The notes beneath the pieces are model-generated. The model was not told the origin of the DNA, ran no database searches, and saw only the letters and a program-made list of their open reading frames with translations. Both the position numbers and the translations under genes were made by a program. Positions 1 through 64,000 of a stretch of 64,000 nt of DNA are shown one piece after another. Source of the DNA: Macrostomum lignano. Its lineage: Eukaryota. Positions within the stretch are counted from its first letter, which is position 1; every line of letters starts with the position of its first letter. Location of the stretch: contig NIVC01000027.1 of assembly GCA_002269645.1 (NCBI GenBank), forward strand, positions 496,001-560,000, written 5' to 3'.

Positions 1-876
1 CATGGCTTGTTAGTAACCAACCAGGAATATCATGGCAACAGGAATTATTTATAATTAGTATGTATTCTTAAAAATATTAATTTTTGTATTACAAGTTAGT
101 AATATTAATGATGTTAATGTTTACGAAGCACTGTTGTATTTTTAGGAGCTTAGTATATTAAGGAAATGTTAGTAGTAGCGAACGGCAAGAGTGCCCTTCC
201 TAGACAGTGAATAGTTGTTTGCGTGGGGCCAATCCGTTTTTCAGACTCTTGGGTCGGTCTCGGATTCTAGACTAAAGTCTAAAAAAGCAGATACACGACC
301 CTACCCAGACCATATAAAATTCTAGATAGCTATCTAAGTGAAGGATTTCATACTCGTACGTGGCATCCGAAGTTATACCAAACTGAACTGCTTCGAGCTT
401 GGCTAAACTTCTCTCCCGGTCTGAACAAAAGCTTTCTTCCTCTTACTTTGCTCTCCCCATTACTTCTCTTTCCAATGGCTAGCTGGACAGTGCGTAGCTA
501 GCTATAGCTATTTAATTTTTTTCTAACCCTTTCCAAGCCATTATATGCAGAAAAGACCCAGACCTGAAAAGTGGAACGCTTTCATAAGACCTAAATTTCA
601 CAACGCCTAAATTTCATATCGCCGCATTAATTTCACAACGCCTAAAATATCTGCTGCCTCCTTCATCAGATCGGCTAAATTTCAAATTTCAGTTATAGGT
701 CTCAAGACTTCCTTGCCCAGTCACATGCACCAACCTACAATCAGTATGAGTGCCTGATTATTAATTAGATAGCTAGCTAGCTAAACTATAAGCGGCTTTG
801 AGTAGTTATGCATTGGCTTGTTAAAATAAGTGAATAATTTAAGTTAGCACAGTGCAGTGATACAACATTTCGCTGA

Positions 877-3800
877 TTACTTGACCTGAAAAGCGAGTAG
901 TTGATGCTCTAGTTTGTTCCTAGTACCTGACAGATCGCTTTCCTCAAACCAGATCCGCTCAGATCTTCGTATTGACGTCGAAATCTTTGGGTCTTGTAGT
1001 TGACATACTTCATGGCGTTGAAGCCACGAAACATCTTCGACTTCAGGAAAGTGAAAGTGCGGCATTCCACGAGCTCGCCAGTCTGCCAGGCTCAGAGATA
1101 GGTAGGCAACCTTCAGCTCGTGCCCACTGTCGATGCTTCGCAGCTCGCTGACTTTTCCTAGGTAGAATTTCCAGGAATTGCCGATCGTTGCAACTGCCGC
1201 GAGAACCCAAGCGCCCGGATTAATTTCTGGAAGCTTCATAGTTCGAATCACGCCACTGCTAGCGTCTGTTCCAGCCGAGTCACAGCTAGTGTCCGTTGCA
1301 CTTGGCCCTGCGGCAGAACCTAAGCTGGCGCACTGTACAGACAACAGCGGCATGTAATGATGCTCTGGAATGTGAGCCACCAGTAGAGGACCACCGGTCG
1401 GCTTCGTCTGCAATGGTTCAATAACTACAGATGGCTTTGGTGTGGCATGCAAGTTCTTGACTTTTTCCAACGCAGTGGGTTGGAAAATATGAATTTCACG
1501 CTTCAATATATAGCTAGTAGACAGCACTACAATATTGTCGACGTAGGAAGATGGCTTGCGCATGTTGTCCAGGTAGGTAATCAGATCCATCCCAGATTCG
1601 TTGAAGTCTGAAATAGAAACCTTCAAAAATTCTGGGTTCATTAGTTCGGTGCACGCCAAAGTGCGGAGTCTTATAGAGTTTTCAACAATGCCTTCCTGGG
1701 AAAGCAGTTGGCAAATAGAGTCAAAAAAGCAACTGCCATCAGCAGCAGCATCACCCAAGATGCACCCTAGCCTCTCGCCAATCAAGCGCAGTTTAGATTT
1801 TGCATTCTGCAATTCAGCCACTGGATTGAGACTTCTAATCTGGGCCATCTTCTGTAGCTGCCGCTGCTGTGCTGCTGTGGCCTTGTTTTTTCGCTTCAGC
1901 TGGCGCTCCTTGGCATTTTGATCGCGCCGATCGTCGATTTCTCGCTTCTGGATTTCTCTTTGACGGAGAACTTCCAGAAACTTCGGGCTGGTCAATTCAG
2001 GCGTGCCCGCTTCCCTCGCAATCGAAAGCCGCTGTCGCTTAGGCTGATTAGCTTTTGGCTTAGGCTGCGGTGTTTCAGGATGGTTGTATTGGCGAGCCAC
2101 TGAACGTACAATTTCAAGCGTTGAATTCGGTGAAGACTTTAGAGTCGGAGAGAGGGCACTTTGATCGGCATCTAAATCAACGCTAGCGGCGCTCGCTGAG
2201 CAGCTTGGCGCATCGTCATCGCCTTGGACAGCCGAGGTGGCGTTGCCGCTCGGCGCCTCGCCATCGCCTTGGACAGCCGAGGTGGCGTTGCCGCTCGGCG
2301 CCTCGCCATCGCCTTGGACAGCCGAGGTGGCGTTGCCGCTCGGCGCCTCGCCATCGCCTTGGACAGCCGAGGTGGCGTTGCCGCTCGGCGCCTCGCCATC
2401 GCCTTGGACAGCCGAGGTGGCGTTGCCGCTCGGTGCCTCGCCATCGCTTTGGACAGCCGAGGTGGCGTTGCCGCTCGGTGCCTCGCCATCGCTTTGGACA
2501 GCCGAGGTGGCGTTGCCGCTCGGCGCCTTGCCATCGCCTTGGGCAATCGTTGTCGCGGTCGCACCCACTTGCTGGCTGGCCAAACTGGAGGCAACGTACA
2601 ACTTGTCGTATAGTAAGGCTTCCGGGTTGAATGGAAAGAGGCCACACACTCGAAACCCGGACTTTACGTTGGCAAAGGAGACTGACTCAGCCAAAGAGGA
2701 CGAAAACAGTCGTACAAAGTCCGTATTACACAGACCTCCAGCTGAATCTGGCCTCGCTCGCCGCGCAGTGAAATCGTTCCAAGCGGCCTTAACTGATCGG
2801 AAGACTGCAACATCCAGAGGCTGCATTACATGCGTTGCGTTTGGGACTAGGCCAAAAATGTAGACCTGTTTAATAATTTTAGAATTAAATAAATATCTAT
2901 GAATTGTTAGCTGATGGAAGAAAAGATAAAGAGATTATCAATTAAAACAAGATATACAATACCTGACAGAAAGATCAGAATGGAACATAAAATATACTAG
3001 CTAGTTTTTTTTACTTTTCGGGAACTCATATAAATAGATAGATTACAGTTACAGCCTGCTTACATTTTCTTTCCTTAGCAGCTCCAACATCTCTGCATTA
3101 TGTCGCGAGTCGTGATTATCGCAAAATAAAATCACAGGTCTTGTGATTTTTTTCCGCTCCAGGTAGGGCAGGAATGTCTCCGTGACCCACTCCCGAAACG
3201 ACTCCCTGGTCATCCAACCATTCTTTGTCATGGAATAGTTGTAAATGTCCGGGACATTACGCCTCTTTCCTGCGAAAACAAAATGTGGTGGCAGCATAGA
3301 TCCGGAAGCCTGGATTGTAACCATGACGGTAGCATTCTTCTTTTCGCTGTCTACCGTCTTAGTGTACACAAATTTGGATCCCTTTCCAACGACCACTTTG
3401 CGGGACTTTCCAGCGAAGTAAGCGGCTGAAATGGCGATTCAGAAGCAGAAATGACTAAATGAAAGGGGAGGAAGCGATCCTTGAGGAAGGGTAAGCAAGT
3501 CTTCTAAAGCATTGAGCATCTAACTAGTTGAATAAAAATAACTAAAGTTGAATACATGGATCTCACCCGTCTCATCGCAGTTAAAAATCCTTTCCGGGTT
3601 CTCAAGTGCTTCGCGAAGATCTTTTCGATCAGGACGGGCCGCCTCAGTCTCGATGGTCCGAAACCACTGAAGTATCCGCTCTTTAGTGACTAAATCTCGG
3701 GCGTAGTTGACCGGTTGAGGTGTCCGGATTGACAGGACACTCTGGTGGCGCACCAAGAAGCGGTTTAGCCAACCTTCTGTCAGCGTCATTTTTTTACGGT

Positions 3801-3973
3801 TTTTAAACCGATCCGAGTTGTCACCAGAAGCGGAAATTTGCTTCAGGGCTAGAGTGGCCATCTCCAGGACCTGCGCTCTAGTCATTGGGATGTGCTGCCT
3901 TTGCGTTGCTAATAATGTCTCAACAAAGACAGCTTCCTCTTCGGCCGTGAAAACCTGCTTCTGCGAATTCTTT
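877..3973 (-). CDS. Spliced pogo-superfamily (DDE_1, DD35D) transposase with CENP-B-type HTH, fused to an OTU cysteine protease domain and a C-terminal Tudor-like domain; 5' end missing (about 918 aa recoverable)
   Basis: Exons 3567-3973, 3064-3425 and 877-2865 join in frame across GT-AG introns 3426-3566 (GTGAGA..TTTCAG, phase 1) and 2866-3063 (GTAAGC..AAACAG, phase 0). Motifs: [30 protein letters not shown] (HTH); IFNCDET; [20 protein letters not shown]; [10 protein letters not shown]; [25 protein letters not shown] with 35 residues between the last two Asp. OTU: [28 protein letters not shown]-terminus: [26 protein letters not shown]. Confidence 0.85.
2218..2541 (-). repeat. In-frame 45-bp coding minisatellite, about 7 copies, encoding ([15 protein letters not shown])n inside the transposase ORF
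   Basis: Unit gccttggacagccgaggtggcgttgccgctcggcgcctcgccatc read directly; 45 bp = 15 codons. Confidence 0.95.
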
Positions 3974-6900
3974 CTGCATCATACATGTATCAGTGCTGTC
4001 TAGTAGCCTGTAGAAATTTAGCCGCTAATCTGCTGATCCGGCTTGGCAAATTTGGGTTGAATTCGTTGACTTTCTCCTATCTAAATACACTATAGGATGG
4101 CTATTTCTCCGCCTTTGTATATCTTGGAAGCCGATTGACTTACTTAAACAATTCTTTCTGCATCATACATGTATCAGTGCTGTCTAGTAGCCTGTAGAAA
4201 TTTAGCCGCTAATCTGCTGATCCGGCTTGGCAAATTTGGGTTGAATTCGTTGACTTTCTCCTATCTAAATACACTATAAGATGACTATTTCTCCGCCTTT
4301 GTATATCTTGGAAGCCGATTGACTTACTTAAACAATTCTTTCTGCATCATACATGTATCAGTGCTGTCTAGTAGCCTGTAGAAATTTAGCCGCTAATCTG
4401 CTGATCCGGCTTGGCAAATTTGGGTTGAATTCGTTGACTTTCTCCTATCTAAATACACTATAGGATGGCTATTTCTCCGCCTTTGTATATCTTGGAAGCC
4501 GATTGACTTACTTAAACAATTCTTTCTGCATCATACATGTATCAGTGCTGTCTAGTAGCCTGTAGAAATTTAGCCGCTAATCTGCTGATCCGGCTTGGCA
4601 AATTTGGGTTGAATTCGTTGACTTTCTCCTATCTAAATACACTATAGGATGGCTATTTCTCCGCCTTTGTATATCTTGGAAGCCGATTGACTTACTTAAA
4701 CAATTCTTTCTGCATCATACATGTATCAGTGCTGTCTAGTAGCCTGTAGAAATTTAGCCGCTAATCTGCTGATCCGGCTTGGCAAATTTGGGTTGAATTC
4801 GTTGACTTTCTCCTATCTAAATACACTATAAGATGACTATTTCTCCGCCTTTGTATATCTTGGAAGCCGATTGACTTACTTAAACAATTCTTTCTGCATC
4901 ATACATGTATCAGTGCTGTCTAGTAGCCTGTAGAAATTTAGCCGCTAATCTGCTGATCCGGCTTGGCAAATTTGGGTTGAATTCGTTGACTTTCTCCTAT
5001 CTAAATACACTATAAGATGGCTCTTTCTCCGCCTTTGTATATCTTGGAAGCCGATTGACTTACTTAAACAATTCTTTCTGCATCATACATGTATCAGTGC
5101 TGTCTAGTAGCCTGTAGAAATTTAGCCGCTAATCTGCTGATCCGGCTTGGCAAATTTGGGTTGAATTCGTTGACTTTCTCCTATCTAAATACACTATAAG
5201 ATGGCTATTTCTCCGCCTTTGTATATCTTGGAAGCCGATTGACTTACTGAAACAATTCTTTCTGCATCATACATGTATCAGTGCTGTCTAGTAGCCTGTA
5301 GAAATTTAGCCGCTAATCTGCTGATCCGGCTTGGCAAATTTGGGTTGAATTCGTTGACTTTCTCCTATCTAAATACACTATAAGATGGCTATTTCTCCGC
5401 CTTTGTATATCTTGGAAGCCGATTGACTTACTTAAACAATTCTTTCTGCATCATACATGTATCAGTGCTGTCTAGTAGCCTGTAGAAATTTAGCCGCTAA
5501 TCTGCTGATCCGGCTTGGCAAATTTGGGTTGAATTCGTTGACTTTCTCCTATCTAAATACACTATAAGATGACTATTTCTCCGCCTTTGTATATCTTGGA
5601 AGCCGATTGACTTACTGAAACAATTCTTTCTGCATCATACATGTATCAGTGCTGTCTAGTAGCCTGTAGAAATTTAGCCGCTAATCTGCTGATCCGGCTT
5701 GGCAAATTTGGGTTGAATTCGTTGACTTTCTCCTATCTAAATACACTATAGGATGGCTATTTCTCCGCCTTTGTATATCTTGGAAGCCGATTGACTTACT
5801 TAAACAATTCTTTCTGCATCATACATGTATCAGTGCTGTCTAGTAGCCTGTAGAAATTTAGCCGCTAATCTGCTGATCCGGCTTGGCAAATTTGGGTTGA
5901 ATTCGTTGACTTTCTCCTATCTAAATACACTATAAGATGACTATTTCTCCGCCTTTGTATATCTTGGAAGCCGATTGACTTACTTAAACAATTCTTTCTG
6001 CATCATACATGTATCAGTGCTGTCTAGTAGCCTGTAGAAATTTAGCCGCTAATCTGCTGATCCGGCTTGGCAAATTTGGGTTGAATTCGTTGACTTTCTC
6101 CTATCTAAATACACTATAAGATGGCTCTTTCTCCGCCTTTGTATATCTTGGAAGCCGATTGACTTACTGAAACAATTCTTTCTGCATCATACATGTATCA
6201 GTGCTGTCTAGTAGCCTGTAGAAATTTAGCCGCTAATCTGCTGATCCGGCTTGGCAAATTTGGGTTGAATTCGTTGACTTTCTCCTATCTAAATACACTA
6301 TAAGATGGCTATTTCTCCGCCTTTGTATATCTTGGAAGCCGATTGACTTACTGAAACAATTCTTTCTGCATCATACATGTATCAGTGCTGTCTAGTAGCC
6401 TGTAGAAATTTAGCCGCTAATCTGCTGATCCGGCTTGGCAAATTTGGGTTGAATTCGTTGACTTTCTCCTATCTAAATACACTATAGGATGGCTATTTCT
6501 CCGCCTTTGTATATCTTGGAAGCCGATTGACTTACTTAAACAATTCTTTCTGCATCATACATGTATCAGTGCTGTCTAGTAGCCTGTAGAAATTTAGCCG
6601 CTAATCTGCTGATCCGGCTTGGCAAATTTGGGTTGAATTCGTTGACTTTCTCCTATCTAAATACACTATAAGATGACTATTTCTCCGCCTTTGTATATCT
6701 TGGAAGCCGATTGACTTACTTAAACAATTCTTTCTGCATCATACATGTATCAGTGCTGTCTAGTAGCCTGTAGAAATTTAGCCGCTAATCTGCTGATCCG
6801 GCTTGGCAAATTTGGGTTGAATTCGTTGACTTTCTCCTATCTAAATACACTATAAGATGGCTCTTTCTCCGCCTTTGTATATCTTGGAAGCCGATTGACT

Positions 6901-9876
6901 TACTTAAACAATTCTTTCTGCATCATACATGTATCAGTGCTGTCTAGTAGCCTGTAGAAATTTAGCCGCTAATCTGCTGATCCGGCTTGGCAAATTTGGG
7001 TTGAATTCGTTGACTTTCTCCTATCTAAATACACTATAAGATGACTATTTCTCCGCCTTTGTATATCTTGGAAGCCGATTGACTTACTGAAACAATTCTT
7101 TCTGCATCATACATGTATCAGTGCTGTCTAGTAGCCTGTAGAAATTTAGCCGCTAATCTGCTGATCCGGCTTGGCAAATTTGGGTTGAATTCGTTGACTT
7201 TCTCCTATCTAAATACACTATAAGATGACTATTTCTCCGCCTTTGTATATCTTGGAAGCCGATTGACTTACTGAAACAATTCTTTCTGACGTTGACTTTC
7301 TCCTATCTAAATACACTATAAGATGACTATTTCTCCGCCTTTGTATATCTTGGAAGCCGATTGACTTACTTAAACAATTCTTTCTGCATCATACATGTAT
7401 CAGTGCTGTCTAGTAGCCTGTAGAAATTTAGCCGCTAATCTGCTGATCCGGCTTGGCAAATTTGGGTTGAATTCGTTGACTTTCTCCTATCTAAATACAC
7501 TATAAGATGGCTCTTTCTCCGCCTTTGTATATCTTGGAAGCCGATTGACTTACTGAAACAATTCTTTCTGCATCATACATGTATCAGTGCTGTCTAGTAG
7601 CCTGTAGAAATTTAGCCGCTAATCTGCTGATCCGGCTTGGCAAATTTGGGTTGAATTCGTTGACTTTCTCCTATCTAAATACACTATAAGATGGCTATTT
7701 CTCCGCCTTTGTATATCTTGGAAGCCGATTGACTTACTGAAACAATTCTTTCTGCATCATACATGTATCAGTGCTGTCTAGTAGCCTGTAGAAATTTAGC
7801 CGCTAATCTGCTGATCCGGCTTGGCAAATTTGGGTTGAATTCGTTGACTTTCTCCTATCTAAATACACTATAGGATGGCTATTTCTCCGCCTTTGTATAT
7901 CTTGGAAGCCGATTGACTTACTTAAACAATTCTTTCTGCATCATACATGTATCAGTGCTGTCTAGTAGCCTGTAGAAATTTAGCCGCTAATCTGCTGATC
8001 CGGCTTGGCAAATTTGGGTTGAATTCGTTGACTTTCTCCTATCTAAATACACTATAAGATGACTATTTCTCCGCCTTTGTATATCTTGGAAGCCGATTGA
8101 CTTACTTAAACAATTCTTTCTGCATCATACATGTATCAGTGCTGTCTAGTAGCCTGTAGAAATTTAGCCGCTAATCTGCTGATCCGGCTTGGCAAATTTG
8201 GGTTGAATTCGTTGACTTTCTCCTATCTAAATACACTATAAGATGGCTCTTTCTCCGCCTTTGTATATCTTGGAAGCCGATTGACTTACTTAAACAATTC
8301 TTTCTGCATCATACATGTATCAGTGCTGTCTAGTAGCCTGTAGAAATTTAGCCGCTAATCTGCTGATCCGGCTTGGCAAATTTGGGTTGAATTCGTTGAC
8401 TTTCTCCTATCTAAATACACTATAAGATGACTATTTCTCCGCCTTTGTATATCTTGGAAGCCGATTGACTTACTGAAACAATTCTTTCTGCATCATACAT
8501 GTATCAGTGCTGTCTAGTAGCCTGTAGAAATTTAGCCGCTAATCTGCTGATCCGGCTTGGCAAATTTGGGTTGAATTCGTTGACTTTCTCCTATCTAAAT
8601 ACACTATAAGATGACTATTTCTCCGCCTTTGTATATCTTGGAAGCCGATTGACTTACTGAAACAATTCTTTCTGCATCATACATGTATCAGTGCTGTCTA
8701 GTAGCCTGTAGAAATTTAGCCGCTAATCTGCTGATCCGGCTTGGCAAATTTGGGTTGAATTCGTTGACTTTCTCCTATCTAAATACACTATAAGATGACT
8801 ATTTCTCCGCCTTTGTATATCTTGGAAGCCGATTGACTTACTGAAACAATTCTTTCTGCATCATACATGTATCAGTGCTGTCTAGTAGCCTGTAGAAATT
8901 TAGCCGCTAATCTGCTGATCCGGCTTGGCAAATTTGGGTTGAATTCGTTGACTTTCTCCTATCTAAATACACTATAAGATGACTATTTCTCCGCCTTTGT
9001 ATATCTTGGAAGCCGATTGACTTACTTAAACAATTCTTTCTGCATCATACATGTATCAGTGCTGTCTAGTAGCCTGTAGAAATTTAGCCGCTAATCTGCT
9101 GATCCGGCTTGGCAAATTTGGGTTGAATTCGTTGACTTTCTCCTATCTAAATACACTATAAGATGACTATTTCTCCGCCTTTGTATATCTTGGAAGCCGA
9201 TTGACTTACTGAAACAATTCTTTCTGCATCATACATGTATCAGTGCTGTCTAGTAGCCTGTAGAAATTTAGCCGCTAATCTGCTGATCCGGCTTGGCAAA
9301 TTTGGGTTGAATTCGTTGACTTTCTCCTATCTAAATACACTATAAGATGACTATTTCTCCGCCTTTGTATATCTTGGAAGCCGATTGACTTACTTAAACA
9401 ATTCTTTCTGCATCATACATGTATCAGTGCTGTCTAGTAGCCTGTAGAAATTTAGCCGCTAATCTGCTGATCCGGCTTGGCAAATTTGGGTTGAATTCGT
9501 TGACTTTCTCCTATCTAAATACACTATAAGATGACTATTTCTCCGCCTTTGTATATCTTGGAAGCCGATTGACTTACTGAAACAATTCTTTCTGCATCAT
9601 ACATGTATCAGTGCTGTCTAGTAGCCTGTAGAAATTTAGCCGCTAATCTGCTGATCCGGCTTGGCAAATTTGGGTTGAATTCGTTGACTTTCTCCTATCT
9701 AAATACACTATAAGATGACTATTTCTCCGCCTTTGTATATCTTGGAAGCCGATTGACTTACTGAAACAATTCTTTCTGCATCATACATGTATCAGTGCTG
9801 TCTAGTAGCCTGTAGAAATTTAGCCGCTAATCTGCTGATCCGGCTTGGCAAATTTGGGTTGAATTCGTTGACTTTC
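3966..9876. repeat. 184-bp tandem array, about 32-33 near-identical copies, abutting the 5'-most transposase exon
   Basis: aattctttctg recurs at 3966, 4150, 4334 (period 184). Units differ mainly at ggatggctat/agatgactat/agatggctct/agatggctat and cttaaac/ctgaaac. One unit has a net 86-bp deletion at 7288-7290. Confidence 0.97.
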
Positions 9877-10163
9877 GCCTAACTAGATTCACAGCTGCTT
9901 ACTCCCCTTCGCTACACAAAATGCTACTTTGCTTTTTGTATAAGTATTAGTTCTAGTAGTGTGTATCGAATTTTTTGTTTTATAATGTTATCTTCGAAGT
10001 TGGAATGGAGTAAAAAATAGATTTCGTGAAAGTGAAAGTCTTTTATTTTCCTACAAGTTTTCCTGCTGTCTCATTGCTCGAAATTAGTACAAGAGACAAA
10101 AGTGATGCAAGAAATTGTAGAAATAGGGCTAAACGGTGGATTTCCTGCCTTTAAATGAGATGG

Positions 10164-10630
10164 AAAAAATGACGGTAGCTTGTCAAAAATGACGGTTGCT
10201 GGGACCGTCAATTTTGCCAAAGTGTAAAAAACGTTACCGTCACTTTTGCCGCCTTATATTAATACGAATTCGTATTATCCTTCCATATAACCGATGCATT
10301 TGGATGCTAAATGTTTTCTATTTTCAATAAAGTACTTAATTAATGCCGTAGAGCCAGCCATTAGGTGTTTAGAAGGCTTTATGTAAACACAGTTTTTTGG
10401 ACGAAAAAGTCAAACATATTTTTTTCCCGCATTTTTAGTGAGAATATTTTTTTCAGTTTCAAATAGCTGATTGAAAGAGAAACTATGCTCTATAAAATTT
10501 TATGTTTTTGAAAGATTTTAGTTTACTCTTTTATTTGTATATTCTATTTTTTAATTATGCTTCTCCAACAAGTAGATAAAGCAAATACATTTTTTGGCAA
10601 AAATGACGATAGTATGGTAAAAATGACGGT
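10164..10630. other. Cluster of six AAAATGACGGT-like motifs in both orientations; possible transposon subterminal binding sites
   Basis: Forward copies at 10164, 10185, 10599 (one mismatch) and 10619; reverse copies (accgtcaatttt, accgtcactttt) at 10204 and 10236. Confidence 0.5.
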
Positions 10631-11224
10631 ATTTTACGCTAACAAAACCTAGGATGAGTGTCTGCCTGTGCGTATGACTGCGTCCACACTTGTGTTTACT
10701 TTCAAAAACTGTCTCAAAACTGTCCAATCCGGAAGTTAGAGTGTACAAATAATACTATTGGGTCAAATTTTGCAGAAGTTTAAGGCTAAATTTTAAATCT
10801 AAGCTATATGGCGCTACTGTCATTATTTTTAAGTAGCCAGTGTTGTGTATTGCACTATATATTGTATCAAACTTTCTAAACTAAGTGTGCACGCGCAACC
10901 AATTATATGTCTTCGCAAGTAATGAGATGTTACTTATCAGGTACATCGATTTCCTACAGAATTTATTGATTGTTATTTACACTACTAAATATCACCAAAC
11001 CGACAGACTTTAAAATAAAATTGTATCGCCTGGCAAAAGTTACAATATATTTTGCACGTGGCATGTGTGAACAGTCATTTTCCTAGAGCACATTTCATCA
11101 AGTAAATGATAAAATTCTATCCAGACTTTAAAATACTCGCTTTGCTTTCAAAAGTATATGTACATGTAAATTACACGTTAAACGTATTTGGAATACTCAG
11201 GATACATAAAATATTCAGAGTCAA

Positions 11225-11340
11225 ATGAGCAGGATCCATAAAGAGGTACTCTTAGCAATAAGCAGTATTTATAAAGTGCTCATAGAGAAGAGCAGGATTC
11301 ATAAAGAGGTACTCATAGCAATGAGCAGGATCCATAAATC
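11225..11340. repeat. Degenerate ~33-bp tandem repeat, 3-4 copies
   Basis: gagcaggat(c/t)cataaagaggtactc(t/a)tagcaat recurs. Confidence 0.7.
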
Positions 11341-11674
11341 AATAAAAATCTGAAGTCTACGATAGTATAAATTTAAATATGCTTTAATTAAACTAAGCAA
11401 AGAAACAAGTCGTATTAGCAATAAACAAAGTCATGTTCAAATTTTTATGCTGCAATTTTATTGATGTACTTTGTAAATGTACATAGGCTCGTATATCAAA
11501 TATTTTCATTTTAGAAGGTTTATAGTTATAGTATTTTCTAAATAGTACAGTATGGACTCTCCGATGGGTGCAAATGCATGTAAGGTGATTTTGTTTTCAG
11601 GAGGAGCGTAAATCAGTTTATCAATTTTTATCCAGCTTTTTGACTTTCTTACAAAACCCGCGTAAGATTATTGA

Positions 11675-12157
11675 TCAGCCATGGTGTCCAGAGGCTCCCC
11701 GTGTCCTTGCAGCGTTGGCCCTCAGTCTCGTCCTCAGCCGCGACCTTCTCGCCTGATTCGGGTCTGCTGCCATCGATTCGGCCAACTCGTTCAACATCCG
11801 GATTCGTTTGAAGTTTTCCGACTTTTGAAAATTGAAAGCATGAGCTCTGACAGCGCTACCCGCGGATTGCTGCTTCAGTTTTGCCTGACCAGCGCCGCTT
11901 GCAGAAGCTCTGCAGGGACAGGTGCACACTGTGCAACTGCATCGTTGGTGCACTTTCTTACCTGTCAATGACTTCATGCTGCGACTTCGATTTCCCAGCC
12001 TGTCAGCGGCCGCAGCTGCAGCTGTCAGCAATCTGGAGTGTCGCTCCTGCCGCTGTCGCCTTCGCAGGTAGTACTGGCGAGCATCCGCTAGGCGACGTTG
12101 TAGAACTCTGATCGGTTGAACTTCGGACGACTGGTTGCTGCTGCTGTCTGCTGGCAT
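11675..12157 (-). CDS. Hypothetical 160-aa basic protein (orphan ORF)
   Basis: ATG-initiated GC-rich ORF in AT-rich flanks; Arg/Ala-rich with a CSCTVCTCPC cluster; AATAAA on the minus strand near 11460. No recognisable domain. Confidence 0.4.
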   Translation of the reverse strand: MPADSSSNQSSEVQPIRVLQRRLADARQYYLRRRQRQERHSRLLTAAAAAADRLGNRSRSMKSLTGKKVHQRCSCTVCTCPCRASASGAGQAKLKQQSAGSAVRAHAFNFQKSENFKRIRMLNELAESMAADPNQARRSRLRTRLRANAARTRGASGHHG

Positions 12158-12488
12158 GCTTGCTTCGAATTATGGTTTATACCGCCGAACAAGAAACTCA
12201 TGTATAATAAATACTTCATTTACGGAGGGAGCTTCTTTGGCCATAGAAATCAGGTAGAATCTATACGTAGGCCATGTACAATATTTTGAATTCGTTGGTA
12301 ATAATTAGGTTACGACATCGCAACGAGTGAATCATCTATATATTAACAAAAGGAGCAGCTCAAAAAATCTGCTTGTTTTGAACTACTGTGTAGAACTTCG
12401 AGACTCTGGAAAGCTGAGTCACTTTTACTGTGTTTCAAAGGGTTTATTAACGTATTTTGTACAAATGTTTCAAATGGTTCAAATGGTA

Positions 12489-12540
12489 CAGTGGCGTAGC
12501 CAGGAATTTCAATTGTGGGGGGGGGCGGGTTGGCCTGGCT
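12489..12540 (+). mobile_element. Solo hAT-like terminus (CAGTGGCGTAGCCAGG...)
   Basis: CAGTGGCGTAGCC followed by a G-run is typical of small animal hAT/MITE ends; no partner end seen. Confidence 0.3.
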
Positions 12541-12840
12541 TACCATGCCTTATGTCATTGCCACTTTTTATTTGGCAATAAAAAGTACTTTTTTTCTACG
12601 TAATAACTCGTAAAGTAATAATAAATTAATAAATAGTTGCCAACTATAATCGGGGGTTAGGGTGAACATATAATAGTATACATGTATGTTATTAAGGCCA
12701 CAATGGCAATGCTACATGTACATAAAGCTAGAAAAGCGAAGCCTGAAGTGTGCCTTTCGACCATAGACAAATATGACTTACTCGAAACGAAAGCTGCATG
12801 AATGACATTCCATCTAAGCCAGCTGTGCATTGTAATTATA

Positions 12841-13715
12841 TAGCATTTTGCAGTCAAGTTTGAACTGCGGGCATTCAAATTAGACGCTTGACCAGATCTC
12901 ACTGCTGGCACAAATGCTATCTATGGCCTAGACAAAATCACACTGGTGGGCACTCAATTTAGACAAGGGGCATTCAAATTAGACAAGTTCTCAGGCGCAT
13001 TGGCTGGGCAATTCAAGATCGTGTTGCGTCTGTTGTCAGACAACCATTCTGTGAACCCTGAACTATGAAGATACCTAAGAACAAGTTATAACAAAGTAAG
13101 CATGTGTGAACAAACAAAACAGGGTGCTCAGCACATCAATGAACAAGAGTCTCACAAGAGTCTCATCTGATAGAGAGTTCAAACGATGTCTTCATTTGCC
13201 AGACAGCGTGGGATGAAGCGGAGCGTGTGCTGATACCAGTGAACGCACTTCAGTGGAGTCACGTCATCCATCGCGATTTCCCCGCACCTCTGCAGCACCA
13301 TCAGTCTCCATTGAACGGCAGTCATGTCAGGAGGCGAAACAGCCAATTCTCTCTGAACTTCAGGATTGGACAGCTGCCTCTTGACTGCTGATTTAAAGGC
13401 ACTGTGAGCCAGTTCAACTGGGTTCAGGAAAGGAGAGTAAGGTGGTAAGATCTTCAGTTCAATTCGACCAACCCACTCCTCCGGGATTTGCAATCCGTCG
13501 TGGATTGTCCATGGTCTTTCTCTCTGGCACACATAGACTTTCCGCTGCTTGTCTAATTTGAATGCCCGTTGTCTAAATTGAGTGCCCGTCAGTGTGTTTC
13601 AGTTTGTGCCACAGACATAAAGTTCTGCTTGACTTGGGGACGGATTCTGAAATTTGGCTCTTCCCTTCTTGTCTAATTTGAATGCCCGCAGTTCAAACTT
13701 GACTGCAAAATGCTA
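12841..13715 (-). mobile_element. Internally deleted Tc1/IS630-type (DDE_3) DNA transposon, 875 bp, TA target site duplication
   Basis: Perfect 45-bp TIRs tagcattttgcagtcaagtttgaactgcgggcattcaaattagac (12841-12885) and its reverse complement (13671-13715), flanked by TA at 12839-40 and 13716-17. Inner inverted copies of gggcattcaaattagacaa at about 12949-12988 and 13549-13588. Residual ORF 13179-13532 carries ILPPYSPFLNPVELAHSAFK, with MDN in an adjacent frame. Confidence 0.9.
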
Positions 13716-14140
13716 TACTTTTACCCAGACGCAATGAAAAAATCTTTTGGCCATTATTCCACAGTTTTGATGTGTACCATAGACATTTGGATTGAAAAAA
13801 TCCATCGCTCAGTATTTTTGTTAATAAATGCAGAACAACAAGAAGTAAATGAACAAAAAGGAAAAATCATTAAAACTAAAGTACCAGCTACGCGAAAAGA
13901 GTTAATAATAAATGTCACAGCTAGTGCAGTTTATCAGTTTGTAGTCGAAATTTGACAATGTAAAAATCAATTTGTCACCCAAAGTGAAACATGCATAGTT
14001 CTCAAAGCCGCAGTTTCCAAAGATGCTCGACACTTTAGCCTGATGATTTGGCACTGCAAAAGGAGTTGGTCTATGTTGAATGTTTTCTATGAAAGAGAAA
14101 TACAGGTGCTCAAGTATAGAAATACAGGTGCTCAAGTATC

Positions 14141-15484
14141 ACACTGATGGAACAGCCACTGATGGAACAGCCAGCTGTTAGACACACTGATGGAACAGCC
14201 AGCTGTTAGACACTCTGATGGAACAGCCAGCTGTTAGACACACTGATAGAACAGCCAGCTGTTAGACACACTGATGAAACAGTCAGCTGTTAGACACACT
14301 GATGGAACAGCCAGCTGTTAGACACACTGATGGAACAGCCAGCTGTTAGACACTCTGATGGAACAGCCAGCTGTTAGATACTCTGATGGAACAGCCAGCT
14401 GTTAGACACTCTGATGGAACAGCCAGCTGTTAGACACACTGATGGAACAGCCAGCTGTTAGACACTCTGATGGAACAGCCAGCTGTTAGACACACTGATG
14501 GAACAGCCAGCTGTTAGACACACTGATGAAACAGCCAGCTGTTAGACACTCTGATGGAACAGCCAGCTGTTAGACACTCTGATGGAACAGCCAGCTGTTA
14601 GACACACTGATGGAACAGCCAGCTGTTAGACACTCTGATGGAACAGCCAGCTGTTAGACACACCGATCGATGGAACAGCCAGCTGTTAGACACACCGATC
14701 GATGGAACAGCCAGCTGTTAGACACACTGATGGAACAGTGAGCTGTTAGACACACTGATGGAACAGTGAGCTGTTAGACACACTGATGGAACAGTGAGCT
14801 GTTAGACACACTGATGGAACAGTCAGCTGTTAGACACACTGATGGAACAGCCAGCTGTTAGACACTCTGATGGAACAGCCAGCTGTTAGACACACTGATG
14901 GAACAGCCAGCTGTTAGACACTCTGATGGAACAGCCAGCTGTTAGACACACTGATGGAACAGCCAGCTGTTAGACACACTGATGAAACAGCCAGCTGTTA
15001 GACACTCTGATGGAACAGCCAGCTGTTAGACTCTCTGATGGAACAGCCAGCTGTTAGACACACTGATGGAACAGTCAGCTGTTAGACACACTGATAGAAC
15101 AGCCGGCTGTTAGACACACTGATAGAACAGTCAGCTGTTAGAAATACTGATGGAACAGCCAGCTGTTAGACACACTGTTGGAACAGCCAGCTGTTAGACA
15201 CACTGATGGAACAGCCAGCTGTTAGACACACTGATGGAACAGCCAACTGTAGACACTCTGATAGAACAGCCAGCTGTTAGACACACTGATGGAACAGCCA
15301 GCTGTTAGACACACTGATGGAACAGCCGGCTGTTAGACACACTGATGGAACAGCCAACTGTTATATAGACACACTGGTGGAACAGTCAGCTGTTAGACAC
15401 ACTGATGGAACAGCCGGCTGTTAGACACACTGATGGAACAGCCAGCTGTTAGACACACTGATGGAACAGCCAGCTGTTAGACAC
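14141..15484. repeat. 28-bp minisatellite (acactgatggaacagccagctgttagac), about 48 copies
   Basis: Contiguous units with point variants; internal dyad aacag-ccag-ctgtt. Confidence 0.97.
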
Positions 15485-15782
15485 ATTGGAACACACTATA
15501 ATCATGCACACAATAGGGCCCATCGTCGGTTATTAGAATAGAAGAACCAGTCTGTTACTTTCAAGTGTAACTCGTCAAGTCGCCCTTCTAAGAACTGTTA
15601 CTTGCATAAATTGAATAGCTATATGGCATGTACATGTATTTTCGCTGCAACTTCAGTCAAACAAATTTCTAAAAAACTGGGCTTTACGTGTATTTTCAAA
15701 CGGCTTTTATTTAGATGAACAGAGAAACAATTATCAGTAGTTTCCAGTTTCTTCGATATTCAATCAGTTATTAATCAATCAT

Positions 15783-16625
15783 TCAATCTGAGCAGTGCTC
15801 AAGCCCGCTGTGCTTTCTGCCGATGTGCCGCTTGAGGTTGCCGTTGGTGCTGAAGGTCTCGGCGCAGTCCTTGCACCGGAACGGCTGGTAGCCCACGTGG
15901 CGCTGCATGTGAGTGCGGAACCGCTTCCACGTGGACAGCAGCTCCAGGCACAGGCAGCAGCGAATCTGACAGCCGAGCAAGTACCTGGAGGCTCGGTGAA
16001 GAGTCTGGCAGTGAACCTCCAGGTGGGTGAACAGCTGGCTGGGAGATTGGAATTGACGCTGGCAAACCAGGCACAGGTGCTGCCAGCGCATCCTGCTCTC
16101 GTCCTGGTCTGTTTCAATCAGGCGGAGGCGGCCTAGTGTCGGCACCGGTTTGCCGTCAAAGTCGAGAGCTTCAAAGCGATGCCACGGCACCGGAATCTTG
16201 CGCGGCGACCGGATGCTGCGCTGCTGCACCGGCTGCTGCTGCTGTGGCAGCTCGGTGCTCAATCGAGAACCCGCAGGCTTCTCAACAGCTTTAGATGATG
16301 CAACCAGCTGGTAGAGTCGCAACGGCTTGGTGAGGTAGGTCTTAGCTGGCTTCTTCCTGGGATTCAACTGGACAGCCGAATCTTTGGTTTCTGATCCTTG
16401 CAGATATTCGTTAGTCGAAGCTTCTTCGCATGCTAGCGTCAGCTTTGGCAGCAGAGCATGCAGCCTGCGTCTTTTGCAGTTAGCGGAGCCCGACGTCAAG
16501 GCAGCATTAGACAGCTCGGCGGCGGAAGAAGTCTGTCGCCTATTCTGCTTTAGTTGCCTTCGCCCGTTGACTTTTTTCGGCTTCTGACCGACTTTAGCAG
16601 CGGATTGATTTCGATTTTGTTGCAT
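15783..16625 (-). CDS. C2H2 zinc-finger protein, three C-terminal fingers, single coding exon
   Basis: CLVCQRQFQSPSQLFTHLEVH; CCLCLELLSTWKRFRTHMQRH; linker VGYQPFRC; CKDCAETFSTNGNLKRHIGRKH. First ATG at 16625 (the frame is open to 16679). AATAAA on the minus strand at 15706-15711. Confidence 0.88.
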   Translation of the reverse strand: MQQNRNQSAAKVGQKPKKVNGRRQLKQNRRQTSSAAELSNAALTSGSANCKRRRLHALLPKLTLACEEASTNEYLQGSETKDSAVQLNPRKKPAKTYLTKPLRLYQLVASSKAVEKPAGSRLSTELPQQQQPVQQRSIRSPRKIPVPWHRFEALDFDGKPVPTLGRLRLIETDQDESRMRWQHLCLVCQRQFQSPSQLFTHLEVHCQTLHRASRYLLGCQIRCCLCLELLSTWKRFRTHMQRHVGYQPFRCKDCAETFSTNGNLKRHIGRKHSGLEHCSD

Positions 16626-17208
16626 CGTAGAATTAAATTGAATAGCTGTGTCGTGGGAATCAATAAGAGGAGGGGGCAAAGCCAGAGAAACGGAGGTCCT
16701 ATCGATCGATCTAGCTCCACTGAGTGATGCGCACGGTTAAGAGAGGATAGAGAGGAAAGGAAACGGAGAAACGGAGTCGAGAAAAAAGAACAATTATTCT
16801 ATGACGAAAACTGCCTTAAGCTGTCTTAAGGCTTAAAAATGCATCCGTCTTTCTCTGACTGCAATCAAAATTTCGCTTTGTTTGGGCTTACAAAGAGAGT
16901 CATATAAAAGAGCATCGTGTCCTTCCCGCAGAGTGCAGAAAAAAGGAGTTAATTGGAATCTCCAAAAGAACAAATACATAAATAAGCTTAAGAGCCAGCC
17001 TATAGGGAAACTGGTCTCCCATCGCCAATTATAACCTAACCTTAATAGTTATTTAATTAAAATATCTTTCTAAGAATAAAAAAGCTGAAACATAATTGAG
17101 AATAGACAAAATTATTTTCAAGTGATCGATTTTCAAATTATGAAGGTAAGGTATAGCGCCATGTTTCGAAAGATTGCAACAGAACGGCGCGAATTTAGGA
17201 TTATGGCG

Positions 17209-17497
17209 CAAGAGACCAGAAGGACGCCAAACTGTAGATAGGAGACCATGCAGAAGGGCGCTAAATTGGAGATAGAAGCCCAGGAGGGCGCTAAAATAGA
17301 AATACATGTAGGAGCTCAGAAGGGCGCAGAAAATAGGAGACCAGGAGGGCGCCAAGCTGGAAATAGGAGATCAGAAGGCGCCATGCAAACTATAAATAGA
17401 AGACCAGAAGGGCACCAAACTAGAAATAGGAGACCATGAAGGGCGCCAAACTAGAAATAGGAGACCAGAAGGGCACCAAACTAGAAATAGGAGACCA
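17209..17497. repeat. Degenerate ~30-bp tandem repeat (gaagggcgccaaactagaaataggagacca), about 8-9 copies
   Basis: Read directly; explains the low-complexity ORFs 17248-17439 and 17436-17633. Confidence 0.8.
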
Positions 17498-20400
17498 GAT
17501 CGAAGGGAGCTATACTGGAGATGGGATCTCTGGCCGCCGAAGCAGAGCCTTAAAAAGAATTTTGATTATGCTGCATGCACACTTGGAATTTCGCACAACT
17601 TGTAGCATCACCATCGCCATTCTTCTGCCTTAATGCGCAACATTTCATCCAAATGAAGTAAGTCAAAGAGGAAACGATCTGAAGTACTGAACAACAGTTA
17701 GATTTCAAAAGCCAGAGACTTAAGAATCGAGAGCTTAGATAAACTCGAATTCGGAATTGAATTTTGGGTTTAGATAAGCTACGAGTAAAATTTATTATCG
17801 GAAGAATAGGAGATGCAAACAGAAACAGTAACTCTAGAACAGAGCCTATGCACAGCACAATGCATTTTATCTGTTATCTGTTATCAATTTGATATCAAGT
17901 TGGCCCACATGTCTTTAACTGCCCCTGTCCCACGGCCACAATTCGGAGTTCGAGTCTTCGAGGGTTCTAAAACTCTGTAGCCTCTTGTTTTGTTTTTAAG
18001 TCGATTATTAATCTTTTTCAGGATCGGCTGCATGCGCTGTGGAGTCCTGATTGAACAGAAACTCCTGCTGCAAAAGCAAATACAGGTATCAGCTATCAGC
18101 AAACATAAGATAGGATGAGATGGAAACGCCTTGGAAAACTACGAGTATACCGGTAGTTAAACGATAACACATAGACCCCTCCGTTATCACTTATCTATTA
18201 TCAGCATGAGAACGGAAAGATTTGGTTGGCTGCTCAAGAGGATCGAGAGACCATCCCAAAAGCAGGTAGAAACTTGAAGAAGCAAATAGGCAAGAAGCAC
18301 TGACGGTGATTCACAGGTCAGTCAAGTATTTTATATCCCATTGTCATTATTGAAGCTTATTTGCATGTATATTGTATTGTAAATAGTCGATGGTCAAACT
18401 AGAGCTTAGAATCCTTTGATGACTTGCTGTTAGACTAGACTAGACTGACTCTCAGATTAGAGAAAGCAACTAAACATGTACGTAGATTTTAGCATTGGGA
18501 ATTTGGGATTGAGATGAGGATTTGAGAGTTAAGATTTTGTGCTCCGAGAGAGCAGAGGCGACGCCAGGGCCGACCCGGAACCCGAGTGCAGCGGCTTCTA
18601 TTTTGAATTTCATCGAAATAAATTAAAATACGAGACTGGGAATAAGGCAAATAGCTGAGAGGGCCTGAATTGAGACTGGGGGTTTTAGGGCTCCCTTCTG
18701 CACGCACAGTGAATAAATACGGGCCCACGTTAAAAAAGGAAGGCATGACTCTAGCCGGAGGAACTCTTCCCAAAGTCAGGGGTGGCTCACTTATGTCAAA
18801 CCCCGTCTTATCTTATCAGGAGTCCCGACCCCTCAAACCCCAGCATGGCCCGCGCACAGGCCACGGGCCAACATTGGTCCCCTAACCCACCCCTGCCCAA
18901 CCCCCCTCCCTCCGCCAGACTGTTCATAAAATCAGCGGGCGCCACTCCCGCTCGTTCTTCGTCTTGCTTGTTGGTGCCGCTCCCCCTCTCAGACATTTCA
19001 GAGTTTTCGTAAGCCCTGTCTGGACTTCTTGCTAGCTTTACATTTACAAACAACAAACGCAAGTTCCCCTTCCCTTGTATCGATTTTTTCAGGCTAGCTG
19101 AACATACTAGGGCTCTCTTAATCTCTTTATTTTGTCTATGGCCCCAGCAGACGGCAGCTCCAGCTCGCAGACTTTGATTGTCTATGGCCACAACAGGTAC
19201 GATCTCATGGCTTTTTAACTAGTTTCGATTTCGTTAACAGAGCGGCAACTGCAGCAGCAGAAACAGCTTATAACTATCTATAGATAGAAAAGATCTTCAT
19301 TGAAGCAGGGCGAAGCGATTAAGTCGAATCAAACGAAAACCATCTTGCAAGTTCAGTGGAGAGAGTTGTATCTCGTCAAGCTTAAATTAATAATTATCAG
19401 ACGCGCTGGATCAAAGCTCCGGCACTCTGATATTTGTATAAAGATGAGATTCAACTCCTCCAACTGCACTCATGCTGAGAATAAGCATCTGCGCGAATCC
19501 CCGTTTTAATTTATTTAATTCTGTTCTGTAAACCTGGAGCCTGCCATGGTGGAGGTAAAGGAGCAGTGAGTACTTTATTGAAAGGTCTCTCTTTATAGTT
19601 TCGACTTTCGTGCATTTATGATATATATAAAATGAATAGCTCCGTGATTGTAAATTGTAAAAATAGTTCCTACATTGCTTTTTTGTTGCCTTCATTCATT
19701 GTGTTCATTGACCTTATATTTTCATTCGTGCATCATGAGATTAGTTAAATACTTTAGTGTTGGCCAGTGTTGAAATCATTTTGATAAAACGCATGCATAG
19801 TACAATGTTAGTGAATCAAATAATTGGCCGTATCACCGTACATAAACAATAATAGCAGTAAATTGAACAATTTCAAATGATAAGATAGGAAATTTGGATG
19901 GAACCGACCAGTTTTTATTGTCTATTGACTTTTTTAATTAGTCATCGGTGTGCTTAATTAGTACAGCACCAATTAAGTAGGTAGGCGCTTATTTATTACA
20001 CTTGGTTTTTACCTGTAAGAGAAAGCAATAAATCAATAAAGGGTACGCACAATTAAATCGATATTATTACTGAAACTAAAGCTGTAAGTTAACATGTACA
20101 TGTAAGATGTAATGCATACAGTAACTCATTTGCACAGGTGAAGTTTGTAGACGTTGCTGGAGTTGACTAAACGAAAATACAGTACAACATGCAAAGCCGA
20201 ATCCGATCGCATGTGAGGGTTTCTACATCTATTATCTTAGGTTAAGTACCCAGGAATTAAAGCAGTGTTGGGAGGTTGTCGGGCGAGTACTCGATACTCG
20301 GGATACTCAGTGTTTTTTCGTGATCTGGTACTCGTTTATAATTGAGTTTTGACGAGTTTTACACAAGGAATAATCAACGCTTTGAAACTTTGAAAGTAAC

Positions 20401-20789
20401 TTATCGATTTTCTTTCCTAGAAAACTCAAATCAAAACTTTCAAAAATAATTTTTCCTGTGAAGATTAATAAGATTACTAAAATCTGCACAGCTCTCAGTA
20501 CTTGGTGCTCGTCACCCACTGGGTTAGACTGTTCGGTGATTGGAAGCGACTGAAACAATACTATGGTTGTCACGCATAACTGTGCCACAGTTCTACTACT
20601 ACAAGTAGGCTGGTGCGCGCTTGCACGTATAATATTGTACAGTAAGCACTTTAATGCATGTACGCTTGTATGCTTAAGGCATACAATTTTTACCACTATT
20701 TAAGCGCCATTGCAGTGCGGTAGAGTAAGGCAGTGGGCGAGATTGGGACAGTGGAGCAAGCGGATCAATGTTCAGTGGAGGCGAATGGG

Positions 20790-21400
20790 TTAGTGGGAAA
20801 GAGTGGATCAATTGAAGTGCGGCAGGGGGGGGAGTGGGGTAGTAGGGCAGTGGGGAAGAGTGGGGGAGAGTGGGGAGAGCGGGTCAGTGGGGGAGTGTGG
20901 GAGAGTGGTGGAGTGGGTCAGTAGGGGAGAGTGGGTCAGTGGGGGAGAGTGGGGCAGTGGGAGTGGGGCAATGGGAGTGGGGCAATGGGGGAGGGTGGGG
21001 CAGTAGGAGTGGGGTAGTGGGGGAGAATGGGGCAGTGGGGCAGTGGGGGAGAGTGGGGCAGTGGGGGAGTGGGGGAGTGGGGTAGTGGAGGAGGGTGGGG
21101 CAGTGGGGGATTGGGGGAGAGTGGGGTAGAGGGGAGAGTGGGGCAGTGGGGGAGTGGAGCAGTGGGGGAGTGGGGTAGTGGGGGAGTGGGGTAGTGGGGG
21201 AGTGGGGTAGTGGAGTAGTGGGGGAGAGTGGGGCAGTGGGGGATTGGGGGAGAGTGGGGTAGTGGGGGAGAGTGGGGCAGTGGGGGAGTGGAGCAGTGGG
21301 GAGTGGGGTAGTGGGGGAGTGGGGTAGAGGGGAGAGTGGAGCAGTGGGGAGTGGGGTAGTGGGGAGTGGGGTAGTCGAGGAGGGTGGGGCAGTTGGGGAT
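20790..21400 (+). repeat. G-rich low-complexity array (ggggagtggggcagt-like) with dense G4-G6 runs
   Basis: Dozens of G-runs separated by 1-5 nt linkers. Confidence 0.9.
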
Positions 21401-22342
21401 TGAGCAGCTAAAAAACAAATAAAGTAGATTGAAAAAGCACAAACAGGATTTTTATTGAGCTTTGTGAGAAAGCAAGCAAAAATATAACAATGAACACACA
21501 ATAAGAGTTTATAGACTCCCTATATTTAGCATCGTGTTGGTTTATTTGCTGTTTGAATCGTTCTGTCACTCTACTCGTATTAAATAGCCCGCACATTTAA
21601 TAGTTTAAGCAAGCTTCATTAGATCAGTCATCTAGAAACGGCCATAGTATCGAACACAATTGTTTAATATATTTAATTACTTAATAACTTAATTAGTTTA
21701 TAAAGTACAAATAAGAAAGGTGCCTACAATAGAAAAAAATTGAAAAAAAAACCATTACAATGGAAATTTGCATACTTATACTATAACATATTAAAGTACA
21801 TTTCTACAAAGTATATATTACATTTTACGAACAAACATATACTGAATTATTATTTACTAATCTTTGCTATTAACTGGTTACGACTGTAGCAGAGGGGAGG
21901 GGAGACAAAAGAAAAACTTCGGATAAAAAATAAAAAATATTAATTTAACAATAGCAATAATATAAGTTACTACTTAAGTGGAACTAGTTATAATAAGAGA
22001 ACAACAAAAATTGATTTGCGAATTTGTGAATTATTTAGCATTAATAATTTTGTCTTGCTCGCCAATTAAATAGAATTAATTAATTCAGCCGATACTACAT
22101 TGATATCAAGCGCATCTATCTTCCTCAAACATGGGTTATCAACACACTTCATTTTCTATTTATAAATTTTTCATTCACACGGAATTATCCCCAGCAACAA
22201 GTTCACGGGCATACTTGTGTTATTATACATCTCTAGGATAACGTTTAACAAACAGCATAGCAACGGGGAGATATTGGACTGACGCTAATAAAAAAGTGAG
22301 TTCATTTGATGCGACCATTAGGTAATGCGATTTCTTTAGATC

Positions 22343-23140
22343 CGACTCCGAGGAACTGGGATTCCCCTAGATATGAATTAGAGGAAGTGGGATTCCCCTA
22401 GATACGAAACAGAGGATCTAGGATTCCCCTAGATACGACTCAAAGGAACAGGGATTTCCCCAGATACGGCTCCGAGGAACTGGGATTCGCCTAGATACGA
22501 TTTAGAGGAACAGGGATTTCCCTAGATACGACTCAGGGGAACTGGGATTTCCCTAGATACGACTCAGGGGAACTGGGAGTTCCCTAGATACGAGGAACTG
22601 GGATTCCCCTAGATACGACTCAGAGGAACTGGGATTCCCCTAGATACGACTCCGAGGAACTGGGATTCCCCCAGATGCGATTTAGAGGAACTGGGATTCC
22701 CCCAGATGCGATTTAGAGGAACAGGGATTTCCCAAGATACGACTCAGGGGAACTGGGATTTCCCTAGATACGACTCAGAGGAACTGGGATTCCCCTAGAT
22801 ACGACTCCGAGGAACTGGGATTCCCCTAGATACGACTCCGAGGAACTGGGATTCCCCCAGATGCGATTTAGAGGAACTGGGATTCCCCCAGATGCGATTT
22901 AGAGGAACAGGGATTTCCCAAGATACGACTCAGGGGAACTGGGATTCCCCTAGATACGACTCAGAGGAACTGGGATTCCCCTAGATACGACTCCGAGGAA
23001 TTGGGATTCCCCCAGATGCGATTTAGAGGAACTGGGATTCCCCCAGATGCGATTTAGAGGAACAGGGATTTCCCAAGATACGACTCAGGGGAACTGGGAT
23101 TTCCCTAGATACGACTCAGGGAACTGGGATTCCCCTAGAT
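22343..23140. repeat. 31-bp minisatellite (gatacgactcagaggaactgggattccccta), about 26 copies, 3' of UBE2V
   Basis: Read directly; most units carry GGGATTCCCC or GGGATTTCCC. Confidence 0.95.
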
Positions 23141-23346
23141 TTGACTAAAGAGAACTGGCGCTTCCCAGAAATGGATTACCTAACCAACACAAGAAACACC
23201 CGGTTGCTAAAACAAAATTAGCTGTGGTATTTTCCAAAACTATAAAAAAATCATATTCATATTTATACGAAGCAAGTCGACATCAGAACGAACGGACCAA
23301 TTTTGAATTATATAATCAAGCATTACTTTAAAGTAGTATTTTAGTA

Positions 23347-26300
23347 TTAGAACGAAGAGCCCTCGGGCGGCTGGGACAGCTTGGCATTCTCTCTAGCGGT
23401 CATCTGGCGTCTCAGCTCTTGCAGCACAGTCTTGATGTGGTAGCCCCTGCGCCATTGAGCCAGACTGGGCAGCTTCCTGCCGTCCACCAGCCCTGTAGTC
23501 TCGTGTACACCGTTCATCTTGATGCGACTGATGAAGCGCACGGTTGGAGGCTAGTCAGGGGTGGTTGGATGTGAACGGTATATGGCTATGTGAATTCTGG
23601 CGCACTTTTCTCTCGAACTCTGAACTACCCAAATACTGATATTCGAATTCTGAATGACCTGAGTACTGATATTCGAATTCTGAATTACCTGAGTACTGAT
23701 ATTCGAACTCTGAATTACCTGAGTACTGATATTCGAATTCTGAATTACCTGATATTCGAATTCTGAATTACCTGAGTACTGATATTCGAACTCTGAATTA
23801 CCTGAGTACTGATATTCGAACTCTGAATTACCTGAGTACTGATATTCGAATTCTGAATTACCTGAGTACTGATATTCGAACTCTGAACTACCCAAATACT
23901 GATATTCGAATTCTGAATGACCTGAGTACTGATATTCGAACTCTGAATTACCTGAGTACTGATATTCGAACTCTGAATTATCTGAGTACTGATATTCGAA
24001 CTCTGAATTACCTGAGTACTTATATTCGAACTCTGAATTACCTGAGTACTGATAATCGAACTCTGAATTACCTGAGTACTGATATTCGAACTCTGAATTA
24101 CCTGAGTACTGATATTCGAACTCTGAATTACCTGAGTACTGATATTCGAATTCTGAATTACCTGAGTACTGATATTCGAACTCTGAATTACCTGAGTACT
24201 GATATTCGAATTCTGAACTACCTGAGTACTGATATTCGAATTCTTTAACTAGCCCGAGCTGTAATCCATAAAGTACATTAATAAAGAAACAGGCGCCTCT
24301 CACCTGTTCAGGGTAGTTGGGACCGCAAGTGATGTGCAAATTGTACATTCGATTGTCATATGGCGTCTTTGGTGGGCCCAGAATCATGCCAATCCAATTA
24401 GTAAGAGTCTGGTCATTGTCATTCTCAAGGCCCCAGCTTATTGTGCCATCTTGAGTGCCTTTCTGACCTTCGTCCAGTTCTTCCAACAGGTAGAAGCTGC
24501 GCGGCACTTCAACTGGTATAGGAATGATAAAATGATGAAACTTGTTTTAAATATTTTAATATAATGGTAAAATAAGGTGGTTCTTGCTATTGAGCTTACT
24601 AAGCTTATAACTACTATTATAGAGCTTCCATATATTTCACTAGTGTTGCCAAATCGTGCAAAGAAATTTGTTTCATTACTTAATTACCAAGAAATCTTTC
24701 TATTAAGTCAGCACAATTATTCCCATAGTCTTCTGCTAATAATAATAACAATATCCACATAGCATCATGCCATTAATGTTCTGCTTATTTGCATGGCAAC
24801 TAAATTATAATTAGTATAATATACACTTAAATGTGTTTAATAGTTAGGCATGGTACATGCTAAAAATAGTAGGTCCCTTCCTACATATTATAATCACAGA
24901 TACTAGAATAACCAGATGGGCCACTCAGCACATTTGCGTGTAAGCTACTTTCAATTCAGTAGTAAGTTAAGCGGAAGCATTTTAATGATTTTTTAAAGCC
25001 AAAGCTCATTTATTGGCTCTTACCCCCCATTTAAACCTCCAACTGCCCTTTTCCACTCAACCCCTGACCTGCCCTACCCCAATTTTTATTGCCTTTCTCG
25101 GAATTTCCAGCCTAAAGCTGCCATGTATGTACATTCAGTGGACTGGCTAATGTACATTATTGCTTGCTTAACCAATTAGCAAGTTGTTTATGCTTGCAAG
25201 CTTGGTCTTTCAGCTGCCTTTATTTTTTATAAAATAGCTTACATGTTCTTCTTTGCTACTGAACTGAAAGTAGAAAGCTGTTTTACTAAGTATATATGCC
25301 TGAGTGGTCCATCTAGTTCTTTTATTATCTGTGATTAATTAAGCTACTATGTAAATTAGCATAGCATTATTGGTATGGCACTAAATAGATAATATTGTTG
25401 TTATTAGAATGGTATATGCTAAGAGTAGCAGGCCCATTCCTACATATATAATTTAGTTGCTATACTAATAAGCAGAGCATTATTGGCATGGTGCTATGTG
25501 GATAATATTGTCATTATTGGCATAAGACCATAGTAATAAGCATTGCATTTTAGTAATGACAAGTGTCCAAGCAGTCCCCACTCAAGAAAGTGTGGTGAAA
25601 ATTCTAGCATACATAAACAAAATGTGCATGAAGTGGCACATACTATGCACAAGAAAAATGTTTATAAAAAAATTAAAAGTGCATAGTAGTGCCTAGCTAA
25701 AGCTGAGTAGCAATATTTAGCTTTACAATGGGTCATCCAAAATGTATAATCTATATGTCTACATGAAATATGTTTTTAGATCATTTTCCAGGGCATAATT
25801 TGATGTGTCTATTAGATAATAGTTTCTTAGTTAATTAAACAAATTATTAAAATATAAAATAGCATATTATCATAAAGTTTAAGTTGATTTTTTTGATAAA
25901 TTTTAATATAAGCTAAAATAAAACCAATTTTTTACTTAAAAAGCCCAAAAAAGCTAAAAACATTGATTTGTTATTTTTACTTTTAATTTAATCCAAATTT
26001 TATTGGATTTTCTAAAGTTACTAAGCATTGGTGCTCTAGCTATGCATATGTCAAAAAACAAATATAGGCCCTAGCACACAATTTGTAACTTTAACATTGG
26101 TATAATGCATACCAAAAATATGCTAAAATATATTCCTGCATAGACATGACACATTACTAAGTACGAGTATGAGGGATACTCCAAAAGTTTTGCAATTCAA
26201 CCACTTGCGCAAGTTGCACAATCTTCAAAACCAACTCTCTGTACAATAAACATGTACATAGTCTCCACCTCAAATTTCAAGTGAATTCATACATATATGC

Positions 26301-29300
26301 CTGCTCAGCCCCCAGTCAAAGTCAAAGACTCCTTAACTGTAGCTCGTATAGCTGCAGCCATGGAATTGATTTGTGAGCAGAATCGGCTACTAATTTGGTA
26401 CTGCCACAAGCGAAAGCTCACGGCGCTTGAGACTCATGCCAAGCTACTAGCAACATTGGAGGCTCAAGCGCCGTCATATGCTATAGTTACACGCTGGTAC
26501 CGCGAGTTCCAGGCCGGCAAGACCAGCTTTTCTGATGACCCCTGGCCCGGGAGACCACTGACAGCAGTGATGGAGGAAAACATTGCTGCAGTGCAGGAGC
26601 TGATTCATCAGGATCCGCAAATCACCATGGACATGTTAGCTATGAATGTTGGCATTGGATTGGCAATGGTCAATACGATTCTACACAATCACCTGAGAGT
26701 CAGGAAGCTTTGTGCCCAATGGATACCCCAAATCCTGACAGATGCTCAGAAACAGGCCTGCATAGAGTTCTGTCAGTTTCTCATTGATTGATATGAGCAC
26801 GGGAGCCATCAGCACTGCTCTGAAGTCATCACTGGTGATGAGACGTTTCTCTATCATTTTGACGTCAAGAGAAAGCATAGCAGTGCAGAGTGGGTACCGG
26901 AAGGTGGGCAACGACCCCTGAAAGCAAGGTGGTCCTGGTCCCAGGGCAAGCGGATGTTTGCCATCTTCTTTGACCCGGTTGAAAAACTTAGCGGGCCTCA
27001 GTGGGCTTTTGAGCGGGCCATTAGCGGGCCGAAGCGAATCGGCCCGTATTACAGGCCTTTTACAACAAATTGGCCCGCTGAAACCCGGCCTGCTCTGAAG
27101 CCCGCTGATTAGCCCGCTAATGGCCCGCTCGAAACCGATCCGCAGATCGGCCCGCTGATTAGCCCGCTGGTTGGCCCGCTCACTGGCCCGTTCTAAACCG
27201 GCCCGCTGCGCGGCCCACTGGTTGGCCCGCTGGTTGGCCCGTTCTAAACCGGCCCGCTGGTTGGCCCGTTGGTTGGCCCGCTCAATGGCCCGTTCTAAAC
27301 CGGCCAGCTGCTCGGCCCACTAGTTGGCCCGCTCACTGGCCCGCTGGTTGGCCCGTTCTAAACCGGCCCGCTGGTTGGCCCGCTGGTTGGCCCGCTCAAT
27401 GGTCCGTTCTAAACCGGCCAGCTGCTCGGCCCACTAGTTGGCCCGCTCACTGGCCCGCTGGTTGGCCCGTTCTAAACCGGCCCGCTGGTTGGCCCGCTGG
27501 TTGGCCCGCTCAATGGTCCGTTCTAAACCGGCCAGCTGCTCGGCCCACTAGTTGGCCCGCTCACTGGCCCGTTCTAAACCGGCCCGCTGGTTGGCCCGCT
27601 GGTTGGCCCGCTCAATGGTCCGTTCTAAACCGGCCCGCTGCACGGCCCGCTGGTTGGCCCGCTCACTGGCCCGATCTAAACCGGCCCGCTGCTCGGCCCA
27701 CTAGTTGGCCCGCTGGTTGGCCCGCTGGTTGGCCCGTTCTAAACCGGCCCGCTGGTTGGCCCGCTGGTTGGCCCGCTGGTTGGCCCGTTCTAAACCGGCC
27801 CGCTGGTTGGCCCGCTCAATGGTCCGTTCTAAACCGGCCCGCTGCACGGCCCGCTGGTTGGCCCGCTCACTGACCCGTTCTAAACCGGCCCGCTGACTTG
27901 TTGTGAACGTGATAATCTTATCAAATGGTGTATAAACTTGTACGTGTAAACTTTTGCGGTGTCTTGGCGCTCGGGCAATTATTTGATTTGTAGAGCACTA
28001 ATGCTGTCCAATAAACTGTGCATACACAAATTTCATGATGACATGTACAATGAGTGTGTCAATTTTATTTATTTTTATCGCCTCATACGCCCACAGCAAT
28101 TTGTATATCGCGCTACGTTGTGACGTATGTACTTCAGATATCACCCAGTTTAGTGTGAAACCATTGCTTCGCCCTTTGTTGGCTCTTGGGCTAAGATAGC
28201 AAACTGATTCAAACTGATAGTAGAATGATGGTATTTGTTAATTAACAATTTTAGTACGGATTCTCTCCTAGTCACACAGGTATTCAATTTCTTCATTTTC
28301 AGTCACTTGAACGACTAAAAGAGCTCGACAAGAAGTCAGTTGCCATCGCACGGCGCTTCAGTCGACTCAAAGAATCACTCAGACAGACAGTTGCGGCGAC
28401 AGCCCGTCCGACACGAGCAGAAGCTTCAGTGAGCCATTTACTAACTGCAACTCGGACCACTCATGACGTACCAACCACTCATGACGCGCAAACAAGCAAC
28501 AGTGTAGCCAGTGTTGGCAGCAGCTGGCAGCCAGCATTGGCAACAGGTGGATGTAGCAGTGGCGTCCAGACTCCCATGGTCGTCGAGCCTACCGGCTCGC
28601 AGTATTCAGACAACGACGATGAGGACGTATCTTCTAGATCTATCGTTGAGGAACCAGGCGAAGAAGCTCCAGATGACGACTATTGGAGTGGCGCTCCAAT
28701 GGCGTTGGACGCCATCGAGCAGTGCGACGATTGTGAGGACGCTCCCTAAAGCCCACGACGCCACTTCAACGGCGCTAATCGGCTCCGATATGAGCACGGC
28801 CGTGTCCGCGGAGCCGACCGGCTCTACTACAAAACGGAAAGCCGAAGCCAATGCCGATAGGCATCGGCATCGCGAATCTCTATCTGACTCATCGAGCGAG
28901 CCAGATCTAGAGTCGAGAAAGGAGATGCGGCATCGCAATAGGGCCGGTGGACCACCAAAGGCTAAGGCGCCCCGTGTCATGGTCATCCACAAAGCTATTT
29001 GGTGGGTGCTCACGTACACTAACACCGGCAAAGTTATGGCCATCGACCAAAAGTGCATCGTCGACCCGGACCCCGTAACACGAACAGTCGGCGTTAAAGT
29101 ACAAGTACGGACTGGCCATAGCCCGAGTGCAAAAACTTTCGACGCTTTCCTGACAGCCGGGCCTTTTCCGGATAGGAAGTCCACCTACGCTGCCCGGGAC
29201 AACCTGGCCAAATCGGCAACTTTAATGGGGTGGGGCTCTGCAGGCGCCTATAGGCGCGTGCAACCCGTTATAAATCACCCTGATGCCGGATGCCCGCGCT

Positions 29301-32300
29301 GCCGGAACCTCGACATCGAATGTCGTGACCTACGTGAGGCAAATCGAGAAGAGACGGACAAGCGGGGGGCTGCTGAAACTGATGCAGCCAACCTGAAGAT
29401 TGAGAATGAGGCCATTCGGTCTGAGAATGAGCAGCTGAAACAGGAACTGGCACAGAAAGATGACGTGCTGCAAAAGTATGACACCCGTCTTGCAAGTTCC
29501 ATGCATGCGAATTCTCAGATACTTGAGACGCTACGGTTCGTCACGGCGCAGGCGCGGTCGGCCAACGAGGTGGCACGTAGAACTACAGAATCATGCAGCC
29601 ACCTCGAAAGTCTGGTGCGCTCTATTAGTGACTACGAAACGTTGGTCGCTGGTTCGAGTACTGCACCCGGAGAGTCGTCATCAGCTGCTGCCGATATCGG
29701 CATCGATGCCGAGCCAAGTGGCTCGACGTCATCGCAGCTTACCAGTGGATTTGTGAGCCACGCCATTGCGATGGCAATCGCAAATATATCGACCTCCATG
29801 ATGGGCAACCAGTCGTCGAAACGTGTGCCGCTGATAGCTGCATTTCCCGGTGTCACGGTTTGTCCGTTGGCCCTGACAAAATTGGAAGCCGCAGCAGTTG
29901 AAATGCGAAAAGCCGCAAACAATAACAAGATTCGCAGACGAGCCATTCGGCTAGTCATACTTGCTGTGTGCCCTGAGCAAGACCTGCGAACCGCATCTTG
30001 GGCTGGTCGACAGGTGAAAGGAGAGAAAGCGGCCAACCGGGTTGAGCTGGATAGCTCCAAGAAGGCGGCCATACGGTCCTACCTGGCCAGTAAACTGGTC
30101 TCAGAGGAGGACAAAAAACTATTCACAGACGCCGAACTCGGCGAGGTCTTCCGCCCTACAGTCAGGACCGTACGGGATCGGGAGAGTTCGTCTGCGAAAA
30201 GTGGCGCCTGCGCAGAAAATGAAGAGGAAAGCGAGTAGTAGAGACTAGGCCTCGATTGTGGTGACAATTTTTCACTATGCTGACAAACATTACTTTGGGT
30301 TGAGAATAGACTCTGAGGCTAGGGTTGCTCTTTTATATATTAGCTCTTTTAGCTCAGATAGCTCTATTAGCTATATTAGCTCTTTTAGCTATTCGTGCCA
30401 CCATGAAAAAATACTAGTATTCAATTTTAACCTTAACATCTCTTTGTTTTTACCAGATCCGATGAAGTATATTCCCGGTTTTTATAAAAAAGCTAATTGT
30501 ACGGCTCATCGGTCTGACTTAGAAATCTCATGCTTATTTTGCTTCTTTACTTATTTTTTTTGTTCGTTCAGCGGGCCAACCAGCAGGCCGGTTTAGAACG
30601 GGCCAATGAGCGGGCCAGCCAGCAGGCCGGTTTACAACGGGTCAATGAGTGGGCCAGTGAGCGGGCCAACCAGCGGGCCAACCAACGGGCCAACCAGCGG
30701 GCCGGTTTAGAACGGGCCAACCAGCGGGCCAACCAACGGGCCAGCCAGCGGGCTGGTTTAGAACGGGCCAATGAGCGGGCCAGCCAGCAGGCCGGTTTAG
30801 AACGGGTCAATGAGTGGGCCAGTGAGCGGGCCAACCAACGGGCCAGCCACCGGGCCAAACAACGGGCCAGCCAGCGGGCCGGTTTAGAACGGGCCAGTGA
30901 GCGGGCCAGCCAGCGGGCCAACCAACGGGCCAACCAGCGGGCCGGTTTAGAATGGGCCAACCAGCGGGCCAACCAACTGGCCAGCCAGCGGGCCGGTTTA
31001 GAACGGGCCAATGAGCGGGCCGGTTTAGAACGGGCCAATGAGCGGGCTGGTTTAGAACGGGCCAATGAGCGGGCCAGCCAGCAGGCCGGTTTACAACGGG
31101 TCAATGAGTGGGCCAATGAGCGGGCCAACCAACGTGCCAACCAGCGGGCCGGTTAAGAACGGGCCAATCAGCGGGCCAACCAACGGGCCAACCAGCGGGC
31201 CGGTTTAGAACGGGCCAATGAGGGGGCCAATCAGCGGGCCAGCCAGTAGGCCGGTTTAGAACGGGCCAATGAGCGGGCCAGCCAGCAGGCCGGTTTACAA
31301 CGGGCCAATGAGCGGGCCAACCAACGGGCCAACCAGCGGGCCGGTTAAGAACGGGCCAATCAGCGGGCCAACCAACGGGCCAACCAGCGGGCCGGTTTAG
31401 AACGGGCCAATGAGGGGGCCAATCAGCGGGCCAGCCAGTAGGCCGGTTTAGAACGGGTCAATGAGTGGGCCAGTGAGCGGGCCAACCAACGGGCCAGCCA
31501 CCGGGCCAAACAACGGGCCAGCCAGCGGGCCGGTTTAGAACGGGCCAACCAGCGGGCCAGCCAGCGGGCCCAGAAGCGGGCCGTGGAACGGGCCGATTTG
31601 AGAGACTCGTTGATTTGGAAAAATGAGCGGGCTTTTAGAGCGGGCTTTTCTGACACGAAGTGGCCGATGAGCGGGCCAATTTCAATGGGCTAATCCAGTA
31701 TTTTTTTCAACCGGGTGACTCACAAGGCGTGGTGGCGATGGTGAAGCTGGAGGGTCAAGCTATAGTCACTGCTCAACGGTATACTGAAGAGTGCTTGCCT
31801 GTCGTGATCGACAGCGTGACCCAGAGGGAGCCAAGGACGGGAATGCGAGGACAGAAACTTTACCATGACAATGCCCCCGCCTACACGGCTGCTGCAACTT
31901 GAGCATTCCTGGACCAAGAGGGCATTTCAACGCTACCACATCCGCCTTACTCACCAGACCTTGTTACCTGCGACTTCTGGCTCTTTCCAGAAATCAAAAA
32001 GTCGCTTAGGGGGCGCAGGTTTCAGTCCGACAAGGAGCTGGAGCAGGCGGCAAAGGAGGCGATTGATGGCATCCCAATTGAAGCCTTCCAGGGCTTCATG
32101 AACAAGTGGCTCGGATGAGTGCACAAGTGTTTGCAGTTCCGGGGAGCCTACTTTGAAGGATTGTAATAGAAAAGTTTGGCAAAATTAACTTTAAATAGTT
32201 GAATTGCAAAACTTTTAGAGTATCCCTTGTATAACCAAGCATTATAGCATTATAATTTAAACTTCAAGTCCAAAATTATGGCATTCACTATAATCAACAG

Positions 32301-35300
32301 TGACTAATGATAGGCTTTACACTAATTACACTATATTACCTTACCAGTCCATAGTCAAGAAGATAGCCTCTTTCATAAAAAATTATATCACAAAAGGATG
32401 TTGAAAGACGAAAGTGCACCAAACTGGCACATTCTAGCGCAATAGCAAGGAAAGAAAAATCTAGTGCAGTATGGCACTGGCGCAAGACAAAAAACTTTTG
32501 GTAAGACAATATTTTTATAGATAGAAACAAGCACTTTTTTGTTAACTAGTGTATGGACAGCTTTTCCAATTAAAGAATGGTAACATTGAGTTTCTATAAA
32601 ACAGATTCAAATATGAGTTTTATAGATATTCTTCAAATGGAAAATATTGATTTTAGTGTTTTTTGTTTTTTTTGCAAAAAAAAAGATTTAGGCATATTAA
32701 TAGTTAGGAGGGTTTCTTATATGCCAGAATTTTCTGGCATGCATTTGCCTTTCATATGTCATTGGTATGTATATTTGGAATGCTTAAATCTTAAAGAGTT
32801 ATAAGGCATACAAAAATTAATATAAAAAGCAATTTGAGAATAGGTGCAAGTATCTTCTAGTTTCTATAATGTAAGGTAGAAAGGTAGAAAGGAAGAAAAA
32901 AGTGGTTAAGAGGTAGCAAGAATATAAACAAAAATATTAATTAAACATGTTAGTGCCATTTTAAATAATTTAGGTACTAGAACTTTAGGTAATTGCAAGC
33001 TTTTGTAGTGAAGTAATAGATATGACACTGGATCTGTCACCAAACCTTTTTGGTGACAGATCCATACTGTAACAGCAACACAGATTGTATAGCTTCAGTT
33101 TTGTAAATATCATTTTATAAATTATAATTTCCTTGATTACATTGACTGAGGACATTGGAAGCAATTGTGAAAAGCAAACCAAAATTGAAACAAATCAATG
33201 CAGATAAGTAACAAAGCCACATAATAAATTATGGTCAAACAATATATATGGTAAAATAAAGCCAAAAAATCAAAGAACACAAATGTACAAAATTGCAACA
33301 AATCAGAATAAAACCACATAACATTTGTACACTATCCTATAGAATTGTTTGTTAAATTATCTTTTTTGCTTGACTTTGATTCCTTTCTATTTTCAAAGTC
33401 CAAACATATAAACAAGTTAACAAATTAATAGTTTAATATGTATTGGCAGCAAAATTGTTTGGTATAGTCAATCACTACACTAAAACTAGCTATACCTCTA
33501 TTGGTGGCACAACAACTTGAGGCTACTAGTTGTCTAGCTATCTAGAGAGTAATAATCCAAAATAAAAAATCAAGCAATGCTTGACTTGAATCTTAGTATT
33601 GACAGCTTAGTAGCTAATTTTTTTATTTCAAAAACAATTTCCCTTTAAAGGTCCTCCTGCAATTTTACAGCCCAATTTCAGCTATAAACACATTTTTATA
33701 CTTTGTCTTTGTGTATGCAAAACTGATACTATTTTAGGAATTTTTAGAACTTCTCTAAGCTTTAGACTATACAAAGCAAAAAAAAATTGCATGCATGGTG
33801 TATACTTGGGACTATAAGGCATAATGGTTATTATAACAATATACAAGGGGTGTCCCAAAAGTTCCCGGAATGTCTAACGTAACTCTTCAACAGAGCCATG
33901 AAATTTCACGCCCATGGTGTCAAATGAAAGGAAATTTTGTCACAAAGAATACAAAGTTAAAATCATGTTGATATCTTTTTTATTCAAGAGCTACAGCAAG
34001 AAACTTGCGCAAAGGTCAGGGGTAGTGTTACACAACCTTAACAATCTATGGCAATAATTTTTTCATCTCCATTTTTGGATTTTTTCATTTTGAATTCATT
34101 CACAGCAGACTGGCCATCTCTAAAGCGTTCGATCCATCCGTAAATTGCAGTTTTTTCAGGCTGTTCTCACCGTGGATTGAGAATAAGTGGTCAGAAATCT
34201 TGGCTCCACTCCATCCTACTGACCAAAGGGCAAAAACTTGACTTCGCTGACTTTCAAGGCTTTGAAGAGAACTCATTTTCGCAAAAAAATTTCAAGTTGA
34301 AAGCAAGCGCTTGGTACGAATTATCTGCACTCGTGCAAAAGCTCAGATTAGCTTTATGAGCATTTCTGCTTTTTTCCATAGACACTACCATGTCTTTCTA
34401 ACACGTCAGTAGCATCAAGGGGGGCGTAGCCCAGCGGTAGCGCAGCTGCTCTGGTGTGCCAGTGACCCAGGCTCGATTCCAAGTGCAGTCACATTAATTT
34501 GGGGCTAAATTGGAATCTCGGCTTGGCTCTGCTCGTGTAATTAATGGCCTTGAGAGCCAACCCCCAAGGCGCAGTGAAGTGTACATGCCTAATGATAATA
34601 TAAAGTTAGGGCCGCTGTACACTCCTGAGTGAGTGTGTGCCTGCGTATGTATCCGCGCGCTTGTATGCCTGCTCAGGGGAGTCGGCGGAATGGGCAGCAA
34701 TGCCTCTCGCTGGTTGTGTGCCTCTGTCGCTTAAAGTGCGCCAGGGTGCACACAACCCCCCTGCCTCTAATAAAAAAATAATAGTATAATCAAAAAAGTT
34801 AGTGATAAAATTTTTGCTTTTTTAAAGTTAGTGTAAATAATTGCTAAGAACATAAATTTTACATTATAATTTCTGTAGGTTTAATTTATTTATTTTTTTA
34901 TTAGAGGCAGGGGGGTTGTGTGCACCCTGGCGCAATTTAAGCGTCATTGGCACACAACCGGCGAGAGGCATTACTGCCCATTCCGCCGACTCCCCTGAGC
35001 AGGCATACAAGCGCGCGGATATGTTACGCAGGCACACACTCACACAGGAGTGTACAGCGGCCCTAACTTTTATCAATTGTTAGGCATGTACACTTCACTG
35101 CGCCTTGGGGGGTTGGCTCTCAAGGCCATTAATTGCACAAGCGAGCCAAGCCAAGATTCCAATCCAGCCCCAAATTAATGTGGCTGCACTTGGAATCGAG
35201 CCTGGGTCGCGGCACACCAGAGCAGCTGCGCTACCGCTGGGCTACGGCCCCCCTTTAGGTTTAATTTATTTTAAGTTTGTTTTAAGTGAAAATTTTATAA

Positions 35301-35899
35301 TATTTTAAGACATTCTATATAAAAGACTTTTTTAGGAAACTCTACTCATGAAAACCAAATGACCTTTTTAGGAAGAATTTTTTGGCATACATTTTAGGAA
35401 TTTTTTTGTTTTTGGTGTACACTGGCACACATTTAGCTGAGTTAGGATTCTTGTTCTGGAGTTTACTACTATACAATCCGGACCCTGCCTGGGGTTTAAA
35501 ATCTTTTTATCCATTGAAATATCTGTCAAAGTAGTCAAAAATGTAGTAAAAAAAAATCTGTTGCCAATATAGCTGCCAATATTAACAATATAGCTGTTAT
35601 TTAAGTGAAACTTTCTAATTTTGTTGTCAATAAAATACTTTAAGACTATAATAAGATATAGAAATGTAAAGAGATTGATTTTTAGGAAAAAGTGTTTTAA
35701 AATTTGGATCCCCTTGATAAATAAATGGGTTTAGATTTGCTGCAGTGGTATGCCTATATTAATATTAGATTTTTACTCAAATCACAGGAAGACCATATTA
35801 GCATTATGATAATCAATTTAGATTAGACCAAAGGGACTAAAGTATAGTTATATAGGGCCTAAGAAGGCCAGAATATTACTCACCGTTGTTTCCAGCCAT
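23347..35899 (-). CDS. UBE2V: Ubiquitin-conjugating enzyme E2 variant (UEV1/MMS2), 3 coding exons, 142 aa
   Basis: Exon 1 35884-35899 (ATG GCT GGA AAC AAC G|GTGAGTA), exon 2 24304-24512 (ataccag|TT GAA GTG..YPEQ|GTGAGA), exon 3 23347-23550 (gactag|PPTVRF). 16+209+204 = 429 nt, in frame: [76 protein letters not shown]. Exon 1 is inferred from phase, donor strength and length. Confidence 0.9.
23613..24244. repeat. 30-bp minisatellite, about 21 copies, filling UBE2V intron 2
   Basis: Unit gatattcgaactctgaattacctgagtact; one unit lacks 7 nt near 23750. Confidence 0.95.
26988..27895 (+). repeat. Left subterminal array of the nested element (ggcccgctggtt / ggcccgttctaaacc modules)
   Basis: GGCCCG-cored modules; inverted relative to the right array. 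Confidence 0.92.
28303..30238 (+). CDS. BEN-domain protein, BEND5/6-like architecture (small beta domain, coiled coil, BEN), with an apparent 1-nt frameshift near 28745
   Basis: Acidic frame 28303-28749 after a ttttcag acceptor ends GAC GCT CCC TAA; removing one C gives DAPKAHD and continues into the 28511-30238 frame. C-terminus [63 protein letters not shown] fits the BEN pattern. Heptad coiled coil [18 protein letters not shown]. Confidence 0.7.
30571..31690 (-). repeat. Right subterminal array of the nested element (aaccagcgggcc / ggtttagaacgggcc modules)
   Basis: Reverse complement of the left-array modules; source of the repetitive ORFs 30530-31156 and 30568-31140. Confidence 0.92.
33029..33064. 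other. Perfect hairpin: 16-bp stem, 4-nt loop
   Basis: tggatctgtcaccaaa-cctt-tttggtgacagatcca. Confidence 0.85.
33844..34020 (+). mobile_element. Solo Tc1/mariner-like left end
   Basis: TA|CAAGGGGTGTCCCAAAAGTT resembles the TIR of the neighbouring mariner (CAAGGGATACTCTAAAAGTT); partner end not seen. Confidence 0.4.
34419..34783 (+). mobile_element. tRNA-derived SINE, copy 1
   Basis: Head GGGGGCGTAGCCCAGCGGTAG with A-box TAGCCCAGCGG (34427-37), B-box-like GGCTCGATTCC (34470-80), and A-rich tail ctctaataaaaaaataata. Confidence 0.85.
34892..35255 (-). mobile_element. tRNA-derived SINE, copy 2, with a 16-bp TSD
   Basis: Full-length reverse-complement homologue of copy 1; taggtttaatttattt duplicated at 34876-34891 and 35256-35271. 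Confidence 0.9.
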
Positions 35900-36293
35900 A
35901 CTAATTAGTACAGAAACCTTGATTTGCGTGCGTTAGAGCTCAGATATCGAACAGCTGTCACAAATTGTTGCTAAGCTAATAACGAAAGAGCTGAAAATGT
36001 GGGGACTTGAGGATCTATTTCTTTGAAAAGGTTTAAAAAAATTATTTACTTTTGCAACTAGAGCATTAAAACCTATTGTTTTTTTAAAATAAATGTTACC
36101 TATGCGCAAAATATAAACTCAAAAGGTATATTAAACTAGCTGAAAGCAACTTTGATTTACTTCAATGACTCCGGATTAAATTTGCGAGGTTGATAATTGT
36201 CAACTGTTTTCTGTGGCTGAAAACTATTTTTTTAAGTTGAGCTTGCAAAACGATTAAAAATAGTGATGATAAAGGCAAGCCAAAATGTTATTC

Positions 36294-36602
36294 AAGATGA
36301 AATGTTCACAGTATAGAATCGACTAAGAGATTTTACAAGCGTAGATAACATTTTCCATAGATGCACTAAATAATCCGATAAAATTTAACTGCTATTAATT
36401 AAAGATGAAATGTTCACAGTATAGAATCGACTAAGAGATCTTACAAGCGTAGATAACATTTTCCATAGATGCACTAAATAATCCGATAAAATTTAACTGC
36501 TATTAATTAAAGATGAAATGTTCACGGTATAGAATCGACTAAGAGATCTTACATGTAAATGAAATTTTCCATCGATGCACTAAATAATTCAATAAAATTT
36601 AA
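36294..36602. repeat. 108-bp tandem repeat, about 2.8 copies
   Basis: aagatgaaatgttcac at 36294, 36402 and 36510. Confidence 0.9.
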
Positions 36603-37497
36603 TGCTCAACTAAAAGGACCACTGAAGTCACTTCGTTAAACTTCTACTTAAGTTGTCCTTGCTCAACTATCGGTGGAGTTTCAGCTAAAGCTCACGGACA
36701 AACAGCTGAAGCCACGCATCGCAGCCCTCGCTGGTGGAAGGACCACTGGAGCTAGCTCTTTCATGGGGAGTGTGCAGGCCAGATTGTACAGCAGGAGGGC
36801 ATCCTAGAGGAAGTTTGCAATCCGCTCCTCCACCTCCTTCGTGCTGAACTTAATTATACTTGGCCTTTCGAATTTAGAACCACGAGGTTACTCTTAACTC
36901 GTGTGATTCACAGCATTAAACTAGTCAAAACGATTTGCAAGAAAAAACTAAAGGGCATCAAGCAAAGTAAAAATCAACTCAATTCACTCGAATTGCTTGA
37001 ACTTTTTAAGAGTCGATCTCCATGAGTAATTTTGCCTCATCAAAGGAGCGCCTGCAGGATTGTGGTGAGCATTTAAAGTCCTCTCCCTCGTTGTTTATAT
37101 TTCAAGGACCATGTGTACAGTGATCCTTGGTTATAAGTCTCTCTACGCGAGTGCTAAGCCGGTGAATAAACAGTAGGCCCAGCCCACTGCGTAGGTCTCT
37201 AATTTTGCCATCTTTGTTTGAGTAAGTCTGGCCTTGGCCGGGGTAGACATGTACCTTTTATCTGGGCCGTGGAGCAATCTGATTGGCTGGGCCTATCCCT
37301 CCCTCGCGCTGGTTGGGGGGACGGCTTGCCTCTCTAAGCCGTGTGGTCGCTGTCTGCCCCACCCCGCTCCGCCTGTCATTCGGATATTTACATTATTTGC
37401 AGAGAGCCCTGCAGAGGTTGTTTTGTTCTATAACTTTTCGCCCCGCCTCTCGACTTGCGGAAACGCGCCCGGCCATTTCACTCTGTGAACCTGCTCT

Positions 37498-37866
37498 GCG
37501 ACTCATTGCGTCTACAACCCTCTGCGTGCCCTGCGACTCATTGCGTCTACTCTCCTCTGCGTGCCCTGCGACTCATTGCGTCTACTCTCCTCTGCGTGCC
37601 CTGCGACTCATTGCGTCTACTCTCCTCTGCGTGCCCTGCGACTCATTGCGTCTACTCTCCTCTGCGTGCCCTGCGACTCATTGCGTCTACTCTCCTCTGC
37701 GTGCCCTGCGACTCATTGCGTCTACTCTCCTCTGCGTGCCCTGCGACTCATTGCGTCTACTCTCCTCTGCGTGCCCTGCGACTCATTGCGTCTACTCTTC
37801 TCTGCGTGCCCTGCGACTCATTGCGTCTACTCTCCTCTGCGTGCCCTGCGACTCATTGCGTCTACC
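37498..37866. repeat. 35-bp minisatellite (gcgactcattgcgtctactctcctctgcgtgccct), about 10.5 copies
   Basis: gcgactc at 37498, 37533, 37568 and onward. Confidence 0.95.
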
Positions 37867-38384
37867 CTGCGATTCTGCTCCGTGCTCTCCTGGTGACTGC
37901 GCTGCACTGATGGCGACATCGACTGTTGACATGCTGAAATCCGCGGCCCCCCAAGCGAAACGGCCAGCATAGAGCGGCTTGAGCACCCTGTCTAGGGCAT
38001 CATGAGCGGCAGCACCAGTCGCAGTTACAGAAATGCAGCAGATCGATTTTCCTTTATATCAATAATGCGAGTGCAGACCATGCAGTTGCCGGCCAGTTGA
38101 TGCCAGCAGTGCTGCGAGCCTTTTAGGTTGAAGGGACAGTTCGACCTGCTAGACTAACCAGTTTTTATTGGCAGTTGTTTGTATAGCACGTAAATTGTAT
38201 TGCTTTCAAAGATTTTTAGGACTCAAAAAAGTGCTTTAATCATTGCTTTTTTACTCGAATCCATTCACTAGAAGCATGAAAATAGTTCGCACAAATCGAT
38301 AGGTAATCAATATAGTCAATAATCTTTATGGGTTATCGTAGAATCTCAGAAAGTCACCGCGGCAAGCCACCCCAGACAGCCTAG

Positions 38385-40599
38385 CTAAACACAGTTGAAA
38401 GCACTGGATCCGTGCTTATTCCTCACGTAGACAATGCTGTCAATAACCTGGCCGCCTTTGTCAACAGACACCTGCTCCAGCATCAGGTGAGTGGCATTCG
38501 CCACTGTCATCCGCGTGTAGCCGTAGTCGTCGCTGCGGAAGGCGGACCAGGGCAGGCCGGCCGGGATGAACGGGTCCTCGCCCTCCACGCAACCAGCCGA
38601 GCCGGTGATCACGTGAACTGGCGCCGGCGGATTATCGTAGGGATTATCCGAGCTGGTGGTTGAGTTGCACACCTTCTGATTGTAGACAGGCCACATTCGC
38701 TCGTAGGAGTGCTCGTGCGCGCCGAAAATCAGATCGACGCCGTACCTGTAGAACAGCTGCTCCACTCCCAGGATGTAGTCGCTGCCGAAAATACGACTCC
38801 GCTGCTTGCTGCCCACTGGAAATCCGGTTCGAATCAGGTTGTCCGCATTCGTGCAGTGCTGGGGATCGTCGCTGTTTGAGCAGTACATCGGCCGGTGGGC
38901 CATGGCGATGATCCACGGCCGGTTGGCTCGATTCTGATTGGCCCGCTGCAGATCCTCTTCCAGCCACTGGAACTGGTAGACTGCCTGCTTCCAGCCGTAG
39001 TCCAAGTAGTAGTAGAACTCCGAGCTGAATGAGATCTGCGGAGATAAGTTTTGTGTTACGATTATGTGTTGCCAGCGGCCCAAGCTCAATTCAGTCACAA
39101 TAATTTGTGGCTAAATTAAAATCTCTCGGCTTTACTATGCTCGTGCAAATATCGTCCTTGAGGGCCCAATTCCCCCAAGGCACAGTGAAGTGTACATGCC
39201 TAACGATAAATAAAGTTAGGGCTGCTGTACACTACTGTGTGAGTGTGTGCCTGTGTGTATGACTGCGTACGTATCCACGCGAGCTTGTGTGCCTGCTCAG
39301 GGGAGTCGGCGGAATGAGCAGTAAAAGGCTCGTTCACACTGCCATCAAATGAGACCAAATTCGTGTGATCACACCATTTGTACATCCAATTTGATTCGTT
39401 TGTACATTGGTGGTGTGATTTAGTGGCTCGTTAGCATCTATCTAACAGTTATCACCTTGTATAACACGCAACACATTCTCTTTCTAAACAGGGGACGTGA
39501 GATATTGTACGCCAGCATATCGAACAAGCAAGGTGACACTATTTATTGGTCTGAAAGATGAATCTGATTAAGATAATACTCGTCATAGTGTTACAGGCGC
39601 TAGAGTGTCACACACATGAAGAACCGTACCATAAGAGTATTTCATCAAGCACCTAGAAATAGCTAGAATTCAAGCCCCTGATTAAAATATTGTACTTTAA
39701 CACCTGACACCTGATCGAGGATGGCTTTTAGCCGGCTTTAAGACATGGACCTCATGAATCAACCAACAAGGTGAAGTCGACGATTATATAATCTTAAATC
39801 CATACCATAATCAAGCAAGCTAAGCTTTAAACCGACTATGGTCAAATGTCAAAGGTCAAAGGTCAAAGGTCAGAGGTCACGCACATGCACTCACCACATG
39901 CACGGGTCCATAGTCGAAGCTAAAAAAGCTGCCTTCCCCATCGCCGCCAGGCATGGAGAATCTTCGCCGATAGTTGCTGAAATTGTAGGCACTCTCGTGA
40001 TTGCCCGGACAGGTCATGTACGGCACGTACGCCGCAATGGGCTCCACCTGACGCATGAACTCATCACCAACCAGGGCATTGTTGGTGTCCATGTTGTAGG
40101 CGAAATCGCCAACGTGTAGCACCATGTCGAAGTCGCCGGATTGCGCCTCCTTCTGCAGGAAGGGAATCGACTTGCCGTTCGTGTTGCCCATGTCGCCATA
40201 GACAGCGAATCTGGCTGGCCAGTCGGAGCCAGACTTTGTAGCCGTGAACAGGAACACGTCCGACCAGCCCAGCTCGCTGCCCACCCGGTACACGTACCGC
40301 TGTCCAGGCCTCAGACCGGACATCACGGCTCGGTGGATGTAGATCACCCGCTTCGCCGAACCACCGTCGACAAATTTCTCTTGGACGCCAGAGGCGGATC
40401 TGTCGAATCTGTTGGTGCCGTAGTCTACGGAGGTACTGTTAGTGGGAGACTGGGTCACCCAGGTGACCACCATCTGGGTGGGGTCATTGGTGACAGACAG
40501 GTGCACCTGCTCCGGCTGAGGTGACAGTTGGCCCGTGGTCAAACTGATGGCTAGGCCAAGCAGCAGCAACAGACGCTGGGAAATTGCTCTAACAAGCAT
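38385..40599 (-). CDS. ACP7: Secreted purple acid phosphatase (ACP7-like), 2 exons, 451 aa
   Basis: Exon 1 39895-40599, exon 2 38385-39035, phase-0 intron 39036-39894 (GTGAGT..CCGCAG). Signal peptide; PEQVHLS..MVVTWVT (FN3-like N-domain); metal-ligand motifs GDMG, GDFAY, GNHE, MAHRPMY, GAHEHSYER; PVHVITGSAG. AATAAA at 38164-69 (minus). Confidence 0.95.
39156..39330 (+). mobile_element. Internal fragment of the same SINE family in the ACP7 intron
   Basis: cccccaaggcacagtgaagtgtacatgcctaa..gcctgctcaggggagtcggcggaatg matches 34560-34700. Confidence 0.85.
39853..39879 (+). promoter_or_regulatory. Four AGGTCA half-sites in DR1 spacing (candidate nuclear-receptor element)
   Basis: AGGTCA-a-AGGTCA-a-AGGTCA-g-AGGTCA, 15 nt inside the ACP7 intron donor. 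Confidence 0.35.
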
Positions 40600-41200
40600 T
40601 GATGTTGCTTTCGGCAGCCTTGTATATTCTGAATTTGAAACTGCTGCTCTACCGAGACTGAGAAATCAAGTCAGCTTACAGTATAGAGCAGCAACAAAAT
40701 TTTATGCAGTTGCCAGTTCCAAATTCTTACAAGTTCGAATAAAGGTCGATACGGTTGGTGCACACTCGCGCTGATATTCACGAGTACACACAGGGCAGTA
40801 CTAAATGGAAAGAGAGACAGAGGTCGCGACTTGCCTGTCACTAGCGATAATCAAGTCATGTGATCACACTGGCCTGTGCGAGCTACTTGTTAAACACAGG
40901 CTAATCGCTCTGCAGCAAGTGAACGCCGCCCAGTCGTCTAACACCAGCTACAATACAATCTCGCACACAGATCTTAATAAGTTCAACGTCTACTGCTGAT
41001 TGTTGGTGCAAAATCTCATGACAGTTAAATATTTAGTTTCGTTCAAGAACACCCAAATTTATACATATGACCAGGGCAGGGACAACTCGTTCAAAACAAT
41101 GACTATGACCAGTAAAGTAAAATAGGAACATCTCATTAAGACAAGGACACTTAAATCAAGACAGGGACATCTAAATAAAGACGGGGACGTTTAAATCGGC

Positions 41201-41504
41201 GCTTTCAGTAGTACGACGTATTCCAAGTTTTCTTCCAATTCTTTTTTCGCGCACTCCCGGTACTTGTCTGCTGGGTGGTGGCTTGGGTGGACTCGGTCTT
41301 AGCACCGTCCCTGATTCCACTTTTTCGGTTGGCGGTGTCCTAGTCCATAGGTTTGGGTTGGCAGATTCCCCTGGCCCAGACGTCAGGGTCCAATCTCGGG
41401 GTATCTCGGGCTATATGCCCCTGGTAGTGCCCCTCAGCGGCAGAGCCCCTCCCAGGGCTGATCCGCGGGTAGCTCCCGGCTTCCCACCCCCGTTTAACAA
41501 CAAC
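41201..41504 (+). mobile_element. 304-bp insertion with an (AAC)n tail and 8-bp TSD; 5'-truncated non-LTR retroelement or SINE
   Basis: aaatcggc at 41193-41200 and 41505-41512; ends tttaacaacaac; interrupts the degenerate start of the 20-bp array. Confidence 0.75.
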
Positions 41505-41513
41505 AAATCGGCA

Positions 41514-42400
41514 CAGGGACGTCTAATTAGGATATGGACAAATGGATTAAGACAGGGACTCCTAAACCAGGACCAGGACACCTGAATTAATAAAGAGACA
41601 CCTAAATCAGGACAGGGACACCTAAATCAGGACAGGGGCACCTAAATTAATAAAGAGACACCTAAATCAGGACAGGGGCACCTAAATTAAGACAGGGACA
41701 CCTAAATCAGGACAGGGGCACCTAAATTAATAAAGAGACACCTAAATCAGGACAGGGGCACCTAAATTAATGAAGAGACACCTAAATCAGGACAGGGGCA
41801 CCTAAATTAAGAAGGGACACCTAAATCAGGACAGGGGCACCTAAATTAAGACAGGGACACCTAAATCAGGACAGGGGCACCTAAATTAATGAAGAGACAC
41901 CTAAATCAGGACAGGGGCACCTAAATTAATAAAGAGACACCTAAATCAGGACACGGGCACCTAAATTAAGACAGGGACACCTAAATCAGGACAGGGGCAC
42001 CTAAATTAAGACAGGGACACCTAAATCAGGACAGGGGCACCTAAATTAATGAAGAGACACCTAAATCAGGACAGGGGCACCTAAATTAATGAAGAGACAC
42101 CTAAATCAGGACAGGGACACCTAAATTAAGACAGGGACACCTAAATCAGGACAGGGGCACCTAAATTAAGACAGGGACACCTAAATCAGGACAGGGGCAC
42201 CTACATTAAGACAGGGACACCTAAATCAGGACAGGGACACCTAAATCAGGACAGGTACACCTAAATTAATAGACACCTAAATCAGGACAGGGGCACCTAA
42301 ATTAAGACAGAGACACCTAAATCAGGACAGGGGCATTTAAATCAGTACAAAGACATCTACAGCAGAACAGAGACACCTAAACCAGGCCAGGGACACCTAA
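41514..42400. repeat. 20-bp minisatellite with alternating monomers (cacctaaatcaggacagggg / cacctaaattaagacaggga / cacctaaattaataaagaga)
   Basis: Read directly; degenerate units also at 41140-41192. Confidence 0.92.
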
Positions 42401-42896
42401 ATCAAGGGAAGCTTCAAAAAAACCAAAAGACAAAAGTTGGCATCAAGAAAATTTAATCTGTAATGCAGTCAGTTAAAATTGAAATATTTATAAAGTAACC
42501 CAACTTACAATTTGTACTTATACAGAAGAAAATGCAGACTGATGCTATATATATTTTTTAAATTCAATATTTTCTGTTAGGAGACGACATTTAACCTTGT
42601 TGCCACTTGTAGAACAAAATTCTACGCGAAAATTTCTACGCACACTACTAACACAAGCATTACCGTTATGTGAGTAGTATATTAAGCTTGTGGATCAGTT
42701 ATAATAGATAAACAAGAAATAAATACTGTATGCTTGTTTTAAACGACTTTTTATAAGACAGACAGGCTAAAAGTTGCGATGAGTGCGAAACCTACCAGAA
42801 GAAGTAGTAACTAACACATTTTATAGTATTAATTTTATGTATGCAAACTGCCATTGTTGTTCAAACGCGTCGAAATGATAAGAAGAGAGATTAGGA

Positions 42897-43197
42897 AAGG
42901 ACAGATAGAGAGACAGATAGGACAGACAGACAGACAGGCAGAGATAGGCAGAAATACACAGACAGTAACACACACTGAAAGACAGACAGACAGAGACAGG
43001 CAGACCCACACAGAAAGACAGACAGACAGAGACAGGCAGACCCACACAGAAAGACAGACAGACACACACAAGCAGATAGACAGAAAGACAGACACACACA
43101 CACACACACACAGACAGACAGACAGACAGACAGACACTAAGACAGACAGACAGACAGACACTAAGAAAGACAGACAGACAGACAGACAGAGACAGGC

Positions 43198-43250
<53 letters not shown>

Positions 43251-43261
43251 CACAGACACTA

Positions 43262-43296
<35 letters not shown>

Positions 43297-43323
43297 GACA
43301 GGCAGACAGACAGACAGACACTA

Positions 43324-43378
<55 letters not shown>

Positions 43379-43381
43379 GGC

Positions 43382-43430
<49 letters not shown>
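42897..43430. repeat. (GACA)n-dominated microsatellite
   Basis: Read directly. Confidence 0.97.
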
Positions 43431-43820
43431 TGAGTAGAGGCTGCAGGGATAAAACACGGGAACCAATCAATCCCCAGTTCATATGTACAAGCAGCAGAGC
43501 CAAACGGGATCGCGTACGTCACAACCAGTATCTGTTGTGTTGAATGCCGCAATTGCAACAACAAACAAACCTGCTAAAATTGTTTTTAATTTGACTGTTA
43601 AATTAGCTCGTAATAAAAACCAAGCAGACAAAAATCGTGATTAGACATGAGTAATCATGACTGTTAGTTGACATTAGCAACCAGATGTTGTCCTTAGATA
43701 CGGGTTTATAGGTACACACTAATTTAAGAACAAAGAATCGCAGGTTTAAAAAACACAAATGATTTACAAAGTCGGTTTATTAAAACAAAAAGGTAGAGTT
43801 GAGTTCTATCAGAACAGCCA

Positions 43821-46800
43821 TCACTCGGCGATGGACTTGGCCCAGTCAACACCGTCGCTAGGGGGAGGCCGGGAGCTGAGCACCTGGCCATCGCGGTGCA
43901 CCCTGTCTACCTCGGCTCGCTGCTTCTCATCAGCCAGGCTGGTGTAGAAAATCTCATCCAGGCGAGCCTTCATGCCGCGTAGCTCCTCAGATTCCCATGG
44001 CAACTGCTTCACCCGCAGCTGCCCGTCCGCCTCAGAGGGCGTCTCCTCATCCGATGAGGTGTAGTCACGGTTGAGCACAGACTCAAATCGGGTTCGATCG
44101 CCGGCTTCAAGCCCGGGTTTCAGAGTCTCGTAGGCCTTCTGACGTCGGTTCAGTTTCTGGGGATCCGGGTTTGGTAGCCAAGTGAAATTGACTGCCGATA
44201 TGTATCGAAAATATACTTTATTTTGATCCTCGATTGCTAGGATTATTAGTTTAGGATTTGGGAACCTTTTTGGGAGTCGAGAAACATAGAGTTAAAGATT
44301 GGGATTTTAAATCTTTCTATTCGGGACTCAATGGATATTGGGATCTGGGATCTTTCCATTCGGGACTCAAAGGGATATTGGGATCTGAGATCTTTCCATT
44401 CGGGACTCAAGGGGTATTGGGATCTGGGATCTTTCCATTCGCGACTCAAGGGATATTGGGATCTGGGATCTTTCCATTCGGGACTCAAGGGATATTGGGA
44501 TCTGAGATCTTTCCATTCGGGACTCAAGGGATATTGGGATCTGAGATCTTTCCATTCGGGACTCAAGGGATATTGGGATCTGGGATCTTTCCATTCGGGA
44601 CCCAAGGGATATTGGGATCTGGGAAATTTCCATTCGGGACTCAAGGGATACTGGGATCTGGGATCTTTCCATTCGGGACCCAAGGGATATTGGGATCTGG
44701 GATTTAAATTTTCAACCCAAGAATTTCGTCGACTTTTTGAAGGAACTGGTAGAGCCTTGTCCAATAACCTATTTAAAAAGCTTGGTTCCGGGGCTTTTTA
44801 CAAAATAGCATTATAAGCAATTTACACTACTTAATTTTATTTTAAGTAGCATAACAAAAATATTAATTTAAATTTACAAAAATAAGTAAGTAATAAGTAA
44901 TTTTGCACTTACAAACATAACTTTGAACAGGTGATCAAATTTGCCAGTGTCCGGTCGGTGCTTCTCGCGGTGCATCTTGCGCAAGGTGCCCAGATAATAG
45001 AGCTTGGTGTACTTCTCGGCCAGCTCTGCAATTACGGAGTGCCAAAATATACAATAAAAGTTTTCTATAATAAATTTAACCATAATTTAAATAACTAAAC
45101 TCAAGCACTCACTGGTCCACGAGTTCAGATTGGCTGGCGTAAAGTTGGTCATAGTGCGGGCCCTCTCAATCACCATGCGAGCCGCCTCGCGATTCACAGG
45201 CGCCGAGTAGGGCAGAGAGAAGTCAAATACGCTGCTGTTGCTCTCCTCTTTGAGCTCGCGGTAGGCCTTGCGAAGGATGCCCTGAGGAGTAGGGTGGGAG
45301 TAGAGGTGGATTATTGATAGCAGAGTTCCAAGGTGAAAACTGAACAATTGTAATCTTTCAAAGTACAAAAATCCAAGATTATTGGGACCCTGGATCCTTG
45401 ATATTTGGGATCTGGGATCTATGATATTTGGCATCTGGGATCCTTGATTTTTGGGATCTGGGATCTCTGATTTTGGGATCTGGGATCCTTGATTTTTGGG
45501 ATCTGGGATCTCTGATTTTGGGATCTGGGATCTTTGATTTTGGGATCTGGGATCTCTGATTTTGGGAACTGGGATCTCTGATCTTTGGGAACAGGGATCC
45601 TTGATTTTTGGAATCTTATCTGGGATCTTTGATTTTTGGGATCTGGGATCTTTGATTTTTGGGATCTGGGATCCTTGATTTTTGGGATCTGGCATCTTTG
45701 ATTTTTGGGATCTGGGATCCATGATATTTGGAATGTGGGATCATTGATATTTGGAATATAGGATCTTTGATTTTTGGGATCTGATCTGGGATCTTCAATT
45801 TTTGGGATCTGGGATCTCATTTTTGGGATCTGGGATCGCTGATTTTGGAATCTGGGATCTTTGATTTTTGGAATCTGGGATCCTTGATATTTGGGATCCG
45901 AGATCTTCGATTTTTTAGGATCTAGGATCTTTACTTTAGTTTTTAGGATCTGGAATTATAGATTTTGGGATATCAAGGATCTGGGATCTTTGATTTTTTG
46001 GGATCTGGGATCTCTGATTTTTAGGATATGGGATCTCTGATTTTTGGGATCTGGGATTTCTGATTTTTTGGATCTGAGATCTTTGATTTTTGGGGTCTGG
46101 GATCTCTGATTTTTTGGATCTGGTATCTCTGATCTTTGGGAACAGGGATCCTTGATTTTTAGGATCTGGGATCTCTGATTTTTAGGATCTGGGATCTCTG
46201 ATTTTTGGGATCTGGGATCTCTGATTTTTGGGATCTGGGATCTCTGATTTTTAGGATCAGGGATCTCTGATTTTTGGGATCTGGGATCTCTGTTATTGGG
46301 AACTGGGATCTCTGATCTTTGGAATCTGGGATCCTTGATTTTTAGGATCTGGGATCTCTGATATTGGGAACTGGGATCTCTGACCTTTGGGAACAGGGAT
46401 CCTTGATTTTTTGGGTCTGATCTGGGATCTTTGATTTTTGGGATCTGGGATCTTTGATTTTTGGGATCTGGGATCCTTGATTTTTGGGATCTGGCATCTA
46501 TGATATTTGGAATCTGGGATCATTGATATTTGGAATCTGGGATCCTTGATATTTGGGACCCGAGATCTTCGATCTTTTAGGATCTAGGATCTTTACTTTA
46601 GTTTTTAGGATCTGGAATTATAGATTTTGGAATATAAAGGATCTGGGATCTTTGATTTTTGGGATCTGGGATTTCTGATTTTTGGGATCTGGGATCCTTG
46701 ATATTTGGCATCTGGGATCTTTAATATTTGGAATCTGGGATCCCTGATTTTTGACATCTGGGATCGTTGATTTGGTAATTCAATATTAGAATTAAAAAGC

Positions 46801-49800
46801 CAATTTCGAAACCATTTTGAGCACAGGATCGCCCTATCTGCTAAAGTGAAATAAAATTCTTCTTAACCTTCTTTCACAACTTCTTTTCATTCTATCAGAA
46901 ATCCCTAACGTCAAATTCCAAATCTTAAAAAAGTGGGGATGTTTTGCCCCATCGTATCTCCTTCTTAGTTCCAGTTCGGCCTTTATTCCCCATTATTCTC
47001 CACTCGTGCACTCGTGTTCCCCTCTCAATCCCAAGGCACAACTCGCTGAATAGGGAGGCACAGAAATGGGAGGATTTTCCTGCTTTCTCCTCTCTCTCTC
47101 TCTCTCTCAGTCTGTCTCTCTCTCATCCAGGCTGACGCGGGAACTGCAGAGGTCGTCTGCGCCATCTGCGGGGGGATCTCTCTCTACCCTCTCCTCTCAA
47201 AGCCCCCAAACGCAGCGCAGAAACACCGCATCTCTCTTAGTCATCTCTTCCCGCTTCCCTGTCTTCTCTTCAGTCTCTCCCCCTCTATCCCTCTCTCCCT
47301 CCCCTCTCCCCCCCCCCAGTTTGCAGTCTCGCTATCCGAGCAAGGAAAAGCCTTCATCTACCTCTCTTCCCTCTTGCAGCCTCAGTAGCCATCCTAGCCA
47401 TAACCATTCGTTTGCTTCATTCATTTTTTTCAGTTTAAGTCTTAATAAAATAAAATTATCTAAAATATCATTTCAACGTTTAGTATGGTATTTATATTTA
47501 TACAAAGGCTGCTATTTGCCACTGCGATTGTTTAACTCCGGCCCGCGAAGCCTCTCTGTCCTTTGAAACTTTACGATAGGCTTGTGTCTCTCTTCTCTCT
47601 AATGTCCTGTCTCTTCTCTGCAGTGATGGCTCATCAAGCCGCCTTTTGCAAAACAAAGTTAACAAAAAAAAGTGGCTTGATTGAACCATACTAAAATGAG
47701 TACCAGAGGCGCTAAAATGAGTACCTAAGACGCTAAATGAGTACCTGAGACGCTAAAATGAGTACCTGAGACGCTAAATGAGTACCTGAGACGCTAAATG
47801 AGTACCTGAGACGCTAAATGAGTACCTGGGGCGCTAAAATGAGTACCAGAGGCGCTAAAATGAGTACCTAAGACGCTAAATGAGTACCTGAGACGCTAAA
47901 TGAGTACCTAAGACGCTAAAAATGAGTACATAAGACGCCAAATGAGTACCTAAGGCGCCAAATGAGTACCTAAGACGCTAAAAATGAGTACCAGAGGCGC
48001 TAAAATGAGTACCTAAGACGCTAAAAATGAGTACCAGAGGCGCTAAATGAGTACCTAAGACGCTAAATGAGTACCTGAGACGCTAAAGAGTATCTGAGGC
48101 GCTAAATGAGTACCCGAGGCGCTAAAATAAGTACCTAAGACGCTAACAATGAGTATCTGAGGCGCTAAAATGAGTACCAGAGGCGCTAAATGAGTATCTG
48201 AGACGCTAAATGAGTACCTGGGGCGCTAAAATGAGTACCTGAGACGCTAAAAATGAGTACCTGAGACGCTAAAAATGCTTACCTGAGGCGCTAAAATGAG
48301 TACCTAAGGCGCTAAAATGAGTACCTAAGGCGCTAAAATGAGTACCTGGGGCGCTAAAATGAGTATCTGAGGCGCCAAAGAAACAAAAAATCAATACTAA
48401 CAACGTCAATTGCCCGAAAATTCTATTTTTTGTATAGGAATTTTCTGCCAAGCATTCTTGGCTCTCTGTGACTCTGTCCTACCACCAGCCCCACTGGTAT
48501 ATCTATGGTGACACCCCTGTGAAAGACCGTGTACATCTCTCAGCGCTAAATGAGCCATAACTTGTGAGGGCCTAGGCGACCAGAGCCCAACTAAAAAAAA
48601 ACCATTCGATCTGGATCTGCCTCTCTTTCCTTCCCTGCCTCCCTCTCCCGTCTTTCTCTCCCTCCCTCTCTCTCTCCCCCTCTCTCCACTCCGCAGATCC
48701 TGCACACAACAGTCCCGCAACTGAGGCTTCGGCCTCTCTCCTGTTTCTCTCTCTAGCAATCTCTTTGACTTGTGCCTTAGGTCTGTGTGTGCGTCTCTCT
48801 CTCTCTGCCTCTCTCCCTCCTCTCCCTCTCTGCCTTCTATCCAACTCTTACAACCCTTCCCTGACCGATTCTGAAACCCTAGCCAGCCACACTGCCTTCT
48901 CCCTCATACACTCCTTCCCTCTCCCCCCCTCTCTCTCTCTGTCTCTCCACTCCACTCGTTTCCTATCTGTTTTAAATGAATCTATAGTATCTATAAGCCT
49001 GTCTCTGTCTCTCCCTCCCTCTATCTCTGCTACAAGAGTCTCGCACTTGGTCTGGCTAGATCATCAGTGCATCTATCTTCTTATTTTAGACTCCTTCCTG
49101 CGTTGCTTCTAGTTTAGCCATGTACTGGTAAATAAATCTAGTAATGTCACGTTTGCAAAGATGTTAAAAATTGAAATTCATTGGATCACAGGGACTTATG
49201 GAGTGAGGAATCGGGATTAAGGATCGGGATCTGGGATCAGCTAACTTTGGGACTAATAAATCAATCGGGATCTGGGATCAGCTGACTTTGGGACTAAATC
49301 TATGGGGATCTGGGATCAGCTGACTTTGGGACTAAAAAGTCTATCGGAATCTGAGATCAGCCGATTTTGGGACTAAATCTATCGGGATCTGGGATCAGCT
49401 GACTTTGGGACTAAATCTATCGGGATCTGGGATCAGCTGACTTTGGGACTAAATCTATCGGGATCTGGGATCAGCTGACTTTGGGACTAATAAATCAATC
49501 GGGATCTGGGATCAGCTGACTTTGGGACTTATAAATCAATCGGGATCTGGGATCAGCTGACTTTGGGACTTATAAATCAATCGGGATCTGGGATCAGCTG
49601 ACTTTGGGACTTATAAATCAATCGGTATCTGGGATCAGCTGACTTTGGGACTAATAAATCAATCGGGATCTGGGATCAGCTGACTTTGGGACTAAATCTA
49701 TGGGGATCTGGGATCAGCTGACTTTGGGACTAAATCTATCGGGATCTGGGATCAGCTGACTTTGGGACTAAATCTATCGGGATCTGGGATCAGCTGACTT

Positions 49801-52737
49801 TGGGACTAAATCTATCGGGATCTGGGATCAGCTGACTTTGGGACTTATAAATCAATCGGGATCTGGGATCAGCTGACTTTGGGACTTATAAATCAATCGG
49901 GATCTGGGATCAGCTGACTTTGGGACTAAATCTATCGGGATCTGGGATCAGCTGACTTTGGGATTTATAAATCAATCGGGATCTGGGATCAGCTGACTTT
50001 GGGACTAATAAATCAATCGGGATCTGGGATCAGCTGACTTTGGGACTAATAAATCAATCGGGATCTGGGATCAGCTGACTTTGGGACTAATAAATCTATC
50101 GGGATCTGGGATCAGCTGACTTTGGGACTAATAAATCTATCGGGATCTGGGATCAGCTGACTTTGGGACTAATAAATCTATCGGGATCTGGGATCAGCTG
50201 ACTTTGGGACTAATAAATCAATCGGGATCTGGGATCAGCTGACTTTGGGACTAAATCTATCGGGATCTGGGATCAGCTGACTTTGGGACTAAATCTATCG
50301 GGATCTGGGATCAGCTGACTTTGGGACTAAATCTATCGGGATCTGGGATCAGCTGACTTTGGGACTAATAAATCAATCGGGATCTGGGATCAGCTGACTT
50401 TGGGACTAAATCAATCGGGATCTGGGATCAGCTGACTTTAAGACTAGATTTAAATCGTTGAATATTTAGCTTCAAAATCTACAAAATCCTAAGAATGTGT
50501 CTCAAGCATTGTCGCTGGGTTACATTTCCCGCTATCATTAAATTACGCTGTTTTATCAGTCTAACTTCTCAGGATGGCAATGGCAAATCTCTCACGCTAG
50601 GGGCCCGCAGTCCTCCCTTGCTTCTTTCTCTCTCTCTCTCACTGCAAGTCTAGCTGTGAGTGAGTCAGCCACTTTTTTTCTCATTCTAATTCTCACCCTG
50701 CGAAGTCGGCACACGGCTCACAGGGTGGTGGAGAAGCGCGGAGCTCTCCGTCTCCCCCTCTCTCTCTGACCCCGCCCAAATATCTGATAGCTAGCATAGA
50801 CTCTCCGAGCCTCTCAGTCTGCTCTCTCCGTCTCTCTCCCCTGCGGGCCGCTCTCTCTCTCTACTCTCGTTCTATTGCACGCTCAGTCCAGGCTGTGCAT
50901 GCCTCTCTTCATATCTAGATCTTACACTGAGAGCCCCACTGCTCTGTCCCTGTCTCGTCTCCTCTCCCCCCCTCTCTCCGTCTCTCTTTCCTTCCCATTT
51001 AGACAGTTCTCTCATTCAATTCTAACTCAGATTGGCAATACGCATTAGAGCTTGTCTCCCTCGTCTTTCTCTCTTCTTCTCTAAGCCTTCTCTGTCCTCT
51101 CCTCTCTCTTCTCTCTCTCTCACCCCATTTTATCTGAGATATTGACGATTCTTGTCTGCTCTTCTTAGAGAGCTTTAGTGACTGAGCCTCCAGCCTTCTC
51201 TCCCCTTTTTTACGCTGACAATTTCCAAGCCGAGTAAATATACGATCGATAATAGAATATAGATAAAGAGATGGAATGTGAAGGTGAAAGGCAAAGGTGT
51301 TGTATTAGAGAGTTCGAAAGATTTAGTAAGCTAAAAATTGCGCAATAAATAGTTTTAAGAGGCTTTGCACAATGCGCCTGTCACCTATCACACAGGTGTT
51401 TAGTTGTGAAAAATTCCCCGGACTAAAAGGAGTGACTTTCAATGACTTGCAATTGGCACAAATTGAAAGATAATTTGACCTTCTGTTTTGATTTTTGCTA
51501 AGAATGCTAAGAAGCGACATTCTAAGGGACGTCACGATAATGGGCACCATTCTAATGGGTGCCATGCTAAGGGTTTGCCATGCTGAGGGGGCGCCATGCT
51601 AAGTAGCGCCATGCTAAGTAGCGCCATTCTAAGTAGCGCCATGCTAAGTAGCGCCATGCTAAGTAGCGCCATGCTAAGTAGCGCCATTCTAAGTAGCGCC
51701 ATTCTAAGTAGCGCCATTCTTAGTAGCGCCATTCTTAGTAGCGCCATTTTAAGTAGCGCCATTCTAAGTAGCGCTATGCTAAGTAGCGCCATGCTAAGTA
51801 GCGCCATGCTAAGTAGCGCCATGCTAAGTAGCGCCATGCTAAGTAGCGCCATGCTAAGTAGCGCCATTCTAAGTAGCGCCATTCTAAGTAGCGCCATTCT
51901 TAGTAGCGCCATTCTAAGTAGCACCATTCTAAGTAGCGCTATGCTAAGTAGCGCCATGCTAAGGGGCGCCATGCTAAGTGGCGTCGATGCAATGAGGGCG
52001 CCATGCAAAGGGGCGCCATGCCGAGGGTCGCCATGATAAAGGGTTCATGCTAAGGGACGCCAGGATTAGGGGCGCCATACTAGTAGGCGCCTTGATAAGG
52101 GGCGTCATGTGCGTAAAGCGCAAACCGCTACTGAGCTCACCTTCCATTCAGTCGACAGCTCGTCCCCTGCCAGATCGCTACCACGTGACTTCTTCGTAGG
52201 CGGAATCGGCTGATAGGATGCTAGCATGGAGTTGCCAACACCGGCGCCAAGCAGGTCGCTCGTATCGGCGCTCATCTCGGCGCCGCTGATGGCGCTGAAC
52301 TCGTCTTCAATAAGGCCGCCACCATCATCATCCGAGGCGGCGTTGGCGGCGGCTGCGGCGGCGGCTGCTGCAGCGGCGGCGGCAGCGGCGGCTTCTTTGA
52401 GCTCGGCTTTAGTGAGGCGCTGCTGGTGCTGCATGGAGGTCTGCGGCATCGCGGGCAGGCCCGGTAGAGTTCGCGCCTGCGGCGGCGGGGGTGGCGGCGG
52501 TGCCGGCTGCTGCTGCTGGTCGGCTGTGTCAGCCAAGCGATGCAGCTGAGGGTCCATGACCTCCACCAGGTGGCTGTTCAGCTGGGAAACGATTCGGAAT
52601 GCGGTCATGAGGTCACGGACGGGCATGCTGTCAACTAGCATGCTGGCATTGCTGATGGTGCACTCAAACAGGGTGATAGAGGAGAAAGATGGAGCACCCT
52701 GGCTGCCAGAGGGGTTGAGAACAGCTGCAGAGGCCAT
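43821..52737 (-). CDS. 404-aa protein: poly-Q/P/A low-complexity N-half plus a C14orf93-like C-terminal region; 4 coding exons
   Basis: Exons 52141-52737 (..TEWK|GTGAGC), 45113-45281 (ctcag|GILRK..WT A|GTGAGT), 44913-45025 (ttgcag|AG..VMF|GTAAGT), 43821-44156 (cccag|KLNRR..). Total 1215 nt with all phases compatible. Motifs FDFSLPYSAPVN, YYLGTLRK, LNRDYTSSDEE, LPWESEEL..LD, SSRPPP resemble the C14orf93-type domain as recalled. An acceptor at about 52767 implies a further upstream exon. Confidence 0.7.
44325..44702. repeat. 39-bp minisatellite (gggatattgggatctgggatctttccattcgggactcaa), about 10 copies, in intron 3
   Basis: Period 39 (44401, 44440, 44479). Confidence 0.93.
45390..46775. repeat. 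Degenerate ~21-22-bp array (gatttttgggatctgggatct) with a ~662-bp internal duplication
   Basis: Marker agatcttcga..ctttactttagtttttaggatctggaattatag at 45901 and 46563. Confidence 0.9.
47695..48378. repeat. 20-22-bp minisatellite (gacgctaaa(a)tgagtacctga), about 33 copies
   Basis: Read directly. Confidence 0.93.
49210..50438. repeat. 38/41-bp minisatellite (cgggatctgggatcagctgactttgggact + aaatctat or aataaatcaat), about 31 copies
   Basis: Read directly; two length variants. Confidence 0.95.
51593..51980. repeat. 15-bp minisatellite (gccat(g/t)ctaagtagc), about 25 copies
   Basis: Read directly; source of the MALLS/MALLR and SSAML/SSAIL ORFs. Confidence 0.95.
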
Positions 52738-55222
52738 TGTTTGCTTAGAGAGATCGGATAGAAGCGCTGCAATGTATAGTTAATAATGTGTTAGCAATTA
52801 TATAGTTGATGTCTTGATGTAAATTATTAGGGAAATAACTAATAGTTAAAGTACTTTAAGAGGCGTGAATGTTTTGACAGGTTTACTAAGTTGTCTAGCA
52901 CTTTAGATTGAAGACACTATAGCACAATACTCATAGCCATCATAATAGATATTCTGCTGATTTAATTCTAGAATTATAAACAAGCATATATGTTTATGTC
53001 TTAAAGAAGAGCTTTTATATATTAAATAGGCCTAGCACAATAAAACCTTGCTTTGTCAATTTTGAAGCTACTTTACCTTTAAATTGAAGATTTAAAATTC
53101 CTTTAGAACTAATTTAGTAAAAGGCATTTAAATAATGTTTCATGATTTAGATACTATCCTATATTTTATAGTTCTAATCAAGATATAGTTACATTCCTAA
53201 ATTTATTCCATGAAATGCCAGAAAAATGACACCTTATACTCCAAATTCAAGTTTATACCAAATGTTGCATATATATATATATCATTTGTTACAAATGATA
53301 ACAATGATAACATTTAGTATGCCACAATAAAATTACAAGACTATACCAAATTTTAGATCGTTTTTTGTGTCAACATTTATTAATAGTTATTAAATTAAAA
53401 AAGTTTTATTAAAATAAAAATCTTTAAGTGAATAAAAAATAAAATTTGTATGGTGTTTCTTGTTTTATTTTGTTTTAACAAAGAATATTTTAAAAAGTAA
53501 TTTTTTGTATATTAATATAGCTATGCTGGCTATAGTGGCATACAAATTTACTATGATAACTATTATAATATGTCATGAATTATGCTTGAAATATATCTTT
53601 AGTTCTACTATATGCCAGAATTTTGTAGGCCTGTACATGAAAGATTTGGAAGTAAGATAATATAGTACATAACATATTAAAAAGTCTTTTAGAAGATTAT
53701 ATATTAAGCTTGGCCAACAAAAAATTTATTTAAGTAATTCTATGTAAAAGAGGCACAAGTAAATTGTTATCTAAGGATAAAAAACCTTGTTTTAAAATTT
53801 TGATCAGTTAACATTGTCAAACCCATAGTATTAATATTATAATTTGACTAGTAAGACAATCTAGGTCAGGAAACAATTATACCCAATAGAAACAAGCAAG
53901 AAAAGTAAAAAAATGAAATTAAAAGCTTATTTTTGCTAATCAGATCTAATCCCAGGTCATTTTTTAAAGTTTTAGGAAATTGGTATTACTATAAATAAAC
54001 TTACAACAATAAGGACAAAAGTTTGTTATTTGAAAGTTTAGCTAGGCCTAAACATAATTTATTAAATTTGCTAAATGCTGATAAAAAGAAATTTAACTTA
54101 GGCCCTACAAACTAAATATTATCATTTAAAATAAAATTAAAGCTTTAGCAATGGCTAAAATATATAAAAAGGGCATATTGATTTCTCTAGGCGTCTTGTT
54201 AATCACTATTGTTTCGTGCATTTGAAAATGTAATTGGCATGCAAGATAGGAATTTATCAAATTTGTAAATTTTCATGAAACTTTTGATAGGCCTACTAAC
54301 TGTCTAACATAACCATCCTCAATATTGTAAAAATAATTACTTAGACATTAAACACAAATGCAACAATATATTAATTATTGTTATTACATCTAGGCTAACT
54401 TAAGTAGGCCTATTTACCTAATAAGTCTTATACCCTTTGCCTTAGGGGCTTAGACTAGATCACACTCACAGGTAGTCCTACTCCTACCAAGTACCACACA
54501 GTAGTAAAATGTAGAATTGGAATTATGGTTTCAAAATAGGGACGATATGCTATAAGCTAACAAAATTTATAAAGTTATAATTGCAAAAGATAAAAGAGTT
54601 GAATCGAATGTAACTTTTAAAAATCTAATCGCAACGCTTGTTAGAGCCTGGCACGTGTCACAGTAAATAGAGAAGTTTCACGAGCACGAGACGAAGACTG
54701 CTCTGATTTCAAATAGTTGCAAAATTTTTCTCTTAAGTAATAGAACAAATTAATGATTGTATTTGGAAAAATATAATTGTTAAAAAGACTTTTGAAACCT
54801 ATTTTCACTTTTTCATTATTTTACTTATTATTAAAATAGTGTATAGGATCTATTAACGGTTAATACTAATTACGACAAAAACATTGTTCGGACTCCTATA
54901 AATTGTCATTTCAGTTGAGACAATTATTTGTTATTTCTCAGGAAAACCATTTGAGTAAGCACAGACGCCAAAACCAGGTGCGCTATGAAACACCAAGTGC
55001 CATTTAATTTAGGTACTCGATCCAAGCTACTGAAAGGAATAATGGAGCCCGACGGCGATGGAAGTCGATAAGAAATTCATGGGGTTTTTAAATTACGTCG
55101 CTGACATATGACGATGCGTTTTATAAAGTGGGCTAAACATCTTGAAAGGTTCCCATTTTCAAGTGACATTAAGAGGCGTCGTAAACGAACGGTCGGCTGA
55201 CATCACTTAAAACGTCGTACAA

Positions 55223-55522
55223 TAGGGGCGTCGCCAACGGGGGCGACAGCTAGGGGGGACATGCCAATGCTTTGTCCCCCCTCCCGACCCACCTTGTGAC
55301 CCGTTATGGAAATCAATAATTTTGCCGCATGGTGACAAAACATGGTACCTGCGGCGTTAAACTGAGTGCCTGCATCATGCGCGCGGCGCTAAAATGAGTG
55401 CTGACGACAACACCGATTCTGAAAATGTACATGTAAGAATTTCATTATGTACATGATGTACATGTATAATTATTGGTTTCGTCGCCTCCACCATAAAATC
55501 CATATATATGGCGACGCCCCTG
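55223..55522. mobile_element. 300-bp hAT MITE
   Basis: TIRs TAGGGGCGTCGCCA (55223-36) and TGGCGACGCCCCTG (55509-22); 8-bp TSD tcgtacaa (55215-22) / tcgtacat (55523-30). Confidence 0.88.
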
Positions 55523-56149
55523 TCGTACATAAGTTCCTATAATAACAATTTTGAACAGCCATGCAAGCTGGAAAATAATTGTAACTGTTTAAACATCGCA
55601 CGCGAGCTCGCAAAAAGATTTTTCGTGTAAGAGTACAGGTACGTAACGTCTAATCCAGAAAGGTACGTAGTTATTAGCCGTTCAATAATCCTAGGTTTCT
55701 CAGACGAGCTAGCTGCTTAATAAGATTTTGAGAAAAAGTTCATCGAGAAAGTATTAATTTACACTCTTGTTTTGAACGGCTTGTGTTTATGTCTGGAGCA
55801 GACGGGGATGAAGGCTTTCGAGTCTGAAATATCTCCGGGAAACGTGCTCTGATTTCAAAGAGCTGCTTCTGCTAAACGTGCGCGTGATGTGACTCTTCAA
55901 AGGTAATCTGCAGCTGCTTAAAATATAGCGAATCAAGTTCCTCTCACTTACAAGGTTGCGAGCAAAAACTGTTTTGTGTATCTCGTGCTGCAATTGGCGT
56001 GGGCGTGGAGCGTGTGGGCGTGCTGGTTCAACACGAAGAATCGAAGACCGTCGCGTACCGGACGACGTTGAGGCTGCAACTGTCGATAATTGGAGACGTA
56101 AATGCATGTAACTTTCCGCGTCCGCCGTGTTAATAAGAGAGGGAATTGA

Positions 56150-56366
56150 GTGAGGAATGAGAAGAGGGGAAAGAGTAGGGAGAGTAGAGAGCAGAGAGAA
56201 ATGCAGAGAGCAGACGAGAGAGAAGAGAGGAGAGAGAGAAAAGAATAGATAGGAGAAGGAAGAAGGAGAGAGGAGAGGAAAGAGAATAAAAGAGGAAAGA
56301 GGAGAGAGAGAAGAGAGGAGAGACGAGGGAGGAGAGAGAGAAGAGAGGAAACAGAAGAGAAGATAG
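56150..56366. repeat. GA-rich polypurine low-complexity tract
   Basis: Read directly. Confidence 0.9.
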
Positions 56367-57540
56367 AAGTTTCACAGGATCCAAGGGATGTAGGGAGAGT
56401 CAGAGGCAGAGGCCAGAGTTTGCCAATACTAGCTTTTTTCAGAGTCAGACAGATATTTCCTGACATTCTTCGCAGAAACCCCAGCCTATAAGATCAATGT
56501 TTGCCTCAAATTCTAATTTACCACGAATGCACTCCATTTTATGTTTACCTTTACCCTAACTATTAACAAGTTTTTGTTTGAGTATGACCTTAGATTTTAG
56601 AATTCATAGTTCCAGCCGGGGATTGGAATTCCCCGGCTTCAAAATCCGCGAGCTTGAAACAGCTTTGTAAATATAAAATATACTGATCTGAGCCCAGCGC
56701 CCCACTCACTTTTCTTTCTTTCTATTATTCAATGCAACTCTTATTTAGATTGGCTTATGTAGTATTTTCTTTAGAATAACAAACCCGAATTACCTGTGCA
56801 TGTATCATAACTCCGAAACCGAAATAGTGCTGGACATTGCTAGAACTTTCGGAGTTATGATATTTCGGGGTTTATGATATGGCAACCGGCCCATCCTGCA
56901 GTAGAAGTGCATCTTATAGTCCTCACCTGAGCATCCCGCGGGCCATCTCGTCCATCTCACCCCTACATGTAACCATCCCTGATCCCCCATCCCCTCCTGA
57001 TAGAAAACTCTGCTAGTAGATCCCAATTCAAATGAGAGCAAGAAACACCTCATTAATGTCATGCTAATTGATGTAGATCGAAATTTGCATTTTTTCAGGA
57101 AATTTCTTGCTTGGGTTGCTGATTGCTACAAAAAATTCTCATGAGAGTTTTCCCTTAAGGCCATTAGTTGGATGAAAACAGCTTGATTAATATTTAAGCC
57201 CTCAACTAGAAGACAGGCTTCACGGCATATAAAAGTACACTCTTGAGCTAAAGAAATTTCGGACAAAATAGCGAGACTTAATTGCCCCATAGCTCCGCCT
57301 AATTACTGTCATCTCATCGTTTATTTCAAAGCCCGCCCACCTGTCTGCAAACAGCAGCTTGACTTCAAATGTACTTGAGCTTTATTCCGATTTCCTGAGC
57401 TAATGAGCTTTCATGTACTTTAAGCGCCTACGCATTTACGACGGCCCTGCATTCTATCCCACGCTTACGAGTTTATTAGTGCTTCGTAAAATACAATCCT
57501 CAAATTTACAATATTGTTTCTCACACGCATGCAACTCACT

Positions 57541-58365
57541 TCTCACACCCACCTCACTCCTCTCACACCCACCTCACTCCTCTCACACCCACCTCACTCC
57601 TCTCACACCCACCTCACTCCTCTCACACCCACCTCACTCCTCTCACACCCACCTCACTACTCACACCAACTTTACTCCTATCACCCCACCTCACTCCTAT
57701 TACCAACCTCACTCCTCACACTAACCTCACTCTTCTCACCCACCTCACTCCTCTCACCCTTCTCTCTAGCTCCTATCACCCACCTCACTCCTCTCACCCT
57801 TCTCTCTAGCTCCTATCACCCACCTCACTCCTCTCACCCTTCTCTCTAGCTCCTATCACCCACCTCACTCCTCTCACCCTTCTCTCTAGCTCCTATCCCC
57901 CACCTCACTCCTCTCACCCTTCTCTCTAGCTCCTATCCCCACCTCACTCCTCTCACCCTTCTCTCTAGCTCCTATCACCCACCTCACTCCTCTCACCCTT
58001 CTCTCTAGCTCCTATCACCCACCTCACTCCTCTCACCCTTCTCTCTAGCTCCTATCACCCACCTCACTCCTCTCACCCTTCTCTCTAGCTCCTATCCCCC
58101 ACCTCACTCCTCTCACCCTTCTCTCTAGCTCCTATCCCCACCTCACTCCTCTCACCCTTCTCTCTAGCTCCTATCACCCACCTCACTCCTCTCACCCTTC
58201 TCTCTAGCTCCTATCACCCACCTCACTCCTCTCACCCTTCTCTCTAGCTCCTATCCCCCACCTCACTCCTCTCACCCTTCTCTCTAGCTCCTATCACCCA
58301 CCTCACTCCTTACACCCCCACTCCTCGCACTCACCTCACTCCTCACACCCACCTCACTCCTTACA
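57541..58365. repeat. C-rich array: 20-bp unit (cacccacctcactcctctca) about 6 times, then a 40-bp unit containing it about 14 times
   Basis: 40-mer cacccacctcactcctctcacccttctctctagctcctat from about 57737 to 58310. Confidence 0.93.
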
Positions 58366-59074
58366 CCCGCTTCACGCATAGAAACGAGAAATTAGCACAC
58401 ACAAAGTGTTTAAAAAACTGAGTCAAAAATTTTCGGTCAGTTCAAGCGAGTCAAGCGTATAATGCGATAAAATTCAGATCCCGCGTGCAATGCCATTAGT
58501 AGGGCTGCACCCATGAGGAAAAATCTATATTATTCACATATGCCGTGTCCAACAGCTAACTTCAGGCAAAAATCTAATTTCTTGACTAGAAAGCTAAATA
58601 TAGGAGGGCCACTCTGGTCCTCAATGCGTTACTACTCTAAGCGTGTTTGTTGTCAGCTACTCAATTTCCTCACCTAGCTAGCTCTGAGTGCGTGGGTGGC
58701 AACAAAGTGTCAATTAATATGAGTAGTCTGTCTACTTGAGTAGAGAACTCCATGGGATCCGTTGAGTCCGTCAAGGATTTTTAAAAGCAAGAATTCCGAT
58801 TGCCAAAAATACATTATTGAGACAGGATGAAGTCTTTCGTTTTTCTATTTTATGAGTTTAGTATTGTTGCCGACGGCATTGCGCCAGGTTGCCCGCAGCC
58901 ACATTTTTAACGCATCTAGTTTAAAATAATCAGTTTTGTACCAAAACATAGTATACTTGTGGTTTTCTGTTTCCAATAATTTTGTTTCAAAATCAATACA
59001 TTCTGTACGTCAGTAATCAAACAAAATAGATCAATTATTATTAACAAGTTTAGAATATTTTTTGGGCTTTCTGT

Positions 59075-62000
59075 GATCTTCCTGACATGATTACCTGCAG
59101 TTTCCCGTGATCTTTAATTCCTGACATGATTAACCTGCAGTTTCCCGTGATCTTTAATTCCTGACATGATTAACCTGCAGTTTCTCGTGATCTTTAATTC
59201 CTGACATGATTAACCTGCAGTTTCTCGTGATCTTTAATTCCTGACATGATTAACCTGCAGTTTCCCGTGATCTTTAATTCCTGACATGATTAACCTGCAG
59301 TTTCTCGTGATCTTTAATTCCTGACATGATTAACCTGCAGTTTCCCGTGATCTTTAATTCCTGACATGATTAACCTGCAGTTTCTCGTGATCTTTAATTC
59401 CTGACATGATTAACCTGCAGTTTCTCGTAATCTTCCTGACATGATTACCTGCATTTTCATGTAATCTTGCTGACATGATTACCTGCAGTTTCCCGTGTGA
59501 TCCTTTTGACATGATTACCTGCAGTTTTCCGTGTGATCTTCCTGACATGATTACCTGCAGTTTCCCGTGATCTTCCTGACATGATTTCCTGCAGTTTCCC
59601 GTGTGATCTTCCTGACATGATTACCTGCAGTTTCCCGTGATCTTCCTGACATGATTACCTGCAGTTTCCCGTGATCTTCCTGACATGATTACCTGCAGTT
59701 TCCCGTGTGATCTTCCTGACATGATTACCTGCAGTTTCCCGTGTGATCCTTCTGACATGATTACCTGCAGTTTTCCGTGTGATCTTCCTGACATGATTAC
59801 CTGCAGTTTCCCGTGATCTTCCTGACATGATTTCCTGCAGTTTCCCGTGTGATCTTCCTGACATGATTACCTGCAGTTTCCCGTGATCTTCCTGACATGA
59901 TTACCTGCAGTTTCCCGTGATCTTCCTGACATGATTTCCTGCAGTTTCCCGTGATCTTCCTGACATGATTACCTGCAGTTTCCCGTGTGATCTTCCTGAC
60001 ATGATTACCTGCAGTTTCCCGTGTGATCCTTCTGACATGATTACCTGCAGTTTCCCGTGTGATCCTTCTGACATGATTACCTGCAGTTTCCCGTGTGATC
60101 CTTCTGACATGATTAACCTGCAGTTTTTCTGTGATCACCCTGACATGATTACCTGCAGTTTCCCGTGTGATCCTTTTGACATGATTACCTGCAGTTTCCC
60201 GTGTGATCTTCCTGACATGATTAACCTGCAGTTTTCCGTGTGATCTTCCTGACATGATTAACCTGCAGTTTCCCGTGATCTTCCTGACATGATTAACCTG
60301 CAGTTTCCCGTGTGATCTTCCTGACATGATTAACCTGCAGTTTCCCGTGATCTTCCTGACATGATTACCTGCAGTTTTCCGTGTGATCTTCCTGACATGA
60401 TTACCTGCAGTTTCCCGTGTGATCTTCCTGACATGATTACCTGCAGTTTCCCGTGTGATCTTCCTGACATGATTACCTGCAGTTTCCCGTGTGATCTTCC
60501 TGACATGATTACCTGCAGTTTCCCGTGTGATCTTCCTGACATGATTACCTGCAGTTTCCCGTGTGATCTTCCTGACATGATTACCTGCAGTTTCCCGTGT
60601 GATCTTCCTGACATGATTACCTGCAGTTTCCCGTGTGATCTTCCTGACATGATTACCTGCAGTTTCCCGTGTGATCTTCCTGACATGATTACCTGCAGTT
60701 TCCCGTGTGATCTTCCTGACATGATTACCTGCAGTTTCCCGTGTGATCTTCCTGACATGATTACCTGCAGTTTCCCGTGTGATCTTCCTGACATGATTAC
60801 CTGCAGTTTCCCGTGATCTTACTGACATGATTACCTGCAGTTTCCCGTGATCTTCTTGACATGATCACCTGCAGTTTCCCGTGTGATCTTCCTGACATGA
60901 TTACCTGCAGTTTCCCGTGTGATCTTCCTGACATGATTACCTGCAGTTTCCCGTGATCTTCCTGACATGATTACCTGCAGTTTCCCGTGATCTTCCTGAC
61001 ATGATTACCTGCAGTTTCCCGTGATCTTCCTGACATGATTACCTGCAGTTTCCCGTGATCTTTAATTCCTGACATGATTAACCTGCAGTTTCCCGTGATC
61101 TTTAATTCCTGACATGATTAACCTGCAGTTTCTCGTGATCTTTAATTCCTGACATGATTAACCTGCAGTTTCTCGTGATCTTTAATTCCTGACATGATTA
61201 ACCTGCAGTTTCCCGTGATCTTTAATTCCTGACATGATTAACCTGCAGTTTCTCGTGATCTTTAATTCCTGACATGATTAACCTGCAGTTTCCCGTGATC
61301 TTTAATTCCTGACATGATTAACCTGCAGTTTCTCGTGATCTTTAATTCCTGACATGATTAACCTGCAGTTTCTCGTAATCTTCCTGACATGATTACCTGC
61401 ATTTTCATGTAATCTTGCTGACATGATTACCTGCAGTTTCCCGTGTGATCCTTTTGACATGATTACCTGCAGTTTTCCGTGTGATCTTCCTGACATGATT
61501 ACCTGCAGTTTCCCGTGATCTTCCTGACATGATTTCCTGCAGTTTCCCGTGTGATCTTCCTGACATGATTACCTGCAGTTTCCCGTGATCTTCCTGACAT
61601 GATTACCTGCAGTTTCCCGTGATCTTCCTGACATGATTTCCTGCAGTTTCCCGTGATCTTCCTGACATGATTACCTGCAGTTTCCCGTGATCTTCCTGAC
61701 ATGATTTCCTGCAGTTTCCCGTGTGATCTTCCTGACATGATTACCTGCAGTTTCCCGTGATCTTCCTGACATGATTACCTGCAGTTTCCCGTGATCTTCC
61801 TGACATGATTTCCTGCAGTTTCCCGTGATCTTCCTGACATGATTTCCTGCAGTTTCCCGTGTGATCTTCCTGACATGATTTCCTGCAGTTTCCCGTGTGA
61901 TCCTTCTGACATGATTACCTGCAGTTTCCCGTGTGATCCTTCTGACATGATTACCTGCAGTTTCCCGTGTGATCCTTCTGACATGATTAACCTGCAGTTT

Positions 62001-64000
62001 TTCTGTGATCACCCTGACATGATTACCTGCAGTTTCCCGTGTGATCCTTTTGACATGATTACCTGCAGTTTCCCGTGTGATCTTCCTGACATGATTAACC
62101 TGCAGTTTCCCGTGTGATCTTCCTGACATGATTAACCTGCAGTTTCCCGTGATCTTCCTGACATGATTAACCTGCAGTTTCCCGTGATCTTCCTGACATG
62201 ATTACCTGCAGTTTCCCGTGATCTTCCTGACATGATTACCTGCAGTTTCCCGTGTGATCTTCCTGACATGATTACCTGCAGTTTCCCGTGATCTTCCTGA
62301 CATGATTACCTGCAGTTTCCCGTGTGATCTTCCTGACATGATTACCTGCAGTTTCCCGTGTGATCTTCCTGACATGATTACCTGCAGTTTTCCGTGTGAT
62401 CTTCCTGACATGATTAACCTGCAGTTTCCCGTGTGATCCTTTTGACATGATTACCTGCAGTTTCCCGTGTGATCTTCCTGACATGATTAACCTGCAGTTT
62501 TCCGTGTGATCTTCCTGACATGATTACCTGCAGTTTTCCGTGTGATCTTCCTGACATGATTACCTGCAGTTTCCCGTGTGATCTTCCTGACATGATTACC
62601 TGCAGTTTCCCGTGATCTTCCTGACATGATTACCTGCAGTTTCCCGTGTGATCTTCCTGACATGATTACCTGCAGTTTCCCGTGATCTTCCTGACATGAT
62701 TACCTGCAGTTTCCCGTGATCTTCCTGACATGATTACCTGCAGTTTCCCGTGATCTTTAATTCCTGACATGATTAACCTGCAGTTTCCCGTGATCTTTAA
62801 TTCCTGACATGATTAACCTGCAGTTTCTCGTGATCTTTAATTCCTGACATGATTAACCTGCAGTTTCTCGTGATCTTTAATTCCTGACATGATTAACCTG
62901 CAGTTTCCCGTGATCTTTAATTCCTGACATGATTAACCTGCAGTTTCTCGTGATCTTTAATTCCTGACATGATTAACCTGCAGTTTCCCGTGATCTTTAA
63001 TTCCTGACATGATTAACCTGCAGTTTCTCGTGATCTTTAATTCCTGACATGATTAACCTGCAGTTTCTCGTAATCTTCCTGACATGATTACCTGCATTTT
63101 CATGTAATCTTGCTGACATGATTACCTGCAGTTTCCCGTGTGATCCTTTTGACATGATTACCTGCAGTTTTCCGTGTGATCTTCCTGACATGATTACCTG
63201 CAGTTTCCCGTGATCTTCCTGACATGATTTCCTGCAGTTTCCCGTGTGATCTTCCTGACATGATTACCTGCAGTTTCCCGTGATCTTCCTGACATGATTA
63301 CCTGCAGTTTCCCGTGATCTTCCTGACATGATTTCCTGCAGTTTCCCGTGTGATCTTCCTGACATGATTACCTGCAGTTTCCCGTGTGATCCTTCTGACA
63401 TGATTACCTGCAGTTTTCCGTGTGATCTTCCTGACATGATTACCTGCAGTTTCCCGTGTGATCTTCCTGACATGATTTCCTGCAGTTTCCCGTGTGATCT
63501 TCCTGACATGATTACCTGCAGTTTCCCGTGATCTTCCTGACATGATTACCTGCAGTTTCCCGTGATCTTCCTGACATGATTTCCTGCAGTTTCCCGTGAT
63601 CTTCCTGACATGATTTCCTGCAGTTTCCCGTGTGATCTTCCTGACATGATTTCCTGCAGTTTCCCGTGTGATCCTTCTGACATGATTACCTGCAGTTTCC
63701 CGTGTGATCCTTCTGACATGATTACCTGCAGTTTCCCGTGTGATCCTTCTGACATGATTAACCTGCAGTTTTCTGTGATCACCCTGACATGATTACCTGC
63801 AGTTTCCCGTGTGATCCTTTTGACATGATTACCTGCAGTTTCCCGTGTGATCTTCCTGACATGATTAACCTGCAGTTTCCCGTGTGATCTTCCTGACATG
63901 ATTAACCTGCAGTTTCCCGTGATCTTCCTGACATGATTAACCTGCAGTTTCCCGTGATCTTCCTGACATGATTACCTGCAGTTTCCCGTGATCTTCCTGA
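59075..64000. repeat. 34-40-bp satellite (gatcttcctgacatgattacctgcagtttcccgt core) with 1.7-1.95-kb higher-order repeats, running off the window
   Basis: 34/36/40-bp variants; rare marker gcattttcat at 59451, 61399 and 63094; marker gatcaccctgac at about 60133, 62007 and 63777. Confidence 0.97.

Follow-up and report, generated by a model that had tools for sequence, protein, structure and literature searches.

The minus-strand feature at positions 877–3965 of the window (the whole 64-kb stretch of DNA analysed here) is probably a 5′-truncated copy of a pogo (DD35D, DDE_1) cut-and-paste transposon, from a family whose transposase carries a deubiquitinase-type OTU domain as an integral part. 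Three exons (3567–3973, 3064–3425 and 877–2865) join in one frame of 918 codons, with the following features.

3567–3965, minus strand: element-derived part of exon 1, truncated on its 5′ side; it codes for a DNA-binding region of the HTH_Tnp_Tc5 type and for the first Asp of the triad (NCDET, D133).
3966–3973, minus strand: satellite junction; the first three codons of exon 1 (K-N-S) are satellite, not element.
3426–3566, minus strand: intron 1, 141 nt, GT..AG, 38% GC; leads to an in-frame stop codon if kept.
3064–3425, minus strand: exon 2, with the central DDE_1 core and the second catalytic Asp (FCDNH, D238).
2866–3063, minus strand: intron 2, 198 nt, GT..AG, 26% GC; leads to an in-frame stop codon if kept.
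2600–2865, minus strand: start of exon 3, encoding the C-terminal portion of DDE_1 and the last Asp of the triad (QPLD, D274).
2203–2542, minus strand: 45-bp in-frame tandem repeat (15 amino acids, 7.6 copies, 97% matches) within the disordered linker.
1795–2202, minus strand: remainder of the linker, with a basic stretch of coiled-coil-like character that ends in KRKNK.
1330–1794, minus strand: predicted OTU cysteine-protease (deubiquitinase-type) domain, assigned from Pfam OTU, an AF2 model, Foldseek and identity to the homologue L001/P0061.
877–1259, minus strand: predicted C-terminal β-barrel and helix domain, assigned from an HMM of the C-termini of OTU-less pogo proteins and a structure model, with the stop codon (TAA) at 877–879.

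The exons have a GC content of 47–54%, against 26–38% in the introns. An intronless homologue, which lies in an independent contig (L001, from Logan run SRR30276804; P0061 in the protein searches), gives a gap-free alignment through both splice junctions and so confirms them. The preliminary description of this DNA had proposed two introns that splice in frame and a last exon free of stop codons. Both points hold: the frame continues across all 918 codons, and the 663 codons of the last exon would stay open by chance with a probability of about 5e-13 in sequence of its composition. The motifs quoted there (ADGSCFF, with Cys631, EHHYMPL and WVLA..FYLGKV..VAYL) are all found in the translation. 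An Rfam scan of the 64-kb window found no RNA genes. To judge by its mariner and pogo relatives and its host genes, the genome is animal-like.

Assignment to the pogo transposases is well founded. In a Pfam search of the 918-residue product DDE_1 (PF03184) scores 51.4 bits (E = 1.2e-13, cut-off 22), and a spacing of 35 between the second and third catalytic aspartates gives the DD35D signature claimed at the outset. The triad columns, D133, D238 and D274, are invariant in 59 relatives. The closest relatives are DDE_1 proteins, the best matches being 29–35% identical to animal pogo-like proteins, and the OTU domain is absent from all 60 closest pogo proteins. No Pfam match to the rve/integrase family was found in the product. 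Besides DDE_1, the OTU family exceeds its Pfam cut-off; HTH_Tnp_Tc5 does not, at 17 bits against a cut-off of 22.2, and for Tudor there is no family match. The region of the HTH_Tnp_Tc5 match is 45% identical to L001.

The domain that follows the linker is predicted to adopt the OTU fold. Pfam OTU (PF02338) scores 27.3 bits against the 918-residue product and 31.1 bits when the domain is searched separately, above the curated cut-off of 23.3, and the AF2 model (pLDDT 88.2) matches solved OTU deubiquitinases, as the preliminary identification of an OTU domain would lead one to expect. Foldseek aligned the model with OTUD5 (E = 9.7e-9, TM 0.69–0.72) and OTUD3 (TM 0.78, target-normalized), and also with yeast Otu2 and OTUD1. 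A profile that includes the domain matches OTUD3 at 2e-24; a search of the PDB sequences with the single OTU and barrel sequence gave only a marginal match to wMelOTU (E = 0.87).

Residues D628-G-S-C631 and the H-H-Y at 757–759 fall in the columns that hold the invariant Cys and His of OTU proteins, and the Asp, Cys and His correspond to the D/C/H triad described in the OTUD4/Otu family (PMC4654579). The loops read ADGSC(631)FF for the Cys-loop, MRKPSSYVD for the variable loop and PEHHYMPL for the His-loop. An earlier characterization of the domain as catalytically intact-looking is correct for Asp628, Cys631 and the His-Tyr pair, but it does not extend to every conserved position. The residue two after the histidine is Met (HHYMPLL) both here and in L001, where OTUD3 (HYD) and OTUD5 (HYN) have Asp or Asn, and the nearest OTU relatives (P0062, P0063 and P0065) likewise lack Asp or Asn at this position. 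In the variable loop Tyr stands in place of the conserved Trp.

These two substitutions speak for a pseudo-enzyme, a domain retained for ubiquitin binding or scaffolding and devoid of protease activity. OTU domains have often lost their activity: neither Drosophila Otu nor CG3251 is active in vitro, and OTUD4 is able to serve as a scaffold (PMC4654579). In families without activity, however, it is typically the cysteine that has gone (PMC4654579), and this is not the situation here, where Cys631, Asp628 and the His-Tyr pair of the His-loop are kept and the Cys and His persist in L001 as well. We therefore consider a pseudo-enzyme unlikely.

The C-terminal domain had been described as Tudor-like, a label that its sequence does not bear out. 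Its 127 residues match no Pfam family at E values up to 1, and across 12 family members there were only stray sub-threshold matches (HAS-barrel, MORC2 chromo-like). The structure model, a confident one (pLDDT 89.5), is a β-barrel that in Foldseek resembles SH3-like, Tudor and chromo-barrel folds only weakly (best E = 0.026, TM 0.33–0.43). The top matches comprise the SGF29 Tudor domain, the chromo-barrels of MSL3, RBBP1 and Tip60, a BAH domain and bacterial ribosome chains; the last, for which the output names ribosome entries only, are presumably SH3-like-barrel proteins of the large subunit. Aromatic positions are conserved in the barrel: W/F at strand 1, F/Y-Y before a Gly, and F-x-F/W-P.

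A clearer assignment came from the pogo proteins themselves, the C-termini of which carry either a PHD finger or a homologous barrel. An HMM of 11 OTU-less pogo C-termini matches the barrel with 29.1 bits (E = 2e-7), compared with 7.3 for the best of 4000 shuffles, and the barrel is the sole match of this HMM in a six-frame scan of the window. On this homology the barrel is the native C-terminal module of the pogo lineage and did not arrive with the OTU domain. Since it follows the OTU domain, the latter lies inside the transposase.

A region as repeat-rich as this one invites the suspicion that a pogo copy has landed in or beside an unrelated OTU gene, the frames joining by chance or through an assembly artefact, and the two domains are indeed separated by a low-complexity linker of 275 residues, disordered and basic, which contains a tandem repeat. 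Several observations effectively refute this. The L001 contig presents the same order, namely HTH_psq, HTH_Tnp_Tc5, DDE_1, a long disordered basic linker, OTU and the C-terminal β-barrel, with DDE_1 and OTU in one open reading frame, preceded by the HTH region and followed by the barrel. Its protein is only 28–47% identical to that of the window (HTH 45%, DDE 47%, linker 28%, OTU about 45–47%, barrel 33%), and an identity of about 45% excludes the same locus mis-assembled. The last exon runs for 663 codons without a stop, and the pogo lineage's own C-terminal domain comes after the OTU domain. Because L001 has the same order, the OTU domain is as conserved as the DDE core and the barrel beyond it is native to pogo, comparison of the sequences shows that the DDE–OTU fusion is real. 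The proposal of a pogo transposase, an OTU domain and a C-terminal β domain in a single frame is thereby upheld. The 45-bp repeat, which lengthens the linker, is absent from L001. The basic stretch of the linker resembles a 'TSxxF + basic' motif of OTU-less relatives, but at 7.2 bits the likeness does not exceed that of the best shuffle and is not significant.

The two instances found are both defective, the window copy through loss of its 5′ end and L001 through decay: the latter has a stop codon, a frameshift, an Asp-to-Asn change at the second DDE aspartate and an Asp-to-Tyr change in the Cys-loop. In the window a 184-bp satellite array spans 3966–9892, and its monomer sequence ...gatgcagaaagaatt reaches up to the junction with the element. 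HTH_psq, the start codon and the 5′ UTR are missing from exon 1, as is the 5′ terminal repeat. An ATG first occurs in frame at 3885, and L001 continues about 58 residues further upstream, in the HTH_psq region. The 918-residue product assumed earlier is thus correct as an open frame, but it begins with three satellite codons, has no proper start and lacks HTH_psq.

We considered whether the satellite might sit inside an intron. A tblastn search with the approximately 58 N-terminal residues of HTH_psq found no match anywhere in the 64-kb window, and the idea was rejected because no HTH_psq exon was found past the satellite. Derivation of the satellite from the ends of the element was also rejected, as the 184-bp unit shows only chance matches of 9–11 nt to L001. 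No pair of terminal inverted repeats surrounds the element within positions 1–12500 of the window, where the 5′ end of the copy is missing, and none occurs in L001, a contig cut at both ends; TA target-site duplications were found for neither. Since such termini were not detected, we infer the mobility of the pogo–OTU family from homology only. The window copy itself is not autonomous and cannot move by itself, because satellite replaces its 5′ end and with it the first DNA-binding domain, the start codon and the 5′ repeat. That the 918-codon frame is otherwise uninterrupted suggests that the copy is young.

An intact frame of this length could also belong to a domesticated chimeric host gene, in which a pogo transposase was recruited with the OTU domain and serves the host, like POGZ, POGK and CENP-B. 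This had been raised in the preliminary description; we do not favour it and regard it as quite improbable. Domesticated pogo genes have often lost the DDD triad, which is intact in the window copy. The missing start codon and N-terminal DNA-binding domain, with satellite in place of the 5′ end, also speak against a host gene, and the sole relative is broken by a stop codon and a frameshift and has mutations in catalytic residues, a pattern seen in transposon copies undergoing decay. On the other side are the long open frame, the two canonical introns with a typical contrast in GC content between exon and intron, the single copy in the window, the conservation of the domains between two diverged sequences and the repeated domestication of pogo transposases (PMC7386202). 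The introns are less telling than they appear, as they are also present in autonomous transposons such as Ginger1, the coding sequence of which is often broken by one to four introns (PMC2836005).

The fusion had been put forward as an unfamiliar one, and it is rare: there is one other example and we found no paper that reports it. With the OTU and barrel segment as query a word-index protein search was empty and an exhaustive search recovered P0061. In a profile search with the alignment of the window protein and P0061, no protein but the latter combined DDE_1 with OTU. The same alignment, taken to the JGI metagenome and IMG/VR viral contigs, retrieved only OTU-less pogo fragments (eight loci) or nothing, and a six-frame HMM scan of the eight loci found no OTU domain and no barrel.

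Returning to the reading of a truncated transposon copy, we propose how the intact family enzyme might work. The OTU domain was probably captured a single time, at a point between the linker and the C-terminal barrel native to the lineage, and the protein-level constraint on it has since matched that on the DDE core. The HTH domains would bind the element ends and the DDD triad would excise and integrate the element. The barrel, at the position of the PHD finger of sister lineages, could tether the enzyme to chromatin; its role as a chromatin reader is suggested by the weak fold matches and by positional analogy with PHD fingers. The OTU domain might act on the transposase or the transpososome, strip it of ubiquitin or a ubiquitin-like modifier and so protect it from turnover. 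Alternatively, it might remove the modifier from chromatin or repair factors at the break and thus steer repair. The preliminary description had likewise conjectured that the enzyme recognizes chromatin marks and deubiquitinates itself or its target chromatin, a role that would fit this scheme but stays hypothetical. A bolder version, that an active or recently active pogo lineage independently gained a working deubiquitinase and pairs it with a chromatin-tethering barrel, is one that we advance only tentatively and with more doubt than conviction. The occurrence of a PHD finger or a barrel at the same position in sister pogo lineages hints at chromatin-guided targeting.

Among cellular proteins, OTUD3, OTUD5 (DUBA) and yeast Otu2 are the best structural and profile matches to the OTU domain and share its D-G-x-C and H-Y motifs. 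They differ in having no transposase and in having Asp or Asn, not Met, two residues after the histidine, and the identity is only 15–18%. Drosophila Otu, CG3251 and human OTUD4, in which an OTU domain is followed by a small β-barrel, there a Tudor domain (PMC4654579), superficially display the same order, and the preliminary description had drawn this parallel with Otu and OTUD4. It is coincidental. The barrel of the window protein has its homologue at the C-terminus of OTU-less pogo relatives, and the likeness is therefore convergent. Otu and CG3251, moreover, have Ser for the catalytic Cys (PMC4654579), which the window OTU domain keeps.

The pogo superfamily of the IS630-Tc1-mariner transposons (pogo, Tigger and Fot, among others; PMC7386202) shares with the window copy the DDE_1 domain, the DD35D spacing and the HTH_Tnp_Tc5 region; the window copy departs from it in lacking HTH_psq and terminal repeats. 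A survey of the superfamily contains no mention of OTU (0 occurrences; Gao et al., 2020, PMC7386202). The pairing with OTU is already known in other transposon superfamilies. Ginger1 is, like the window element, a cut-and-paste DDE transposase with an OTU cysteine protease in the same frame after the core. In Ginger1 the C-terminal domain is OTU or Ulp1, and some members have a PHD finger (Bao, Kapitonov and Jurka, 2010, PMC2836005). Its DDE domain is of the Gypsy-integrase type, accompanied by an H2C2 zinc finger and a GPY/F motif, in contrast to the pogo DDE_1 and CENP-B-type HTH of the window element, and its OTU domain is terminal, whereas that of the window element is internal and followed by the barrel. 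As the superfamilies differ, the OTU capture was independent of that in Ginger1. The authors of the Ginger1 study suggested a link between OTU and ubiquitin-dependent DNA repair, the function of the domain being unknown (PMC2836005). The Helitron-like elements HLE1 and HLE2 have captured OTU repeatedly and independently and carry it stably; they encode a rolling-circle Rep/helicase and not a DDE enzyme, and their OTU domain usually lies upstream of RepHel (PMC11417382).

A pogo transposase with an embedded OTU domain adds a third DNA-transposon superfamily to those with OTU. Mutator-like elements and Ginger1 carry Ulp1, and unrelated superfamilies have repeatedly gained ubiquitin or SUMO proteases. 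To our knowledge, nobody has shown what such transposon-borne proteases contribute to the element. No other eukaryotic transposases are as easy to reconstitute, whether in cells or in vitro, as the pogo and Tc1/mariner enzymes, and the pogo–OTU family would therefore be a practical one in which to test transposase stabilization, break repair and counter-silencing. If the bolder version above were right, OTU capture would be a convergent solution in at least three superfamilies, the Helitron-like elements, Ginger1 and pogo, and the host's ubiquitin-dependent control over transposases or break repair would be a general barrier that such elements have had to neutralize.

The transposase frame is divided among three exons:

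3567-3973, minus strand: exon 1, joined in frame to the next exon
3064-3425, minus strand: exon 2, in frame with both flanking exons
877-2865, minus strand: exon 3, the last, of 663 codons, with the stop codon at 877-879

Spliced, these translate as one frame of 918 codons. The introns (141 and 198 nt) are both GT...AG and lower in GC (26-38%) than the exons (47-54%), and either of them, if left unspliced, leads to a stop codon. The chance of the 663-codon exon staying open is about 5e-13. Pfam identifies DDE_1 (E 1.2e-13) and OTU (27.3 bits over the full length and 31.1 when the domain is scored by itself; cut-off 23.3) in the product; HTH_Tnp_Tc5 scores 17 bits, under its cut-off, and the last 127 residues match no Pfam family. 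The catalytic aspartates are D133, D238 and D274, and the label DD35D is right since 35 residues separate the last two. The preliminary description of three exons spliced in frame without a stop, encoding a DD35D pogo transposase and an OTU domain in the same frame, is borne out, and assignment to the pogo-type cut-and-paste transposases is established on sequence grounds.

We searched 1.84 billion representative proteins exhaustively with HMMER, using the OTU and C-terminal segment as query, and obtained six matches in total. The top match, P0061 (E 1.3e-24), carries both DDE_1 and OTU according to Pfam and is encoded on L001, a 3191-bp contig assembled in Logan from run SRR30276804. The module order in L001 is an HTH_psq-like N-terminus, an HTH_Tnp_Tc5 region, DDE_1, a long linker, the OTU and, reached after a frameshift, the C-terminal domain; this last is the same domain, in the same order, as in the window copy. 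L001 is colinear with the window copy and gapless at the sites of both introns, confirming where they are spliced. Identity between the two is 45% in the HTH, 47% in the DDE core, 28% in the linker, 47% in the OTU and 33% in the C-terminal domain. Judged from these values the OTU is as constrained as the catalytic core, the two being equally conserved in contrast to the linker. An in-frame 45-bp tandem repeat in the window copy's linker (2203-2542; 7.6 copies, 97% matches, 15 amino acids per unit) is absent from L001, which points to recent expansion within the coding frame. Directly 5' of its transposase start codon, at positions 1-134, L001 repeats a 19-bp unit (CGTTGCTTAAYTACTTRAA) seven times in tandem; these units may be subterminal binding sites, but the contig stops short of any terminal repeat.

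Eleven pogo relatives that lack an OTU finish in a beta-rich domain of pattern F/W-V-x-V ... Y-x-G-x-I ... F-x-F/W-P. An HMM built from these C-termini scores that of the window copy at 29.1 bits (E 2e-7; best of 4000 shuffles, 7.3 bits), and when the window was scanned with it in all six frames, this ORF was the only match. Because the barrel is homologous to the C-terminus of OTU-less relatives, the OTU is embedded rather than appended: the transposase linker precedes it and the C-terminal module native to the lineage follows. The fusion is real, on the basis of an independent second instance, domain-specific conservation and the embedded OTU. The same observations effectively exclude an assembly artefact or a chance juxtaposition of pogo and OTU parts, to which we give almost no credence.

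The model of the C-terminal domain is confident (pLDDT 89.5) and shows a beta-barrel followed by a long helix. With it, Foldseek gave a best E of 0.026 and TM 0.33-0.43, the leading matches being a mixture of the SGF29 Tudor, the chromo-barrels of MSL3, RBBP1 and Tip60, a BAH domain and bacterial ribosome chains (in our reading, large-subunit proteins with an SH3-like barrel). No Pfam family was convincing in any of 12 barrel members. The term Tudor-like, used initially, therefore describes a weak fold-class resemblance of the model, and the parallel once drawn with Drosophila Otu and OTUD4, in which a Tudor domain follows the OTU, is a coincidence, since the barrel already exists in OTU-less pogo proteins. 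In sister pogo proteins without an OTU (P0001-P0049), a basic linker leads either to this barrel or, at the same place, to a PHD finger. The analogy suggests that the two are interchangeable chromatin-tethering modules, and the barrel, with no Pfam family, appears to be a C-terminal module of animal pogo transposases that has so far gone undescribed.

The confident AlphaFold2 model of the OTU (pLDDT 88) resembles OTUD5/DUBA (E 9.7e-9, TM 0.69-0.72), with further structural matches to yeast Otu2, OTUD3 and OTUD1, and a profile that includes the domain matches OTUD3 at 2e-24. The Cys-loop (D628-G-S-C631) and the His-loop (H-H-Y) keep the Asp, Cys and His of the triad, in the definition used for OTUD4/Otu (PMC4654579). 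OTUD3 and OTUD5, however, have Asp or Asn two positions past the His, where the window copy has Met, and its variable-loop Trp is replaced by Tyr. The domain had been called catalytically intact-looking; this holds for the triad but not for these two positions, on account of which activity is rated only plausible. With the triad on one side and the Met and Tyr on the other, a catalytically dead OTU serving as a ubiquitin-binding module seems rather unlikely. In the favoured reading, the barrel would tether the transposase to chromatin and the OTU would cleave ubiquitin, or a modifier resembling it, off the transposase or the transpososome; alternatively, the OTU might act on chromatin and repair proteins at the break. 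The enzyme would be shielded from turnover, or repair biased. This role follows what has been suggested for Ginger1 (PMC2836005). A bolder and less probable reading is a pogo family that was active recently and combines a functional deubiquitinase with a chromatin reader.

The window copy itself is incomplete. A 184-bp satellite (3966-9892, about 32 copies, 99% alike) adjoins the element at 3966, its array beginning exactly at the truncation point, and the first three codons of the originally described product are satellite sequence. This satellite has no similarity to the ends of L001. The frame lacks a beginning, and its earliest in-frame ATG lies at 3885. Relative to L001, the only close relative, about 58 N-terminal residues forming the HTH_psq-type domain are absent. 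A tblastn search for this domain across the whole window gave no match, nothing like it lies on the far side of the satellite and no terminal inverted repeats are detectable around the copy. Since frame start, HTH_psq domain and terminal inverted repeats are all missing, the copy is a 5'-truncated, non-autonomous remnant. Domestication as a host gene, also proposed initially, fits poorly with the loss of the 5' end, the neighbouring satellite and the decay of L001, and we regard it as quite improbable.

Dozens of distinct minisatellite arrays occur across the whole window, which also contains:

23551-24507, minus strand: exon like a ubiquitin-conjugating-enzyme variant (UQ_con, E 2.6e-7), running into a 30-bp tandem repeat (21 copies) to give a long repetitive ORF
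26297-26791: mariner-type transposase fragment (HTH_48, E 2.9e-7), just upstream of the left inverted array
27100-27895 and 30570-31600: inverted arrays of a ~51-bp tandem repeat, with arms of up to 249 nt, 84-90% complementary
28511-30238, plus strand: ORF of 575 amino acids between these arrays, with no Pfam family
38385-40599, minus strand: host-type purple acid phosphatase gene of at least two exons (Pur_ac_phosph_N, Metallophos, Metallophos_C)
59072-64000: 36-bp satellite, about 136 copies, up to the window end

The structure at 27100-31600 looks like a Foldback-type element.

The expectation that pogo-OTU fusions are not already widely annotated agrees with what we found. The 60 nearest pogo proteins all lack an OTU, and no further family member came from a profile search or from scans of metagenomic and viral sequences. 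OTU goes unmentioned in a survey of the pogo superfamily from 2020, and full-text searches of open-access papers, a scope outside which Repbase Reports falls and an earlier description is possible, turned up no paper describing an OTU fused to a pogo or Tc1/mariner transposase. P0065, an unrelated Logan protein of 836 amino acids, has a C-terminal OTU (E 3.5e-8) and otherwise no Pfam match; judged transposon-like by its sequence, it may represent another element family with a captured OTU. Among known systems, Ginger1 has DDE transposases that end in an OTU or Ulp1 domain, some with a PHD finger and many with introns (PMC2836005), and Helitron-like elements have captured an OTU more than once (PMC11417382). 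The present fusion, an independent capture, adds a third DNA-transposon superfamily to those that carry an OTU; the copy in the window is dead and truncated at its 5' end.
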